A DNA stretch of 61,249 nucleotides, taken from IMG/VR virus record IMGVR_UViG_3300050821_004166, positions 1 to 61,249 of that record. The stretch is one strand, 5' to 3'. The stretch comes from a virus. Within the stretch, counting starts at the first letter, position 1. Each line of letters begins with the position of its first letter. The notes under the pieces are model-generated. The model saw nothing but the letters and a program-made list of their open reading frames with translations, was not told where the DNA came from and searched no databases. Positions 1-61,249 of this stretch are shown in pieces. The position numbers and the translations under genes are program-made.

Positions 1-97
1 CTCGCAGAGCGATGCAACAGCACATCCTGGGGCTTCAAATTAAGCTAGATGCTGCCATTGCCGCCGCCCAGCCCGTCCCGGCAGAGGGGGCGCAGGC
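1..97. repeat. Terminal direct repeat, copy 1 (identical to 61153-61249); circular-assembly overlap or terminal redundancy
   Basis: Base-by-base comparison: positions 1-97 equal 61153-61249. Confidence 0.95.
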
Positions 98-335
98 GGA
101 GTACGAACGTGGTGTAAAGGACACCACAAAATTCTATCTTGAGCGAGAGGACAAGCAGAAGGAAAGGTACGACGCACTATACGCCTTGAAACTTGGCGGT
201 AATCTTTTCGCGTTAGATTTGCAGAAACGGTTGGAACAAGTGAATGATAGCTTCAAATTAATCGTTGCCGCCATAGCATCTCCAGCTACGGCAGCGCCAG
301 CGGGCTATCCAAAGCCTACGAAGCCAGCGGAATGA
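12..335 (+). CDS. C-terminal part of the junction-spanning gene. Coiled-coil protein directly upstream of TerL; possible small terminase.
   Basis: The frame stays open back to position 3 and continues in frame from ATG 61077 through the repeat (..STRRAMQQH..). The real gene is 61077..61249 joined to 98..335, about 136 aa. Its stop overlaps the TerL start (ATGA at 332). Confidence 0.5.
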   Translation: MQQHILGLQIKLDAAIAAAQPVPAEGAQAEYERGVKDTTKFYLEREDKQKERYDALYALKLGGNLFALDLQKRLEQVNDSFKLIVAAIASPATAAPAGYPKPTKPAE

Positions 336-1051
336 GCACCGCGACCATCAGCGCCTATCGCTTCGACCGGGATACCCTCCTCCGTAGGCAGGACCTCACG
401 ATCGACTGTATGGCGCGTGGGATAGAGGGACCAGACGGCTACTGGATTCCCGGACCGTTGTTCTGGATGAACACACTAACGCAGACGTTCGACCCCCACT
501 ACCTCGACAAAGGCTTGGCGTCCCCACACCGCACCTTCCCGCAGATGCCCTATATGTCTTGGCTGTTCTCGAGGCTGCTCACGGAGTCGATCGTCTTCAT
601 TCCAAAAAGCCGCGAGATGCTTCTCTCCTGGGCGGTCATCGGCTATTGCGTGTGGCGTTGCCAGATTTTCCCCGGTACACAGGTGCTCGTTCAGTCCCAA
701 AAGCACGATAAGGCGTGCGAGCTGGTCAAAGGAACGGAACCTCCGGGGTACGCCTACACTCTCTACGACCGGCAAGACTCTTGGCTGAAGAAGCGATACC
801 CGCTGGCGATGCGAGCGGAAGACCTGCCGGCTGACAACGTGGTATGGGCGAACCATTCCGAGATTCAGGCGATCGGGAGAGGCGCCGACCAAGTTCGCCA
901 GTACCACCCCACCGTCTACGTGGTTGACGAGATGGCGTTCATGGAGGAAGCTGCGGCCAGCTTTGGGGCGGCTACGCCTGTAGCCAAGCAGATAATCTGC
1001 GTTAGCTCCGCTGGACCGGGTTTTTTCGGAGACATATGCAGCGAGGATTAG
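332..1051 (+). CDS. terL: Terminase large subunit, ATPase domain only (N-terminal half of a split TerL)
   Basis: 239 aa. P-loop-like FIPKSREMLLSW (deviant, no GK), Walker-B-like VYVVDEMAF, C-motif-like VSSAG. No nuclease domain in this ORF. Confidence 0.6.
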   Translation: MSTATISAYRFDRDTLLRRQDLTIDCMARGIEGPDGYWIPGPLFWMNTLTQTFDPHYLDKGLASPHRTFPQMPYMSWLFSRLLTESIVFIPKSREMLLSWAVIGYCVWRCQIFPGTQVLVQSQKHDKACELVKGTEPPGYAYTLYDRQDSWLKKRYPLAMRAEDLPADNVVWANHSEIQAIGRGADQVRQYHPTVYVVDEMAFMEEAAASFGAATPVAKQIICVSSAGPGFFGDICSED

Positions 1052-1884
1052 TTCAGATCGAGCAGCCGGGACCGATCATTCGGGTGTTTCCGATCCGAAC
1101 CAGCTATACGCCAAACGATGAGTGGGCGTTCGTTGGCTTCCCAACCTTGTTTCCCCCTGGCACGCGCCAAACTCCTGTTCACGTCAGCGTGGTTTTCAAA
1201 TGGTGCAGAGACCTGGCCGAGAAGATTGCTGCGTCCTGGCGCGATCATTACGACACCGTTCTAATCGGCGGGCCGGCCTACGGCGACTATGGCGACGACT
1301 TCACTCCAGGGATGTATATGAAGCACGGCTGCACCATCACAAGCCGCGGTTGCGTGAAGCATTGCGGTTGGTGCCCAGAGAAGGACCGTCCCCTCCGCGA
1401 GCTGGCCGTCAAACCAGGTTGGATAGTCCAGGATTCGAACCTCCTCGCGTGCTCTGAGCGCCACGTTCGCGCCGTCTTCGACATGCTCCGGGAGCAAGAT
1501 CGATCGATTACCTTCTCCGGAGGGCTCGACAAGCACTTCCTAAAGCCATGGCACAGGGAACTGTTCGACTCCATCAAGATCGAGGCTCTGTGGTTTGCCT
1601 GCGATATCACCAGCGACCTGCCCTGGCTCGAGAAGGCTGCCGAGATATTGGAAGGAATTCCGACCGAGAAGCTCCGCTGCTACACGATGATCGGCTATGA
1701 CGACGTGCCCGAGCCGTTAGATGTGGCCGAACATCGTATCGAGCGAGTCTTTGAACTGGGGTTCCTGCCGTTCTGCCAGCTATACAAGCCCGACGACTAC
1801 GTGAAGATTTACCCGCCAGAGTGGAAAGCCGTTCAACGCAAGTGGGCTAGGCCGGCAGCGTACCGACCTAGGAAGACGGCATGA
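1036..1884 (+). CDS. Radical SAM-type enzyme, function unknown
   Basis: 282 aa. Canonical CX3CX2C with an aromatic residue before the last Cys: SRGCVKHCGWCPE. Overlaps the TerL-N stop by 16 nt. Confidence 0.6.
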   Translation: MQRGLVQIEQPGPIIRVFPIRTSYTPNDEWAFVGFPTLFPPGTRQTPVHVSVVFKWCRDLAEKIAASWRDHYDTVLIGGPAYGDYGDDFTPGMYMKHGCTITSRGCVKHCGWCPEKDRPLRELAVKPGWIVQDSNLLACSERHVRAVFDMLREQDRSITFSGGLDKHFLKPWHRELFDSIKIEALWFACDITSDLPWLEKAAEILEGIPTEKLRCYTMIGYDDVPEPLDVAEHRIERVFELGFLPFCQLYKPDDYVKIYPPEWKAVQRKWARPAAYRPRKTA

Positions 1885-2189
1885 CTCCTCCCGCGGTCCT
1901 TATCGAGTGCCTCGACCAGTTCAAGAAGGATTGGCAATCCACGACCTGTCCCCACTGTGGCGCCGGCAAGTGGAAGAACTCCCCGTTCTGCAGGCGGTGT
2001 TCAATCCGGTTACAGCGCCGCAACCTGTTTGGACGTTTCAAACACTGGACCGGGCACCGCATGGCGGCAAACATCCGATTCTATTGCAAGGATGGATACC
2101 TCGAGCCGCTACACCGTTGGATAACCTGGTACGACCGCTGCCGAGACTATCTGGGAGTAAGCGAGAAAGATGCTCTCGTCGTTGACTGA
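1881..2189 (+). CDS. Small Cys-rich zinc-ribbon protein
   Basis: 102 aa. CPHCG...CRRC pairs. ATGA overlap with the upstream gene. Confidence 0.45.
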   Translation: MTPPAVLIECLDQFKKDWQSTTCPHCGAGKWKNSPFCRRCSIRLQRRNLFGRFKHWTGHRMAANIRFYCKDGYLEPLHRWITWYDRCRDYLGVSEKDALVVD

Positions 2190-2213
2190 GGTGGGACAAA
2201 CAGTCTTAGGCGT

Positions 2214-3218
2214 ATGGATGAGCACGTCACACTCGAGGAAGTTCGCCAGCCGATCGGCAATATGCCCATCATTCCGCGAGGGTGTGACGAATGGTCCGAA
2301 TCAGATCACGGCTATAAGATTCTCAAGGTCCACTATTCCGCTGACCCCGTGAAGACGCCGGCCTGGGCCGAAGCCCAAAAGAAGAAGAGCCCCTCCGAGA
2401 ACACCTTCCGCAGAGAATTCGAGATCGACCACTACGCCGGCAGTGGCGCGGCCATGTATCCGGAGTTTAGCCGCGGGTTGCATGTCGTCAGACCGTTTCC
2501 CATTCCGCACCTCTGGACTCGGTATATGTTCATCGACCCCCACAAACGCCGGCCGCACGCCTTCCTGTGGATGGCAGTGTCTCCGGATGGAGACCACTGG
2601 TACTACCGCGAGTATTGGCCGAGCCGCGTCTACGGCAAGAAGGGCGACACCCCGGAGGACGACAAGCTCTACAAAGTGGACGAATACGTTCAGGCACTCA
2701 AATACATGGAAGGGCCGGATATCAAACACTTCTCTTCCGGAGGCTTCGCGGACAACCAGGGGCAGACCGAGAAGATCCGCATACGGGTAATGGACACGCA
2801 CGGCAAAGCCATCTTCACCACCACGACCGCGGGGAAGGATGAACCGGAGACGTTCTGGGACCGCTACGAGAAACTTGGCATACGTTGCGTCGAGGCCATC
2901 AAGGATGTTGGTTCGGGACGTGACACGGTGGGGATGCGCCTACGACCGCGCAAGGTCATGCTTCCTTCAGGCGAAGCTGAAGAGGCAATCATTCATATAT
3001 TCGACACACTTCCGGAGTTGATTCTCGAGTTGCGGTCGGTGCGCTGGCCGAGTTTGACTCCGGAGCAGGCAGAGAAGATGGATCCCACCGACAAGGTAAT
3101 GCAGAAGCGATGCCACATGACAGACCTGATTCGGTACGGCGAGATGCTTGACCCCATTTACGTTGGACCGGCGCAGGCGCGGAGTCTCAATCCTGTGCAA
3201 GAGGGCATCAGCTATTAG
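2214..3218 (+). CDS. terL: Terminase large subunit, nuclease domain (C-terminal half of a split TerL)
   Basis: 334 aa. RNase-H-fold terminase nuclease pattern: YMFIDPHKRRPHAFLWMAV, IRVMDTHGK, HMTDLIRYG. Also the lid-like segment FRREFEIDH. Confidence 0.65.
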   Translation: MDEHVTLEEVRQPIGNMPIIPRGCDEWSESDHGYKILKVHYSADPVKTPAWAEAQKKKSPSENTFRREFEIDHYAGSGAAMYPEFSRGLHVVRPFPIPHLWTRYMFIDPHKRRPHAFLWMAVSPDGDHWYYREYWPSRVYGKKGDTPEDDKLYKVDEYVQALKYMEGPDIKHFSSGGFADNQGQTEKIRIRVMDTHGKAIFTTTTAGKDEPETFWDRYEKLGIRCVEAIKDVGSGRDTVGMRLRPRKVMLPSGEAEEAIIHIFDTLPELILELRSVRWPSLTPEQAEKMDPTDKVMQKRCHMTDLIRYGEMLDPIYVGPAQARSLNPVQEGISY

Positions 3219-3219
3219 A

Positions 3220-3250
3220 TTGACAATCCAGTGAGCCGGTAAGCTAGACT
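3220..3250 (+). promoter_or_regulatory. Promoter-like element, family 1: TTGACA-N19-TAGACT
   Basis: TTGACA at 3220-3225 and TAGACT at 3245-3250. Same hexamers and spacing as 13297 and 22384. Confidence 0.5.
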
Positions 3251-3275
3251 CTGGACGGTAGAGGAAACGGGACCT

Positions 3276-3312
3276 CGGCATCCTTCGGTTGTCATCGGTC
3301 CGAAGGTTGCCG
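3276..3312 (+). other. Strong RNA hairpin in the portal gene leader
   Basis: CGGCA-T-CCTTCGG (3276-3288) pairs with CCGAAGG-T-TGCCG (3300-3312): 12 bp with one T-T mismatch and an 11-nt loop. No U-tract follows. Confidence 0.55.
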
Positions 3313-3329
3313 GGGTGCGAATCTAAATT

Positions 3330-5582
3330 ATGGCAATATCTGCCACGGCAAACCCCACCGAGAACAAATCCGCTGCAATCATCGGCACCGGCCAAAGCGT
3401 GATGACCGAGGCCGAGCGCAACAAGGTCGAGGAAACCCGCGAGAGAATCAAAGCAAGCGCGGCGTGGCTTCACGACAACTTTTGGGGTGAGTGGCAGGAA
3501 GCCTTCCGGTCCTACGAAGTAAAGACAGAAAAGCTCATCTATCCTCCTGGGCATCCTCAAGCTGGCAAAGAAGACAAGACGCGCACGAACATCGCCATGC
3601 CTGAGATGTTTGTCGGAATTCGGAAGAAAGCCGTCCGCAAAAGCCGCCGGCCGCCCAACATCAACGTTCGATCTTCCGATCAGCAGATAGGAGACTTCCT
3701 GTCTCACATGGCAACCGTCCAGTGGGACCGCGCCGGCGAGCAGAAGTTTCAACGGCGCCACGTTCTTCAGGGAGACTTGTTCGGCATTTCGATCAAGCTC
3801 CATTACTACGACCAGGTAAGCCAGCAAAGGAGCTTGCGCTTCTCTACCGATAAGATTCTCAAAGAGCTTTACGTCAAGATCGATGAGAACGACAAGACGC
3901 GGAACAACTGGGTAATGGCCGATGAGGATGACAAGCGATCAGTCCGCGCTTCTCGGCTGAACGAGCAGGACCGGGCGAACGTGATGGCGAGTCTGGGACC
4001 GGAAGTGAGCCAGTCAAAGAACTTCACGCGGTTCGACGGGCCGGTATCGGAGTGGAAGTTTATCGGAGACTGGTACCCAGAGCCCGAGTTTGACGCCGTG
4101 CAGTCCTCGGCTTGGCATGTCTTCGAGGGCATCAAGGACGCGGAATGGCTGGCCTACATGGCAAGCCAGAAATTCACCGACCCGGAGACCGGCAAGAGGC
4201 GTCCGATCATCGATCCGAAGTTTCTAGGCGAACTCGAGACCTATCGCCCGCTGGACACCATGAACAAGAGCGAGGTATCGGGCGCCGAGCGCGACTTCAA
4301 GCAGACCCTTCGAGACGTCATCTTCAAAGCCCGGCCATCCTTCGAAGCGAGATTGATTCCTGGGCGCCGATACCTCATCCACCAGGACTACACCTTCCGC
4401 AAGGGGTTTTGCTGGATACGCTTCATCGGGAACGAGAAAGTGTTCTTAGGCGAGATGCCGCTACCATGGGACCTCGGCGGGCGCTATCCGATCAGCACCT
4501 ATTGTCCGATGCCGTCCCTGCTGCAAGGGATTGGAGACTCGACGGCACGCAAAGGCCGGCACCTCTGGAAGCTCCACAACATCACCGTCTCGCAGCGCAC
4601 CGACCTAATAACGAACGCTCTCAAGAAGCTGGTTGCGCTTCCCAAAGGCGCCGATATCCCTCCCGAGATCATGGATCTCGGCCTGTTCCGCGTCCTTTTC
4701 AGCGACAACTACCGGGAGATCATTGCGGCGTTCCAGGCTGCCGGCCCACAGGTTCCCGCGCAAGCGTTCGAGCAGGAAGCTGCAGTAATGCGAATGCTTC
4801 AAATGGTCGAGCCATCGATCATTGATTTCGGGGAGCAGAGCCAGGCTGTACCTAACACCGGAAAGACCGCAACCCTCGGCATCCTTCAGCAGCGATCGGC
4901 GGACGGCATCAGCGGGGACGAACTCGAATGCCTGAACGACTCGATTGCCGAGGAGACCGATATCAAGCTGTCCATGTGGCAGCAAGTCTTGAACGAGCGC
5001 GAACTAGAAAGCCTGGGACAGAGTTTCCAGAAGAGTACGTTCTGGACGATCAGCACCGCGGGCGGGCCGGATAAGCCTCGCCGGATGTTTGACGACCCCC
5101 TCGAGCTGCAGGTTGATTTCGAAGTAGAACCCGAGATGGGGAGCACGCTGGCGCTGGATGACGCCATCAAGAAGAACCAGGCGCAGGAGATTTACGATCG
5201 GGCAATCGCTGCCCCTACCGTTTGGAACGTCCAAGAGGCTGCTCTACGGTTGGCGCGTGCGTCCGGGGTGTCAGAGCCAGATAAGCTCATGGCACCCCCG
5301 CCGCCGCCACCGCCACCGCCACCGCCGCAAGAACCGAAGATTTCCGGCACGGTCAATGTCAAGGTCGAGGCCGACGTGGAAACGAGCCATGTCTTAATGT
5401 CCAAGGTGTTCGGCATTGCCCCGCCGTCTCCGCAAGACACGGAAGTAGCGCAGGCTCACGAAAAGCTCGCGGAAGCCGCAGAGAGCGCGAAGCACGCCAG
5501 ATTCCTCCTGGGAGAAGACCCGGACGAGGTTGCTGCCGCCCAAGGGAACAACGGCGCGGGTGGACCGCCGGCAGGCCCGTGA
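3330..5582 (+). CDS. Putative portal protein
   Basis: 750-aa ORF immediately after TerL; size and position are typical. Contains an 11-Pro run near the C-terminus. No motif-level proof. Confidence 0.55.
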   Translation: MAISATANPTENKSAAIIGTGQSVMTEAERNKVEETRERIKASAAWLHDNFWGEWQEAFRSYEVKTEKLIYPPGHPQAGKEDKTRTNIAMPEMFVGIRKKAVRKSRRPPNINVRSSDQQIGDFLSHMATVQWDRAGEQKFQRRHVLQGDLFGISIKLHYYDQVSQQRSLRFSTDKILKELYVKIDENDKTRNNWVMADEDDKRSVRASRLNEQDRANVMASLGPEVSQSKNFTRFDGPVSEWKFIGDWYPEPEFDAVQSSAWHVFEGIKDAEWLAYMASQKFTDPETGKRRPIIDPKFLGELETYRPLDTMNKSEVSGAERDFKQTLRDVIFKARPSFEARLIPGRRYLIHQDYTFRKGFCWIRFIGNEKVFLGEMPLPWDLGGRYPISTYCPMPSLLQGIGDSTARKGRHLWKLHNITVSQRTDLITNALKKLVALPKGADIPPEIMDLGLFRVLFSDNYREIIAAFQAAGPQVPAQAFEQEAAVMRMLQMVEPSIIDFGEQSQAVPNTGKTATLGILQQRSADGISGDELECLNDSIAEETDIKLSMWQQVLNERELESLGQSFQKSTFWTISTAGGPDKPRRMFDDPLELQVDFEVEPEMGSTLALDDAIKKNQAQEIYDRAIAAPTVWNVQEAALRLARASGVSEPDKLMAPPPPPPPPPPPQEPKISGTVNVKVEADVETSHVLMSKVFGIAPPSPQDTEVAQAHEKLAEAAESAKHARFLLGEDPDEVAAAQGNNGAGGPPAGP

Positions 5583-5583
5583 G

Positions 5584-5817
5584 ATGGACTTCACCGAAAC
5601 CGATCGGCTGGTTCTTGGCAGGCTGCTGGACGACCCTGAACTACTCTCCCTACTGAAATCGATCGATTCTACTCGAGCAGAATTCTATTTGAGTGAATTG
5701 CTGCACGAAACCCAGGCCGACTCGCCTAACATGAACAAAATCATCCAGCTTGCTTCGAAGTTTGCTGAGAGGCGGGAAGGTGTCCAGAGATACGGTATCG
5801 AATCAAAGAACCGGTAG
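5584..5817 (+). CDS. Hypothetical protein
   Basis: ATG lies 2 nt after the portal stop; 77 aa. Confidence 0.4.
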   Translation: MDFTETDRLVLGRLLDDPELLSLLKSIDSTRAEFYLSELLHETQADSPNMNKIIQLASKFAERREGVQRYGIESKNR

Positions 5818-5818
5818 C

Positions 5819-6034
5819 ATGGACAACGGATACCACGTAAGGATTTTCTTCAAACCAGAGGAAAACGGCGAGATCGAAGAAAAGCGATTTCGATGCTTAC
5901 TGGCGCGTTCTCCGCAGGGCGCTATCACCAAAGCGTTCGAACTGAGCCGGAAGCGGAATGGCGGGGAGCACTCCAATTATGGATGCAAAAAAATAACGAT
6001 AGAAATTACCTGCCTTGGGCCCGTCGATCAGTAG
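5819..6034 (+). CDS. Hypothetical protein
   Basis: ATG lies 2 nt after the previous stop; 71 aa. Confidence 0.4.
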   Translation: MDNGYHVRIFFKPEENGEIEEKRFRCLLARSPQGAITKAFELSRKRNGGEHSNYGCKKITIEITCLGPVDQ

Positions 6035-6089
6035 TAGAATCTCGACCAATGAAAACCATTTCCCTCACACAAGGGAAGCAGGGCAGAAA

Positions 6090-6281
6090 ATGAAGCCGCA
6101 CGAAGAGCGAGTCGTGAAAGAGAAAGAGGAATTGGACGAGAAGCTCTCGAAGCTGAGGCTGTTTTTCACCTCGGAGACGTTTGGCGAAGTCAACGCGAAC
6201 GAGCAAGCACGGCTGAAGCGGCAAGAAGAGGCTATGAACACGTACTCCGAAATTCTTGGAGAGCGCATCGCAGCGTTTTGA
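6090..6281 (+). CDS. Small coiled-coil protein
   Basis: ATG 6090 lies in frame within ORF 6015..6281; 63 aa, helical and charged. Confidence 0.4.
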   Translation: MKPHEERVVKEKEELDEKLSKLRLFFTSETFGEVNANEQARLKRQEEAMNTYSEILGERIAAF

Positions 6282-6402
6282 AACTCACTTGGCCGTATGG
6301 GTGTGCGGAGAGATTCCGTGACCGAGAACCGCGTGGATAACTCGATGAAACAAAGGCTGAGTGAGAAGTGAAAGGACGAGATTGAACACTGGCCGAATGG
6401 TA

Positions 6403-6419
6403 CGCGGGGAGACCCCGCG
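6403..6419 (+). terminator. GC-rich hairpin, possible terminator
   Basis: CGCGGGG-aga-CCCCGCG: 7-bp perfect stem with a 3-nt loop. A T-run (CTTTTG) comes only about 10 nt later. Confidence 0.3.
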
Positions 6420-6482
6420 GCAAGTCGGGCTCTTTTGCGAGGGCCAAAGGCTGGGAAACAAAGGTCAGTGAAGTAAAGTCTT

Positions 6483-6668
6483 ATGACAGGACCAACCTCT
6501 ACCACACACGTAGCCACGTGCGCCATTTGTCGTATGGACTTCTACAAGCAGGCGACCAGCTACCGCCTAATCTGCCGCAAGTGTGAATTAGCTGCGATCA
6601 AGGACAAAGCAAAAGACGATAGGGTTCCTGCCGGCCCGGCTGCCGCCCTTGGAAAGCAGCCGACGTGA
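6483..6668 (+). CDS. Small zinc-ribbon protein
   Basis: 61 aa; CAIC...CRKC. Confidence 0.35.
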   Translation: MTGPTSTTHVATCAICRMDFYKQATSYRLICRKCELAAIKDKAKDDRVPAGPAAALGKQPT

Positions 6669-7801
6669 AGGTATGCCTGATTTGGTGCGGAAGCATGACG
6701 GCGGCCTGGTCGGTCGGAGACGGGCTCGCAAACGCCTTAAATAAAGCCGGCAACCATGTTCTCCGAATTCCTCGCGGCAGGCGCGAATGTCCCCTCGTAA
6801 CAGTGGAAGCTCTGAACCTGGCCGATGTGATTATCGTCAGCGGTCCGGAGCACATCTTGCGGTCCCAGGTGAAAGGAGAATTGCCGACACCCTACGCCTT
6901 CTCGGACCGGGAAGTGTCGCTCTACGAGTGGAAGAACGAAGTGAAGCCTCCGAAAATCTTCATGTACCACGAAACAAACCGGCGCGAGGACCAGAACTTC
7001 GGCTTCGAGGACTATCTTCAGTACGGTGACTACCACTTCTTTCCGGCCATTCAGGATGCCGAGACGTTCGATCAAGAGCATTTTGCGAAAGGTCGATCGT
7101 TCTGGCTGCCGTTCGGCGTGGATACCGACGTGTTCAAGCCGCTGAAGTGCCCGCATTGCGACTACGGGTTAGGAACGATTCTCGGGGTGCGCGAACCAAA
7201 GAGCGGCGAGACGATGTTCCAGGCACAAACGAACTACTGCAAGGTTTGTCTTGGCTCGAGGACGGCACCGAGTCCCAAGGATATCGATGTGGGCTTCATC
7301 GGACTGATTTACCCGAAACGGCACCTGTACCTCGAGAGCCTTGCGCGGCACGTCAAGGACGGCGATCCCATTCCGATGACTGGCAATGTCCAGGTTTTGG
7401 ACATAGACGGGCTGGCGTACCACGATCAGGCCATGCGGCTGGCGATGAACTACCGGAGGATCAAGGTGTTCCTGAACCTGCCGGCGTACTCCGAGCTGAT
7501 AACGACCAAGGTTGTCGAGGTAATGGCGTGCGGGAGTTTCATGCTCACGCCGATGCTCGAGGGCGCAGCCGAACCTAACTGCATATTCGTGCATGGGAAG
7601 GAATTGGCCTACTACCGGCCTTCGAATCTGCCGTTCCTGGTTCAGACCTGGCGGGAGTTTGTCGATCGAGACCAGCTTCGGGAGAGCATTGCGACCGCGG
7701 GCATGATGCGCGTGCGGGAAACGCTGAGTCTCAAGAAGCAGATAGCGGAGATTTTCTACAAGACCATCATTGAGAGAGCGAAGACGGCGACCATCCAGTG
7801 A
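6665..7801 (+). CDS. Glycosyltransferase-like protein (GT1 / CgeB-like C-terminal domain)
   Basis: 378 aa. The pattern FIGLIYPKRHLYL...KVFLNLPAYSELITTKVVEVMACGSFMLT resembles GT-B C-terminal domains. GTGA overlap with the upstream gene. Confidence 0.5.
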   Translation: MKVCLIWCGSMTAAWSVGDGLANALNKAGNHVLRIPRGRRECPLVTVEALNLADVIIVSGPEHILRSQVKGELPTPYAFSDREVSLYEWKNEVKPPKIFMYHETNRREDQNFGFEDYLQYGDYHFFPAIQDAETFDQEHFAKGRSFWLPFGVDTDVFKPLKCPHCDYGLGTILGVREPKSGETMFQAQTNYCKVCLGSRTAPSPKDIDVGFIGLIYPKRHLYLESLARHVKDGDPIPMTGNVQVLDIDGLAYHDQAMRLAMNYRRIKVFLNLPAYSELITTKVVEVMACGSFMLTPMLEGAAEPNCIFVHGKELAYYRPSNLPFLVQTWREFVDRDQLRESIATAGMMRVRETLSLKKQIAEIFYKTIIERAKTATIQ

Positions 7802-7932
7802 TGTACGAGGGGGGTTCGATGAAGAAGCAATTGCCTTGGGCCGAGCGCACAGCCAAGCCGCACCGCGACGATGCTCTGTACCGCAGGACCGTCAAACGGG
7901 TACCTCGCAAGGTTAGAAAGGAAAAACGATGA
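7801..7932 (+). CDS. 43-aa basic micro-ORF that exactly bridges the GT and SDR genes
   Basis: Not in the ORF track. MYEGGSMKKQLPWAERTAKPHRDDALYRRTVKRVPRKVRKEKR. TGATG overlap at 7799-7803 and ATGA overlap at 7929-7932. Confidence 0.4.
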   Translation: MYEGGSMKKQLPWAERTAKPHRDDALYRRTVKRVPRKVRKEKR

Positions 7933-8840
7933 GAACGGCACTTGTTACCGGAGGCGCCGGCTTCCTGGGACGAGTTTTGATTCCGCGGTTGCTCGAGGCG
8001 GGTTATGAGGTTCATTCGGTGGATCCGGAGTATGGTGTCCATGGACTTAACACGGACCTTGGTTGCGGGCACGTCGTGCACCTGTACGCCGAACGCTTCG
8101 AAACCTTCCAGATCAAGGCCAAACGCTACGACCTGGTGTTCCACCTAGCGTCCTACCTCACCAAGTACGATATCGAGCAGCGCAATAAGATGGGCATGGA
8201 GGCCTTCCGGGATATTGACCTGGACCTACAGATGGCTCAATACCTCGAGAATCTCCCACCGCGGGAGCGCGTTGTCTGGTTATCCTCTTGCGCGACAGAC
8301 GCTGAGGGCGTGGAAGTGTACGCCTTCAACAAGTACGTCTCGGAACGCTTTGCTCGTTGGCTAGGAAAGCGGGAGCGCGTTCCAATATCGATTCTCAAGC
8401 CGTATGCCGGCTACGGGCCCGGCCAAAGCCTGAGTTATCCGATGACTGCGATCATCCACCGAGCTCTACGGCTAGAAGACCCGCTGTACGTTTGGGGAAG
8501 CAAGAAGACCGTGCGAGACTGGATTTACGTGGACGACATAGTAGACGCGATATTGATGGCCGCAGACGGGATTTTCCCGAAGGGTGGCGCTATTCCGATC
8601 GGGACCGGAGTGCCTACATCTTTCGGTGAACTGGCGATGCAGATAGCCTTGCAATGCGGGTATTCCCCGCAGATCACTGCCGACCTCGAGAAGCCAATCG
8701 GTTCTGAGCATCGTGTCGCAACGACTGCCGTTGCCGAGAGCTTCGGTTTCAAGGCCAAGGTGACGCTGGCCGAGGGACTTGCGCGGTGCATTGCCGTAGC
8801 TAAGGAGAAAAGCGCAACCTTCCGCGGAGTAGGAGTGTGA
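7929..8840 (+). CDS. NAD-dependent sugar epimerase/dehydratase (extended SDR)
   Basis: N-terminal Rossmann motif TGGAGFLG and catalytic YxxxK (YAFNK). Confidence 0.8.
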   Translation: MRTALVTGGAGFLGRVLIPRLLEAGYEVHSVDPEYGVHGLNTDLGCGHVVHLYAERFETFQIKAKRYDLVFHLASYLTKYDIEQRNKMGMEAFRDIDLDLQMAQYLENLPPRERVVWLSSCATDAEGVEVYAFNKYVSERFARWLGKRERVPISILKPYAGYGPGQSLSYPMTAIIHRALRLEDPLYVWGSKKTVRDWIYVDDIVDAILMAADGIFPKGGAIPIGTGVPTSFGELAMQIALQCGYSPQITADLEKPIGSEHRVATTAVAESFGFKAKVTLAEGLARCIAVAKEKSATFRGVGV

Positions 8841-9469
8841 TACGCCTGCACGAACTCGATCGACCTGCCGTCCTAAACAGGCAAGCTATGGCGCCGGCCC
8901 GCGTCTACGTCAACGACCCCACCCAGAACAATCGCATTCGCCACGCTCGAGAAGAGGTAAAGCGGATTCTCCTGATGCTGAAGAGCGATTACGTCTCGAC
9001 CGCCCACACCTTCAGGACCATCGTGGAGCTTGGCGCGAACTCCTGCGATATCTCCGGACAGTTTTCCATGGGACACCGCGTCCACGTTTGGGAGATCAGT
9101 CCGACCTGCATTGAGTACATCACCAGGAACTTCCCATGGGTGAAGGTCCACGCCGAAGACCTGGAGGACGCGCAGACGATGCCGGCAGACGTGCTAATTC
9201 TGTGCGAAGTGCTCGAACACCTGACAGATCCGGACGCACTCGTAAAAAAATGGCTTCCAGAGGCTCGCTACGCGCTTATCTCGTCCCCCTTGGAGGGAGA
9301 CCTCACCGGAGATTTGAGCGGAGGAGAGCATGTCTGGAGCTTCAAGGAGCAGGACTTCCAGAACTTCGCCAAGATCGGCGGGCATGAAGTGCAACGGCAG
9401 TTTGATTTCCAGATGGGGCAGTACCGAATCAAGATGATGTGTACCAAGCGCAAGGAGGGCAGTCCATGA
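8837..9469 (+). CDS. Class I SAM-dependent methyltransferase
   Basis: IVELGANSCD (motif I-like) and DVLILCEVLEHLTDPDALVKKW. GTGA overlap with the upstream gene. Confidence 0.6.
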   Translation: MIRLHELDRPAVLNRQAMAPARVYVNDPTQNNRIRHAREEVKRILLMLKSDYVSTAHTFRTIVELGANSCDISGQFSMGHRVHVWEISPTCIEYITRNFPWVKVHAEDLEDAQTMPADVLILCEVLEHLTDPDALVKKWLPEARYALISSPLEGDLTGDLSGGEHVWSFKEQDFQNFAKIGGHEVQRQFDFQMGQYRIKMMCTKRKEGSP

Positions 9470-9639
9470 AGAACACCGCATACGAGATAGCCGAAGACGC
9501 CTGCAAGAAGCAGCTCGAGGCCATTCACGGCACCGTCGAGGAAGGGATGACGGTTCACGGTACTCTAACCTTTGCGAAGTGGGCTGAAGCGGTCGAATCG
9601 GCTTTGGAGTCGGTATGCCGCGAGATGGAAAAGGATTAG
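9466..9639 (+). CDS. Hypothetical small protein
   Basis: ATGA overlap at 9466-9469 preceded by AAGGAGGG; 57 aa. Confidence 0.45.
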   Translation: MKNTAYEIAEDACKKQLEAIHGTVEEGMTVHGTLTFAKWAEAVESALESVCREMEKD

Positions 9640-9662
9640 ATCACACCCCCCTACGCAACGTG

Positions 9663-9693
9663 TTGACATTGCAGACAGTTCGGCTGCTATGCT
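9663..9693 (+). promoter_or_regulatory. Promoter-like element, family 1: TTGACATTGCAGACAG...TATGCT
   Basis: TTGACA at 9663-9668, N19, TATGCT at 9688-9693. Its 5' 16-mer matches the 13297 copy at 14 of 16 positions. Confidence 0.45.
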
Positions 9694-11383
9694 TGCTGCC
9701 GTGAAGTTTTGTGCCCTATTCCTGCTGGCCTTCCTCACATTGGCGAGTACCGCGACGGCCCAAGAAGTGGCTATCAGCGGGAACATCAAAGACGTTACCG
9801 GCACCAGCGTCATTTCGAACGCGCAGGTAGACTTCGAGCTTCAGAACTACGGCGGCCAGATCCCTCACGTTCTCTCGACGGGCACGATCATCGCCGTAAA
9901 GAAGACGTTCAAACCAGACTCGAGCGGGAATATCCACTGCGTAGGAGTCGGCTGCACGGATACCCTGCTGATGAATTCCGCGGTGCTGCCGTCTGGAACC
10001 TGGTACAGCATGTGCCTCATCAGCCAGGGACACACGCTGCGATGCAATAATTACATCATCAACCTGCCGTTTTCCTTGAACAACCTGCCGCCACCGCTGA
10101 ACGTCACCCCGCCGGCCGGCCCGAGCACGCTTGTCACGCAGTCCTACACCTGCCAAGTCTTCATTGCGTCCACAATTTGGACTTGCGTGCATAGATTCAA
10201 CGATGTGAACGTGGAAGCCTCGACCTACACCCTCCTCGGCGTGCGAATCTTCCCGGACACCATGACGATCACCGACCCCAACACGGTGACGTTCACCTGG
10301 CCGACCGCGCAAGCCGGCACCGCAGTTATCTTCCACGCCGCACCGCTGACCTTCGCCATCACTCAGCCGAACGCCGTGCTGCAGAATCCAACGGGTTCGC
10401 AGGTAATCTCGACATGGCCTCTGCTGATTTCCTCTCCAACGTCGTTTAGCTTCCTCCTCGGGCTTCCGACCAAGACCGATCCAGTCACGCCGGCGCCCGG
10501 CGAGGCCTGGGTGAACCTCGGGCTGCTGAAGTTTGAGGACAATGCCGTTTCGCCTGCGAAGCATGTGGTGTCGACGTCACTTCCTGGAACCTGCTCTGCC
10601 GGCCAAGTCGTCAATGCAATCACCGCGGACGCCGTTCCGGGGTGTATCCCGTTCTCGCTTGCTCTCACGGCGCTGACTACTTTGGGCGACACTCTGAGCG
10701 TAAACTCCACGCCGGCCTTAACTCGAATTCCCGGAAACACGACCGCGACAAAACTATTTTTCACGCAGACCGGGACTGGCTCTGTTTCAGCTTTGCCGGG
10801 GTGGAATCCGATCGTTGCCGGCGACGTGCCTCAGATCAACCTTGCAACTTCCGGAGCTGGAGGAGTAGGCGGGTTGCTGCCGATTGCTAATACCTGTCCA
10901 GGGACGACTGGCGCAAGCTCAACGACGTTCCTTCGAGGAGACTGCACTTGGAGCAATCCTTCAGGCGGGGTGGTGGCGGTTTTTGCTAACCAAACCATCT
11001 CAGGACAAAGCATTCCCGCAAGTACGCCAACGGCAGTCGTCGCAAAAGCGATTACGATGCCGGCGAGTGGCTGCCCATGTCGCGTGTTTATGTCCTACTC
11101 GGTCTGGTCCACTACGATTACAAGCGGGACCGGTTACGATCTTTGGATTTCGGATGGAACAAACACGATGGCCCCTTTCAGCACCGGCGCATCGAACGGG
11201 TCGGGTGGGTCCACCGGGATGAGCTATTCAGGATTCAGCCCTGTAACTTACGCCAACGGTGTAACGGTGACTTTCACGCTGATGGAAGAAGGGGACCACA
11301 GCATCATCATCCAGGCCGGAAAGATCGTTGCCGGCAGTGTTGCTCCGTGGACTTTGCAGCTTGCGGTCTTCCAGAGCAATTAA
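9689..11383 (+). CDS. Ser/Thr/Gly/Asn-rich beta-type protein with an N-terminal signal peptide (fiber-like or exported)
   Basis: The internal start gives MLAAVKFCALFLLAFLTLASTATA/QE; GTG 9701 is an alternative start. The ORF-track start at 9572 precedes the promoter-like element. Confidence 0.5.
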   Translation: MLAAVKFCALFLLAFLTLASTATAQEVAISGNIKDVTGTSVISNAQVDFELQNYGGQIPHVLSTGTIIAVKKTFKPDSSGNIHCVGVGCTDTLLMNSAVLPSGTWYSMCLISQGHTLRCNNYIINLPFSLNNLPPPLNVTPPAGPSTLVTQSYTCQVFIASTIWTCVHRFNDVNVEASTYTLLGVRIFPDTMTITDPNTVTFTWPTAQAGTAVIFHAAPLTFAITQPNAVLQNPTGSQVISTWPLLISSPTSFSFLLGLPTKTDPVTPAPGEAWVNLGLLKFEDNAVSPAKHVVSTSLPGTCSAGQVVNAITADAVPGCIPFSLALTALTTLGDTLSVNSTPALTRIPGNTTATKLFFTQTGTGSVSALPGWNPIVAGDVPQINLATSGAGGVGGLLPIANTCPGTTGASSTTFLRGDCTWSNPSGGVVAVFANQTISGQSIPASTPTAVVAKAITMPASGCPCRVFMSYSVWSTTITSGTGYDLWISDGTNTMAPFSTGASNGSGGSTGMSYSGFSPVTYANGVTVTFTLMEEGDHSIIIQAGKIVAGSVAPWTLQLAVFQSN

Positions 11384-11392
11384 TTGAGGAGT

Positions 11393-12817
11393 GTGGTGTT
11401 GAAAAGATTCGCCATATTGTTTTTGTTGTTGCTGCCGAACGTGCTTATCGGCCAAACCTCGCATGGCCGCATCAGTTCCGATCGGATAACGAACAAAACA
11501 ACCATCACGATCACGGGCGCGACTCCGGACGTATCCGTGGGAAACGTCTTCCAGACGGCTAACAGCGGAACGACGGTCATCACGAACTTCCTGAATGGCG
11601 TGGACACGCAGCTCATTACGATTGTCTGCGGGGATGCGAACACCTCCATTCTTAGCAATGTCAACATTCTGGTGCCAAGCGGAGGCTTCTCTTGCACGGT
11701 CAAGACGACGATCTCCTTCATCTACATCGCCCCGGCCCTTCAATGGATTCAAACCGCGAACGCAGCAGGAGGCAGTTTTGCTTTCCCGGTTGAGCCTCCT
11801 TTTACCGTCCTCGCCGGGCCCGGAGCGAACTCCATTACCGGAATCAATGACGGCGTAGCTTTAGCTTCGTCCTCCGGTATCTCCACCTCGCAGTCCATCA
11901 CGCTCACTCCCGGAAGCACACACGACTGGATGTTCTTGGCGCTGTCTAACGACATAAACATTAACCCCGGAGGGGTTACGACTGTTTCAGGCGGCGGAAC
12001 TTGGACAAACATCTTCAGCACCTCAAACAACGGAGGCTTATGGTCCCAGACTCTATCCAGCTCTAACCCCATCACCACGCAAGGGAACACCATAAACCCA
12101 ACAAATTGGGCAGGGATGCTGTTCTCCCTGGCTCTTAAACCGGCCACGACTCCTACAATCGTGCAGCAGCCTTCAGTCACCAGTGGAGGCATACCCAACG
12201 GAAGTACGACCAGTTTCACCGGCAACACCACGAACGGAGACGCCATTCTGGTCATTCTGATAGGTGGCGTGGTTTCTAGCGTGAATACCGATTACATCAC
12301 CGACAGTGAAGGGAACCTGTACACGCCGCTTGGATTTGCGACGAACACGGCCGGCTTCGGTGAAGTAGCTCTCGTTTTCCTCTCCGCAAACATCGCTGGC
12401 GGCACTCACGACGTAGTGAAATTCCATACGCAGGGTTCAGGAGTAAGCGGCAGTTTCCAAGCCTTGGAAGTGAACAACCTGGTCCTCGCAAATGGGTTGC
12501 CCACCTTCCGAGCAGTACAACCGGGAGACTTGCCCGCTGGCTACGTTAAATTTATTGCTGGCGGCGGGTTGGCACTTACTACTGCCTTAATCGCTTCAGG
12601 GGCTTGCGGTGCGACCGTGACCGCAGTGGCTACTGGCGTACAGACTACGGATACGATCGAGATGGCGTTCCAAAATGCAGTGACAGCAGCGGACGCAGGC
12701 TTGCTCATCCTTCACAAATGGCCGACAAACGGCGCTGTCAACTTTGCATATTGCAACCCGACCGCTGGTTCGATCACTCCGAATCCTATATCGATAAGCT
12801 GGAGCGTGCATCGATGA
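11393..12817 (+). CDS. Ser/Thr/Gly/Asn-rich protein with a signal-peptide-like N-terminus
   Basis: N-terminus ..VVLKRFAILFLLLLPNVLIGQTSHG. GAGGAG lies upstream. The start is ambiguous: TTG 11384, GTG 11393 or GTG 11396. Confidence 0.45.
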   Translation: MVLKRFAILFLLLLPNVLIGQTSHGRISSDRITNKTTITITGATPDVSVGNVFQTANSGTTVITNFLNGVDTQLITIVCGDANTSILSNVNILVPSGGFSCTVKTTISFIYIAPALQWIQTANAAGGSFAFPVEPPFTVLAGPGANSITGINDGVALASSSGISTSQSITLTPGSTHDWMFLALSNDININPGGVTTVSGGGTWTNIFSTSNNGGLWSQTLSSSNPITTQGNTINPTNWAGMLFSLALKPATTPTIVQQPSVTSGGIPNGSTTSFTGNTTNGDAILVILIGGVVSSVNTDYITDSEGNLYTPLGFATNTAGFGEVALVFLSANIAGGTHDVVKFHTQGSGVSGSFQALEVNNLVLANGLPTFRAVQPGDLPAGYVKFIAGGGLALTTALIASGACGATVTAVATGVQTTDTIEMAFQNAVTAADAGLLILHKWPTNGAVNFAYCNPTAGSITPNPISISWSVHR

Positions 12818-13083
12818 ACTCCTTTACGGAACTCATCCAAGCGCACCCAACGATCTCCGCGCTACTGGCCTACTACATCGCCAGCGCCTTCGTGGGCTCT
12901 CTGCCGGCGCCTGATGTTTCCTCGAGCATGTTCTATAGATTCGTTTTCAAATTTATGAACACGTTGGCCGCGAATCTCACTCGCGCCTATAGTTCGAAAC
13001 TTCCCCTTGCCATCGCGCAAGCCGCTGGAGTAGCTCAAGAGCAGGAGAGACAGGGACACCTTCCGGACCCGCCTAAACTATGA
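12814..13083 (+). CDS. Small membrane protein (one TM segment)
   Basis: ATGA overlap at 12814. Hydrophobic ISALLAYYIASAFVGSL. Confidence 0.45.
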   Translation: MNSFTELIQAHPTISALLAYYIASAFVGSLPAPDVSSSMFYRFVFKFMNTLAANLTRAYSSKLPLAIAQAAGVAQEQERQGHLPDPPKL

Positions 13084-13093
13084 GGAGGATGAC

Positions 13094-13300
13094 ATGATCG
13101 AATTTATGATCGAGTTTGTGGTCTTCGTGGTATGCGTGGTTATCATCGTCTTGATTGTTCAGTGGGGCATGGCTAAGGTCGGTTGGACGATCGACCCGAC
13201 CCTTAAAGCCATCATCGGGTTAATCATTTTCCTGGTTTGCTTACTCGCCTTTTTGAACATGACCGGCCATCTCACCAGCAGAGGATTCATTTGGCATTGA
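13094..13300 (+). CDS. Small two-TM membrane protein (holin-like by topology only)
   Basis: GAGGAGGA 5 nt upstream of the ATG. 68 aa with two hydrophobic helices. Confidence 0.5.
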   Translation: MIEFMIEFVVFVVCVVIIVLIVQWGMAKVGWTIDPTLKAIIGLIIFLVCLLAFLNMTGHLTSRGFIWH

Positions 13301-13327
13301 CATTACAGCCAGTCCTCACGATAGACT
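13297..13327 (+). promoter_or_regulatory. Promoter-like element, family 1: TTGACATTACAGCCAG...TAGACT
   Basis: TTGACA at 13297-13302, N19, TAGACT at 13322-13327. Lies 40 nt upstream of the scaffold ATG. Confidence 0.55.
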
Positions 13328-13366
13328 TTTCCGCAGGATATCGGCGGGACCGCCCCGCGATACACT

Positions 13367-14656
13367 ATGGACAAAACCGCAGAAGAGAACGCACTTAGCA
13401 ACATCGGCTTTACCGCAGACGCAAACGAAGAGGAAACCTCCTCCTCTGGTGGTGGCGTAGGAGTAGCGGAAGAAGAAGCCGAACACGCCGACGAAACGAC
13501 CGAAACCGAAGAGTCAGCCGAAGAAGAATCCCGCGAAGACGAAGAGGAAAGCTCTGAAGAGGGCGAGGCTGAATCTGAGGAAGAGACCGCTGCAGCCGCG
13601 GATGAGACTCCCCAAGGCTATGACCTACTGCTGCCCAACAAGCAGCAAAAAGTCTATCCGGACGAGCTCTACCAGTTGGCAGCGAAGAAGTTTGGCGTGG
13701 AACCGTCCCTCGTTCAAAACAAGTCAATCCGCAGTCTGCTGAAAGGAAAGATTGATTCCGATATCGACAACCGGAATCTCCGCGATCGACTCGATACGGG
13801 TGCAGAAGACGACACGATAGTTGATGAGGAAGCCGAGACCGAAGAAGCGCCGGCAAGACGCACCGCGGGCGCCGAGATCGAGGCTACTCCCGCAAAGCAG
13901 ATGGAGGCGACGTATAGCTTCCTGCGAGGCGGGCTCGACGGTAGGTCTCCGATAATCACGAAAGACGGCGCCAAGCTCTACTCTGACGCTAGTCTCTCGG
14001 CTTATAGCGACCTGCAGGCGGCAATCGACTCTGGCGACCCCAAGAAACTAGAAGCAGCGCAGATCAAGTACACCGAGTCACAAGCTGCGTTCGCTACCGT
14101 GATGTTCGCCAACGTGTTCCCGGCACTCCTACCCTACTTGCTCCAAGCGGTTCCTTCTCAAACCTGGGATGGGATTGTCGGCGGCAAGCTCGAGGAACGC
14201 GAGGAGATGAAGGAAGTTCACCAGTCAGCCCGCGCCGAACTAATGAAAGACCCGCGGTACTCCGACTTCAAGGAACTGGTCGAATCGAAGGCAATCTATA
14301 ACTTCGCTCGAGAGAATCCCGAAATTCTGGACAAGACTTTCGTGGATGCGAACGGGCGCCCCATCAAAGACCCTGTGAAACTGAATATGGCACGGTACCG
14401 CTATATCGTTCACCAGATCAGGGGACAGAACTACAGGCCACCGGTTGACCTTGTGAGGCGAGCAACGGAATCAGGACGTCGGCAAGCGAACGCCATAGCC
14501 GAGCGGAAAGCCGCCGGCAGGTTGAGCACCGGACGCGGGCGCGGGAATCAGGGTACCAGTGGCGACAGGTACGAAACCAAGAATTGGGCCGAGCGCATGA
14601 AGAACGCTTCGAAAATGTCCGATCCCCTTGGCTCGTTCCTCGAGGCCAACAAGTGA
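13367..14656 (+). CDS. Putative scaffolding protein
   Basis: 429 aa with a very acidic N-terminal third. Lies immediately upstream of the capsid gene and is translationally adjacent to it. Confidence 0.5.
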   Translation: MDKTAEENALSNIGFTADANEEETSSSGGGVGVAEEEAEHADETTETEESAEEESREDEEESSEEGEAESEEETAAAADETPQGYDLLLPNKQQKVYPDELYQLAAKKFGVEPSLVQNKSIRSLLKGKIDSDIDNRNLRDRLDTGAEDDTIVDEEAETEEAPARRTAGAEIEATPAKQMEATYSFLRGGLDGRSPIITKDGAKLYSDASLSAYSDLQAAIDSGDPKKLEAAQIKYTESQAAFATVMFANVFPALLPYLLQAVPSQTWDGIVGGKLEEREEMKEVHQSARAELMKDPRYSDFKELVESKAIYNFARENPEILDKTFVDANGRPIKDPVKLNMARYRYIVHQIRGQNYRPPVDLVRRATESGRRQANAIAERKAAGRLSTGRGRGNQGTSGDRYETKNWAERMKNASKMSDPLGSFLEANK

Positions 14657-14663
14657 GGAAGGA

Positions 14664-15992
14664 ATGAAGGTTTTGAGCAGCAATTCTGCTTATAACGACA
14701 AGATTTTTTGGGCTGCCTGCCTGGTTTTGGTGGTTCTTGTCTTTGCTTTTGGAGGAACGCAAGCCGGCATCTTATCGATGTTCGCCTTCGGGCTCGTCAC
14801 GACGCAGCGATCGACGAACGAGGCAATCTCTGAAACCGTCCTGGTCCGTGATGTGCCTGATGAAGTCATGGTTCTGGATGGCGATATCACGCCGCTTACG
14901 GTAATGAGCGTGAACGCCAAACGGAAGAGACCGACATTCAGTCCTCGAATTGAGAAGCTCGAGGACAACCTCCGAACCCTTTGGGGGTATATGAATGCGG
15001 CTGCCATTGCTTCCAACGTGACCTCGGTCATCGTCAACGATGGTTCGCTGTTTGCTCCCGGCGACCTGGTTTGCGTGCCTCACAACCCGGTCCAGGCCGG
15101 CGCTGATGAAGTCTTCCGCGTCACGGCCGGCGGCGGTGCGACCGCGAACGTCACCCTTACGGTAGTCCGGGGAATCGGCGGCACGGGCGCCGATACCATC
15201 GTGGTTTCCGGTTCGCTGAGGATCCTTGGCAGCGCATACGCCGAAAACGGCGCCTACGGAACACCGCGGAGCACCCTCAAGACGACCATCATCTCCTACA
15301 CCCAGATCATCCGTGAGCCGTTCCAACTCTCGGAGACGCAACGGGCGTCGAAGACCTACGGCGGTCCGGAAGAAGACTTCCAGGAACGCATGGCGCTTCT
15401 GAACTGGAAGAAGCAGTCTGAAGCAATGGCTCTGTGGGGGAAGCAGTCTGAAACCCTGGCCGCGCCGGGCACCGTGCGGACGACCATGGGCTTTAAGCCT
15501 CGCGTGCAAACGAACGTTACGAACGTCAACACCACGTTGACGCTGATCCTCTTCAACACTTTCGGGCAAACCGCCTTCCGCTACAACATGGGGAGACCGC
15601 GCTTGTTCATCGCCGCGCCAATCTACATCTCCGCGGTGAACTATTTCTCACAAAATAAATTACTTACCGAGGTCGGGCAAACGGTGTTTGGCGTTAAGGT
15701 AAAAACACTGTATTTGCCACACGGTACGCTGATGCTGGCGAACAACTTCTTGATGGAGGCTGGTGTTGCTGGTCAGTCCGGGTTCGCCACCGAGGCCTAC
15801 GCGGTAGACCTTGCCAATGTTGAGTACCGCTATCTCTCGGCAAACGGCGTAAACCGAGACGTGAAGCTGTACCGCAACGTCAAGGTGGACGGCACGGACG
15901 GCCAGAGCCATGAGTACAAGGGAGAGATCGGCTGGATCTTCACCCAGGAGCAATCTCACAGCCGTATGTATAACGGTGCCGCATACGCCTGA
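14664..15992 (+). CDS. Major capsid protein (HK97-fold type) with a hydrophobic N-terminal extension
   Basis: The pattern DVPDEVMVLDGDITPLTVMS...ERMALLNWKKQSEAMALWGK..., the size and the position after the scaffold are typical of phage MCPs. GAGGA lies 5 nt upstream of ATG 14664. Confidence 0.7.
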   Translation: MKVLSSNSAYNDKIFWAACLVLVVLVFAFGGTQAGILSMFAFGLVTTQRSTNEAISETVLVRDVPDEVMVLDGDITPLTVMSVNAKRKRPTFSPRIEKLEDNLRTLWGYMNAAAIASNVTSVIVNDGSLFAPGDLVCVPHNPVQAGADEVFRVTAGGGATANVTLTVVRGIGGTGADTIVVSGSLRILGSAYAENGAYGTPRSTLKTTIISYTQIIREPFQLSETQRASKTYGGPEEDFQERMALLNWKKQSEAMALWGKQSETLAAPGTVRTTMGFKPRVQTNVTNVNTTLTLILFNTFGQTAFRYNMGRPRLFIAAPIYISAVNYFSQNKLLTEVGQTVFGVKVKTLYLPHGTLMLANNFLMEAGVAGQSGFATEAYAVDLANVEYRYLSANGVNRDVKLYRNVKVDGTDGQSHEYKGEIGWIFTQEQSHSRMYNGAAYA

Positions 15993-16022
15993 TTCGACGT
16001 TGTTCAAGCGAGGCGCGTGGAA

Positions 16023-16055
16023 AAGGGGGGATTTCCTGCCCGGAGTCCCCTCCTT
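16023..16055 (+). terminator. Imperfect hairpin after the capsid gene, possible terminator
   Basis: AAGGGGGG (16023-16030) pairs with CCCTCCTT (16048-16055): 8 bp including one G-U, with a 17-nt loop, followed by TAATT. Confidence 0.3.
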
Positions 16056-16074
16056 TAATTCAGGGAGACGACAA

Positions 16075-16539
16075 GTGGACAAAACCTACCTCTGCGTGAA
16101 CTGCGAAAAGGAATTCAAGGCCGGCGCCTGGTACAACTGCCAAGGCAACCCCTCGAGAAAGCATGTCGTTGAGAATCGCACCTTCTACAGCGCACACGAC
16201 AAAGAGGTTGTGAACGCCGTCCCGCAGACTGCCTTTCTCGGCGCTTCCGGCGAGCGCGTGAGCGTTCCGGGAATCATCGTGACCTTCGAAGGCGGGCAGT
16301 ACCACACCACCGATCCCGAGCTGCAGGAAGTCTTGTCGCGCACTAACCCCATGCCGAAGGACGTTTACATCGAAATGAGGATGACTCCGGAACTGAAATC
16401 CGGACGCGACCGCAAGGTTATCTCCGATCAGCAGGAACTCATCAACAAGCTGAAGGAAGAGAACGAGCAACTCAAGAAATCCTCGCCACCGCCGGCGACC
16501 GATGGCAAACCCCAACGAGGGCGGCAAGCGGCTGCCTAG
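16075..16539 (+). CDS. Hypothetical protein downstream of the capsid gene
   Basis: GTG 16075 with GGGAGA 6 nt upstream. The ORF-track start at 15910 overlaps the MCP gene. Confidence 0.4.
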   Translation: MDKTYLCVNCEKEFKAGAWYNCQGNPSRKHVVENRTFYSAHDKEVVNAVPQTAFLGASGERVSVPGIIVTFEGGQYHTTDPELQEVLSRTNPMPKDVYIEMRMTPELKSGRDRKVISDQQELINKLKEENEQLKKSSPPPATDGKPQRGRQAAA

Positions 16540-16542
16540 TCC

Positions 16543-16794
16543 ATGCCGGCCTATGAGTACATTTGTCCGGACAGCCACATAACGACCAGAATTGCCCCCA
16601 TCTCCCAATGGAAGGACCGGATACGCTGCAAATGCGGCAGAATGGCCGAACAGTTCTTTACCAAGCCTCCGCACCCTCACTCGGGGAGGACGATTTGGAC
16701 GGCGACGGAAGTTCTGGGAGCGAAGAGAGCAGCCTCGGAAGAGTACGCTGCCGAGCTGGAAGAGGCGGCCATGGGAGGACGGGAGCTTCAGTAA
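16543..16794 (+). CDS. FmdB-like zinc-ribbon protein (degenerate)
   Basis: N-terminal MPAYEYICP... resembles the MPxYEYxC signature; the second Cys pair is CKCG. Confidence 0.45.
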   Translation: MPAYEYICPDSHITTRIAPISQWKDRIRCKCGRMAEQFFTKPPHPHSGRTIWTATEVLGAKRAASEEYAAELEEAAMGGRELQ

Positions 16795-16859
16795 GAGCCT
16801 GTAAACGCTGTACACACGCTGATTGCTGGCGGGCCCACTTGACCGATGCTCAGGCGTAT

Positions 16860-16967
16860 ATGGACAGCAGCGAGCCTCATGCGTGGTTTGTAGATGCGGA
16901 CGGGAAGACCTGGCGCTGTCATCACTGCGGCGACACGATCATCGGTGGAATGAAACCCTGCGACTGA
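16860..16967 (+). CDS. Possible 35-aa zinc-ribbon micro-protein
   Basis: MDSSEPHAWFVDADGKTWRCHHCGDTIIGGMKPCD. It ends 1 nt before the next ATG. Confidence 0.3.
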   Translation: MDSSEPHAWFVDADGKTWRCHHCGDTIIGGMKPCD

Positions 16968-16968
16968 C

Positions 16969-17868
16969 ATGAAAATAGATATCGCAGTCCCGACGTACCG
17001 CGGGCTTCTCAACCCCCAGGCGAAGAACGCCATGGATAGGCTTCTGGCGTATTCGAACTGCACCTGCTTCACACAGAACGCCGCGCTGGCGAGGCAGATG
17101 TTCGAAGCGATCGAGCGGGCCGGCAGGAAACCAGTCAACATCCGGCTTCCGCAACACAACCCCTTCCACAACACCGACGAGTGCCCGGTCGGCAAGCACA
17201 GCATTCACGTCATCCCCCAGGTGAACGCCTGCGTGATTCATTGGGCGCGAAACCACCTTCTTATGAACATGCGGAAGGACGCCGATAAGGTTCTGTTCTG
17301 CGATGACGATATCGTTGTGGAGCAGGACACGCTCGAGCGGCTGCTCGCGCACAAGAAGGATATCGTTGCCGGGCTCTGTACCAAGCGAATCGACCCTCCC
17401 GAGCCCGTCATGCGCCAGTGGATGGACGAGATCCAGAACTACGGAGTGATTTTGCAGTGGCAGGAGGGAAAGCTGGTCGAGGTGGACGCCTGCGGGACGG
17501 GGCTTCTCTTGATCTCGAGGAAAGTCATCGAAGACGTTGGCCGAGCCTACCACCCAAAAGAGTATGCCGACCATGGCGATGGCTTCTGGTTCGAGTTTTT
17601 GAGAGGCCCCCATGGGCAAGAGTGGGGCGAGGATTTGAGCTTCTGCTGGAAAGCTCGCCGGCTAGGCTATCAGATGTTTGTGGACACCGCGGTAACTCCC
17701 GGCCATGTAGGAGAATATCCCTACGGCGTTGCCGACTACCTGCAATACCAGGAAGCCGTCCTCGCGGCGGGCGGAATCACGGCCTACCGCAGAGGGGAAG
17801 CGCGGAAGCAGGTTGCAAATTGGGAGTTTCCGAAGCGGACAAGCGATGAATTGGTGGAGGTTCTATGA
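16969..17868 (+). CDS. Glycosyltransferase, GT-A / family-2-like
   Basis: IDIAVPTYRG, the DxD-type motif FCDDDIVV, GTGLLLISRKV, EDLSFCWKARRLG. Confidence 0.6.
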   Translation: MKIDIAVPTYRGLLNPQAKNAMDRLLAYSNCTCFTQNAALARQMFEAIERAGRKPVNIRLPQHNPFHNTDECPVGKHSIHVIPQVNACVIHWARNHLLMNMRKDADKVLFCDDDIVVEQDTLERLLAHKKDIVAGLCTKRIDPPEPVMRQWMDEIQNYGVILQWQEGKLVEVDACGTGLLLISRKVIEDVGRAYHPKEYADHGDGFWFEFLRGPHGQEWGEDLSFCWKARRLGYQMFVDTAVTPGHVGEYPYGVADYLQYQEAVLAAGGITAYRRGEARKQVANWEFPKRTSDELVEVL

Positions 17869-18635
17869 AGAAACTTATTAGCTTTCTTATTATGGTTTCG
17901 ATCGGCGCAGCAGCCGGCCAGGCCAGGGAAAGACACTTCAGCTACACCGAGTCGCGGCCCGTCATTCCTCCCCGTCCAGCGATCGAGACTCCGGAACCAC
18001 CGGAACCGCAAGGCGGCACCGTCAATTCAAACCTTCGCATCCCTTCTATCTTCGCTTTGGTTTTCGGTGACGGGCAATCCGATGATGTGTACGTCCAGAA
18101 GACTTCCTCGAACACCATCACAGTCCACGGGAACCTGACCTGCACCGGAGGGACGTGCGGAGCTGTCTCGATACCTGCGCTGTCCAGTTTAAGCGACACC
18201 ACCATCACCACGCCGGCCAACAACGACTTGCTCACTTACTCCACGGCGGATTCGAAGTGGGAGAACAAGCCGATCGGAGTGCAGCCTTACCGATTCAGCG
18301 GCTTCGTTGCGGGGACCTACACCACCTCGCAAGTCTTATTTGCGGTCCCGGTCGGGAGCACCGTCACCTTTGCGGCAAACTTCAGCGGTTCTCAGGCAGT
18401 CCTGCAGGCGGCAGCGACGGCTTCGACAGTCTTCATCATCAACAAAATTATCAGCGGGACGCCGACCCAGATCGGCAGCATCACTTGCGGAATCTCTGCC
18501 ACGGTATGCACGTTCACATCGTCCAGCGGCTTGACGCAAAGCCTAGCCTCGGGGAACGTGCTAGAGATCGTTGCCCCCGCTTCGGCTGATACCACTGCCG
18601 GCGCACTCGGATTCTTGCTCCTGGGGACAAGCTGA
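17865..18635 (+). CDS. Ser/Thr-rich protein with a signal-peptide-like N-terminus
   Basis: MKKLISFLIMVSIGAAAGQA. ATGA overlap with the GT gene. Confidence 0.45.
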   Translation: MKKLISFLIMVSIGAAAGQARERHFSYTESRPVIPPRPAIETPEPPEPQGGTVNSNLRIPSIFALVFGDGQSDDVYVQKTSSNTITVHGNLTCTGGTCGAVSIPALSSLSDTTITTPANNDLLTYSTADSKWENKPIGVQPYRFSGFVAGTYTTSQVLFAVPVGSTVTFAANFSGSQAVLQAAATASTVFIINKIISGTPTQIGSITCGISATVCTFTSSSGLTQSLASGNVLEIVAPASADTTAGALGFLLLGTS

Positions 18636-19555
18636 TGAAGAAACGGATACTCCTGGTCCTCATCCTCTTTCTGGCTCCGCTGTCCAGGGCGCAGATCACG
18701 ATTGTCCAATCCGGTCATGCTGTTGGTGGCGCGGTCTCTACCACCGCCGCTTACAATCAAGCGGCGACCCACACCATGTTTGTGTTCGCATCAGCTTACG
18801 GCACAATTCTCACCGGCAACATCTCGGACACCGCAGGAAACACCTTCACGCCAGTTTTCACGGCAGGAGACTTCGTTATCACCGCAAACAACGTTCACGT
18901 TCAGGCATGGACCGTCTTTGGCTGTCTAGGCAACGCAGCCAACGTAGTCACCATTTCGACGATGGGTAATGATTTTGGTTCCGGTGGCATCTCCGTCTAC
19001 GATATCACGGGAGTAACTGCTCTTGACTTCAAGGCAAACGGTGCGTCGGGTTCTGAAGCGATCACATTTAGCTCAGCGCACGCCAACGAAGCAATCGTGT
19101 CATTAGTCGTAAACTTTCAGAACTTCTTGAGTGGAGGAAATACGCCACCAGCCACATCGCCTACTTATACGCTCGACCCAAGTGGACCTTTAACGGGCTT
19201 TATAGTCGGAGCAACCAAGGTAGTTTCGACGCTTCTAACAACTGTCACCGAGACGTGGACAACCGCCAACTCAGCTTACGATCAGGTCTTTACGTTCGGG
19301 CTTACTGCAGCAGCGGCAGTGAATCCAAGTCAACCAGTTGTCTTTGTTACGGAGTATTTGGGCTATGAACGTCAGAATGAAAGAAGAAGAGACTCCGGTT
19401 GCCCGTCTCGCCGCGGTGGTTGTCTGGGTAACAACGAAGATCGAGAGAAATTTCGAGAAGACTGGCAACGGTCCGCGGATTCCAGACTACGCCGACTATC
19501 GCGCAGCACTCGCGCCGTACTTGAGGAGGGAAGAGCTGCTGTGGAGGATGGATGA
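18635..19555 (+). CDS. Ser/Thr-rich protein with a signal-peptide-like N-terminus; 3' end uncertain
   Basis: MKKRILLVLILFLAPLSRAQ. After about 19370 the translation becomes Arg-rich and overlaps the next gene. Confidence 0.4.
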   Translation: MKKRILLVLILFLAPLSRAQITIVQSGHAVGGAVSTTAAYNQAATHTMFVFASAYGTILTGNISDTAGNTFTPVFTAGDFVITANNVHVQAWTVFGCLGNAANVVTISTMGNDFGSGGISVYDITGVTALDFKANGASGSEAITFSSAHANEAIVSLVVNFQNFLSGGNTPPATSPTYTLDPSGPLTGFIVGATKVVSTLLTTVTETWTTANSAYDQVFTFGLTAAAAVNPSQPVVFVTEYLGYERQNERRRDSGCPSRRGGCLGNNEDREKFREDWQRSADSRLRRLSRSTRAVLEEGRAAVEDG

Positions 19556-19709
19556 AGCCCGGAGGACAGCCGAGACGGATGAACTCACAGCAAGGCTGAA
19601 ACAACTAGCCAATGAGCTTTTTGAATGTGACGTGGCAATCTCTAAAATTCAGAGCACCCTCACATCGTTCGATCGACGGATGCTCAAGGAATTGAAGATC
19701 AAAGAATGA
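19365..19709 (+). CDS. Coiled-coil protein
   Basis: ATG 19365 lies in frame within ORF 19338..19709; 114 aa. Confidence 0.4.
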   Translation: MNVRMKEEETPVARLAAVVVWVTTKIERNFEKTGNGPRIPDYADYRAALAPYLRREELLWRMDEARRTAETDELTARLKQLANELFECDVAISKIQSTLTSFDRRMLKELKIKE

Positions 19710-19987
19710 TTGAATCCTCCGGAGAGTGGCGCGACGAACGACTCTGGGTGTTGAAAACGCTAGAGAAGTTAGAGGACGAACAGCGCCGGGAAGTGGAATC
19801 GGCTGCCCTTATGTCGCAAGGGCAGCTAATAAAAGCGAGTAAGGATATCCAGGAAGCGCACATCAAAATCCGGGCTCTCGAGAAGGCCAGGAGGAATCTG
19901 AGCATCAAGTATTGGATCGTGACTGGCGTGCTCTCCGTTGCCACAGCTTTGTTGCTGAAGGTTTTAGAGAGGTACTTTCACCCATGA
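19706..19987 (+). CDS. Coiled-coil protein with a C-terminal TM anchor
   Basis: ATGA overlap with the upstream gene. C-terminal YWIVTGVLSVATALLLKVL. Confidence 0.45.
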   Translation: MIESSGEWRDERLWVLKTLEKLEDEQRREVESAALMSQGQLIKASKDIQEAHIKIRALEKARRNLSIKYWIVTGVLSVATALLLKVLERYFHP

Positions 19988-20673
19988 CCGTGCAAGAACT
20001 TGCCGAGGCCTGCCGGAATATCAGCGAGGACAGCATCAAGAAGCTGAAGATTGAATCCTGGATCTCGATGGAGCTAGGGCGCATCGTCAACCGCAAACAC
20101 TATTTTTGGAGGCGGGCGGCGATCGAGTTTGACACCGTAGCGCAGCAACCCACTTACGACCTCACCGCCGGCCCGAATGCCATTGCGGCAGACTTCATGC
20201 AGATGGGCAGCAACCTGTTCCAGTTCGACGGAACGAACAAGACCGGGGAATTGCAATTCGTGGATGACAACCTGGGATTGCTGAAGATGCGGAAGGGCAC
20301 CACGGTCACTACGCCGTCAGTCTTTAGTATCGAGCTAGGTTCGAACACCAAGACCCTTCGCCTAAGCCCCATCCCGGATACCGTCTATTCCTATGCCGGC
20401 GTCTACTACCGCGGGGCGGTCATCAACTGGAACAGCCCGGACGACGAAGAAATTCCCCTGGTCCCTCCGGAAATGCACTATGTCGTTTACCAGGCCATGG
20501 AGCGGCGAGTGTTCTTCTACCTGTACGGCCAAAAAGACCCCCGTGCGGCGATTGCCGTACAAGCCGAACAGCAGTGTCTTGGAGACCTCGACGCCTACAA
20601 GTCTGGTTCCACAATGCAAGCCTTGGAATGGCGATCAGGGGACCATAACGATTTCGTTCAAAGCACTCGTTGA
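19984..20673 (+). CDS. Putative head-tail adaptor / tail tubular protein A-like structural protein
   Basis: ATGA overlap at 19984. 229 aa, positioned just before the large nozzle-like protein as in the T7 gp11-gp12 order. Confidence 0.4.
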   Translation: MTVQELAEACRNISEDSIKKLKIESWISMELGRIVNRKHYFWRRAAIEFDTVAQQPTYDLTAGPNAIAADFMQMGSNLFQFDGTNKTGELQFVDDNLGLLKMRKGTTVTTPSVFSIELGSNTKTLRLSPIPDTVYSYAGVYYRGAVINWNSPDDEEIPLVPPEMHYVVYQAMERRVFFYLYGQKDPRAAIAVQAEQQCLGDLDAYKSGSTMQALEWRSGDHNDFVQSTR

Positions 20674-20679
20674 GGTGGT

Positions 20680-22641
20680 ATGGCCGGCAGCCGTGTAGCC
20701 TTCGAGGATTTCAGCGGAGTAGATAGTCGATCGAGTCCCCTCCGTCTTCCCCCAGGTAAAGCTCTGCGTCAGAAAAATTGGAGACCGATGCCGAACGGCA
20801 CGCTGCAGCTCCGGAACGGTTATACCCGGCCTCCCATGCTTGGAGCGACAGACGTAAATCCGATTCACTCCGCGGCTTACTACGAACTCCACGACAACAC
20901 TCAGCAGGTTCTCTATTCCCAAGGGAATGTGTTGCGGCTGTACGCCGTAGCCAACGGAAGCGTTTCAACCGTCTCCACGCTTTCGAATACGCTCTCCTGG
21001 AACGGATGCTTCGCAAACAACGCCTTCATGTTTGGGAATGGCGTCGATCAGAAAATCTACGACGGCGCCACCCTGCGGAACATCGGCATCCCGGCACCTA
21101 CGGCAGCGGAAGCTGCGGCGGTGACGGTATCCTTCTCGACCGCGACAACCGGCAGTTGGGCAACCAGTGACCCCACCCTCCTCGGCTATCAGCTCTTCAT
21201 GTGCTACTACAACCCGGTCAACGGAGCGGTCGGCAACCGTATGCAGATCGGCGCCAGGTTGCAGGTGCTCGCTGCAGGCGGTGAGATGGTCTTGACCGGC
21301 CTGCCCAATCTGGCGACGTACAGCGCGGAATGGGTGAAGCTCATCGGCCGAACCGGAGATAACGGCCTGGTTCCAAACGCGCTGATTGACGGCAGCGGAA
21401 CGTGGATTGTTGTGGGGAATACGCTGACCACCGCGACTATCCTGGATGCCGCGACAGATCCGAATTCAGAGCTCCCGACGAGAAACGGGTTTCCGCCGAA
21501 GTTCAACAAGATTTGTTGGGCTCTTGGACGCGCCTACGCGATCGATGAGAACGACCCGAGCGGCGTAATGTTTTCCGAATCTCTTGCCGATGTGCCTTCC
21601 GGGCTGTTTGTGGGAGACCCGCGGCAGTCTTGGGCGGCCTCGAGCAAAGTCTACTTTCCGACAGGTGAGCGATGTATTGCCTTGCATACGCAAGACGATC
21701 AGGCATGGGTGTGGACAAGGAACCACTTAGCCATTCTGACGGAGTACCAGGGAACCGATGCCAGCTTAGGCCGGCCCGCGGTCCAGTGGATGGGCACTTG
21801 GGTTGGCGGTATCGCTACGAACCGCGCTTTCGTCAAAACCAGGCATGGACCTTTCTGGGTGTCCTACGATATGGAACTCATGTCTCGGCCCGTCGCGGCC
21901 AGCTATCAATCCGGAGCTTCCGGACCTGTCCCGGTAAGCACCGACTACGAAGCTGCCTTGCTCGCTCGCATTGTTAACCGCGACAGCATCGAAATGGCCT
22001 ACCTGTTGGATCCGTACAAGGATATCGACTGCATCTACATTCGCGGGCTCGATATCAACGGCAACGAGGTTGTCGTCGTCCATGACTTCGGTTCTGGCGG
22101 CATCGGACGGGAGCACGTCTACAACGTGGTATGCAACACCTTCGTTCGCAACCCGGACAACGTTGTTTCCATGAGGGACACCCTCGGCCAGATGCGCCTT
22201 TGGATTGGAGACCCCAACGGACTATTCGCACAGCTCGAGGACGGCGACGTGGACGGACCGAACCAGACCTACTCAGCGGACTGCGTGATGCTGTTCAATG
22301 CCGGCGCGTCTGCACCAACGATCGGAGATATCGAGTGGTTTGGCGATGCTGATGTAGAAATCAGCATGAGTAAAGACTTGCGATTGACATTGCAGGACCT
22401 CGATGCACTAGACTCCTTAGAGGCAATTTCGGTCAATCAGAACACTTCTCTTTGGCGGGCACAGATTGAAGAGAAGCTGCAATTTATGTACCTGCGATTC
22501 CAACTCGACAGTCACCCCGCAGACGGCACGTTAGCTCGATCATCCCCAATTCCAGGACTTCCGCTTGAGACCTACGGGCGGGTGTACGCCGCAAGGCCGG
22601 CGATGGGAGTCGGGCGCACGATCGGAGGATCGAATCCGTGA
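20680..22641 (+). CDS. Putative tail tubular protein B / nozzle protein
   Basis: 653 aa. The call rests on size and gene order only. Confidence 0.45.
   Translation: MAGSRVAFEDFSGVDSRSSPLRLPPGKALRQKNWRPMPNGTLQLRNGYTRPPMLGATDVNPIHSAAYYELHDNTQQVLYSQGNVLRLYAVANGSVSTVSTLSNTLSWNGCFANNAFMFGNGVDQKIYDGATLRNIGIPAPTAAEAAAVTVSFSTATTGSWATSDPTLLGYQLFMCYYNPVNGAVGNRMQIGARLQVLAAGGEMVLTGLPNLATYSAEWVKLIGRTGDNGLVPNALIDGSGTWIVVGNTLTTATILDAATDPNSELPTRNGFPPKFNKICWALGRAYAIDENDPSGVMFSESLADVPSGLFVGDPRQSWAASSKVYFPTGERCIALHTQDDQAWVWTRNHLAILTEYQGTDASLGRPAVQWMGTWVGGIATNRAFVKTRHGPFWVSYDMELMSRPVAASYQSGASGPVPVSTDYEAALLARIVNRDSIEMAYLLDPYKDIDCIYIRGLDINGNEVVVVHDFGSGGIGREHVYNVVCNTFVRNPDNVVSMRDTLGQMRLWIGDPNGLFAQLEDGDVDGPNQTYSADCVMLFNAGASAPTIGDIEWFGDADVEISMSKDLRLTLQDLDALDSLEAISVNQNTSLWRAQIEEKLQFMYLRFQLDSHPADGTLARSSPIPGLPLETYGRVYAARPAMGVGRTIGGSNP
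22384..22414 (+). promoter_or_regulatory. Promoter-like element, family 1, inside a CDS: TTGACATTGCAGGAC...TAGACT
   Basis: TTGACA at 22384-22389, N19, TAGACT at 22409-22414. Confidence 0.45.
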
Positions 22642-23096
22642 ACATGCCCGTCGCCACGATGCAGAACCCCGTCTCGGTTGGCCTTCCAGGTTCAACGATC
22701 TTCCGAGGGCGTCCCGCAATCGTGCAAGATTTTCAGTATCGTCCGGGCACGCTCGAGGTGGTTCTCTTCTGGAACGCTCCCCAAAACATGGCCGGCGTAG
22801 ACCGCTGGCGCATTTTTCAAGGTAATGAGTCCAATCTTATTTTGGACCTGGGAGACCGAAACGCCAGGCAAGCCACGATAAAGATGGCCGCGGCGGCTTC
22901 GGCCATGTTCTACGTGTGCGCGGTTAGTAAGTTTGGCCTGGAAGGACCGAAGAAGGGTATTCGCGCAATAGCTAACGCTGACTCTGTGGTGTTATCAGGG
23001 ACAAGCGGAGCAACCGCGGGAACGACTTCCGTTCCAGATCATACCTGGCTGAACCAGACTGGCGGCGGCAGGTACATCGGTGGATCTGACCTATGA
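22638..23096 (+). CDS. Structural protein with an Ig/FN3-like region
   Basis: GTGA overlap with the upstream gene. 152 aa, beta-rich, with the segment LEVVLFWNAPQN..WRIFQG. Confidence 0.35.
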   Translation: MNMPVATMQNPVSVGLPGSTIFRGRPAIVQDFQYRPGTLEVVLFWNAPQNMAGVDRWRIFQGNESNLILDLGDRNARQATIKMAAAASAMFYVCAVSKFGLEGPKKGIRAIANADSVVLSGTSGATAGTTSVPDHTWLNQTGGGRYIGGSDL

Positions 23097-23575
23097 GGCA
23101 GACGCACATCATCAAGTTCAAGGATGGCGTTCCGGAAGAGTGCTGCTGGCCGGCATGGCATCTTCTTATTGACTACCTCGAGGAGAAGGGCGCCGGCATC
23201 CTGAAAGACGAACTGCCGAAAATGTCCAGAGTTTGGACTGAGATAGTCACGACCGAGGCAGGTTCGAAGTGTACGGGCTTTGCGACCATCGTGCAGGTGT
23301 GGGACGTGAACAACTTTCATTGCGACGATGACCGCACGCGAGCCCGGCTGATGCAGCGTATCTCGACCGTGCTTGAGGAGAGTGTTGGCGGGCGGGCTGT
23401 TGCTCTCGTATTCATCAACCCAGAGACAGAGAAAGACTGGATTCCGATGCTTGAGATCATGGGAGCGCAGCGGGCTAACCGCTGGCTAGTTCCTACCAGT
23501 CTCCCTCTTGAGAAAGGGGGAGAAAATGTGTTTCGGGCCGACTGCACCGCAAAGCAATCTTCTAAACACACTTAA
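23093..23575 (+). CDS. Hypothetical protein
   Basis: ATGA overlap with the upstream gene; 160 aa. Confidence 0.4.
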   Translation: MRQTHIIKFKDGVPEECCWPAWHLLIDYLEEKGAGILKDELPKMSRVWTEIVTTEAGSKCTGFATIVQVWDVNNFHCDDDRTRARLMQRISTVLEESVGGRAVALVFINPETEKDWIPMLEIMGAQRANRWLVPTSLPLEKGGENVFRADCTAKQSSKHT

Positions 23576-23966
23576 AAACCTCATCCCGACGATGATAACG
23601 AAGCAGGATGCGTCTCTCGATCCGTTGCAGGCGTTTGGCTTGCAAGGAATGACGCAAGGGTTGCCCGACTTCCAAGCGCAGAAAGACTTCTCGAGCGGCA
23701 CAGTAGCGCAGAGCACGGCGCCGGCAGCCGGGGGAGTTATCCGCAGACTCGCTGCTTCCGGACTGAAGACAAGCGATCCAGCTTCTCAGGGAGTCATGGG
23801 AGACTTCGCAGCTTCAAACGCCCGTTCCTACGACGCGAACCTTAATAGCCTGCTCACAGCAAACAATGCCGCGAAGCAGGCGGGCGCGAACAATCTTGCG
23901 GCAGTGGCTTCGGCGCGTAATCCGATACCGGCGCTTTCGCTGTATGGAACCGCAGCGTATTCGTGA
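23526..23966 (+). CDS. Met-Cys-initiated Gly/Ala/Pro-rich protein (putative internal virion protein), member a
   Basis: GGGGGAGAAA upstream of the ATG. Begins MCFGPTAP. Confidence 0.45.
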   Translation: MCFGPTAPQSNLLNTLKNLIPTMITKQDASLDPLQAFGLQGMTQGLPDFQAQKDFSSGTVAQSTAPAAGGVIRRLAASGLKTSDPASQGVMGDFAASNARSYDANLNSLLTANNAAKQAGANNLAAVASARNPIPALSLYGTAAYS

Positions 23967-23972
23967 GGAACG

Positions 23973-24236
23973 ATGTGTTTGAACGCAATGCCGGGAGCAG
24001 CAGGTGCAGCACCGCCAGGAGCTACGCCACCGTCGCCACCGTCAGGCGTTCCAGGGCCGACGATCGACCCCACGGCAGGCCTCGGCGGTCCGGCAGCACC
24101 GAAGCCGGGGATAGGCAGCACGCTTATGAAGACCATCCTTGGTGGTGGGCTTCTGGGACAGATTCCGGGAATGCCGGGTGGGATGGCGGGCGGGGTTATG
24201 CCGATGCTTTCTCCAATTCTTCGGATGTTCAAGTGA
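23973..24236 (+). CDS. Met-Cys-initiated Gly/Pro-rich protein, member b
   Basis: GAGGA upstream of the ATG. Begins MCLNAMPG and ends MPMLSPILRMFK. Confidence 0.45.
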   Translation: MCLNAMPGAAGAAPPGATPPSPPSGVPGPTIDPTAGLGGPAAPKPGIGSTLMKTILGGGLLGQIPGMPGGMAGGVMPMLSPILRMFK

Positions 24237-24243
24237 GGCGACT

Positions 24244-24621
24244 ATGTGCATGGATGCAATCAGTGGCGCCGTAGGACCTGACGCCAATACTGCTCCGACT
24301 ACTCCGCTGTCAGTATTGAAAGCTGGCGCAAGTGGAGCAACCTCACCGGCGCCGGCGAAGGCTACCGGAATCTCGAAGGTTGCCGAGAATCCGTTGGTGC
24401 AAGGTGGAATCTCTGCTGCCGGCATGGCTCTCGCGCCGGTATTAGGACCGTTAGCTCCCCTCCTCATTCCCTTGGCTGGAAAACTTGTTGGCGGCTTGCT
24501 TGGGAAAAAGCCGACGCCAGGTTTCAATGCCAACGTCGTCGGAGGTTCGAACGGATTAGACGCGCTGGCCGCGAAGAACGCCGCGCCGGCTGCTCCTGTG
24601 AGAAGTTTCGGAGGAATGTGA
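24244..24621 (+). CDS. Met-Cys-initiated Gly/Ala/Pro-rich protein, member c
   Basis: Internal ATG of ORF 24139..24621. Begins MCMDAISG. Confidence 0.4.
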   Translation: MCMDAISGAVGPDANTAPTTPLSVLKAGASGATSPAPAKATGISKVAENPLVQGGISAAGMALAPVLGPLAPLLIPLAGKLVGGLLGKKPTPGFNANVVGGSNGLDALAAKNAAPAAPVRSFGGM

Positions 24622-24622
24622 A

Positions 24623-25990
24623 GTGGGTTTCAATCTTCTGCAATCGGTACTCGGCCAGGGAAACAACGCGACAGACCCGAACGCGCTGATTAAGACGATT
24701 CTCGCCGCTGCTACCCCTCCGGAACCAGACCAGCCGGAACCAGATGCCGGAACAGATCCGGGCGCTGGCGGCGACATGGGGCTTGGTGGGTTGAATCCTG
24801 GTACGCCAGGGTTTGCCGATGTTGCTTCTGCGGGTACCGATGCTGCAACTCCGAGCGCGAGCCCTATCCCCGCAATTCTTGGAACTCCAGCAAACGACCC
24901 GAGCCGAGCTCCATGGGCGCCGAGCACCCCTCCGGGGACTCCTCCGAGTCTCAACGAGGCTCTTCCCCCTGGCGTAATCAAGGAAGTGCTTGCGAATCCT
25001 GGGTTGTACAAGAATCTCAACTCCGTTTTGAACCAGACCCAATCCAAGGTTCCCAAAATGAGACCGCTGGACTACCTGATAGCCGCGGGTACTCCGATAG
25101 CGTCTGCTCTTCTTCAGATGATGACCTCGAGGAAGCGCAGCGATCGAGCTGGAAACTTTGCTGCAGGGTTGGCGAGCGGCGGGTTGCAATCACTCATCGG
25201 CATAGCCGGGCGGCCGGCGGCAGCAGCGCAGGCGCAGCGGCAAGCCGATATCGAGAACATGCTTCTCTTGCACACGTTGCGCGGAAAGCCGCAGGCGAGC
25301 ATCGACTCGGCAACCGGAAAACCGACATGGGCTTTCGAGACTGGCGAGACGATGGGGACGGCGGGCCCGGTTCCGCGGCCAGGAGCGCGAGGCACGGTCG
25401 AGACGAAAGAGGTTACTGACGAATCTGGGGACACACATCAGATCGAGCGAGATCCGACACAAAAGGATTGGCAGCCTTCGATGATGGATGAACCTACGCC
25501 GGCGACGTCCTTCAACAAACAGGGCATCGACATGCCGGCAAGCACGCTGCGTGTCCCGGTCGTCAGCAAGAAGCAGCCGAAAGAGCCTAAGACAGAGGTT
25601 GGTTGGGGCAGCACCGATCCGAACGCAGAGAAGGGCGACACCGAAGAGATGATGCTGGCGCAACCAGGGAAGAAACCGGTTCATCTTGGAATCTTCCGGC
25701 CAACGGCAGGCAGAACGGAAAGCAAGGCGGAAGCGGAAAAGCGGCAAGTGAGCCACTTAGCGGTTCTTGCTCTGCAGGATGCTCATGCGCGAGCGAAGCC
25801 TAACGCCAAACCGGAGGATATCGTCAACGATGCGACAGAGGATTTCCGCAAGAAATCTAACCAGAGCCCTGTTTTGGCTGATAGAGCTAATGCAGTCTCC
25901 TCCGCAATCCGTAACATCGGGCGCAACGTCACGGACAAGAATCAACTCGGAGAGATTTTGGAGAAGTTAACTGAGGGACAAGGGAAGTGA
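24623..25990 (+). CDS. Putative internal virion / core protein
   Basis: 455 aa; Pro/Gly-rich N-terminus followed by a charged region. GTG start 2 nt after the previous stop. Confidence 0.4.
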   Translation: MGFNLLQSVLGQGNNATDPNALIKTILAAATPPEPDQPEPDAGTDPGAGGDMGLGGLNPGTPGFADVASAGTDAATPSASPIPAILGTPANDPSRAPWAPSTPPGTPPSLNEALPPGVIKEVLANPGLYKNLNSVLNQTQSKVPKMRPLDYLIAAGTPIASALLQMMTSRKRSDRAGNFAAGLASGGLQSLIGIAGRPAAAAQAQRQADIENMLLLHTLRGKPQASIDSATGKPTWAFETGETMGTAGPVPRPGARGTVETKEVTDESGDTHQIERDPTQKDWQPSMMDEPTPATSFNKQGIDMPASTLRVPVVSKKQPKEPKTEVGWGSTDPNAEKGDTEEMMLAQPGKKPVHLGIFRPTAGRTESKAEAEKRQVSHLAVLALQDAHARAKPNAKPEDIVNDATEDFRKKSNQSPVLADRANAVSSAIRNIGRNVTDKNQLGEILEKLTEGQGK

Positions 25991-25992
25991 AA

Positions 25993-27000
25993 ATGCCCTT
26001 CTTCAGATCGGTGAAGCAGGTACGGCCCGCGCAAAAGCCGCGGGGAAGCGTATCGCAGTTCATCACCGAGAACTTCCGGCATTTCAATGCTCGAGAACTC
26101 CGGGAAGCCGCCGAGGCCTACAAGCGGCTGGTCGATTCAGGCGGCAAGATGTTTGTAACCGTTGCCGGCGCAATGTCCACCGGAGAACTCGGAATCTCTC
26201 TGGCGAAGATGATTCGAGAGGAGAAGGTTCACGCCATTTGCTGCACGGGCGCCAACCTCGAGGAAGACATTTTCAACCTGGTAGCACACTCTAAATACAA
26301 GGTAATTGCAGGCTACCGGCAGTTGGACAACGACGACGAGAAGAGCATCCATGACGCCGATATGTCGCGTGTGACCGACACGCTCATTCCGGACAAGGCG
26401 GCCATGGACACCGTTTCGAAAGCCATCTTCGATATCTGGAAGCGGGCCGACAAGGAGGGCGAACGGTCGTTCCCGCACGAATACGTCTACCAGTTGTTCC
26501 ATGAGAAGACCTTAGACTTTGACGCCGACCCAGAAGACAGTTGGGTTCTCGCCGCGCACCAGAAGAACCTGCCGCTGTTTGTTCCAGGATGGGAGGATTC
26601 GACGCTAGGGAACATGCTCGCGGGGATGCGGATAAAGGGCGAGATCACTAAGCCGATCGTGAAGGACGGCATCGATTACATGATGGCTCTGGCGAAGTGG
26701 TACGAAGCGGAAAGCGGCGGGAAGGGCGTAGGGTTCTTCCAGATCGGAGGTGGAATTTCCGGCGACTTCTCGATATGCGTGGTTCCACTGCTGAAACTGG
26801 ACTTGAAAAAGACCGTCCCGTTCTGGGCCTACTTCTGCCAGATCAGTGATTCACTTGCCAGCTATGGAGGGTATTCCGGAGCGCCACCGAACGAAAAGAT
26901 CACTTGGGCGAAGATCGACAAGAGCACGCCAACATTTATGATTCAATCGGACGCTTCGATCGTTGCACCGCTTATTTTTGCCTACGTTCTCGAGGAATGA
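25993..27000 (+). CDS. Deoxyhypusine synthase-like (DHS / homospermidine-synthase family) enzyme
   Basis: VTVAGAMSTGELG..AICCTGANLEEDIFN matches the DHS signature TTAGGVEEDLIK. C-terminal NEKITWAKI...DASIVAPLIFAYV matches EAVSWGKI...DASLVFPLLV, including the catalytic Lys. Confidence 0.85.
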   Translation: MPFFRSVKQVRPAQKPRGSVSQFITENFRHFNARELREAAEAYKRLVDSGGKMFVTVAGAMSTGELGISLAKMIREEKVHAICCTGANLEEDIFNLVAHSKYKVIAGYRQLDNDDEKSIHDADMSRVTDTLIPDKAAMDTVSKAIFDIWKRADKEGERSFPHEYVYQLFHEKTLDFDADPEDSWVLAAHQKNLPLFVPGWEDSTLGNMLAGMRIKGEITKPIVKDGIDYMMALAKWYEAESGGKGVGFFQIGGGISGDFSICVVPLLKLDLKKTVPFWAYFCQISDSLASYGGYSGAPPNEKITWAKIDKSTPTFMIQSDASIVAPLIFAYVLEE

Positions 27001-27001
27001 T

Positions 27002-30000
27002 GTGCCGCCGACCGACACCGAGACGACAGAAACTCAGACGCAAGACCCGCTAGATGAGTACCTCGCGCTAAGGGATAAGACTGCGAAAAAGAAGTCTCCG
27101 AAGGAAGACCCAATCGCAGCCTACTTAGCTGCGCGGGAAGCAGACACTAAAGCCACCGACAAGCGATCGGCTGAAGTAGAAGCCAAAGCCGCAGCAACGC
27201 CGGCGGCGGTTCCCGTTGTTTCCCAGAAGATGGAGGAGTCTCCTGCCGGCAAGGGATTCGCAGCAGCAGAGACCGCAGGACAGAAGATATTCGGTGAGCA
27301 GCCGACCCCGGCAACGGTTGCAGCTCGAGGACCGTCATCTCTATTCCAGACGACTCCTCCTGCTCCCCCGCCTCTCCCTCCAGAAACAGTAACCGAGCCG
27401 GTCAAGAGCATGGAGCAGATCGGGCGGGAGTCTCCGTTTGGAAAAGGGACGGCGCCGGCAGAGCTTCCGAAAGATGTTGCCGACCTGAAAGCCTCGATCG
27501 AGGATTCCTCGACCAAGATCAAAGGCACGCAGAACAGGTATCCGAGCGGCATTCCGCAGGAAATCTACCCCTGGTACAAGGACGAGGTTGCCAATCACAA
27601 CCAGATGGTGGCGAGGTTTAACGACGCCATCAAGAAGCTGCCGCCAAGCCAGCGAGCCGAACAGAAGCAAACCCCTCTAAGCACCGCGCCGTTAAGTCTT
27701 TCGCAGCAAGCCGATCGGGTTGGTAAGCCGATGGTCCCCTTGACCGGTCCGCAGAAGCCGATAGACCTGACGAAATACCCGCGGAACATCTTCACAAACG
27801 ACTTGGCTATTCCCGAACAGACTCCCGAGCAGGTGAAAGCTCAGAACGCAGCCGAGGACGCGCAGCGAGCGCAAGACGATGCGTTGTCTCGAGGGAGGCC
27901 GGTATCCAGGACAGGCGTTCGCGGACTGCCGGTAACAAAGAAAGAGCTTGATGACGAGAAAGCGGGGATGGATGAGATCACGCGGGCACTCACGACGGGT
28001 TCGCGCAAGCTGCCGATTCCAGCGTTCACCGGTTTTCAGAAAGGGACAGGTTTGCCGACCGGCGCTAGGGTGTCCAGTGTTGGCGAACTCGAGGACCTGA
28101 CCGACGAATATCTCAGCCGTCCGGAGATCCCGAAGACTCGAGCTCAAGCGATGGCCGCGGGCATAACCTCGGACGCGGTGAAAACGCTGAATGATATGTT
28201 CCTGTCCCCTGTGGGCATCGTGGCGACGGGGACCGGGCTAGTGGCGGCGAACGCGCTGGCGAAAGCTGGACAAGCAGGAAAGGAAGCTCTCGAGCTAGGC
28301 GCCGAGTACCAGGCGATGAAGCGGGCCGGCGCGACCGCTGCGGAGCTTCTGGTACAGGAGGGAAAAATCCATCAGGCCATGCTGTCAGTGGCTAAAGCGC
28401 AAGGCGTGCTAAAGACCGCTGCAAGAGCCGGGCAAGTCGGTGGCGCGGCATTCGGCGCACAGGGCGCGAACGGGGTAATCGATGGAATCAAGGAGCAAGA
28501 CACTTCGAAGATTCTCGGCGGGTTAGGGCAGATCATACTTGCCGGCGCCGGCGAGGCTGCACTTCACCGGGCGGGCGGGCTCGAGTCTGCGGTCGGTGGA
28601 TCCGTCGAAGCGGAAGCGCACCGGCGATACCAAGAATCGTATAAACCTCCAGGGGACGACGACGACGACGAGCCACCGGGCGGGGGACCTCCTCCGGACG
28701 TACACGCGAAGCTGCTCGAGGACGAGCTGCACCGGGCGAAGGCCGAACATTCGGCCAAAATCCTGGAAGATGCGGCTGCAGAGACCAGAAAAGCGGCTGG
28801 AATCGACACAGAGCCACCAGGAGAGCCGGAAAAACCTGCAAAGCTCAAGGTGCCAGTACGCGCCAAAAAGCCCGCCCTGCCTGCCCCTGTTGAGCCAGTT
28901 GGCACAAAAGAAGAGCCGGAATCCTCAAGTGAGGGAGAAAAACAGGAAAAAGCGGTTATTCACACGTTCCCAGGCGAAGAAGGAACTCAGTACGAAGTAG
29001 CGAAGGTCGATGGAGGGTTTTCGGTTTCTCTGCGTGACACGGAAGCCGGCGAGGTATTTCCGTCGCACCGCATTTACAAGACTGAAGAACAAGCGGTAGC
29101 TGCAGCAAAGGGCTTCGGAGAAAAATCGACGGGCGAAGAGGCTAAAAGAAAAGCCGCTGAACCTGAAGCGAAGGAACCAGAACTTTCCGGCGAAGATGCC
29201 GTCACGGCCAAAATCTATCAGGATGCGATCGACCACGACAACGAACTCCTCGCAAACGAAAAGCTAACTTGGGAGAAGCGCGAGAGGATTGTCGAGCATC
29301 GAGACAACTATCAAAAGGACTTGGACAAGATTCAAGGGAGGCGGGTTGAGGATGTCGGACCTCCAGAGTCGAAGGGAGAGCGCCGAGCGATCGAACCGGA
29401 AGCGGAAGGGAGGTTAGAGGAAGCCAAGAGAAAGCGTAAAGCGAATCAAATTGAATTCGAGAAGAAGGCCGGGCAACCAGAGGAAGAAGCCGCGCCGATA
29501 AAGCCAGGCGACAAGATCAAGATGCGCGGTGGCATGAGGCGCCGAAGCATCATGTCAGGCCTGCCGTTAACGGACGAGCCTAGACACCAGCCTGAAGCCA
29601 CAGAGGCGAGCGCACAGCCGACCCCACCGCCGAGCGACCGCTGGACCGCCGACCGCGGTGCGATGCCGGGAGAACCCGAGCTATTCCTGGACGTTCCGGA
29701 GGACGGCGACACCGAGAAGGCCAAGGCTGCGATCATTCAGCGCGATCGGAAAGCGGGCCGTGCCACATGGGAACTCGTTCACATGGAGGGCGGCAAGCCA
29801 AAGAGCGGAGGGATGTTCAGCACGCCGCAAGAAGCCGCAGCTCGCGCCGAGAAACTGTACTCGCCACCAGAAAAGGAAGAACAGCCAGAGCACGTCCACA
29901 AAGAAGGCGACCGCGTAACGTGGACGGGCCCAAAGGGCGAGAAACTCAGTGGACAGATTCGGTCGATCGAACCACATCAGAAAACTGGACCGGATGACCT

Positions 30001-33000
30001 GCGGAAGCCGTTAGCGTCGATCACCGTCGATCAGCAAGCAGTGATGCGGATTCCTGGACGCAAGGGCGGCGTGCCGATCGGGCGCGTCGAGATGGTCCCT
30101 CTCGAGAAACTCAGTCCTGAAGGCGCACCGGAGAAGGCCGAGGCTGCTACCGAATCTGAAAAGAAGCCGGTCGTTCCGTTCTCAAAGCCTCGCCAGGAGG
30201 ACGAAAGAGAACGAGCAAGAGGAATCATTGAGGACTTCGTTGCTAAGTGGGATAGAGAATTCAAAGAGTGGCAAGAGAGCGGTGGACGTGGAGAACCTCC
30301 TCCAAAACCTTTCCAACTAGAGCATCCTCCGGAAGATATTGGCGTTTTCCAGTACATCAAGACGTTGCCAAAACACGTGCAGGAGTATGCCCGCAAGTTT
30401 TACAAAGCCTACAGAGATGAGGGAGTGGCGGCTGGACAGGAGGTTGACCCGAGAGACTATGGGATATCTGGCGAAGAAGCGGAGGAACTCGACGGCATAC
30501 TAAAGCAGCTCACCAAGCCAGGGAAAGCCGCGCCAGAGGAAGAGCCACCGGAGACAGAACCGGAACCAGAGAAGGCTGCCGAACCTGAAAAAAAAGCGGT
30601 CGTTCCGTTCTCGAAGCCAGCAGAAGCGGAGGCGCCGGCTAAGTTTCAAGAAGGCGACTTAGTACGGCTGACTGACGAACCGCACAAAGCTGGAACACTC
30701 ACACGTTTGAGTTTGAGCAAGACTACGGCGGTAGTCAAACTCGAAAACGGAAACACCGTCTATGTTCATCCAGACAGAATCGAACTGCGTGGGAAGCCAG
30801 CGGAGAAACAGAGGTACGTGGTTTCGAAGGCTGGAATGAAGCCGGGCATGTGGAAGATCATAGATACCACAGACGGCACTACAGTCCGTTCAGGGCTCGA
30901 GAGCAAGGCCGGCGCGGAAGCGATTGCTGCCGGCATGAAGTCTGAGGATCAACATATCTCAGGAGCAACGCCGTCAGGGGCAATCACTCCTCGCGTTCCA
31001 CTATCAACGGTAAAGCCGCAAAACAGACCGCATATGGTTGTCCGTGAGGTACGCGACCGCGACGACAAATTGCTTGGATACGAGTATTTCCCATACGACG
31101 GAACGCCAGAGGACGCGCTTGCGAAAGCAGAGTTAGTCACCACGCAGATGTGGGAGAAGTACCCGGACGCCTCCAACATGGGCAGCCGTATTCTCGCAAC
31201 AGGTAAAGACGGCAAACCGCTTTACGTTATGTCTCCCAATTTGCAACACGTCGCAGAGATGGGGACGCCGACAGCGAACTACATCCAGACTGGTGAAGGT
31301 GAACCGCCGGCTGAAATGAAGGCCAGTTACGAGGCAGCAAAGAAAGCAGGCGATGAAGCCGCCGGTAAGGCTCTTTGGTGGAGAAAGCCTCTTCCGAAGC
31401 TAGACGCAGACACCGAATACAAACTCCTGAAATTGATACACCCGAAGGAGGGACAGGTCGGAGCTGCCGAGCTAAGGAGAAGGTACAGAATTAACTACGG
31501 AGAGACGATAGATCAGGGCATTGTTGCTCAGTTCCTTAAAGAGCAAGAAGGATTGACACAAACTGGCGCAGGTGCCAAACTCCCGACCAAGAGCTTTGCT
31601 CCGCAGGTAATCGCTGACTCAAGCGGAAAATGGAGCGGGAACGCAGTCAGCTTTCCTACGGAACAGGAAGCCCAGGATTACGTCAACGACCTTAAAAGCC
31701 GTTGGATGGCCGTCCGTGACACTCGCGTAGTTGAGCAGGACGTTCCGGCTACTCATTCCTTTGCGAATGGCAAGCTGGAAATAGTCAAACCGGAGGAAGC
31801 CGATGCCGCCACCGCCGATCAAGCCGCCGACCGAGAAGGATCTGGACGAGATAGTGGTACAGCCGAGCCTGCTCGAGTCGGTCAAGAGCCATTGGAAAGA
31901 GAATCTTCCGAAGCTATACAAGGCGTACCAGAAGAGCGGGAAGCTGCAGGAGAAGGCGAAGAGGGCGGTGCAGGAGGCGAAGTATCTGGCCGCGAGCCTG
32001 GTGGCGCAGGGACAGGAATGGTCCGAGGCGTGGGTGACAGCCTCGAGGGAAAAGATGTACCTGGAACCAGAGGAAAGCCTGGACGACCAGGAATCAGCCG
32101 AGTAAACCCGTCAGACGGTCCGCAAGGCAATTTCTACCACATCACGGAATCCGACCAGCTAGGCCAGGCCGGCCTAAAGCAGAAGTTCAAAGACAACGTA
32201 ACAGCGATCAAGCTGCTGCAAAAGCTCGAAGCCGAGAACCGCCTCGCCACCACTGCGGAGCAAGCCGTTCTTGTGAAGTACGTCGGATGGGGCGGGTTAT
32301 CGGCTGTCTTCAAACCATGGGAAGACCGGCAATGGACGAAAGAATCCGATGAGCTTAGGGACCTGCTTCCTAGCGCCGAGTGGGAGGCAGCCAGCGGCAG
32401 CACGCAGTTTGCCCATTACACCTCGCTCGAAGTGATTCAAGGGATGTGGAGCGCACTCGAGCGCATGGGGTTCACTGGCGGGCGCGTTCTCGAGGATGCT
32501 GCCGGCGTGGGGCACTTCATGGGTGGCGCCCCTCTGGATGTTGCAGCGAAATCGAAGTGGGCGGCGGTCGAGATCGACCCTCTCTCAGCACGTATCACAC
32601 AGCAGCTCTACCAGCCGGTCAAGGTCTTCAACAGCCCCTTTGAGAAGGTGGCGTTCCCGAATAACTTCTTTGACGTGAACATCACGAACGTACCATTCTC
32701 CACGACCTCGCCGGCAGACCCCAAGTACGACAAGTATGGCTTGAACCTGCACAACTATTTCATCGTCCGCGGACTCGACCTGCTACGGCCGGGCGGGATT
32801 ATGGCCGTTATCACTTCCCGCGGGACGATGGATTCAGGCGGCAAGCACCGTGAACTGATGGCCGACCGCGCCGACCTCCTGGATGCCGTGCGGCTGCCCA
32901 AGACAGCGTTCAAAGGGAACGCCAATACCGAAGTGGTTGCGGACGTCCTGATATTCCGGAAGCGGGCGCCGGGAGACCCCAAGGGCGGCGAGGCCTTCCA

Positions 33001-36000
33001 GGACTCCATCCGAATGAAAGTCGAGAAGGACGGAAGCACGCACGTTGTTCCCGAGCGTGCAGATCCCTCCGACTTCAAGTTGAATGAATTCTTCCTGAAG
33101 CATCCCGAGAAGATTCTCGGCCAGCAAGGCATGACCGGGACGATGCGCGGGCCAGATCAATACTCCGTCGAACCTAACACCGCCACGACACTGAAGGAGC
33201 AAATCAGCAAGAACCTCACTCCTCCGCAAAACTCCTATCAGAAGGCCTCGGCATCGCAATCTCTCAGGATCGAAGCCGTCCTGTCCGCAGAGCGCCAGGC
33301 CGAAATCAAAGCCAAACCGGATGCTCTACACATCGAGGGCGACAAGCTCTACCAGAACACGGCAGAGAATCTGCTGACCATAACCTCGATCGGAGAAATT
33401 CTTGTAACTCCTCGTTCAGAGTGGGTGTACGCGCTGAAGCCTCTCGACGTCAGCCCGCCAGTGTTTCGCAAGATCAAGAGCGTGCTTGGCGTGCGGGATG
33501 CTGTGCGGGATGTGATGCTGGCGGAAGCTGCCGACAAACCCAAAGTAGAAGTTGACGCGCTTCGCAAGCAGCTCAACAAGACCTATGACAAGCACGTTGC
33601 GACCTACGGGCCCACTGGCGACGTTTCGAACACGAAGCAGCTCCTCATGGATCCGGACTTCCCGCTGCTGATATCTCTCGAGTCTTACGACCCGAAGACG
33701 AACACCTACGTAAAATCTGCTGACATTTTCACGAAGCCGACTGTGCGTCCGGAGATGACCGTGCGTCCGGAGAATCCTCGAGACGCCATGCTGGTTTCGA
33801 TGAACGAGAAGAATGGCATCGATATCCCGTTCATGGCGAAATCGATCGGGCAGACCGAGGATTACGTCATCAACGACCTGGTGGGTAAGGACCTCATCTA
33901 CAAAAACCCTGAAGGCGGTTGGGAGGACAGCGCGAGTTATCTGTCTGGACAGGTACGGTGGAAGCTAAAGGCAGCGCAGACCGCCGCGGAACTCGACCCA
34001 GACATGCAGCGCAACGTCGAGGCGCTAAAAGCGGTTCAGCCTCAAGACAAAACTTTGGCTAATCCTCCAGCAGTGAAGTTGGGCACGCCTTGGATGCCCG
34101 TGGGAGACATCGAGCAATTCATCAGAGAAACGCTGGATTTGGGAAGGTCTGTATCGGTATCGCACCCCAAAGGAGTGCCGCTTTGGACCGTTAGGCATCC
34201 GAACAAGGACACTTCCGTTATGAATGGCGCCAATTACGGAATCCAGGATGAATCCGGAACCCCCATTTTGTGGGGAACGGACCTTGTTGAACATGCGCTA
34301 AATCAGAAGACTCCTAGCGTTTACACCGGCAAAGGAGAGCAACGAGTGTTCAGTCTTGACCTGACCGAGAGGGCGAAGGACAAGATAAGCGATCTTCAGG
34401 ACAAGTTCAAAAAATGGATCTGGAAGGACGAGGAAAGAAGCTCACGCCTGCTCGATTACTACAACGAGAACATCAACAACATGGCGCAGCGGACCTACGA
34501 TGGTTCGCACCTGACGATTCCGAGCATGGCGCTAGGGATGACTATGCGGGCCCATGGGAAAAATGCTGTGTGGCGCATCCAGCAATCCGCTAACACGTTG
34601 CTGGCGCATGAGGTAGGCAGCGGCAAGACCATGATTCTTATAGCGTCAGCTCTAGAGGCGAAGCGTCTCGGAAAGTGGAAGAAGCCGGCATTGTTTGTTC
34701 ACAACGCCACGCTCGAGCAATACCGGATGCTGATTCCGCAGGCATTTCCGACCGCCAAGATTCTAGTAGCCAGGCCGGAAGACTTTGACAAAGAAAACCG
34801 CCGGCGCCTTCTTGCGCGAATAGCGACTGGCGATTGGGATACGGTCGTCATAGCGCACTCCCAGATACCGAAGCTGCCAGTGTCGGAAGCCGGCCTGCGT
34901 AAATTCATGGGAGACGAGATCGAGATTCTCAAAGGGTATCTGCGAAAGATACAAATGGAGGAGGCTTCAGCTTACCATGACTCCGGCGGGCGAGGAGGGA
35001 AACGGCAGAAGAGCCAAACTGTAAAACAGTTGGAAGCGACGATCGACAAAGCCGAGGCCCGCATGGAAAAGAAGATCCATGACTACAACGCTGACCCAAC
35101 GGTGTCGTTCGAAGAAACGGGCATAGACGCGATTCTGGTGGACGAGGCTGACGAGTTTAAGAATCTGATGTACCACACCAAAATGACCAGGGTGAAAGGC
35201 CTCGGCAATACCGAGGGCTCTAGCCGGGCGTTCGACCTGTACGCCAAGATCCGCGTCGTTCAGGCGATGAACAACGGCGGCGGCGTGGTATTTGCCACTG
35301 GAACGCCGGTTAGCAACACCATGGCGGAAATTTACAACCTGCAGCGGTATCTCGCTCAAGGCGACCTTGAAGCAATGGGGATTGACCACTTCGACGCTTG
35401 GGCAGCGCAATTCGGAGAGACGAAAACCGATTGGGAGACTTCTCCTAGCGATCCGACGAAAATTCAGGCAGTTACCAGGTTTGCCCGCATCCAGAACGCG
35501 CAGGAACTCTATAACCACACCGCGCCGTTTATGGATGTGGTGTTCTCGAAGGACATTCCGGGAATCAAGCTGCCCAAACACAACCAGCAGAAGATAGTGG
35601 TTCCGAGCTATAAGGAACTCGAGGACTACAACCATGAAATCATGGACCGGGCCGAGCATGTCAAAACCGGCCAGGTAGACCCCAAAGACGACAACATGCT
35701 GAAGATCACCAGCAACGGGAGTGCTGCGGCGATCGATATGCGATTCGTTAAGCCGGGCAGCGCAGTGAATCCCGCGTCCAAGCTCTACCATGTGGCGCTA
35801 GATGTTTACAAGAATTGGAAAGACTCGGCAGCCAACAAAGGTGTGCAGCTAATCTGCCTTGATTTGGGAGTGCCCGACACTAGGAGCGTGTCGGCGGGAG
35901 AACTGAAGTTTGGAGCGTATAAGTGGTTGCGCGAGCACCTTATCTCTATGGGTATTCCGGGAGATGAGATCACCTGGATACAGAAGTACAACAAGCCTGA

Positions 36001-39000
36001 AGCCAAGCAGCAGATGATTCGAGACACCAATTCCGGCAAGATCAGGGTGCTTATCGGTTCCACCGAAAAAATGGGAGTCGGGTTGAACGTCCAGGAACGA
36101 CTCATCGGCGGGCATCACGTTGACATGAAATGGCGCCCGCGGGACGCCATTCAGCGCGAAGGGCGATGGGTGCGTCAAGGTAACAGCAATTCCGAGGTGT
36201 TCACGAAGTATTGGACGGCGGAAAAGAGCATCGATTCCTACAAGTATTCGACCCTGGCCGCAAAAATTTCGTTCATCAATGACTTCCTGCAAGGCAAGAT
36301 CACCGCGTCCGATGTGGAAGATATCAGCGGAGAGGCGGTAACGTTCGCAATCATCAGCGCGGCGACCACCGGCAAGACGGAAATCTTCGAATTGGCGAAG
36401 ACCCAGGCAGAGATTCGCAAGCTCGAGCGGGCTCGTTTTGCTGCCGAGACGGAGCTTTTAGGAATCAAACAGCAGTTGGTGCACGGAAAAGCCCGTCTGA
36501 AAGCTACCCAGGAAGAGATAGAGCAAGCCAAGACCGAAGTGGAAGCCGTCAAGAAAGTCTACGATCCGGAAAACTTCCAGATCACGCTAAACGGGAAGCT
36601 CTACACCGACAAAGAAGAAGCTAAGAAGGCTTTGCAAAAAACAGTCTTAACGCTAAAAGACAGACAGACCATGGGGACACAGATCATTGGTTCCTACCTG
36701 GGAGTGCCGATCACTTTCGATGGACATGGGGCAGAGTTAGGAAAAGACGGAAAGCGCAGTTGGTACGGGTACAACGTTAAAACTCCGCGTCGGTCTGTGG
36801 CAATCGAACACACCACTACCGGAACGTTATTCGATGACCCTATAGCCAGTGTTATTCACGGAGTCGTGAGAGCGCCTGAGAACGACCTCGAGAAAGACAT
36901 TGCGGAAAAAGCCACGCTCAAGCAAGACATTCCCAAACTTGAGGAACTGTTAAACAAAACAGACTTTCCTCCAGAGAAGGCCAAAAAGCTCGAGGAATTG
37001 CAAGTGAAGGAGAGAGGACTCCTGAAGGCGCTAGGCTTGCTCGATGACGACACCCAAGCGGCGGGCGCGATTGCCAGCGGCAAAACCGATGTAACCGTCA
37101 CCGGAGCAGAAGGAGACAAGGAGGAAGACGACGAGGAGGGAGCGGTAGGCGCACCAGAAGGCGAGCCAGAACCACCAGACAAACCAGAGGTTGGCGCCGG
37201 CAATAAGCTGTTCACCAAGGAAGCCAAAGAAGCCGCAGAAAAGGACCTCAGTAAGAAGAGTCGGGAAATGCGTGCCGGCGTGGATCCCACCATGATTAAG
37301 GACCTGGTGGTAATCGGTGGCTTCTATCTCGAGGCTGGCATCCGAGACTTCGCTGGTTGGGCCGACAAGATGCGGGCGCACTTCCGCAAGACCAGAGACC
37401 CCCAGAAGTTTGAACCGCACCTGCAGCCAATCTACGAGCAGGCGATCAAGGCCATCAACAAGCAGAAGCCGGGATTCGCGGCCAACATCCGTCTTTCGAA
37501 CCTCCGGACCTCGGACCAGGTAAAGGAACTGATTCGAGAGACCGCACGCTCCGCTGCCGGCCGAATCGAGGGGCAACGCCGCGGCGAGGTGCCGTTCGCG
37601 CAAACCAAGGCCATGGCTCGAGAGCTAATCCGCGAAGGGCACATGACCGAGAAGGACCTCATCGACATGAAGAAGGGGACGGCGCTAAACGATGCCGAGC
37701 TAAAGGCTGCCCGTTCCATCCTGGTGTCGGTGAGCGAGGACCGCGCCAAAGCTCTGGATGAATTCCGGAAGGACGACAGCAAGGAGAACCTGCTCCGGGT
37801 TATGGAAGTGGTTGAACGTCAGCGGGCCGTCCAGGCTGCCGTCAGTGGCGCCACCGCGGAAGCTGGCCGAGCTCTGAACAGCATGAAGATAGCCGCCGAG
37901 GCGCTGAAGTCTCGATCGGCACGCGATAAGGCGCTGGACGAGCTAGGCGGGGACATTACCGAGGAGATGATTCGCAGGCTCGCGCAGATCCCGCCAGATG
38001 ACTTCATCGCCATGAACAAGTTTGTCCGGGACCACACCAAGTTTACGACCATTGAGAAGCTGAATTCCTACTGGATAGCGAACATCCTCTCCGGTTGGCA
38101 GACTCACGCTCGAGTCGCGTTCTCTAACATCGTGTGGGCGACCACGCAGCTAGGCATCCGTCCCCTCCGCGGGTTGATTGACGCGCCGGTATCGCGCCTG
38201 ATGGGTACCGAGCGCAAATACTATGCCGGGGAAACCCTGCCGGCCATGGTTGGATGGTTTGAGGGGATTCCTGAAGGACTGCGGAAAGCCATCTTTATCA
38301 TGCAGCACGGCTACAACCTTGACGACACCTCGGGCGAGATCGTTACCGACGTCAAGGCACCGCGGTATTACGAATTCCCTGGCGGGCTGAAGAACCCGTT
38401 CAACTATCCGGGCCGGGCGCTAATGGCCGCGCACAACCTTTTCCGCGTGACGAGTCTCGAGAGCGAACTGGCTGCGATTGCAGCTCGAAAGGCAATCCGG
38501 AGCGGCGGCGTCAGTCCGACATTGGGCCAAAGCCGTTACCAAAAGCAATATGCCCGCGAGCGAGCGAATCCGGAAGTGGAAGACGTGGAAGCAGCACAGA
38601 AGTTTGCGCGGTACACCGCGTTCCTGGATAAGCCGGATAAGTTCTCTCAGTTGATGATTCGCATACGGGAATGGCGAGTGCCCGAGAACTACGCTGCGAT
38701 CGGAGGAGTGAAGCCGCTGCGGTTTGTGGTGCCGTTCATCAATCTGCCTTGGAACGTCTTGAAGGCAGGCGTGGAGGTAACACCTGCAGGCGCACTCAAG
38801 TTCTTGTCGAAAGATGCCCGCAACCAGCCAGGCAAGGCAGCCGACATTATTTCGAAGGCGCTATTCGGTGCTGCCGTGATGGGTGCCGCGGCCATCCTGG
38901 CTATGAACGGGAAGCTAACCGGGCCTGCTCCAAAAGACCCAGGCAAGAGGGAGGAATTCTACCGGCTTGGGAAAAAGCCCTATGCCTTCCGAGTGGGCGA

Positions 39001-39790
39001 CCGCTGGTATCCCTATCTGCGATGGTCCGGGCCGTTCGGGGTGGCGATTGCGGTGACGGCGGCGTGGTACGACAAATACGACGCTGATGGCACGATACCG
39101 AGCACCGAGCGGCTGACGAACGCAGCCTCGGCGGTCGGGCGGGCGACGTTCGACCAGTCCTATTTCGTCGGAATCGCCAACATGCTCGATTCGATCAGGG
39201 AAGGGAAGGCATCCACAACGAAGTTCCTCGCGGACATAGCTACCGGCTTTGTGCCGTTCTCCGGGATGCAGCGCAACATCGTGCAGCAGACCGATATCCA
39301 GAGAATAGCTAAGTCGATTCCCGAGAAGGTTGCTTCCGGGATTCCTGTTCTTTCGAAGACTCTCTCACCGCAGCGCGATATCTTCGGCAGGACCAGCGAG
39401 CAAGGCATCACCGGGACCGCGAGTAAAGACCCCGTTGACCTCGAGCTGGAGAGAATCGGCATTCATCCTGAACCGCTGAAAGACAAGATCACCATAAAGC
39501 CGATCGAGTTTGAGCTTTCCCCGAAGGGCGAAGACTTCTACACCAGGACGACGGGCAGACTGCTTTACAAGATGCTTGCCGAGACGATGAAGAGCGAGGA
39601 ATACACTGGTGCCACCGACTTTGTGAAGCAGAAGTACGTGGAACGCGAGGTTGGCAGAGTGCGCGAGGCCGGCAGGTTGGCGATGTTGGCGCAGTTGAAG
39701 AGCCATCCGGAGTACGCCGCCAGTCCGATGTTCAAGATCAAGGTTCCGTTCGCGCACAAGGCGCCGGTATCCGCGCCAGGGAGGCAGTAA
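27002..39790 (+). CDS. Giant polyvalent protein (about 4,262 aa): N6-adenine DNA methyltransferase plus SNF2/DEAD helicase core (P1 DarB-like) with long flanking regions; probably a virion-ejected core protein
   Basis: MTase motifs AHYTSLEVIQGMW, VLEDAAGVGHF and FDVNITNVPF (about 32130-32900). Helicase motifs EVGSGKT (about 34615), LVDEADEF (about 35140), ATGTPVSN, GVGLNVQ and QREGRWVRQGN (about 36150). TM-like helices near 38860-39070. GTG 27002 follows GAGGA; TTG 26963 would overlap the DHS gene. Confidence 0.8.
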   Translation: MPPTDTETTETQTQDPLDEYLALRDKTAKKKSPKEDPIAAYLAAREADTKATDKRSAEVEAKAAATPAAVPVVSQKMEESPAGKGFAAAETAGQKIFGEQPTPATVAARGPSSLFQTTPPAPPPLPPETVTEPVKSMEQIGRESPFGKGTAPAELPKDVADLKASIEDSSTKIKGTQNRYPSGIPQEIYPWYKDEVANHNQMVARFNDAIKKLPPSQRAEQKQTPLSTAPLSLSQQADRVGKPMVPLTGPQKPIDLTKYPRNIFTNDLAIPEQTPEQVKAQNAAEDAQRAQDDALSRGRPVSRTGVRGLPVTKKELDDEKAGMDEITRALTTGSRKLPIPAFTGFQKGTGLPTGARVSSVGELEDLTDEYLSRPEIPKTRAQAMAAGITSDAVKTLNDMFLSPVGIVATGTGLVAANALAKAGQAGKEALELGAEYQAMKRAGATAAELLVQEGKIHQAMLSVAKAQGVLKTAARAGQVGGAAFGAQGANGVIDGIKEQDTSKILGGLGQIILAGAGEAALHRAGGLESAVGGSVEAEAHRRYQESYKPPGDDDDDEPPGGGPPPDVHAKLLEDELHRAKAEHSAKILEDAAAETRKAAGIDTEPPGEPEKPAKLKVPVRAKKPALPAPVEPVGTKEEPESSSEGEKQEKAVIHTFPGEEGTQYEVAKVDGGFSVSLRDTEAGEVFPSHRIYKTEEQAVAAAKGFGEKSTGEEAKRKAAEPEAKEPELSGEDAVTAKIYQDAIDHDNELLANEKLTWEKRERIVEHRDNYQKDLDKIQGRRVEDVGPPESKGERRAIEPEAEGRLEEAKRKRKANQIEFEKKAGQPEEEAAPIKPGDKIKMRGGMRRRSIMSGLPLTDEPRHQPEATEASAQPTPPPSDRWTADRGAMPGEPELFLDVPEDGDTEKAKAAIIQRDRKAGRATWELVHMEGGKPKSGGMFSTPQEAAARAEKLYSPPEKEEQPEHVHKEGDRVTWTGPKGEKLSGQIRSIEPHQKTGPDDLRKPLASITVDQQAVMRIPGRKGGVPIGRVEMVPLEKLSPEGAPEKAEAATESEKKPVVPFSKPRQEDERERARGIIEDFVAKWDREFKEWQESGGRGEPPPKPFQLEHPPEDIGVFQYIKTLPKHVQEYARKFYKAYRDEGVAAGQEVDPRDYGISGEEAEELDGILKQLTKPGKAAPEEEPPETEPEPEKAAEPEKKAVVPFSKPAEAEAPAKFQEGDLVRLTDEPHKAGTLTRLSLSKTTAVVKLENGNTVYVHPDRIELRGKPAEKQRYVVSKAGMKPGMWKIIDTTDGTTVRSGLESKAGAEAIAAGMKSEDQHISGATPSGAITPRVPLSTVKPQNRPHMVVREVRDRDDKLLGYEYFPYDGTPEDALAKAELVTTQMWEKYPDASNMGSRILATGKDGKPLYVMSPNLQHVAEMGTPTANYIQTGEGEPPAEMKASYEAAKKAGDEAAGKALWWRKPLPKLDADTEYKLLKLIHPKEGQVGAAELRRRYRINYGETIDQGIVAQFLKEQEGLTQTGAGAKLPTKSFAPQVIADSSGKWSGNAVSFPTEQEAQDYVNDLKSRWMAVRDTRVVEQDVPATHSFANGKLEIVKPEEADAATADQAADREGSGRDSGTAEPARVGQEPLERESSEAIQGVPEEREAAGEGEEGGAGGEVSGREPGGAGTGMVRGVGDSLEGKDVPGTRGKPGRPGISRVNPSDGPQGNFYHITESDQLGQAGLKQKFKDNVTAIKLLQKLEAENRLATTAEQAVLVKYVGWGGLSAVFKPWEDRQWTKESDELRDLLPSAEWEAASGSTQFAHYTSLEVIQGMWSALERMGFTGGRVLEDAAGVGHFMGGAPLDVAAKSKWAAVEIDPLSARITQQLYQPVKVFNSPFEKVAFPNNFFDVNITNVPFSTTSPADPKYDKYGLNLHNYFIVRGLDLLRPGGIMAVITSRGTMDSGGKHRELMADRADLLDAVRLPKTAFKGNANTEVVADVLIFRKRAPGDPKGGEAFQDSIRMKVEKDGSTHVVPERADPSDFKLNEFFLKHPEKILGQQGMTGTMRGPDQYSVEPNTATTLKEQISKNLTPPQNSYQKASASQSLRIEAVLSAERQAEIKAKPDALHIEGDKLYQNTAENLLTITSIGEILVTPRSEWVYALKPLDVSPPVFRKIKSVLGVRDAVRDVMLAEAADKPKVEVDALRKQLNKTYDKHVATYGPTGDVSNTKQLLMDPDFPLLISLESYDPKTNTYVKSADIFTKPTVRPEMTVRPENPRDAMLVSMNEKNGIDIPFMAKSIGQTEDYVINDLVGKDLIYKNPEGGWEDSASYLSGQVRWKLKAAQTAAELDPDMQRNVEALKAVQPQDKTLANPPAVKLGTPWMPVGDIEQFIRETLDLGRSVSVSHPKGVPLWTVRHPNKDTSVMNGANYGIQDESGTPILWGTDLVEHALNQKTPSVYTGKGEQRVFSLDLTERAKDKISDLQDKFKKWIWKDEERSSRLLDYYNENINNMAQRTYDGSHLTIPSMALGMTMRAHGKNAVWRIQQSANTLLAHEVGSGKTMILIASALEAKRLGKWKKPALFVHNATLEQYRMLIPQAFPTAKILVARPEDFDKENRRRLLARIATGDWDTVVIAHSQIPKLPVSEAGLRKFMGDEIEILKGYLRKIQMEEASAYHDSGGRGGKRQKSQTVKQLEATIDKAEARMEKKIHDYNADPTVSFEETGIDAILVDEADEFKNLMYHTKMTRVKGLGNTEGSSRAFDLYAKIRVVQAMNNGGGVVFATGTPVSNTMAEIYNLQRYLAQGDLEAMGIDHFDAWAAQFGETKTDWETSPSDPTKIQAVTRFARIQNAQELYNHTAPFMDVVFSKDIPGIKLPKHNQQKIVVPSYKELEDYNHEIMDRAEHVKTGQVDPKDDNMLKITSNGSAAAIDMRFVKPGSAVNPASKLYHVALDVYKNWKDSAANKGVQLICLDLGVPDTRSVSAGELKFGAYKWLREHLISMGIPGDEITWIQKYNKPEAKQQMIRDTNSGKIRVLIGSTEKMGVGLNVQERLIGGHHVDMKWRPRDAIQREGRWVRQGNSNSEVFTKYWTAEKSIDSYKYSTLAAKISFINDFLQGKITASDVEDISGEAVTFAIISAATTGKTEIFELAKTQAEIRKLERARFAAETELLGIKQQLVHGKARLKATQEEIEQAKTEVEAVKKVYDPENFQITLNGKLYTDKEEAKKALQKTVLTLKDRQTMGTQIIGSYLGVPITFDGHGAELGKDGKRSWYGYNVKTPRRSVAIEHTTTGTLFDDPIASVIHGVVRAPENDLEKDIAEKATLKQDIPKLEELLNKTDFPPEKAKKLEELQVKERGLLKALGLLDDDTQAAGAIASGKTDVTVTGAEGDKEEDDEEGAVGAPEGEPEPPDKPEVGAGNKLFTKEAKEAAEKDLSKKSREMRAGVDPTMIKDLVVIGGFYLEAGIRDFAGWADKMRAHFRKTRDPQKFEPHLQPIYEQAIKAINKQKPGFAANIRLSNLRTSDQVKELIRETARSAAGRIEGQRRGEVPFAQTKAMARELIREGHMTEKDLIDMKKGTALNDAELKAARSILVSVSEDRAKALDEFRKDDSKENLLRVMEVVERQRAVQAAVSGATAEAGRALNSMKIAAEALKSRSARDKALDELGGDITEEMIRRLAQIPPDDFIAMNKFVRDHTKFTTIEKLNSYWIANILSGWQTHARVAFSNIVWATTQLGIRPLRGLIDAPVSRLMGTERKYYAGETLPAMVGWFEGIPEGLRKAIFIMQHGYNLDDTSGEIVTDVKAPRYYEFPGGLKNPFNYPGRALMAAHNLFRVTSLESELAAIAARKAIRSGGVSPTLGQSRYQKQYARERANPEVEDVEAAQKFARYTAFLDKPDKFSQLMIRIREWRVPENYAAIGGVKPLRFVVPFINLPWNVLKAGVEVTPAGALKFLSKDARNQPGKAADIISKALFGAAVMGAAAILAMNGKLTGPAPKDPGKREEFYRLGKKPYAFRVGDRWYPYLRWSGPFGVAIAVTAAWYDKYDADGTIPSTERLTNAASAVGRATFDQSYFVGIANMLDSIREGKASTTKFLADIATGFVPFSGMQRNIVQQTDIQRIAKSIPEKVASGIPVLSKTLSPQRDIFGRTSEQGITGTASKDPVDLELERIGIHPEPLKDKITIKPIEFELSPKGEDFYTRTTGRLLYKMLAETMKSEEYTGATDFVKQKYVEREVGRVREAGRLAMLAQLKSHPEYAASPMFKIKVPFAHKAPVSAPGRQ

Positions 39791-40137
39791 TGTGTTTCGG
39801 TAGCGGCGGCTTTAGGACGTACCCAAACTCTGGCGGGTTGGGAGTGGAAGACAATCCCAATTTGAGCGTGCAGCCAAGCGTTAGCGCCCCTATCGCTGAT
39901 GCCGGCCTGGGAGCAACGTCCCCACCGAAAGCTGCTCTGCCGCCGATCACGGCTACGCCGCTGCCGCCGACCCCTCCCGTAGCGCCAGCCCCTCCACCTA
40001 CGCCAGTCCGACCCACCCCTCCGGGAATCACTCCGATGATGCAGTCCATTCTTGGGATTAAGGCGCCGGCCAAGGCGAACCCGGTCGGAGTCATCAACCC
40101 CAGGATGTTCTCTCCTACCATGTCTCAATCCCTTTAA
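39790..40137 (+). CDS. Met-Cys-initiated Pro-rich protein, member d
   Basis: TAATG overlap with the giant gene. Begins MCFGSGGF. PMMQSIL and RMF resemble the C-terminus of member b. Confidence 0.45.
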   Translation: MCFGSGGFRTYPNSGGLGVEDNPNLSVQPSVSAPIADAGLGATSPPKAALPPITATPLPPTPPVAPAPPPTPVRPTPPGITPMMQSILGIKAPAKANPVGVINPRMFSPTMSQSL

Positions 40138-40242
40138 GCACATCGCCGACGAATAGATCACTGGCGAACCGAGAACCTTAGTACACTCGTCACAACTGCT
40201 AGAGTTTCCTTCTGTTGCTTTGCACAACCCTCGTATGGATAG

Positions 40243-40275
40243 GCTGCTCCTTGAGACGGGAGCAGTCTGTTTTAT
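40243..40275 (+). terminator. Rho-independent terminator at the end of the late operon
   Basis: GCTGCTCC (40243-40250) pairs with GGAGCAGT (40259-40266): 7 bp plus one G-U, with an 8-nt loop, followed by CTGTTTTAT. Confidence 0.6.
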
Positions 40276-40278
40276 CCC

Positions 40279-40307
40279 TTGAAATCACTGGCATGTTTTG
40301 GCACAAT
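40279..40307 (+). promoter_or_regulatory. Sigma70-like early promoter giving a leaderless XRE transcript
   Basis: TTGAAA at 40279-40284, N17, CACAAT at 40302-40307. ATG 40314 lies 7 nt downstream and has no SD. Confidence 0.45.
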
Positions 40308-40313
40308 GCAGCC

Positions 40314-40526
40314 ATGTCCAACAAGCTAAAAGAGACGGTGAAGAGTTTCCGGGTAGGACGCGGGTGGACTCAAACGGAATTCGCGGAATTCGCCGGCGTG
40401 TCTCGCCGCACGATAGCGCGAGTGGAAGCCGACCTGCCGATCTCGGAACGTCTTGCCGGGCTCATCTCAGCGAAACTAAACAGTAGAACTAAACTCGACA
40501 AACGGCCATCTATTCGGCGGGGATGA
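40314..40526 (+). CDS. XRE-family helix-turn-helix transcriptional regulator
   Basis: RVGRGWTQTEFAEFAGVSRRTIARVE is a typical HTH_3 pattern; 70 aa. Confidence 0.7.
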   Translation: MSNKLKETVKSFRVGRGWTQTEFAEFAGVSRRTIARVEADLPISERLAGLISAKLNSRTKLDKRPSIRRG

Positions 40527-40547
40527 GATCAAGAGGCGGCAGCGCAA
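40502..40547. repeat. 46-bp perfect direct repeat, copy 1 (identical to 58620-58665)
   Basis: ACGGCCATCTATTCGGCGGGGATGAGATCAAGAGGCGGCAGCGCAA is identical at both sites; the flanks are unrelated. Confidence 0.95.
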
Positions 40548-40572
40548 AAGGTAAAAACAAAGGAGAAATGCG

Positions 40573-41268
40573 ATGGCAAAGGCGAAGCCTGCACCAGAGA
40601 CAGAACAAAAAGCGATAGTTCTACAATCAGGGCTCTCGATCGAGGACCTTGCTGTAGAACTTGGACCGTTCATGCAGAGCGTGGACGCGCAGCTCGACTC
40701 AGAAGATCCCGCCATGCAGGAGACTGCAACGCTGTTCTCGCGGGAACTGGTTGGCGCGATGCTGGAGAAGGGAGACATTCTTACCCATAGCGGGAGCAAA
40801 CAAGCAAATCCGCTTGCCGTCCGCGACCGCGTGGCCGAGCTATACTTCGCGTTCTTGGACCTGGCAGCGCGGATCCGCAGAGGCGTGCAGCAGGCTGAAC
40901 TTATGGCCCGCCGGCAGGAACGCTTCGCAGAGATCATCCGGAGCAACATCGAGGCCTGGATGCTGACCTCCTGGAACGCGAAGAAGATCACCGGGAACTA
41001 CCGGGAGTTTCGCATCAGCAAGAATCCCGACAAGGTAATGGTCATTGATGAAGCGCAGATTCCCGCGGAGTATTTCGATGACGTTCCCGCAACCAAGGTG
41101 CTCAACAAGACGCGGTTGGCCGAGGCGCTGAAAGCGCGTGAGGTCGTCAAGCAAGAAGTCATCAAGGACGAAAAGCTCACGCCAGAAGAGCGGGAACAGT
41201 CCCTAAAGCAAATCGCCATTCCCGGCGCTATCCTCGAGACTTCCAGGACCAGACTCGATATCAAGTAG
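40573..41268 (+). CDS. Siphovirus Gp157-like protein (recombination-module accessory)
   Basis: The C-terminal pattern FRISKNPDKVMVIDEAQIPAEYF...LNKTRLAEALKA...IPGAILETSRTRLDIK is typical of the Gp157 family. Confidence 0.55.
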   Translation: MAKAKPAPETEQKAIVLQSGLSIEDLAVELGPFMQSVDAQLDSEDPAMQETATLFSRELVGAMLEKGDILTHSGSKQANPLAVRDRVAELYFAFLDLAARIRRGVQQAELMARRQERFAEIIRSNIEAWMLTSWNAKKITGNYREFRISKNPDKVMVIDEAQIPAEYFDDVPATKVLNKTRLAEALKAREVVKQEVIKDEKLTPEEREQSLKQIAIPGAILETSRTRLDIK

Positions 41269-41278
41269 GGAGACCGCG

Positions 41279-41464
41279 ATGAAGGTTCACAAGGTGCAGA
41301 TCGACGCCGAACACAGCATCAAGCTGCTCGAGGGGAAGCCGGTAGCTATCCGGGTTCCTCCCGGCGTCGAAGTGCTGGAACTGAAGATCGTCCCTCAAGG
41401 CAAATACATGAGCGACTTTGCCGAGGTAATAGACCTGGTTTTTAACGGACGGAGGAAAGACTGA
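41279..41464 (+). CDS. Hypothetical small protein
   Basis: 61-aa ORF; tightly packed with its neighbours. Confidence 0.4.
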   Translation: MKVHKVQIDAEHSIKLLEGKPVAIRVPPGVEVLELKIVPQGKYMSDFAEVIDLVFNGRRKD

Positions 41465-41730
41465 TGGCCGAGCAGCTCTGTTCTGTTTGCTTCAAGCCGG
41501 TCGAGGAACACAACCATTCCTATCTTGTGATGTTCGAGAAAGACGAAATACGGTACTGGAAGTGGGCCTGCGAGCACCACCCCTGCCCGGAGGCGATCGA
41601 GCTTCTTGGTTCCGCTAGTTGTGCGATGGCCTGGTTAGGGATTCACCCTGAAGATGCCGAGTGCATAAATCAGTTGTTCCTGCAGCGGATAGAAATGATG
41701 ATGGGCAGGAGACGATCGGCCAATAATTAG
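41464..41730 (+). CDS. Hypothetical Cys-containing protein
   Basis: TGATG overlap with the upstream gene; 88 aa. Confidence 0.4.
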   Translation: MAEQLCSVCFKPVEEHNHSYLVMFEKDEIRYWKWACEHHPCPEAIELLGSASCAMAWLGIHPEDAECINQLFLQRIEMMMGRRRSANN

Positions 41731-41759
41731 GCGTCCAAAGATTGGACAAAAGGAGTACC

Positions 41760-42098
41760 ATGCCAACCCACGAACCGGACGGCACGCGCTACATCGAAGC
41801 CAGCAACTATGAAGGCCATGTCTTCACCTGTCTGTGCGGCGAGAAGCGCGAGAACCTGGACGAACTGGAAGAGCACATAGCCGAAGAAACCACCAAGGAA
41901 GCTCTTCTAGCAGGAATCAACGATTTGCGGAGTGAGGTGGAATACCTCAAGGAGAAATGCGATGAAGACGGCGGCAAAGAAGCGGAATCGAGTACGGAGC
42001 ACGAAGAGAAGGGCGGCGGCAGTGAAGCGGTTGAAGCGCCGGCGGTCAACACCGAAACCTTCACTAGCCATTGTCCCGGTTGCGCCGAAGCCTCTTGA
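41760..42098 (+). CDS. Acidic hypothetical protein with Cys pairs
   Basis: AAGGAG 5 nt upstream of ATG 41760; 112 aa. Confidence 0.4.
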   Translation: MPTHEPDGTRYIEASNYEGHVFTCLCGEKRENLDELEEHIAEETTKEALLAGINDLRSEVEYLKEKCDEDGGKEAESSTEHEEKGGGSEAVEAPAVNTETFTSHCPGCAEAS

Positions 42099-43440
42099 GG
42101 TTGATTTTCTCCGCAAGGAAGCTCTGGCGGCACCGTCGATCGAACAGACCATCCAGAAGCACAAGACCATCCGGCACTTCATCAAGAAGATGCTGAAGTC
42201 TGGAATAGACTACGACCAGATCCCCGGAACTAACGGCAAGAGCCTGCTGCAACCTGGCGCCGAGAAGATTGCCGTGTGGCTGAAGGTGCGTCCCTACTTC
42301 GAAACCGTCGAGAACGACCTCGGCAACGGGCATATAGAAGTTGTCGTCCGCGGCCATATGCTGCCCACTTTGGTTTACGACCTCATTATGCAGGTAATCG
42401 AGAAGGGCGGCCAGAACATCGAGGCAGCGGTCAACGCCATCATCCGGGCGTCCGAGCTATCGAACGCGACCGCTTCCTGCTCGACCATGGAGACGAATTT
42501 CCGCTATCGGTGGGCCGACATGCGGGACGAGGACGGTAATCCGATCTCTCCAAACAAGCTCGAGGCTGCCCGCAAGTCTGCGATCAACATGGGCCGTTGG
42601 CTGCCGGCGAAGATGGCGTTCGGCAAGATCGTGGCAATGACGCAGAAGGACAAGAAAGCCAAGATGCCCGCAGAATACTGGATCTGGCAGGAGCGCGTAG
42701 ACAACCCCAACATCTACGACGAGCGCAACAAGGTACGCCAGATGGGCGAGAAGCGCGGGTTTGTGAAAGCTATAAAGCGCATGGGCGCCTTGTCTGAAGT
42801 CTTCCAGGAAGACCCCAACGAGTGGCCGGAAACGCTGGACGTGCCCGCCGAGAAGCCTGCCGAGGAACCGTTCAAGCCTGGGGTGGTGGAGAAGGATACT
42901 CCGCAAAACTCCCCAACTCTCCCCAACTCTCCGCAGAAGAAAGGTCACATCAACGTCATTTGGCAGGACAAGGACCTGGCTCGAGTGACCGGCGACGACA
43001 CCAGGGCGATCGAGGGGCAGCTTACGAACCAGCTTATGGGCACCAAGCTGGCCGGGAAGCAGGAATTCATCCTTCAGGCGCCATATATCCCCTTGTTGTT
43101 CGAACTGTGCGCCCGGCCCGAGGTGAACATCCAGATTACCGAGACTCAGCCGGCAGAGCACAAGCCGCGGCCGGCATCGGCGTCCTGCGTCGAGGAGACC
43201 GGCCTAATCAAGAACGTGAAGAAAGGCGACGGTAAAGACCCGAAAGCCATCCAGGTGCTATTCAACGGCGCGTGGCTCTACTGCTACAGCAAGACGCTTT
43301 GGGGTTTCTTATTCGCTGGCGTGAACCAGCAAGCCACGCTGCTCATAAACCGGAAGGAAGGACGGGCGCCAACGATCGACGGAGCGCGGAAGATCGGGGC
43401 GACACCGTTCAAGGAAGACGGAAAGACTGTGGCCGCATGA
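41962..43440 (+). CDS. Conserved phage protein with a Lys/Arg-rich N-terminal tail. A DNA-binding or recombination role is possible but unproven.
   Basis: AAGGAGA 6 nt upstream of ATG 41962. Segments IDYDQIPGTNGKSLLQPGAEKIAVWL and MGEKRGFVKAIKRMGALSEVF. Lies downstream of the Gp157-like gene. Confidence 0.4.
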   Translation: MKTAAKKRNRVRSTKRRAAAVKRLKRRRSTPKPSLAIVPVAPKPLEVDFLRKEALAAPSIEQTIQKHKTIRHFIKKMLKSGIDYDQIPGTNGKSLLQPGAEKIAVWLKVRPYFETVENDLGNGHIEVVVRGHMLPTLVYDLIMQVIEKGGQNIEAAVNAIIRASELSNATASCSTMETNFRYRWADMRDEDGNPISPNKLEAARKSAINMGRWLPAKMAFGKIVAMTQKDKKAKMPAEYWIWQERVDNPNIYDERNKVRQMGEKRGFVKAIKRMGALSEVFQEDPNEWPETLDVPAEKPAEEPFKPGVVEKDTPQNSPTLPNSPQKKGHINVIWQDKDLARVTGDDTRAIEGQLTNQLMGTKLAGKQEFILQAPYIPLLFELCARPEVNIQITETQPAEHKPRPASASCVEETGLIKNVKKGDGKDPKAIQVLFNGAWLYCYSKTLWGFLFAGVNQQATLLINRKEGRAPTIDGARKIGATPFKEDGKTVAA

Positions 43441-43658
43441 CAGCCTATACCGATTGGAAACGCCGATGGGATGCGTTAAGCGATCGAGACCGCCAGATTT
43501 ACAACTTGGCGAGGAAGGCCACAAACGCGCTAGGCTTCGCTCTGCAAAATGCTCATAACGACGCCGCAGTAATCAGGTACGAAAAGCAGTCAGACGCGGC
43601 ACTCGGCGAACTGTTCGAACTGCTATCCCCCTCCGTGTCGAAGGAGTCCAAGCCATGA
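43437..43658 (+). CDS. Hypothetical protein
   Basis: ATGA overlap at 43437; 73 aa. Confidence 0.4.
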   Translation: MTAYTDWKRRWDALSDRDRQIYNLARKATNALGFALQNAHNDAAVIRYEKQSDAALGELFELLSPSVSKESKP

Positions 43659-43973
43659 CTAAGCCTTGGATGCTTCTCCTGCGGGCTCAGATTGCAGACC
43701 ATCTTGCGGCGGTTGCTGACCTATTCGACCATGCCCACCGCAAACAAACCAGAATCACCATCGTAATCCGCACGCCTAGAGAGCCAGGTTTATGGGGCTC
43801 TATGGACGCCCCGGACAGCGCACGAAATAGCGGAGAAACTCGGCCTTCCTCTAAACACTGTCAGTCCACGAACAGCCCCTCTTCAGCGGAAGGGATTCAT
43901 CAAGGATTCAGGGGCACGCCGGGAAGGCCCAAGCGGAAGGAAATCGATAGTGTGGGAGAGGGTGAAGCAATGA
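43655..43973 (+). pseudogene. Winged-helix DNA-binding protein gene interrupted by a 1-nt frame change (true frameshift or assembly indel)
   Basis: Codons from 43791 read YGALWTPRTAHEIAEKLGLPLNTVSPRTAPLQRKGFIKDSGARREGPSGRKSIVWERVKQ*, a classic wHTH. This frame has no start codon after its stop at 43764. The N-terminal part lies in the frame of ATG 43655. The stop at 43971-43973 overlaps the next ATG. Confidence 0.55.
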
Positions 43974-44146
43974 AAGTCATCGCCTACTTCAAGGACGGCA
44001 GCAAGCGCGAAGTGCCAATTTCAGAGATAGACGAGCTTCTGCAAGTAGATCATCCAGGAGAAGCGATTGCACTCGCCAAGCAGCATTTCACCGCCGAAGA
44101 GCTTGAACGGGTGAGTAGTTGGGAAGTGGAGGAGGAATTCTTGTGA
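43970..44146 (+). CDS. Hypothetical small protein
   Basis: MKVIAYFKDGSKREV... ATGA coupling to the wHTH frame; 58 aa. Confidence 0.45.
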   Translation: MKVIAYFKDGSKREVPISEIDELLQVDHPGEAIALAKQHFTAEELERVSSWEVEEEFL

Positions 44147-44754
44147 AGAAGGAAGAAATCATCGTGACGCACGGCAAGCTGGAATGGCCGGCGGGGACGC
44201 CGCGGACACGCATCAACGACCGCGACAGCAATCCTCAGTGGAAGAAAACCGCACTCTTCTACGAGCAAGCCATGCTCAAAGAGTTTGACCGCATGGGCGT
44301 GGTGTCCGTCAAGATCACCACAAACAACACCGTCCAAGACCCTGCCGTGGCTGTCTGGATCTCCCGGCAGAAGGAAGCGGACTATTCCTGGCAGGATTTG
44401 CTTGGAATCAACGACCCATCGCCTACCAAGGACGAGATTGCCAAAGCCTACAGGGAAAAGGTCGTCCCGTACCACACTGGCGGGGATGTGAAACAAGGCG
44501 CCGACCTCGAGATGTTCCTCCTACTTACCAAAGCTCGCGATCGAGCTCTCGAGTGGATTCAAATGACGGAGGGGAGCCTCCACAACTACGCCATTGCCTG
44601 CGATCGGTGGGCAGAGTCCAAGTGGAACCTGAACGCCATCAGGCTGACAGTGGGCGCCATGCGGCAGATGGAGCGGTGCGGAACATCGGCCATGATGGAA
44701 CGCGCATTTTCGGGGTTCGCGGCTATCACGGAGGGCGCAAATGCGGCTGCTTGA
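44143..44754 (+). CDS. J-domain-like protein with a degenerate HPD motif
   Basis: GTGA overlap and GGAGGAGGA upstream. DLLGINDPSPTKDEIAKAYREKVVPYHTGGD resembles a DnaJ J-domain with HPD replaced by HTG. Confidence 0.45.
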   Translation: MKKEEIIVTHGKLEWPAGTPRTRINDRDSNPQWKKTALFYEQAMLKEFDRMGVVSVKITTNNTVQDPAVAVWISRQKEADYSWQDLLGINDPSPTKDEIAKAYREKVVPYHTGGDVKQGADLEMFLLLTKARDRALEWIQMTEGSLHNYAIACDRWAESKWNLNAIRLTVGAMRQMERCGTSAMMERAFSGFAAITEGANAAA

Positions 44755-45205
44755 GAACGGAAATGAAGATGAAGGAGTCCCCGTTTTGACCGAGAGGGAT
44801 GAACTCATCCAGCAGATTGAGGACCTACAGCACCAGTTGGCCGAGGCCCGCAAGAAGGCTTTGGACCGTCAGGTAGTCCTGGTGGAAGTGCAAAACAAGC
44901 TGCTCCCGTTTTACAACCTCCTGCGTGCCATCTTCGGAGACCTGAAGGCGGCTGACCTGCAGACGGCGACCGAGCCGCTACGCTCTCACGACCATGCGCG
45001 GGAGAAGTGGGTTTCCTGGAAGCAGAAGATGCCCGGAAAGCCGGCAGAGTTTATTGACCTGCTTCTGCTCCATGGAGAAATGACTGCCGCGCAACTGAAA
45101 GCGGCAGCCCACTGCTCGAGCGATACCGTCTACCAGGTCATCTACAAACTGAACGCCGCGCAACTAATCAACAAAAACGGCGGGCGCTTCTCCCTGAAAA
45201 CGTAG
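44741..45205 (+). CDS. Coiled-coil protein with a C-terminal wHTH-like domain
   Basis: 154 aa. C-terminal MTAAQLKAAAHCSSDTVYQVIYKLNAAQLINKNG. Confidence 0.4.
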   Translation: MRLLENGNEDEGVPVLTERDELIQQIEDLQHQLAEARKKALDRQVVLVEVQNKLLPFYNLLRAIFGDLKAADLQTATEPLRSHDHAREKWVSWKQKMPGKPAEFIDLLLLHGEMTAAQLKAAAHCSSDTVYQVIYKLNAAQLINKNGGRFSLKT

Positions 45206-45222
45206 TGAAAGGAGGCACGAAA

Positions 45223-45429
45223 ATGATTTTACGTAAACAACCGGTCCCAAAGGCTATGCGCTGGATCATCGCTGCAGAGCAGAAGTATGGCATGTACTCG
45301 CCAAAGGCAAGCGCGGTTCGCAGGTATTTCATCGGCCAGTTATCACCAGAATTTAAGCAGGTTCCTGTTCCGCAAGAACTGACTGACCTTGGCTATAGCT
45401 CTGAGAGAGAGACGGAAGATGCTGACTGA
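45223..45429 (+). CDS. Hypothetical small protein
   Basis: GGAGG 7 nt upstream of ATG 45223. Confidence 0.4.
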   Translation: MILRKQPVPKAMRWIIAAEQKYGMYSPKASAVRRYFIGQLSPEFKQVPVPQELTDLGYSSERETEDAD

Positions 45430-45754
45430 AGCGCAACGCGAAGTGTTCGACGCCGTGGTATTCCTCGCGGCCAAGGAACGGAAGAGCCCCACCGCGAGCC
45501 CGGAGAGCATTGTACGGCTCTATAAACAGATTGGAGACAAGCTAGGTCTAAAGTCTCTGAGCACGGTCCACAAGCACATCAATACGCTCATCCGGAAGGG
45601 GTTTCTCCTGCGCCCGTCACCCTACGAGCTACAGATCGTGCCTGCAGCAGCCCGTAATGAGCGGGAATGGCAGACCTGCGACAAAGGCCATCCCCGAATC
45701 ATGTTCCAGGTAGCGAACTGCCCTATTTGCATCGTCCGAGAGGTGTCAATTTGA
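45419..45754 (+). CDS. LexA N-terminal-like winged-helix DNA-binding protein with a C-terminal Cys cluster and no peptidase domain
   Basis: MLTEAQREVFDAVV...IGDKLGLKSLSTVHKHINTLIRKGFLLR matches the LexA_DNA_bind pattern (LT.rQ..vl...lG..S.s.V..Hl..L..KG.l). Confidence 0.55.
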   Translation: MLTEAQREVFDAVVFLAAKERKSPTASPESIVRLYKQIGDKLGLKSLSTVHKHINTLIRKGFLLRPSPYELQIVPAAARNEREWQTCDKGHPRIMFQVANCPICIVREVSI

Positions 45755-46179
45755 GACCGCCATGCGATGAGTGCGCGTTCAGCAAGAAGGGCGCCGGAAC
45801 AGAGCCGTACAATGCTCTCCGGGCTCGCGTCTGTTCCCTCGGTCCGCTTCCGTTCGGCTGCCACCACGGGACCGACTGGCATGGTTCGAGCACCTGGTCG
45901 GCAGAGAAGACCGCACAAACGCTCCGCACGGTAGGAATCTGCGAGGGTTGGCGATCGGAAGTCAGGCGACTCAATGCCAAGGGGTGGTTCGGCAAGTACC
46001 GCGTCATCCGGAGAGCGGTGGCGAAGCAGGCTCTCTTCTGCATCGAGGTGTTCAATTCCTCAGAGCCGGGCCCGGTCAAAAAGAAATACTTGCGTGCGCT
46101 GAAACGTATGGTCAAATTCTTGGCTGAGAAGGACATTGAACGTAAGAAGATCCCGCTAATCGACTTGTACTTGCCGTGA
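45751..46179 (+). CDS. Cys-rich hypothetical protein
   Basis: TTG 45751 (TTGA overlap) is the only in-frame start after the upstream stop. Confidence 0.35.
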   Translation: MRPPCDECAFSKKGAGTEPYNALRARVCSLGPLPFGCHHGTDWHGSSTWSAEKTAQTLRTVGICEGWRSEVRRLNAKGWFGKYRVIRRAVAKQALFCIEVFNSSEPGPVKKKYLRALKRMVKFLAEKDIERKKIPLIDLYLP

Positions 46180-46232
46180 CCGAGCCGGGATATCTCACGA
46201 CGGGATGGGGCGGCTATCCGGAGGAGGAAATC

Positions 46233-46460
46233 ATGGTTTGGGTTGTCCAGTTCACTGCGGAAAATCCCCCGACGTACATCGCGGAAGGCGGTGGGTTGAC
46301 CTACCAGTTTGCAAAGGCGAAGGATTTTGGATCGAAAGTAGCAGCCGAAGAGTGGGTAAATAACCACAAAATGCCGGCGACGTGGCAGGCTATCGGACAC
46401 GCTACTCCTCCAGCGCCGGCTAAACTAGTTCGAGGGATGCCTCCTCCAAAAATGAAGTAG
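46233..46460 (+). CDS. Hypothetical protein
   Basis: GGAGGAGG 5 nt upstream of ATG 46233. Confidence 0.4.
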   Translation: MVWVVQFTAENPPTYIAEGGGLTYQFAKAKDFGSKVAAEEWVNNHKMPATWQAIGHATPPAPAKLVRGMPPPKMK

Positions 46461-46471
46461 GTGAGATAACA

Positions 46472-46669
46472 ATGCCCGATCTAATCCAAGACCTTATGCG
46501 CGAGATTCACCGCGTCGAACAACTCTATCCGTCTTTCGAGGGGGAGGCTCTAGAGAGTGTGAAGCGCAGAGTGGCCTATGCCCAACACGGCCTGGCGATG
46601 AACGCAACCAGGGTAATGAAGGAAAGCCTCCTGGATCTTCAGGACATAATCGAAAAACCGAAACCGTAA
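46472..46669 (+). CDS. Hypothetical small protein
   Basis: 65-aa ORF, helical. Confidence 0.4.
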   Translation: MPDLIQDLMREIHRVEQLYPSFEGEALESVKRRVAYAQHGLAMNATRVMKESLLDLQDIIEKPKP

Positions 46670-46691
46670 GTCGCATCCGGAGGGGAAACCA

Positions 46692-46898
46692 GTGAGTGAA
46701 ATGGTAACCGTAAGTGTGTCCAAACTGAAGTTACTGAAGCTCTTTTACGCCGCTTTCACATCGCTGATGGATGGCCGGCAGCAAATGACCGATGCGGAAC
46801 TCCTCGACAGGCTCGAAGGTTTGAGGAGATTGAGAAACGAGCGGGAGGCGCTTGAAGCGGAACTGCGGGAGGACCTGAAGTCTCGAGCGGCTTGTTAG
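46692..46898 (+). CDS. Hypothetical small protein
   Basis: 68-aa ORF with GGAGGGG upstream of the GTG start. Confidence 0.35.
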   Translation: MSEMVTVSVSKLKLLKLFYAAFTSLMDGRQQMTDAELLDRLEGLRRLRNEREALEAELREDLKSRAAC

Positions 46899-46994
46899 AC
46901 CCCCTGCGCCTGGCACCGAAGACTAGACCGTTTCCACACGCCATATTGGCAATGGGTTGCGCCGATCTTCCCCGCTTCCGCGAATCCTCGGCAC

Positions 46995-47022
46995 CAGTTA
47001 CAGCAGGAGGAAGAGGTATAAT
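46995..47022 (+). promoter_or_regulatory. CAGTTACA-N12-GGTATAAT box 1 (perfect -10)
   Basis: TATAAT at 47017-47022. Same architecture as box 2, 64 nt downstream. Confidence 0.4.
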
Positions 47023-47058
47023 CCTCCCAAAGCCCGCCATGGTCTGTTCATTTTGAGA

Positions 47059-47086
47059 CAGTTGCATGAACCTGGGACGGTATAAT
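47059..47086 (+). promoter_or_regulatory. CAGTTGCA-N12-GGTATAAT box 2 (perfect -10)
   Basis: TATAAT at 47081-47086. The distance from CAGTT to TATAAT is 22 nt in both boxes. Confidence 0.4.
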
Positions 47087-47151
47087 CGACCCTATGAGCG
47101 CCACCGCATAACGCTTGCCCCCTCCCCAAGCAATACTCTTCTGTGGCGCAT

Positions 47152-47169
47152 ACTGGCACACTCTGATAT
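47152..47169 (+). promoter_or_regulatory. Conserved 18-mer ACTGGCACACTCTGATAT, family 2 element, copy A
   Basis: Matches 53923-53940 at 17 of 18 positions. The 12 nt upstream match at 8 of 12. Confidence 0.5.
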
Positions 47170-47212
47170 AGTTTTTTGCAAATGAGCAACCCATCCGGAA
47201 ACGGAAATAAAC

Positions 47213-47407
47213 ATGCCCAGGACCATTCAGTGGAAGACCCCTCTCGAGATACAGGAGTACCTGTGGCTGGACAACGCGCTAGTGCGCCCGGAGGACCTGG
47301 CGACCGCGGAAATAATCGATTGGCGGCAGCCGGCCTTCCAGTCAACACCGGCTATGGATCTGATGTTCTCCCCGGAAAACCTGCTGTACTACCTGCGCCG
47401 GCCGTAA
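47213..47407 (+). CDS. Hypothetical small protein
   Basis: 64 aa. More protein-like than the overlapping ORF 47176..47520. Confidence 0.35.
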   Translation: MPRTIQWKTPLEIQEYLWLDNALVRPEDLATAEIIDWRQPAFQSTPAMDLMFSPENLLYYLRRP

Positions 47408-47536
47408 AACACATAGCTACATCCGATTGGCATACCTGTCTCTGCGCGAGCTGCACGGCGCACCGCGGACGGGCCAAGCTGGCTATCGGGGAATACTCTA
47501 AGAAGAAGAATCAAAAATGAACCCCCGGCAGGAACA

Positions 47537-47821
47537 ATGTTTTTCCGCATGTTAGTGGGCAGGATGATTTCCTACACTTGGGAGAAACCTGCTCCTTTTA
47601 GTAGCAAGCCATGGGTGCCGCTGGTTCACGAACAAGGTATCCCCCTCAAGACCTGCAAGCACCATCCCAAGGTTGTTTTTGATGGACAGGAGTGCCCTGG
47701 TTGCCAAGCTGAGAAAGAGATTCCCACATCCCTATCTGTGGACGCTAGTTCGTTGAGTACACACGTCAAACATCGAACCATCCACAGTTTCCACAGGACT
47801 CACAACAACAAGAATACTTAA
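47537..47821 (+). CDS. Hypothetical Cys/His-containing protein
   Basis: 94-aa ORF; CKHH...CPGC. Confidence 0.35.
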   Translation: MFFRMLVGRMISYTWEKPAPFSSKPWVPLVHEQGIPLKTCKHHPKVVFDGQECPGCQAEKEIPTSLSVDASSLSTHVKHRTIHSFHRTHNNKNT

Positions 47822-47943
47822 GATAACCCTTGTTGTGATAGAGCCTTTTTACTGTGGAAAACTTAGAGGAAATGTGGAAAAGAGGATAGTTGATTGACTC
47901 AGTTTGGCATTAGGAGTAACTTTCGAACCGTCCAAACTGTGGA
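47781..47943. repeat. Five (C/A)TGTGGA iterons: two inverted and three direct
   Basis: TCCACAG at 47781-47787 and 47790-47796 (minus orientation). CTGTGGA at 47852, ATGTGGA at 47872 and CTGTGGA at 47937. Confidence 0.6.
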
Positions 47944-47961
47944 CTGAGGAGAAAGGGGAAG

Positions 47962-48771
47962 ATGGCCGATACGATTCACTTCAAAGACCTGATAGCAGCC
48001 GGGCTTGCCGGCGCCAAGAGCAACACTCAATTTTACCTAAACGCAGAGAAGTACCGCCGAGCCGAGGCGTTCAAGAAGGACGGGTTTAAGACTTGGGAGG
48101 CCTGCCTGGCGAAGCTCATCAAGAAGATTCGGCGGTCTCGATCGGGAGTGATGGCGAAGATGGCGCAGGTACGCCTTCTCCTGGATACCAAGAAAGTCAG
48201 TTTCGCGCAGCTCGAGCAGATGGGTGACGCAAACGCGACGATGCTTTGCCGTGTTCATCGCGTCAAAGGGTTGAGTGCCGCATGGATAAAAAGAGCGTTA
48301 ACGATGGACGTGGAGAAGTTCAAAGCGGCAGTCCTCAAGGCGGTGAAGCCGAGCGAGGAACCCAAGCGTCACTTGACCTTCGTGGTGGTGCAGAGCCTAT
48401 TCGTGGAAGTGATGAGCATGATCGGCAGAATCCAGACGTTGGTAAAGCTGAACACCAAGGAGGGGGCGCTAGACTTCATAGTGGCCGATTATTTGACGAA
48501 GGACGACTCGGAAATTCTGCAGGCGGCGGGGGAGGGAAGCCAGCTAAGCGAAAGGTTGGAACGAGTCCGACAGCAAGAAGCCTCAAGCACTACAAAGGCG
48601 AAGGCTTCACGACCGCGCAAGTCGAAAGATGGAAGCCAATCCCGCGTCTCAACAAGGCCACGGGGAAAACGGACCTCTTCCCGTATGGAGTCCGCGTCGA
48701 CGTCTTCGGTTTCGGGGACCTCCTCATCTGCAAGCCAGGTTGGGGCATCGGCCTCGTCCAATGCTGCATAG
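47962..48771 (+). CDS. Hypothetical, possibly DNA-binding protein downstream of the iterons. The last ~70 codons are probably out of frame.
   Basis: The N-terminal ~190 aa look protein-like. The Ser/Arg-rich tail overlaps a nuclease-like domain in another frame. Confidence 0.4.
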   Translation: MADTIHFKDLIAAGLAGAKSNTQFYLNAEKYRRAEAFKKDGFKTWEACLAKLIKKIRRSRSGVMAKMAQVRLLLDTKKVSFAQLEQMGDANATMLCRVHRVKGLSAAWIKRALTMDVEKFKAAVLKAVKPSEEPKRHLTFVVVQSLFVEVMSMIGRIQTLVKLNTKEGALDFIVADYLTKDDSEILQAAGEGSQLSERLERVRQQEASSTTKAKASRPRKSKDGSQSRVSTRPRGKRTSSRMESASTSSVSGTSSSASQVGASASSNAA

Positions 48772-48935
48772 GCGCACACCACGCCGCGAGGCGGGTGAAG
48801 ATCAGAACGGAGTGCGTTTGGGAGTTTGACGAGTGGAGGGCAGCCGGCGGGCGCGTGTTAATCATGTCCTGGGACAAGCAAGGACCGCGGGGGCAGCGTA
48901 AGACCTGGACCTTTTGGGAGGAAGAGCTTTTGTAG
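48534..48935 (+). CDS. PD-(D/E)XK / Holliday-junction-resolvase-like nuclease domain with no start codon of its own
   Basis: KHYKGEGFTTAQVERW...DVFGFGDLLICKPGWGIGLVQCC. The only in-frame ATGs (48246, 48282) would add about 100 aa of Gly/Arg-rich junk. Confidence 0.45.
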   Translation, partial: GKPAKRKVGTSPTARSLKHYKGEGFTTAQVERWKPIPRLNKATGKTDLFPYGVRVDVFGFGDLLICKPGWGIGLVQCCIGAHHAARRVKIRTECVWEFDEWRAAGGRVLIMSWDKQGPRGQRKTWTFWEEELL

Positions 48936-49032
48936 ACTTTGTGGGCGCCTGTGATGCTGACGCGCGACTCTGGCGACAGAGTGGAAGTTTTCGGCATGGG
49001 ACGGGCGCCTTCCCTTTGAAAATGGAGGAGAG

Positions 49033-49320
49033 ATGCACTACATCGCAAACCCGGTAATAGCGGAAGCGTTCAAGATCAAGTCGATCGGCCCAATCAACAC
49101 AGACGGTGGCCGGCAACTTATCTTAGACAACGAAAGTAGAGTGACAGCTACCGCGGAGATGATGGCCCGCATGAACCCCCAGATTGACGATTTTTGGGTT
49201 ATTCAGAGCGACGGGTACATCTACCTGAACCCACAGCACGTCTTTCTCCGGAAGTACAGCGAGGCTGTCCAGGGACCTGACGGAGAGTGGAAGCGAAGGG
49301 ACAAGGCAACCTCGGCATGA
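49033..49320 (+). CDS. Hypothetical protein
   Basis: GGAGGAGAG upstream of the ATG; 95 aa. Confidence 0.4.
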   Translation: MHYIANPVIAEAFKIKSIGPINTDGGRQLILDNESRVTATAEMMARMNPQIDDFWVIQSDGYIYLNPQHVFLRKYSEAVQGPDGEWKRRDKATSA

Positions 49321-49721
49321 ACGAACTCATCGCCAAAGGTGCGGACGGTCAAACCGTTCTAATCCTCGTTCTTGAACCGGGCAACATCAACCTGCTCCGC
49401 GAGGGCAGGCCGATCGACAAGCGCATCCACGACTATTTCCCGGACGGGATTCCTCGAAAGCTCGAGCTGGTAATCCATTACAGCGAGACGCCGCTTGCCG
49501 ACAGCAAAGCATTCGCCAAAATGTCGAAGATGACGTTTGACGAGCGCAGCTCCAAGAAGGTTCGCCCGCATTGTCCGGAGTGCAAATCCACGATCGAGCA
49601 TCTAGGTGTGTGGAGAAACGAATCTCGTATGGCGTTGACGTTCTGTTCTCAATGCGGTTGTATCTTCGGAATGGTCCCTACCGAGGTTGCCAATGCGCTT
49701 TCACTCCCAAAACCTGAGTGA
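49317..49721 (+). CDS. Hypothetical protein with a C-terminal zinc ribbon
   Basis: ATGA overlap with the upstream gene. CPECK...CSQCGC. Confidence 0.4.
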   Translation: MNELIAKGADGQTVLILVLEPGNINLLREGRPIDKRIHDYFPDGIPRKLELVIHYSETPLADSKAFAKMSKMTFDERSSKKVRPHCPECKSTIEHLGVWRNESRMALTFCSQCGCIFGMVPTEVANALSLPKPE

Positions 49722-50460
49722 GAATCACGACGGCAGTACGCCGCGGAGTAAGTTCTGGAACGGGCGATGCTGGCTGCACTTCGAGACATTCACCATAGGC
49801 CTCGAGTGGAGCTTTCTGGTGTCTCGTCTGAGCATCGGTATCGGGCTCGCAGACTACGACCACGCGCTTTCTGGTCATTTCTGCATTGGCCGGGTGAATC
49901 TCTACTGGCACCTTGAATACTTCCCTCTCTACCGCTGGCTCGAACACAAGATCAAGCGCCCGGACCAGAAGTACGGAAATGGCCGAACCATCGGGTTCTA
50001 CTGGTTGGACGGAAGCCTCTCAATCGACCTGTGGCACGACCCCATGGAGCACCGCCGCGCCGATCCCAAGTGGTGGCACTTCTACATCACTCCTCGAGAC
50101 ATTCTCTTCGGGCGACCGGTCTACTCGGAACGCGTCCTGAAGACCTCCCGCGTCGAGGTTCCCATGCCGGAAGCCGTCTATCCGGCTGAAGTGAAGATCG
50201 AGGAAGCTACCTGGAAGCGCCCGCGCTGGCCTTGGCCGTTGCGCCGTATCCGCGCAAAGATCACTCCGGACACGCCGATACCATTCCCAGGCAAGGGCGA
50301 GAACTCCTGGGACTGCGGCGAGGACGCGACTCACTCAATGACCTGCAACGCGACGAACGAGCAGGAAGCGGTTGCCAAGCTGGTAGCCTCGGTCCTGAAC
50401 GATCGGTACAGGCACGGCGGAAAAAACTGGCGGCCGGCGGCGGTGAAGCATGGCCGATGA
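49693..50460 (+). CDS. Hypothetical Trp-rich protein
   Basis: 255 aa. The start is ambiguous: TTG 49687 or ATG 49693. Confidence 0.4.
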   Translation: MRFHSQNLSENHDGSTPRSKFWNGRCWLHFETFTIGLEWSFLVSRLSIGIGLADYDHALSGHFCIGRVNLYWHLEYFPLYRWLEHKIKRPDQKYGNGRTIGFYWLDGSLSIDLWHDPMEHRRADPKWWHFYITPRDILFGRPVYSERVLKTSRVEVPMPEAVYPAEVKIEEATWKRPRWPWPLRRIRAKITPDTPIPFPGKGENSWDCGEDATHSMTCNATNEQEAVAKLVASVLNDRYRHGGKNWRPAAVKHGR

Positions 50461-50788
50461 CAAGGAACACGTCCTATGGTCTCAAAGCGGTGTGAACAAG
50501 GCGGGCGAACCGTTCATCCAGCTTCTACAGGACGATCAGCCAATCTGCCAATTCACACCGGAACAGGCGCGTAGTCATGCGCGAGACCTCCTAGAATGTA
50601 CCGAAGCCGCCGAGCAGGATGCGTTTATGGTGTCCTTCATGCGGGAGAAGGTAGGCCTGGATCAGAAGGGCGCTATAGCGATGCTTGTAGACTTCCGCAA
50701 GTGGCGCGAGGAGCGAGGGAAGAAGGGACCACCATCCGACCCGCGGGAATTTTTTCGCACAGACAAGCACGAAAAACCTCCCAAATGA
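50450..50788 (+). CDS. Hypothetical protein
   Basis: 112-aa ORF. Confidence 0.4.
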   Translation: MADDKEHVLWSQSGVNKAGEPFIQLLQDDQPICQFTPEQARSHARDLLECTEAAEQDAFMVSFMREKVGLDQKGAIAMLVDFRKWREERGKKGPPSDPREFFRTDKHEKPPK

Positions 50789-51213
50789 AGCGAGCCTCTA
50801 GCCGCGCTGGCCGATGGTACTCGAGGAAGGTAAGATTTCGAGATCAGCGGACCAGAGCTATCGACCGATGCAAGGATGATGCTTGCCAGGTTTGCCACAC
50901 AAACCTAAAAGTGCCCCTCTCGCCGGGTACTTTCGTCTGGAACCGCCACGTAGACCACGTAATCCCGGAACGATTCTGCCGGCGCTTCTTCAAAGGCGCC
51001 GACCCGCACATTGACGAGAATCTCCTGGTTATCTGCATGGAGTGCCACGGGAAGAAGACCCAGGCAGAATCCTGGCTGTTTTCCGGGGACTGGCTGTCCT
51101 TTACCCGCGTCCTGAACATCATCGGTTACGACATTGAACTGGTTAAGACTGCCATGGGAGCTCTGAGTAACTCGGCAGCCGGGCGCAATTTAGAGAAGAT
51201 CAGGAAGAAATGA
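50785..51213 (+). CDS. HNH endonuclease
   Basis: CQVCH...HVDHVIPE...NLLVICMECHGKKT. ATGA overlap with the upstream gene. Confidence 0.75.
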   Translation: MKRASSRAGRWYSRKVRFRDQRTRAIDRCKDDACQVCHTNLKVPLSPGTFVWNRHVDHVIPERFCRRFFKGADPHIDENLLVICMECHGKKTQAESWLFSGDWLSFTRVLNIIGYDIELVKTAMGALSNSAAGRNLEKIRKK

Positions 51214-51299
51214 GGTATACTCCCTTCCAGATCAACAGAGTCATCCCAAGCATTTCTCCGTTCCGGGCCAGGGCTTCGCATCCTTGGCCCATTTTTCTT

Positions 51300-51329
51300 T
51301 TGACATTACAGGGTTTTGCTCACTACGCT
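51300..51329 (+). promoter_or_regulatory. Promoter-like element, family 1: TTGACATTACAGGG...TACGCT
   Basis: TTGACA at 51300-51305, N18, TACGCT at 51324-51329. Lies 54 nt upstream of the lipoprotein ATG. Confidence 0.45.
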
Positions 51330-51382
51330 TCTATTCTGTGAAGTATTCCACCCACCGCACCGCTTCCAGCCGAGGTATCAAC

Positions 51383-51808
51383 ATGACATTCCGGTTGTTC
51401 TTATGCTCGCTGATGCTCCTTGCAGGGTGTGCCGATCCCTATGGAGCTTGCGAGAAAGGGGCTCTCGACGTCGGCAACGGCATTGCTGCCGGCATGAAGA
51501 CGATCGACCAGCTACGCGCTTCCGGAGCTATCTCTATCCAGGAAGAAACGAACGTACTCGGCTATTTCGAGTTTGCCAACAAGGCTGATGGAGCTTTCGG
51601 CGCTTGTGCTCAGGCAGCGCACACGGCAGGCTCAAAATCAGGTTCCTACACCGCTTGCGTGCAGATTTTCCAGACGGCACTCGCCAGTCCGCAGCAACTC
51701 GCTTTGATTCATGTCACAAATCCCACGTCGCAGCAGCAGATTGAGGCTGTAGTGTCCGGCCTAACCATAGGCGCAACGGCTATCCTCACAGCACTCGGGG
51801 GCAAGTAA
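51383..51808 (+). CDS. Lipoprotein
   Basis: MTFRLFLCSLMLLAG|C: signal peptide plus lipobox LLAGC. Confidence 0.65.
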   Translation: MTFRLFLCSLMLLAGCADPYGACEKGALDVGNGIAAGMKTIDQLRASGAISIQEETNVLGYFEFANKADGAFGACAQAAHTAGSKSGSYTACVQIFQTALASPQQLALIHVTNPTSQQQIEAVVSGLTIGATAILTALGGK

Positions 51809-51997
51809 ATGGACCCTGTAGACGTTACTCTCGCACTCAGCCTGTTAAACACGCTTTTGGGTTTCATCGCTTCGGTCCGGGCGCAAGGCGGCGTGACGGA
51901 TGATGCTCTGGCTGACCAGGTGCAAACCGTGACGAAGGGCAACGATACGGCCTATCAGGCTTTGATGGCGGCATTGACGCCAAGCAAGCCGGCGTGA
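51809..51997 (+). CDS. Small protein with a hydrophobic N-terminal helix
   Basis: The ATG immediately follows the lipoprotein stop. VTLALSLLNTLLGFIASV. Confidence 0.4.
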   Translation: MDPVDVTLALSLLNTLLGFIASVRAQGGVTDDALADQVQTVTKGNDTAYQALMAALTPSKPA

Positions 51998-52080
51998 GTG
52001 AGTTTGTAGCTTTTGTCGGAGCGGTGGCTTTTTCGGTGTTGCTCATCGCCATACTCCGCAGGATGTTCGAAAGACGCTAA
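51994..52080 (+). CDS. 28-aa single-TM micro-protein
   Basis: Not in the ORF track. GTGA overlap with the upstream gene. VSEFVAFVGAVAFSVLLIAILRRMFERR. Confidence 0.4.
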   Translation: MSEFVAFVGAVAFSVLLIAILRRMFERR

Positions 52081-52098
52081 CAAAAAGGAGAAACGCCA

Positions 52099-52449
52099 AT
52101 GTCCTCAGCTTCAGCTTCAGGTTCAAGTTCAGCTCAAAGCCGGCATGACGCGGAAGACGCAAAACAAGACGCAAAAGACGCAAAAGCGGCGGCGGCTGCC
52201 GTACTTGCGAAGGTCTACCACGTTGAGTATCTCGTTCGCGGGCCGGCTATTCCCAAAGAAAAGCGCACGCATTTCACCGGTCCCGACCCTGTAACGCATG
52301 GGGTTGCTGTGGTTCTGGTGGAAGATCCACTGCAGATCAAGGGAGTGCTCGAGAAGCACTTCGGTCACGGCGAAGGAGAAACACTGGAGATCACCACGAC
52401 CCGCGTACTCGCGGAGAATGTCCTGACGGCGGCTACAAAGGCTGGTTAA
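52099..52449 (+). CDS. Hypothetical protein with a Ser/Ala/Lys-rich N-terminus
   Basis: AAAGGAGAA upstream of the ATG; 116 aa. Confidence 0.45.
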   Translation: MSSASASGSSSAQSRHDAEDAKQDAKDAKAAAAAVLAKVYHVEYLVRGPAIPKEKRTHFTGPDPVTHGVAVVLVEDPLQIKGVLEKHFGHGEGETLEITTTRVLAENVLTAATKAG

Positions 52450-52520
52450 GTGGGCGATTCAAAAGACGTTATTATGCCTCCATAAGCTAGAATCAATACG
52501 TTGACTCTAGCAAGGTTGGG

Positions 52521-52718
52521 TTGAGAGTGCCGGAATTCCTCGAGCGGAAGTTAAAGGCGAAGGCGGCCAAGAAGGGACTCAAAGGCCGCCGAGCCGCTAG
52601 ATACGTGTACGGCGGGCTCAATAACATGGGCGCCATGCACGGCAACAAGGAAACCGCGCACGGCAAGGCCATGCAGCGGAAGCATGAAGACCGGATTCGA
52701 TCGTTTGGGGGTGTCTGA
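52521..52718 (+). CDS. Small basic protein (KGL.GRRA.RYVYG..NNMGAMHGNKET type)
   Basis: 65 aa; ends IRSFGGV. Confidence 0.45.
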   Translation: MRVPEFLERKLKAKAAKKGLKGRRAARYVYGGLNNMGAMHGNKETAHGKAMQRKHEDRIRSFGGV

Positions 52719-53227
52719 TGCTACTCAGGAACCGTTCACTGGCGCCGAGGAGTTTCCCTCCGAAGCGCGGATTCAAAGCCTTGAAGCTCGAGGACGACAT
52801 TACCGGACGGGCCGACGACGAGCCCGGCAACACCGGCAGCAGTACGTCTTCGATCTACCCGAGTGAGAAGCTCGCCACACCTGGGAAGAGCCAGGTGCCA
52901 TTCTCACCGGAAGGAGGCGGCCGTATGTTGCGAACTCCGAAGTTTAAGGCGCGAGGCGCCGGCAGCAGCTTCGTATCCTCGAGCCGGATGGGGCAAGGCC
53001 AGGGGTTCCGGAAGGGCAAGGGGTTTGGTTCTGCTCCGCGCATCGACGCCGGCAGCGCGTCGTATGGGACTCACCGCGGCGGCGGGATACCGAAGACCAG
53101 GCAGCCCGGACCGGGCAAGAAGGTAGTTTCCGCGAAGATGCACCAAGGACAGGGGTTCAAGAAGGGCAAGCGCCCGCCTTCGCTGAACGCCCGCATTGCT
53201 TCTTTTGGTGGACTAGCCAGGATGTAA
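52718..53227 (+). CDS. Basic Gly-rich protein with an internal repeat
   Basis: TGATG overlap with the upstream gene. MGQGQGFRKGKGF and MHQGQGFKKGKRP. Ends IASFGGLARM. Confidence 0.45.
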   Translation: MLLRNRSLAPRSFPPKRGFKALKLEDDITGRADDEPGNTGSSTSSIYPSEKLATPGKSQVPFSPEGGGRMLRTPKFKARGAGSSFVSSSRMGQGQGFRKGKGFGSAPRIDAGSASYGTHRGGGIPKTRQPGPGKKVVSAKMHQGQGFKKGKRPPSLNARIASFGGLARM

Positions 53228-53258
53228 CCTGATAGACTCCCGCGGCTAGGAGGTAGTT

Positions 53259-53564
53259 ATGGAACGGGATGCCCCAACTCAGATCGGACGCCACACACTT
53301 ACTCAGTCAGGTGGCATCGGCCCGGCGGTCGAGAGAGAAACCGCTCTGGATACCGTCAATAGTCACATCCACGCTTTGCGCGAGCTCCGCGCTCGTATTG
53401 CTGCGATAAACCAAGGGTTGCGCGGTCCATTGCCGAAAGAAGGCCAAGACCGACCCGCCCCTGAAGGAATCTCCGATCTTATGGCCGGGTTGAGTGAAGA
53501 GAATCTGCTCCTCAAGGCCTGTCACAACGAATTGAACGAGACCTGCGCCGTACTCGGCGTCTGA
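53259..53564 (+). CDS. Hypothetical protein
   Basis: AGGAGG upstream of the ATG; 101 aa. Confidence 0.4.
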   Translation: MERDAPTQIGRHTLTQSGGIGPAVERETALDTVNSHIHALRELRARIAAINQGLRGPLPKEGQDRPAPEGISDLMAGLSEENLLLKACHNELNETCAVLGV

Positions 53565-53922
53565 CGCCTTACCTGAGAGGAAAAAACCACGCCGGGGGGC
53601 TACGTGGATGAAATCCCCCCAAAGTTTCGGCGGTCCGAGGGAAGCCGCCAGCCAAAATACCACGTCAAAAAAAATCCAAGTTGAGCGTTGTTTGCTTTAC
53701 CCAAGATTGATTGCCAATGCTTGGCATATCTATAGAGCCGTTCCTCGCAGTCGCCGGAGCAGTCGGGAAGGTGGAGGACGCGGCAAGAAACGGAGAGGGA
53801 AGACAAAGAGAGTGCGATGACCTACAGGGCGCCGTTTGTTCCCGCGGTGCTCCGAGAAGCGAGCTGCTGTACTCTTTGCCTTCCCCCTTGTTCTCCTCCT
53901 TCCTAAATTAGTTCTGGCTCAC

Positions 53923-53940
53923 ACTGGCACAATCTGATAT
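53923..53940 (+). promoter_or_regulatory. Conserved 18-mer ACTGGCACAATCTGATAT, family 2 element, copy B
   Basis: Matches 47152-47169 at 17 of 18 positions. Lies 26 nt upstream of ATG 53966, which has an AAGGAGA SD. Confidence 0.5.
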
Positions 53941-53965
53941 CCTCCTTCCAAGGAGAAATGCTGCT

Positions 53966-54280
53966 ATGCGAACCAGTAGAGACGTGTTCAATGTTCATGG
54001 TGTTTTACTTCACGGCTTCGATTACGAAAACCAGGCATGGGTTGAGAACGGGAAATACCTCCGCTGCGGTCATCCGGATCCGATGGATTGCGGCTGCTTT
54101 GGCAGGTTGCACGAAGGCGAATCTGTGACTCCGCGAGTGGTGTCGATCGATGTCTTAAAATTCCCGCACGGAATTTCCTGTCGAACAACAACGACAACCG
54201 ACGCGACACTATGGAGTTTTCCGAAACTCCCGCAGGGTACGATGCCCGCGATCGGTGGGCGAAGCGTTACGACGAATTGA
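53966..54280 (+). CDS. Small Cys-containing phage protein; 3' end uncertain
   Basis: QAWVENGKYLRCGHPDPMDCGCFGRLHEGE looks real. The tail after about 54130 is low quality. Confidence 0.4.
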   Translation: MRTSRDVFNVHGVLLHGFDYENQAWVENGKYLRCGHPDPMDCGCFGRLHEGESVTPRVVSIDVLKFPHGISCRTTTTTDATLWSFPKLPQGTMPAIGGRSVTTN

Positions 54281-54312
54281 ACGGTGCACCGGAAAGCGAC
54301 AACGATCAGTGA
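54211..54312 (+). CDS. Possible 33-aa acidic micro-protein
   Basis: MEFSETPAGYDARDRWAKRYDELNGAPESDNDQ. Its stop overlaps the next GTG. Confidence 0.3.
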   Translation: MEFSETPAGYDARDRWAKRYDELNGAPESDNDQ

Positions 54313-54524
54313 GTGAGCACTTCACCAAGAACACTCTAGGATGTACGGCGTGGTGCAAACGCTGCAGCGCGATGACGCAGCATCGCGTGGACTCTGGCCG
54401 GCGCGGTCCCTGCCTCGAGTGCATCAAGAAGCTGGAACTCAAGAACGAAGTGGAGAGAATCAGGAGAGGCCTCGCGGAAGAGCAGCGCCAGGACCGCGAG
54501 AGACAGAACCCGAGGTTGTTCTGA
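54309..54524 (+). CDS. Zinc-ribbon protein
   Basis: GTGA overlap with the upstream gene. CTAWCKRC...CLEC. Confidence 0.4.
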   Translation: MSEHFTKNTLGCTAWCKRCSAMTQHRVDSGRRGPCLECIKKLELKNEVERIRRGLAEEQRQDRERQNPRLF

Positions 54525-54754
54525 TGAACAATCCATTCGACAGCCGTAAAAAAACCGTTGTTATCCGGACGAAAGCGGAAGCCGAAGCAGCGTTGCGCCA
54601 ACACCGGAAAGAAGCTCATGGGACAGAAGACCTGGAAGAGTTTTTCGACTGTTCCGCTTGCGGAGTGTTGGAACGAAGGCTGTCACAAGCGTTAGACGTG
54701 TCTGGTCCGCACATGGAAGCCTACGACGACACGCCTTACTCTCCGGAGGAATGA
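54524..54754 (+). CDS. Hypothetical protein
   Basis: TGATG overlap with the upstream gene; 76 aa. Confidence 0.4.
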   Translation: MNNPFDSRKKTVVIRTKAEAEAALRQHRKEAHGTEDLEEFFDCSACGVLERRLSQALDVSGPHMEAYDDTPYSPEE

Positions 54755-54939
54755 TGAAGACCTACATCGGGGACGGTGTTTATGCGAAGTGGGAAGAGAT
54801 CGGCGCCCTTACGCTAACAACAGAGAACGGCGCCGGCGTGACAAACGTTATCGTCATCGAGCCAGAGGTTTGGGTTGCGCTGGTCGAGTACATGAAGCGT
54901 TCTGTCCCCCACATCGAAGGGAAACCGTGGGCCAGCTAA
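54751..54939 (+). CDS. Hypothetical protein
   Basis: ATGA overlap with GGAGGA upstream; 62 aa. Confidence 0.4.
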   Translation: MMKTYIGDGVYAKWEEIGALTLTTENGAGVTNVIVIEPEVWVALVEYMKRSVPHIEGKPWAS

Positions 54940-55403
54940 TCGAGGCCTGGTTCGATGCGGTAACCGAGCCCGTCAACCCAGGTGGGCACGGCGCTTGGGG
55001 GATTCTCGTCAAGGTGGACGGCAAGAAGGTTCACGAAGGCGCCGGCTACGTCGGGAACGGCCCACAAATCTCAAATAACGTCTCGGAGTATTCCGGTTTC
55101 AATGCCGCAGTAGACTGGATTCTGAACAAGAACCTCCTCGGCGTGACGATCATCCGGGGAGACTCGAAGCTAGTCATCAAGCAACTGAGCGGCGAGTGGA
55201 AGATCAACGGTGGCCTGTATCTGCCCTATTACTACAAAGCGAGTCATTTGCTGGCAGTCTTGAAGGAGCGCACCGGCAACAACGTGAGTCTGCAGTGGAT
55301 CTCTCGCAACGATAACGGAGAGTGTGACAAGTTGAGCAAGAATGTGCTGCGGAGAATGGGTATCAAGTTTCGCCTGCAGCCAGAGGCGTCAAATGATAAC
55401 TAG
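54927..55403 (+). CDS. RNase H (type 1-like)
   Basis: DEDD-type pattern: WFDAV..NPGG.GAWG, NNVSEY, IIRGDSKLVI, NGECDKLSK. GTG 54927 is the first in-frame start outside the upstream gene body. Confidence 0.7.
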   Translation: MGQLIEAWFDAVTEPVNPGGHGAWGILVKVDGKKVHEGAGYVGNGPQISNNVSEYSGFNAAVDWILNKNLLGVTIIRGDSKLVIKQLSGEWKINGGLYLPYYYKASHLLAVLKERTGNNVSLQWISRNDNGECDKLSKNVLRRMGIKFRLQPEASNDN

Positions 55404-55677
55404 GGTTAGGGTTGCGCCGGTCGAGAGATGGTGTCAGCCGATGCTTGCCTTGCTTCAGAAGGCGAAAAACGATGACGTGGAACCATCCTCTGGGTTGCTC
55501 GTTGCCATTGAGACCAGTTCGATTCGAATTGGGCGAATGTGTGGAGGCCGGGAATGGCGCCTGGTTGTCGGATTTTGTGACGATATAATCGTGTCAGACG
55601 TTGAAACAGCGGAGAACATTCACCCTGGCGAAACGACGAATGTTTGGGGTTGCGAGCACATGCTCGAGGTGGATTGA
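55393..55677 (+). CDS. Hypothetical protein
   Basis: ATGA overlap with the upstream gene; 94 aa. Confidence 0.4.
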   Translation: MITRVRVAPVERWCQPMLALLQKAKNDDVEPSSGLLVAIETSSIRIGRMCGGREWRLVVGFCDDIIVSDVETAENIHPGETTNVWGCEHMLEVD

Positions 55678-55685
55678 GGTTCACA

Positions 55686-56057
55686 ATGACTCAAGCCGAG
55701 CGGCGTGAAATCGTGCTGTCTTACGTAAAAGAAATTAAGGAGTGGAATACTCCAGCTTTCCCCACAGAGTTGACCGACGCAGTTCTCGGAGACCCGAGCT
55801 ATATCTCCTTCAACATCGATGAAGGTCCATATTTTGGACAGATATTCCGCTGCCATAGGAATGTGCGGAAGGATTGGGTGGCTTCGGCGGCAGTCTACTG
55901 CTGCGGCGGCCGGCACATGGTTTCCGGGGGAGTGGTGCTCCACACCATGCGCGGGCTGTTGTCGTTCCCAGAGTTTCCCGCAGCCTGGCATATCGAGTAT
56001 CAGCCACAGCACGGCCTATGGGACGAGATCACGATTTGTCGGCTGATACCGGAGTAG
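55686..56057 (+). CDS. Hypothetical protein
   Basis: 123 aa from the internal ATG of ORF 55644..56057. Confidence 0.4.
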   Translation: MTQAERREIVLSYVKEIKEWNTPAFPTELTDAVLGDPSYISFNIDEGPYFGQIFRCHRNVRKDWVASAAVYCCGGRHMVSGGVVLHTMRGLLSFPEFPAAWHIEYQPQHGLWDEITICRLIPE

Positions 56058-56060
56058 CTT

Positions 56061-56300
56061 ATGAATCCCTGTCCAAACTGCGGAGATCCCCTGGGGCATC
56101 ACGGCCTGATGTGCCCGTTCAAGAAGGCGCAGCCGTGCGTTATCTGCGGAGAGATGACCGTGTGGGCTTGCTCAGACTGCCAGATCAGCCGGAAAGAGAC
56201 CATTCACGTCTGCACGAAGCCGGCTTGCCGGAACGCGCATGAGAGGGAAAGACAATGCAGACCGCCGTTGCTGTGGAAAGCGAGGCACTCATGCGTTTAG
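56061..56300 (+). CDS. Cys-rich zinc-binding protein
   Basis: CPNCG..C...CVICG...CSDC. Confidence 0.4.
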   Translation: MNPCPNCGDPLGHHGLMCPFKKAQPCVICGEMTVWACSDCQISRKETIHVCTKPACRNAHERERQCRPPLLWKARHSCV

Positions 56301-56503
56301 GCCAATCTACTCTGACACTCGAGGAGCGGATTACGGAAGCGAAGCGTCACATAGCGACTCTCAAGCCGCACTTTGCCGAGATGACCGACAAAGACCTGGC
56401 TTTCGTCCAGTCTATCGATGACTCCCTGCTCCGGTATGGCGCCAAAGCCTCGATATCCCCCAATCAAATCTTCTGGCTGAGAGACCTGATTCTGAAGTAT
56501 TGA
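56255..56503 (+). CDS. Hypothetical protein
   Basis: 82 aa; overlaps the upstream ORF by 46 nt. Confidence 0.35.
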   Translation: MQTAVAVESEALMRLGQSTLTLEERITEAKRHIATLKPHFAEMTDKDLAFVQSIDDSLLRYGAKASISPNQIFWLRDLILKY

Positions 56504-56513
56504 GGAGGGAATT

Positions 56514-56702
56514 ATGAGAGTGGACCTGGAACAAGTCGCAAACGACGACCGCGATGTGTTTAGCATCATTGCTCAGTCCATCTTCACCCTAATTGGGATG
56601 GAACCGACCGACCAGGACTCCGCAACCCTGCTGCTCGTTTCCATCCGGAAGCAGTGTGAGCAGCGCGTAATAGCGATTGATGGGGCGCTGAAGGACGATT
56701 AA
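56514..56702 (+). CDS. Hypothetical small acidic protein
   Basis: GAGGAGGG upstream of the ATG; 62 aa. Confidence 0.4.
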   Translation: MRVDLEQVANDDRDVFSIIAQSIFTLIGMEPTDQDSATLLLVSIRKQCEQRVIAIDGALKDD

Positions 56703-56783
56703 GCCTCTGCTGTTATGGGGAGACATGCCAATTTGTGCTAAGATTCCACAGCTTTCAAAGTCGGAACCGCCCCGACAAGTGAA

Positions 56784-57299
56784 ATGAGAAAACAGCGTAA
56801 CGCAGCAAAACCGAAGAAACGTAAGTGGGGAGCTAGAACCGGGACCGGTAAGAAGAAGCGGAAGCTATACACTCCTCGCACAAAGCAGTTAGCCGCGGTG
56901 CAGCTATTCGTCTCCGGAAGCAAGTACGCCGAGATCAGCAGGAAGCTAGGCCTCGACCGCGAAACCGTTGTCCGCATCGTCACCCAAGAAGAAGTTCATG
57001 CCATGGTCGAGGGATTCCGGGAAGCCGTCCTCAAGATGGTTCCGAACGCCCTGGTAGCTCTGGCACGATTGATAGACATTGGAGACCGGACCGCGGTTAT
57101 CGAGTGCCTGTACGGCGCCCGCGTCTTAATCGATCGGCACGAAATTGCTCCCGAAGCCGAGGAACCTGTGCGAACCTACGACTCTACCAGGGTGCTGTTC
57201 TTCGGAAAATTCGGTAGGTGGCCGAGGGATGAGGAGTTAAAGGCGTTCGATAAGACGATTCCGACAAAGCCGATCGTCAAAGGAGAGTTTACGAATTGA
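56784..57299 (+). CDS. HTH protein with a basic N-terminus; candidate small terminase subunit or regulator
   Basis: LFVSGSKYAEISRKLGLDRETVVRIV..EEVHAMVEGFREAVLKMV..ALVALARLI resembles HTH-type TerS N-terminal regions. Confidence 0.4.
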   Translation: MRKQRNAAKPKKRKWGARTGTGKKKRKLYTPRTKQLAAVQLFVSGSKYAEISRKLGLDRETVVRIVTQEEVHAMVEGFREAVLKMVPNALVALARLIDIGDRTAVIECLYGARVLIDRHEIAPEAEEPVRTYDSTRVLFFGKFGRWPRDEELKAFDKTIPTKPIVKGEFTN

Positions 57300-58750
57300 T
57301 CCTTAGAGACCCTGATTTGGCAAAGGTTCTCGAGAAAGAGGCTTTTACGGTCGATCCATTCAAGCGAGATCCCCACGTCCTGGCCGAGCGGTGGACCGGC
57401 TGTTACGAATCCTCCCGCGGCGATATCTTCACCAAGGAGTCTAACCGGCATCCCGCGAAGATGGCAGTGGGGCTCTGCTACCGGATATTCCAGCACGGCG
57501 AGGAGATGGGTTACTGGAAGAAGGGCGACGTCATCCTCGACCCGATGGCCGGGATTGGGACGACTCTCGTTGTGGGCGCCACACTTGGCTACCGCACGAT
57601 CGGCGTGGAGCTAGAACGCCATTTCGTGGAGCTCTGCGAGCAGAATATCCAGTTCTCGGAGAACTTCTGGCACACCATGGGCTTCGCGGTAGTGATTCAG
57701 GGGGATGCGCGGTTCCTCCCGGAATGTGTGCTGTCTCCCGAGCTGACGAACGGGTTAGTTACTTCCCCGCCCTACGCCGACATGGGCATGGCCTCTGCTA
57801 TTTGCGGCAAAGCCAGAAAGCTCTACCGGGATGGCAAGGTGGACGAGGCCTTGGCGGTCCTGCGGGAGCAAGAGGAGAAGGAGATTGCAGCGGGGTGGAC
57901 GAGATCCCCGCGGAGCGAGGAGTTTCTGCTGACGCAGTTGAAGAACGACGCAGAGTGGGCTAATGGCTACTCGGGCGCCGTTTCTAGTCCACCCTACGCC
58001 GGCAACATCGGCGGGGATAGCGGCATTGACTCGGAGAAGGAGAAGAAGCTCTCAGGCGTAAACGCGCAGCACAAGATCCCGCAGCGTTACGATGGCGTGG
58101 TGAACTCCCCTCCATTCCTTATGCCGGCGGGCGGCGGCAAGGGGATAGCAAAGACCGGCCATCGATTCGACCCTGGCCTCGCCAACCGTCAGTACGTCCC
58201 CGAGCAATTCAGCAAGAACGGAGCACAGATCGGAAACCTCAGAGACCCGAAGGGAGACCTGGACGCGGTTCTCTCGAGCCCGCCGTACCAAGATCAAATG
58301 TCTTCAGCTCGAGCCCGCGGGCGCGGTCCTGCCGGCGACCGCATCATTGCCGAGAAGAAGATCGAGCACAACAAGCTAGGCGACGGGCCCGACCAGATCG
58401 GAAACCTCCACGACCAGACCTACCTCCGCGCCATGTACGCGGTTTACGAGCAGATGTACCAGGTTCTCAAACCTAACGGTGTGGTGGCTCTCGTCACCAA
58501 GAACCCGGTAAAGGACAAGCAGATCCGGCGCCTTGACCTGGACACCATTGCTCTCATGGAACACGCCGGCTTCCTGCTGATTGAGCACAAGTGCGCGATG
58601 CTCTGCGATGAGGTGCAGCACGGCCATCTATTCGGCGGGGATGAGATCAAGAGGCGGCAGCGCAAGAGCTTCTTTAAGCGGTTGTACGAGAAGAAGTTTC
58701 CGGAGCTTGCCGTCGATTTCGAGGACGTGACTTTTTATAGAAAGGTGTGA
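57296..58750 (+). CDS. DNA N4/N6 methyltransferase with four (S/N)PP(Y/F) motifs
   Basis: HPAKMAVGL, VILDPMAGIGTTLVVGATLGYRTIGVEL (motif I). Then TSPPYADM, SSPPYAGN, NSPPFLMP and SSPPYQDQ. Confidence 0.8.
   Translation: MILRDPDLAKVLEKEAFTVDPFKRDPHVLAERWTGCYESSRGDIFTKESNRHPAKMAVGLCYRIFQHGEEMGYWKKGDVILDPMAGIGTTLVVGATLGYRTIGVELERHFVELCEQNIQFSENFWHTMGFAVVIQGDARFLPECVLSPELTNGLVTSPPYADMGMASAICGKARKLYRDGKVDEALAVLREQEEKEIAAGWTRSPRSEEFLLTQLKNDAEWANGYSGAVSSPPYAGNIGGDSGIDSEKEKKLSGVNAQHKIPQRYDGVVNSPPFLMPAGGGKGIAKTGHRFDPGLANRQYVPEQFSKNGAQIGNLRDPKGDLDAVLSSPPYQDQMSSARARGRGPAGDRIIAEKKIEHNKLGDGPDQIGNLHDQTYLRAMYAVYEQMYQVLKPNGVVALVTKNPVKDKQIRRLDLDTIALMEHAGFLLIEHKCAMLCDEVQHGHLFGGDEIKRRQRKSFFKRLYEKKFPELAVDFEDVTFYRKV
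58620..58665. repeat. 46-bp perfect direct repeat, copy 2 (identical to 40502-40547), inside the MTase CDS
   Basis: Encodes HGHLFGGDEIKRRQRK in the MTase frame. Confidence 0.95.
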
Positions 58751-59169
58751 ATGCTTTGAGAGAGCAGCTAGTAGCACGAATCACGGACTGTCTCGCCAAA
58801 GGTGGTCTATTTAACATGGAAGTTATGGAAGCTGGCAAGGTGCGTGACTTATTGATTGATTGTCGCACGGAGCTGGCGCCAGCAGAAAGCAGTTCAGCGA
58901 TTGCTATGCTGAAATCTGCCATCGGAGACTGTGTTGACCAGCAGCCGCACGACGCTATTCGGGCGAAACTCTGGCAAGCGGTAGAGATTATTTATCGACT
59001 GCGGGCGCAGGCCGAGACAGCACTGAACCGTAAGCAGATAATGGAAATTTTGTACCACGGTCGCACGATGGTAAATTTCCACCACGTCCCTGAAGTCACG
59101 CGAGCAATCGACTGGCTGAGTCAGGAGTTTGCAGACGCCATCGCCGCCGACACTCGACTCGGAAGGTGA
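58747..59169 (+). CDS. Hypothetical protein
   Basis: GTGA overlap with the upstream gene; 140 aa. Confidence 0.4.
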   Translation: MNALREQLVARITDCLAKGGLFNMEVMEAGKVRDLLIDCRTELAPAESSSAIAMLKSAIGDCVDQQPHDAIRAKLWQAVEIIYRLRAQAETALNRKQIMEILYHGRTMVNFHHVPEVTRAIDWLSQEFADAIAADTRLGR

Positions 59170-59173
59170 GCGC

Positions 59174-59374
59174 GTGAGAGTTACCATCATCCTCCTGGTG
59201 ATGTTGGGGCTGCTGCTCGTAATGCGGCGAGCGATCCGATTCTGGAGGTCTTTAGGCAATGCTCCGGTCACTCGCGCTTACGACCCAATCCACAATCCGG
59301 GAGGATGGAGAACTCGCTCGAGGCCTAGCAACAGAGACGTTAAGGAGTGGGCGAAGAAACGGGGGTTGAAGTGA
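59174..59374 (+). CDS. Small membrane protein
   Basis: VRVTIILLVMLGLLLVMRRAI. Confidence 0.4.
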   Translation: MRVTIILLVMLGLLLVMRRAIRFWRSLGNAPVTRAYDPIHNPGGWRTRSRPSNRDVKEWAKKRGLK

Positions 59375-59550
59375 GAGGCACCCTCATCCTTCTGGCCTAC
59401 GGCTGGATACTGGTCTGGTGTTTCGGTGTTGGGCCTATTTGGCTCGCGTGGCTGACCTGGCGCGTGAAAGGCGAGAGAAGAAAGGACGGGGGCCAGCATG
59501 GAGGACCTCCCATGACGCCAGCCAGAGCAAGGAAGCGGGTGTGCAAATGA
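59371..59550 (+). CDS. Small membrane protein
   Basis: GTGA overlap with the upstream gene. LILLAYGWILVWCFGVGPIWLAWLTW. Confidence 0.4.
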   Translation: MRGTLILLAYGWILVWCFGVGPIWLAWLTWRVKGERRKDGGQHGGPPMTPARARKRVCK

Positions 59551-59807
59551 GCGACAAGGAACGAATCGAACAGCTGGAATGTCAGTTGGCTGGATGCATG
59601 ACAGCGGCAACTGGATGGGCCAAGGACCCTCCCGTCGAGGGCGATTGGGGATGGAGTAAAGCATTTCAAGACGTGTTGCAATTGCGGGCGCGATTCGAGA
59701 ATCAACGCAAGTCGCTAGAAAGCGGCCTCGCTTTGGTTGAATCGGCCTTTGCAGCACGTATCGCATGGCGGACCAACGCGAGCCGATGCCGAGAAGTGGA
59801 TTGCTGA
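59547..59807 (+). CDS. Hypothetical protein
   Basis: ATGA overlap with the upstream gene; 86 aa. Confidence 0.4.
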   Translation: MSDKERIEQLECQLAGCMTAATGWAKDPPVEGDWGWSKAFQDVLQLRARFENQRKSLESGLALVESAFAARIAWRTNASRCREVDC

Positions 59808-59882
59808 AGCAAGAAGCGCTCTTGATTGGACATTCGGCTTGAAGGTGAACTAGCGGGGCGGGGCGCAACAGGGAAGCGAGGG

Positions 59883-60563
59883 ATGAGCTTGAGACTGTTA
59901 GACCTGTTTTGCGGGCGGTGGGGTTGGTCGAGGGCGTTTGCCGCGCGAAATTGGGAATGCGACGGCATCGACTTGGTTTCTTCTCCGCTTCCTGCTGCCA
60001 ATGCTCACTTTACATGCGCCGACGTTTTGGATTTAACTGTGGCAATCGTGAAGCGATTCGAGCCTGACTTCATCGTGGCATCGCCGCCATGCGATGAATT
60101 CGCCTGCTTTCAAATGAAGCACTTCCGCAAAGACCCTCCTTACCCGATGAAGGGGATTGAACTCTTCAATCACACACGGGCACTTTGCGAGTTGTCTGGA
60201 ATTCCGCATGTAATTGAAAACGTAAGAGCCGCCCAGGAGTTCGTCGGGAAAGCAGATGGACACGCCGGGAGTTTTTATCTGTGGGGTAATGCGGTGCCGC
60301 CGATCCTGCCTAGAGTCTACAAGGCAAAATGGACAGCGAATGTGCGTCACGGTCGGACAGCGCCAGGTAACTTCGCACCGGAACTTAATCTGCCAAAGAG
60401 TGAGCGTAAACCTTTGCTGGCGGTGATTCCTCTTGAGCTAGCCAACTGCGTAGCCGATTATGCCGAGAGGATTCTTGAGCAGAAAGCACGAGCACGAAGT
60501 ACTGAAGCGGTAAGCCTCGATCGACCGGGCAAGAGCGATTCGTTGCCGGGAGGGACATCGTGA
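59883..60563 (+). CDS. Small DNA cytosine-C5 methyltransferase-like protein
   Basis: LLDLFCGRWGW (motif I, degenerate), ASPPCDEF (motif IV, PC), VIENV (motif VI). Confidence 0.6.
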   Translation: MSLRLLDLFCGRWGWSRAFAARNWECDGIDLVSSPLPAANAHFTCADVLDLTVAIVKRFEPDFIVASPPCDEFACFQMKHFRKDPPYPMKGIELFNHTRALCELSGIPHVIENVRAAQEFVGKADGHAGSFYLWGNAVPPILPRVYKAKWTANVRHGRTAPGNFAPELNLPKSERKPLLAVIPLELANCVADYAERILEQKARARSTEAVSLDRPGKSDSLPGGTS

Positions 60564-60796
60564 GAGACAGAACGCAACAAGAAATTGAGGAGATGGAGAC
60601 CGCTTTGGATTTACAACGTGACGAACAGGAGAAAAAAGATGCTGCCAGTATGCCCGAAGTGCGGAAGACAGATACCGCTGCTTTGCACGAAGTGCCCGAC
60701 ATGCAAGACGAGGTAGAGTTTTTCTCGCGTGGCGAAGAAGAAGCCCTGTCTGCCGAGGCTGATTACTGGGAAGGCAAGCTAAGAGGAGATGCGTGA
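60560..60796 (+). CDS. Acidic hypothetical protein
   Basis: GTGA overlap with the upstream gene; 78 aa. Confidence 0.4.
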   Translation: MRDRTQQEIEEMETALDLQRDEQEKKDAASMPEVRKTDTAALHEVPDMQDEVEFFSRGEEEALSAEADYWEGKLRGDA

Positions 60797-61023
60797 TGAA
60801 TCACCTTTACAAAGTGGAGTTTGAGGTCAAGTACTCAGGAATCAGCGAATGGATAGGCGATGAGACGGTTCATGTGATTGCTAACGGAGATGGGATGAAG
60901 GCTATCGCCAAGGCTCGTAAGATTGCGCTGAAAAAGGAATTTATCGACGGAGACGGGTCGGAGCGATGGGCAACCAACGTTCGCGTGGTGGGTTTGAAGC
61001 AATTACAGCAAATCGACGCCTGA
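60793..61023 (+). CDS. Hypothetical protein
   Basis: GTGATG overlap with the upstream gene; 76 aa. Confidence 0.4.
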   Translation: MMNHLYKVEFEVKYSGISEWIGDETVHVIANGDGMKAIAKARKIALKKEFIDGDGSERWATNVRVVGLKQLQQIDA

Positions 61024-61076
61024 TCCGTGCGGTAGCCATGGCAGTTGACGCAGCAGTTACAAGGACGGGGGCCAGC

Positions 61077-61249
61077 ATGGATGAGCAAATTCGCAGGGAT
61101 GAAGCACAAGTTATGTTTGATATTTTCGAGAACTGGCCTACTACGGCTTCTACTCGCAGAGCGATGCAACAGCACATCCTGGGGCTTCAAATTAAGCTAG
61201 ATGCTGCCATTGCCGCCGCCCAGCCCGTCCCGGCAGAGGGGGCGCAGGC
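61077..61249 (+). CDS. N-terminal part of the junction-spanning gene (continues at 98..335)
   Basis: ATG 61077 is in frame with ATG 61164, which is the repeat-copy equivalent of position 12: MDEQIRRDEAQVMFDIFENWPTTASTRRAMQQ... Confidence 0.5.
   Translation, partial: MDEQIRRDEAQVMFDIFENWPTTASTRRAMQQHILGLQIKLDAAIAAAQPVPAEGAQ
61153..61249. repeat. Terminal direct repeat, copy 2
   Basis: Identical to 1-97. Confidence 0.95.

Follow-up and report, generated by a model that had tools for sequence, protein, structure and literature searches.

The window, i.e. the whole 61,249-nucleotide stretch of viral DNA analyzed here (IMG/VR record IMGVR_UViG_3300050821_004166), carries a giant ORF whose product, a polyvalent protein, we consider likely to be packaged in the virion and ejected; the phage would be a short-tailed one, and its capsid is of the SU10 type. 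Judged from its sequence, this protein is a mosaic in which an N-terminal module, charged linkers with small domains, a DarB-type core and a helical C-terminal module follow each other. It is a divergent variant of the giant virion protein known from Bcep22-like phages. This class was already represented by Bcep22 gp75 and JC1 gp69 (PMC9144972), so that the novelty implied by an earlier note on this DNA was overstated.

Extent and organization of the giant ORF

The frame is uninterrupted on the + strand from TTG 26963 or GTG 27002 to the stop codon at 39788-39790 (Table 1). From the GTG onwards it measures 12,789 nt, or 20.9% of the window, and the single ORF of 4,262 aa described earlier as covering about 21% of the genome is thus real. 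The start at GTG 27002, and with it the 4,262-aa reading, is reasonable because the codon is located 4 nt past a GAGGAA (26992-26997) and 1 nt past the TGA of the upstream ORF. The window contig is circularly closed at about 61.15 kb, its ends overlapping by 97 nt.

Table 1. Coordinates of the giant ORF, of its predicted parts and of neighbouring genes in the window
Feature	Position (nt)	Strand	Basis or remark
Major capsid protein, SU10 type	14628..15992	+	PF17236 (SU10_MCP), E 2.3e-27; defines structural lineage
SU10-type adaptor	19912..20673	+	PF24175 (SU10_adaptor), E 1.3e-11; start of tail/ejection gene block
Probable nozzle/hub, 653 aa	20680..22641	+	~34% identical to L096 post-adaptor protein; weak PHROG "head closure Hc3"
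455-aa ORF, 0 Cys	24623..25990	+	two genes upstream of giant gene; candidate partner ejection protein
Deoxyhypusine-synthase (DHS) homologue	25987-27000		directly upstream of giant gene
Giant ORF, 4,262 aa	27002..39790	+	GTG start; frame open from TTG 26963; 1 Cys in total
Pro/Ala/Thr/Lys-rich N-terminus, aa 1-233	27002..27700	+	probably disordered
Conserved N-terminal module, aa 234-546	27701..28639	+	includes Gly/Ala-rich amphipathic helices
Charged K/E/P-rich linkers and small modules, aa 547-1711	28640..32134	+	composition, repeats
DarB-like core, aa 1712-3344	32135..37033	+	colinear with PEp14, LASTA, DC1, Gerry, VvAW1 and L092 giants and with P1 DarB
Gamma-class N6-adenine DNA methyltransferase, aa 1780-2000	32339..33001	+	HYTS, motif I LEDAAGVGHF, motif IV TNVPF
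SF2/SNF2-type helicase, aa 2520-3100	34559..36301	+	GSGKT, DEADEF, ATGTPVSN, QREGRWVRQGN
Small domain ahead of C-terminal module, aa 3401-3461	37202..37384	+	also in PEp14 and L015 proteins
All-helical C-terminal module, aa 3467-4247	37400..39742	+	phrog_6651 "internal virion protein"; putative ejection/carrier module
Hydrophobic Gly/Ala-rich helix, aa 3946-3972	38837..38917	+	family-conserved; candidate membrane-inserting segment

The DarB-like methyltransferase-helicase core

The presence of a DarB-like methyltransferase-helicase core, proposed earlier from motifs, is confirmed by several lines of homology. The PHROG profile phrog_10089 ("DarB-like antirestriction") matches aa 1552-3344 over profile positions 1433-3208 (E=0, 1,397 bits), and the core is about 33% identical over some 1,700 aa to the giants of PEp14, LASTA, DC1, Gerry and VvAW1. 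Both enzymatic domains are also related to P1 DarB: the methyltransferase (MTase) at 34% identity (E 2e-23) and the helicase at 27% identity (E 2e-11), the latter being colinear with DarB 778-1638.

Every motif quoted in the earlier note was located in the translation. The MTase contains AHYTS (aa 1804, nt 32411), VLEDAAGVGHF (aa 1829, nt 32486) and NITNVPF (aa 1893, nt 32678), and the helicase GSGKT (aa 2539, nt 34616), DEADEF (aa 2714, nt 35141), ATGTPVSN (aa 2765, nt 35294) and QREGRWVRQGN (aa 3051, nt 36152). Motif I (LEDAAGVGHF, aa 1830) and motif IV (TNVPF, aa 1895) of this gamma-class (EcoKI/TaqI-like) MTase align with those of P1 DarB and six giants, motif IV reading TNVPF here, GNVPF in P1 DarB and GNPPF in the Bcep22-type proteins. 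Among the Pfam matches, which for the helicase and N6_Mtase families are weak and in part under curated cut-offs, Eco57I in the MTase exceeds its cut-off, and SNF2-rel_dom and Helicase_C are just short of theirs. With its catalytic motifs present, the core is apparently intact.

In methylase-helicase dyad proteins an LPD36 domain is located directly N-terminal of the MTase (Iyer 2017, PMC5512222). No LPD family was found in the giant protein with Pfam at E<0.01, and homology to the other giants starts about 70-230 aa before the MTase. The same core was found fused, as an independent occurrence, to the same C-terminal module in one other protein only, a 3,799-aa protein of the IMG/VR contig L092. 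A special kinship between the two cores was rejected, since in the core tree each forms a separate deep branch.

A C-terminal module of the phrog_6651 family

The fusion of the core to a putative ejection module, put forward in the earlier note, finds independent support. A PHROG search assigned this part to phrog_6651 (E 3e-19), and a family HMM covers the whole of aa 3467-4247 (E 1e-230). We found 34 homologues (P0001-P0034), and in proteins of 1,000-1,500 aa the module corresponds to the C-terminal half, with 24-29% identity at about 85% coverage. It is homologous to gp34 of the Autographiviridae roseophage CRP-804, a gp16-position protein whose gene lies downstream of those of the two tail tubular proteins (A and B) and of three more genes. 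In its fold, an AF2 model of the module (pLDDT 72) matches internal virion proteins from T7-like cyanophages and from one pelagiphage (Foldseek E 1e-11 to 1e-17). Other BFVD proteins, most of them without a name, give E values as low as 2.5e-21, and the model also matches C-terminal parts of ART/MuF/LPD polyvalent proteins. The name "internal virion protein" of phrog_6651 is itself a label based on annotation and position.

The family is large (27,311 clusters at 50% identity), and a Pfam scan of 31 members gave no match. It is carried on proteins of about 800-3,800 aa, systematically at the end of the protein: the module stops 15 aa before the stop codon in the giant protein, it is at the extreme C-terminus in 73/73 IMG/VR loci with the ORF stop codon inside the locus, and for each of the 150 best-scoring clusters among the 27,311 representatives its match ends within about 10-200 residues of the C-terminus. 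The C-terminal part was previously described as about 850 aa long with TM-like helices; a module defined by homology is present there, but it is shorter (aa ~3467-4247), and it does contain a hydrophobic helix (Table 1). Just ahead of it lies a small domain which in PEp14 occupies aa 1242-1302 (E 4e-8). This domain is N-terminal of the core in PEp14 and C-terminal of it here, which demonstrates domain shuffling.

The module is not classed here as a homologue of T7 gp16 or of the PLxRFG domain of the known giants. Profile comparison with hhalign gave a probability of 0.1% against T7 gp16, which belongs to phrog_342 and not to phrog_6651, and of 0.1-0.8% for the C-terminus of PEp14 or for a PLxRFG profile made from five sequences; against SU10 gp24 the probability was again 0.1%. 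The PLxRFG family (tail-700, NF032893) does not match the giant protein, whereas PEp14 scores 1e-216, and a profile built from five giants finds 5/5 of them but misses the window protein. No match to the module was found in the PDB, by sequence or by fold.

The N-terminal 1,711 residues

For the N-terminal 1,700 aa, homology offers essentially no explanation. For aa 1-233, homologues were looked for and none was found. The module that follows (aa 234-546) is common to the N-termini of two other large proteins, P0035 (1,741 aa) and P0036 (2,323 aa), both Cys-free, at 48-53% identity. Its AF2 model, built from 3 sequences, had a pLDDT of 44.7, too low for a fold search. The Gly/Ala-rich character noticed earlier in this part is real, aa 401-600 containing 31-40% G+A.

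The linker region contains beta-beta-alpha units that recur at aa ~692, 938 and 1551 and bear the signature "[FY]x[ST]xEQA", the repeat "VVPFSKP" in two copies (aa 1057, aa 1200), an acidic Gly/Ala linker (aa ~1600-1700) and a segment also present in P0035 (aa 864-961). Pfam, PHROG and other family scans gave no match to the SH3/KOW-like inserts and small alpha/beta modules proposed for aa ~550-1700. For the N-terminal 1,500 aa, only two homologues were found in the large protein set and no tblastn match in phages. A further suggestion, that additional effector domains are hidden in the unassigned segments, found no echo in these searches, and Pfam and PHROG scans gave no signal for an N-terminal lytic transglycosylase in the giant protein.

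Phage lineage and gene neighbourhood

The window had been read as a T7-type phage, but its major capsid protein and its adaptor are of the SU10 type (Table 1). The earlier argument from position is essentially sound: the giant gene comes behind the adaptor gene, that of the probable nozzle and small ORFs, and no further large gene follows it in the structural block. Its direct upstream neighbour is an enzyme gene, the DHS homologue, and not that of a small core protein as formerly believed. L096-L098, contigs of related phages, have their DHS gene between those of the portal and the capsid, not beside a giant gene, and the idea of DHS as a specific modifier of the giant protein was downgraded for this reason. 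The homologue of the probable nozzle in L096 (835 aa) is encoded after the adaptor. No family match was found for the 455-aa ORF.

Besides the giant gene, the window ORFs gave no match to PEp14, and megablast of 20-44 kb against phages found nothing. No large terminase was identified, and ORF 9572-11383 had no Pfam, PHROG, PDB or phage match. A tape-measure role for the giant protein was discarded: no long-tail genes were seen, a ruler of 4,262 aa would imply an implausible tail length, and homologues occur in podophages as well.

Cysteine avoidance

The giant protein contains a single Cys; with the 1.55% Cys content of the other ORFs it should have about 66 (P~1e-27). Cys is totally absent from T7 gp15 and gp16, from SU10 gp20-24 (five proven ejection proteins) and from five DarB-like giants. 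It is also absent from 31 of the 34 proteins that carry or overlap the C-terminal module (P0001-P0034), the other three having 1-2. P1 DarB has 9 Cys, so that DarB by itself does not entail a lack of Cys.

Comparison with known systems

The closest known systems are the giants of Bcep22-type podophages: Bcep22 gp75, JC1 gp69, DC1 gp67, PEp14 gp27, LASTA gp01, Gerry gp28 and VvAW1 gp01. Hosts are Erwinia (PEp14), Klebsiella (LASTA), Burkholderia (DC1/Bcep22-type), Ralstonia (Gerry) and Vibrio (VvAW1). For JC1 gp69 (4,515 aa), mass spectrometry of CsCl-purified virions gave 51 unique peptides (PMC9144972). Like the window protein, these giants are very long (3,640-4,914 aa), take up about a fifth of a ~60-kb genome and are encoded at the end of the virion module, by its last big gene; Cys is absent from them, and the window protein has 1. 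An enzyme gene just upstream is another common trait, a PAPS reductase or acyltransferase in Bcep22-type phages and the DHS homologue here. The Bcep22-type giants end in PLxRFG/tail-700 (NF032893), replaced in the window protein by the phrog_6651 module; PEp14 has weak MltC/IagB (lytic transglycosylase) matches at aa 57-166, to which nothing in the window protein is comparable; and the window phage has an SU10-type capsid and a core on its own deep branch.

P1 DarB, a protein of 2,255 aa and the archetypal methylase-helicase dyad among polyvalent proteins (Iyer et al. 2017, PMC5512222), has the same domain order as the window protein, the same "NVPF" in MTase motif IV and colinear helicase motifs, and for both proteins a cis action on the entering DNA would be expected. 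It has neither the carrier module nor the 1,700-aa N-terminal extension; P1 is a myovirus, whose DarB is head-internal and dependent on the DarA operon.

The carrier module leads to a different set of phages, with CRP-804 gp34 and proteins of the cyanophages S-CBP2/3 and S-RIP1 and of the pelagiphage EXVC018P as examples. Their homologous helical module of about 750 aa is at the extreme C-terminus of Cys-free proteins, encoded downstream of tail-tube/nozzle and small internal-protein genes. The named phrog_6651 proteins are 800-1,500 aa long with short or different N-terminal parts, whereas the window protein has a 3,466-aa extension that includes the DarB core.

T7 gp16 (phrog_342) and SU10 gp24 are the last and largest of their ejection-protein gene blocks, have zero Cys, and share with the window protein a presumed role at the inner-membrane end of an ejection conduit. 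SU10 gp24, whose gene holds the same position as the giant gene, is an ejection protein by experiment, lost from genome-released particles (PMC9509320). No similarity of either to the window protein was detected by sequence, profile or fold. A last parallel is the N4 virion RNA polymerase gp50 (~3,500 aa), which travels inside the capsid and is pushed out via the tail with its domains only loosely connected (PMC13434306). It too is a giant multi-domain enzyme acting on the incoming genome, as proposed for the window protein, but its enzymatic core is an RNA polymerase instead of a methylase-helicase; RNA-polymerase families gave no match to the giant protein in Pfam or PHROG scans.

Proposed role of the giant protein

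Packaging and function, as we infer them, would proceed as follows. Late in infection, a few copies of the giant protein would be incorporated inside the capsid. On adsorption they would leave through the portal/nozzle channel, before the DNA end or with it, each as an unfolded chain of "beads on a string", with linkers and a lack of Cys that would suit passage through a narrow channel and the oxidising periplasm. The C-terminal module would then join or anchor at an envelope-spanning conduit, a role modelled on gp16-position proteins in which the neighbouring Cys-free 455-aa protein probably takes part as well. Once refolded, the methylase-helicase could sit at the genome entry point and track along the DNA, which it would methylate or shield in cis from type I-like restriction in the way known for P1 DarB.

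The helicase could instead be mainly a DNA-internalisation motor, anchored by the C-terminal module at the inner-membrane end of the conduit, where its SF2 translocase would pull in the genome; methylation would be a by-product or secondary, and anti-restriction would not be the main role. We find this improbable, although several observations speak for it. All SF2 motifs are intact, and a hydrophobic helix is conserved in the C-terminal module. Among the ten large window ORFs scanned, no match to RNAP or DNAP families was obtained, and no T7-type RNA polymerase, DNA polymerase or other obvious motor was detected. In T7, pressure brings in only part of the genome, and the remainder depends on enzyme-driven entry. 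The same point, that T7 genome entry is only partly pressure-driven, is made in the SU10 paper (PMC9509320). Against a motor, P1 DarB, the only relative studied experimentally, is an anti-restriction factor that is dispensable for DNA entry (PMC5512222), and in many phages the same C-terminal module is joined to N-terminal cargo of quite another kind, with no helicase.

It is even less probable that the giant protein remains unpackaged, as a cytoplasmic late enzyme acting on replicating or packaging-stage DNA whose place in the structural operon is incidental. Such a view draws on the metabolic-type DHS homologue directly upstream and on the glycosyltransferase, epimerase and methyltransferase genes interspersed in the structural block, so that position alone is no proof of a virion location. 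It fits poorly with the near-total avoidance of Cys as in proven ejection proteins (the adjoining DHS homologue has 4), with a C-terminal module belonging to an internal-virion-protein family, and with the virion association of homologous giants by mass spectrometry.

A chimeric join of several genes, by assembly or gene calling, is most unlikely: the contig does come from a metagenome assembly, and the joins at aa ~546-864 and ~961-1620 are uncovered by any independent homologue, but 12.8 kb without a stop or frame break, even GC content along the ORF, the absence of DNA tandem repeats of note inside it and of repeats at the joins, and closure of the contig on itself by the 97-nt overlap all argue against it, as do P0002, which spans the helicase-C-module join (aa 3024-3748, 48% identity), the L092 protein with core and module in one ORF, the colinearity of PEp14-type proteins over aa 1620-3344 and the fact that giants of 3,600-4,900 aa are the rule in the DarB-like giant family. 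Terminator-like sites inside the ORF are no more frequent than by chance, which is a further argument against an artefact. An IMG/VR scan for close relatives of the helicase-C-module join found none.

A broader reading may be entertained as a speculation that we consider improbable: the phrog_6651 module would be a general "ejection ticket" with which short-tailed phages load almost any N-terminal cargo (<100 to ~3,400 residues) and deliver it through the tail, strict Cys avoidance would mark all proteins sent this way, and the cargo here would be a tethered translocase-methylase. If this were true, the cargo, fastened to the cytoplasmic opening of the conduit, would draw in the genome and mark it at the same time, and DNA entry would be coupled to counter-defence.

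Significance

The locus reveals no new kind of system, and its counter-defence function is putative. Since Bcep22, DarB-like giants have been seen in one architecture only, a lytic transglycosylase followed by the core and PLxRFG. What the window adds is a new setting, with the same enzymatic core of about 1,600 aa in a different phage lineage with an SU10-type capsid, joined to a module that environmental T7-like phages use in their gp16-position internal virion protein. Together with the L092 protein, the window protein fits the view of interchangeable carrier and cargo parts. The near-total absence of Cys may moreover serve as a flag for ejected proteins in the genomes of uncultured phages.

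Genome frame and lineage

The window ends with a repeat of its first 97 nt (1-97 and 61153-61249), from which we conclude that the assembly, of ~61,152 bp, is closed to a circle or terminally redundant, i.e. a complete genome. All plausible ORFs (83/83) lie on the + strand, and no tRNA gene was found in the window. The giant gene is read in a + strand frame that is uninterrupted from TTG 26963 to the stop at 39788-39790. The start chosen in the earlier note, GTG 27002, has GAGGAA 4 nt before it and the TGA of the upstream ORF, a deoxyhypusine synthase (DHS) homologue, 1 nt before it; from this codon the giant counts 4,262 aa and takes up 20.9% of the window. GC content is uniform along the ORF, no notable tandem repeats were found inside it, and terminator-like sites are no commoner there than by chance.

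Capsid and adaptor genes are of the SU10 type (see the table). The 653-aa ORF after the adaptor is 34% identical to the 835-aa post-adaptor gene of a related contig, L096, and corresponds by size and gene order to the SU10 nozzle. It is followed by five small ORFs, a Cys-free 455-aa ORF, the DHS homologue and the giant gene, 3' of which lie small non-structural-type ORFs. The scan of large window ORFs revealed no T7-type polymerase. The earlier note had compared the place of the giant with that of T7 gp16-type ejection proteins. Its positional argument holds, since the late operon of SU10 closes with the genes for the ejection proteins gp20-24, of which the largest, gp24 (1,473 aa), comes last; the appropriate reference is SU10-like, not T7-like.

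Several enzymes of sugar metabolism or modification are embedded in the structural block. Three have homologues in L096 and one of these also in two further contigs, L097 and L098; the epimerase has no match in L096-L098. These genes hint at virion glycosylation or another post-translational modification.

Features of the window and of compared loci
Feature	Position	Strand	Remarks
Glyco_trans_1_2	6665-7801		homologues in L096, L097, L098
NAD-dependent epimerase/dehydratase	7929-8840	+	
SAM methyltransferase	8837-9469		homologue in L096
Cys-free ORF, 429 aa	13367-14656	+	directly before capsid gene; probably scaffold
Major capsid protein	14628-15992		PF17236 SU10_MCP, E 2e-27
Family-2 glycosyltransferase	16969-17868	+	homologue in L096
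Adaptor	19912-20673		PF24175 SU10_adaptor, E 1e-11
Cys-free ORF, 455 aa	24623-25990	+	two genes before giant gene; candidate partner ejection protein
DHS homologue, 337 aa	25987-27000	+	directly 5' of giant gene; PF01916, E 3.7e-41
Giant gene	27002-39790	+	
Sipho_Gp157	40573-41268		3' of giant gene
Second, separate DNA methyltransferase	57296-58750	+	PF01555 N6_N4_Mtase, E 6e-16; non-structural genome part
PAPS-reductase-like gene, acyl-CoA N-acyltransferase of relatives	L012 685-1407; L013 58-495, 1330-2055; L011 1-427		upstream of the relatives' giant genes
3,799-aa ORF	L092 1046-12445		
P0002, 692-aa ORF	L001 10001-12079		ENA ERZ27253225, 79-kb contig
T7 gp15 and gp16	L007 4326-10552		
SU10 gp20-24	L099 21102-30095		

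A DarB-like core of a known class

The catalytic motifs of the core are intact, all those read in the earlier note being present in place: AHYTS (aa 1804), VLEDAAGVGHF (aa 1829) and NITNVPF (aa 1893) for the methyltransferase, GSGKT (aa 2539), DEADEF (aa 2714), ATGTPVSN (aa 2765) and QREGRWVRQGN (aa 3051) for the helicase. In PHROGs, aa 1552-3344 were assigned to phrog_10089 'DarB-like antirestriction' (E=0), and Pfam gave matches near its thresholds to Eco57I/N6_Mtase, SNF2 and Helicase_C. Among 50,697 phage records, 144 were matched by tblastn. The best matches (~33% identity over ~1,600-1,700 aa) are the lone giant genes of ~60-kb podophages (Erwinia PEp14 and Pavtok, Klebsiella LASTA and SopranoGao, Pseudomonas Itty13, many Ralstonia phages, Burkholderia DC1); Vibrio phage VvAW1 (38.7 kb) is likewise among the matches. 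With P1 DarB, the methyltransferase shares 34% identity (E 2e-23), and the helicase blocks align colinearly at 26-30%. Motif IV is NVPF in the window giant, P1 DarB and the IMG/VR contig L092, whereas Bcep22-type giants have NPPF. A distance tree built from ~1,400 shared columns sets the window core on a separate deep branch among the podophage giants, distant from P1 DarB. Apart from this core, PEp14 and the window have no detectable gene in common.

This is exactly a class already in the literature, that of the JC1 gp69-type giants and of the methylase-helicase dyad of polyvalent proteins. JC1 gp69 (4,515 aa), encoded at the end of the virion module and occupying 22% of its 61-kb genome, was identified by 51 unique peptides in purified virions (PMC9144972), and Iyer et al. 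2017 described the dyad as a hallmark of packaged, injected polyvalent proteins (PMC5512222). The giant is a divergent form of the known giant DarB-like virion protein, not a new system type; what is new here is the phage lineage and a different carrier module.

The same fusion in other assemblies

A chimeric assembly could in principle produce such an ORF. The contig L092 (IMGVR_UViG_3300029911_000077, 40.9 kb) carries a 3,799-aa ORF that joins a DarB core to the same C-terminal module, its core being 32% identical to that of the window and 35% to those of VvAW1, LASTA and PEp14. P0002, from a different assembly, bridges the join from helicase to C-module (aa 3024-3748, 48% identity). Together with the colinear PEp14-type giants, these two cases argue strongly that aa 1620-4262 are no assembly chimera; this independent cover does not extend to the N-terminal joins.

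The L092 protein additionally contains a RelA/SpoT-like (alarmone synthetase) domain (aa 714-797), and an endolysin gene lies ~7 kb downstream of its gene. P0002 is equivalent only to aa 3024-3748 of the giant, a stretch spanning the helicase C-lobe and the first third of the C-module, and it sits among non-structural genes. Beside it lie homologues of window ORFs 332-1051 and 2214-3218 at 68% identity, of which one is inverted and overlaps the P0002 end; P0002 seems to be what a rearrangement left of a giant gene, or else the product of an assembly break.

Terminal modules

The architecture of the giant is mosaic. Its last 862 aa match only five phage records, of which two, from T7-like phages, carry the annotation 'internal virion protein D'. 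The match in the Autographiviridae roseophage CRP-804 is gp34; this gene occupies the gp16 position, being preceded by the genes for the capsid protein and for tail tubular proteins A and B, two small genes and one of 707 aa. In a set of 5.8 billion proteins, the module (aa ~3490-4240) aligned with the C-terminal halves of 1,000-1,500-aa proteins (24-29% identity, ~85% coverage). The AlphaFold2 model built from this alignment is all-helical (pLDDT 71.9, pTM 0.61). Foldseek with this fold gave no match in the PDB, and no solved structure was otherwise found to match the module; in BFVD it gave 55 matches at E<=1e-3 (best E 2.5e-21), including the 'internal virion protein' of cyanophages S-CBP2, S-CBP3 and S-RIP1 and of pelagiphage EXVC018P, as well as C-terminal chunks of proteins labelled ART-PolyVal, MuF C-terminal, LPD or nuclease.

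The family, phrog_6651, takes in the window protein, CRP-804 gp34 and P0006, a 1,499-aa module-bearing protein; T7 gp16 falls instead in phrog_342. A profile search of 1.84 billion representatives retrieved 27,311 clusters at E<=1e-3, of which 17,782 remain at E<=1e-30, and in 150/150 top representatives the match ends within about 10-200 residues of the C-terminus. In IMG/VR the module is C-terminal in its ORF at 80 loci, with an N-terminal extension of 85 to 3,373 aa in the 73 ORFs complete inside their locus. The C-terminal hydrophobic helix described in the earlier note is real (aa 3946-3972), and one hydrophobic, Gly/Ala-rich helix (aa 3950-3968) is kept across the family. No Pfam model matched any of 31 family members scanned. 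Known giants end in a PLxRFG/tail-700 domain (PEp14 aa 4228-4901), whereas the window giant does not: the PLxRFG profile misses it, with an hhalign probability of 0.8%, and this assignment was rejected. The P0006 gene (L002-L004) is the last phage-like gene before bacterial SLT_2, PBP5, tmk, holB, metG and TatD; since it adjoins ordinary bacterial genes, the family also occurs in prophages. NCBI-named members come from Sphingomonadales.

The large protein set yielded only two homologues of the N-terminal 1,700 aa. One, P0035 (1,741 aa), comes from the integrase-rich end region of a 264-kb contig; the other, P0036 (2,323 aa), is on a phage-like contig which also bears homologues of window ORFs 22638, 23508, 9572 and 11384. 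Their N-termini have in common aa 234-546 of the giant (48-53% identity), for which the AF2 model was too poor for use, and they end in a third C-terminal region, different from those of the known giants and of the window. The Gly/Ala-rich region noted earlier was found again (aa ~400-600, G+A 31-40%). In the rest of the N-terminal part, 'VVPFSKP' occurs twice and a number of short beta-beta-alpha units carry a recurring signature; this part gave no family match, which leaves the SH3/KOW-like inserts and additional effector domains of the earlier note as putative. A 60-aa domain (aa 3401-3461) recurs N-terminal of the core in PEp14, a sign of domain shuffling.

The upstream enzyme gene

The DHS homologue aligns along the full length of archaeal DHS structures and retains the lysine of the conserved ...W(G/A)KI motif, which we take to be the catalytic one. 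Its nearest relatives (~61% identity) are on other phage-like contigs whose capsid genes are of the SU10 type (L096, 59 kb; L097, 62 kb; L098, 43 kb), between the portal and capsid genes and near a glycosyltransferase and a radical-SAM/SPASM gene. It had no match in 50,697 GenBank phage records, and in a 2023 survey no DHS/SpeY homologue was reported from any virus or phage (PMC9992855). Enzyme genes just upstream of the giant, amid virion protein genes, are also present in Bcep22-type, Ralstonia and Klebsiella relatives, and parallel the window's DHS homologue.

Cysteine avoidance and proposed role

The giant contains a single Cys, compared with ~66 expected from the 1.55% of the other window ORFs (Poisson P~1e-27). 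No Cys is present in the giants of PEp14 (4,914 aa), LASTA, DC1, Gerry and VvAW1, in CRP-804 gp34, in 31 of 34 proteins which carry the C-terminal module or overlap it (1-2 in the remaining three), or in P0035 and P0036. The same holds for T7 gp15 and gp16 (2,065 aa) and for all five of SU10 gp20-24 (2,956 aa together), which are present in virions and missing from genome-released particles (PMC9509320). Other structural proteins of SU10 and T7 (portal, terminase, fibre, nozzle) do contain Cys. In the structural block of the window, only two other sizeable ORFs (429 and 455 aa) are Cys-free, and neither had a family match. We infer that Cys avoidance is a signature of proteins which have to cross the tail channel and the oxidising periplasm in unfolded form. 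A literature text search on ejection proteins and cysteine surfaced no paper on Cys absence as a marker.

The giant would be packaged in the virion and could exit the capsid with its parts loosely strung together, in the way suggested for the 3,500-aa N4 vRNAP (PMC13434306). The C-terminal module would then hold it at or in the envelope conduit, and the methylase-helicase may work on the entering genome like P1 DarB, which acts against type I restriction (PMC5512222). Alternatively, the helicase might serve as a motor, or the giant might be a non-packaged enzyme. For the divergent DarB-like virion protein, the notable points are the interchangeable C-terminal modules, the size of the phrog_6651 family and the cysteine signature. 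All experimentally defined ejected proteins checked (SU10, T7) being Cys-free, the absence of Cys may serve as a marker of such proteins.
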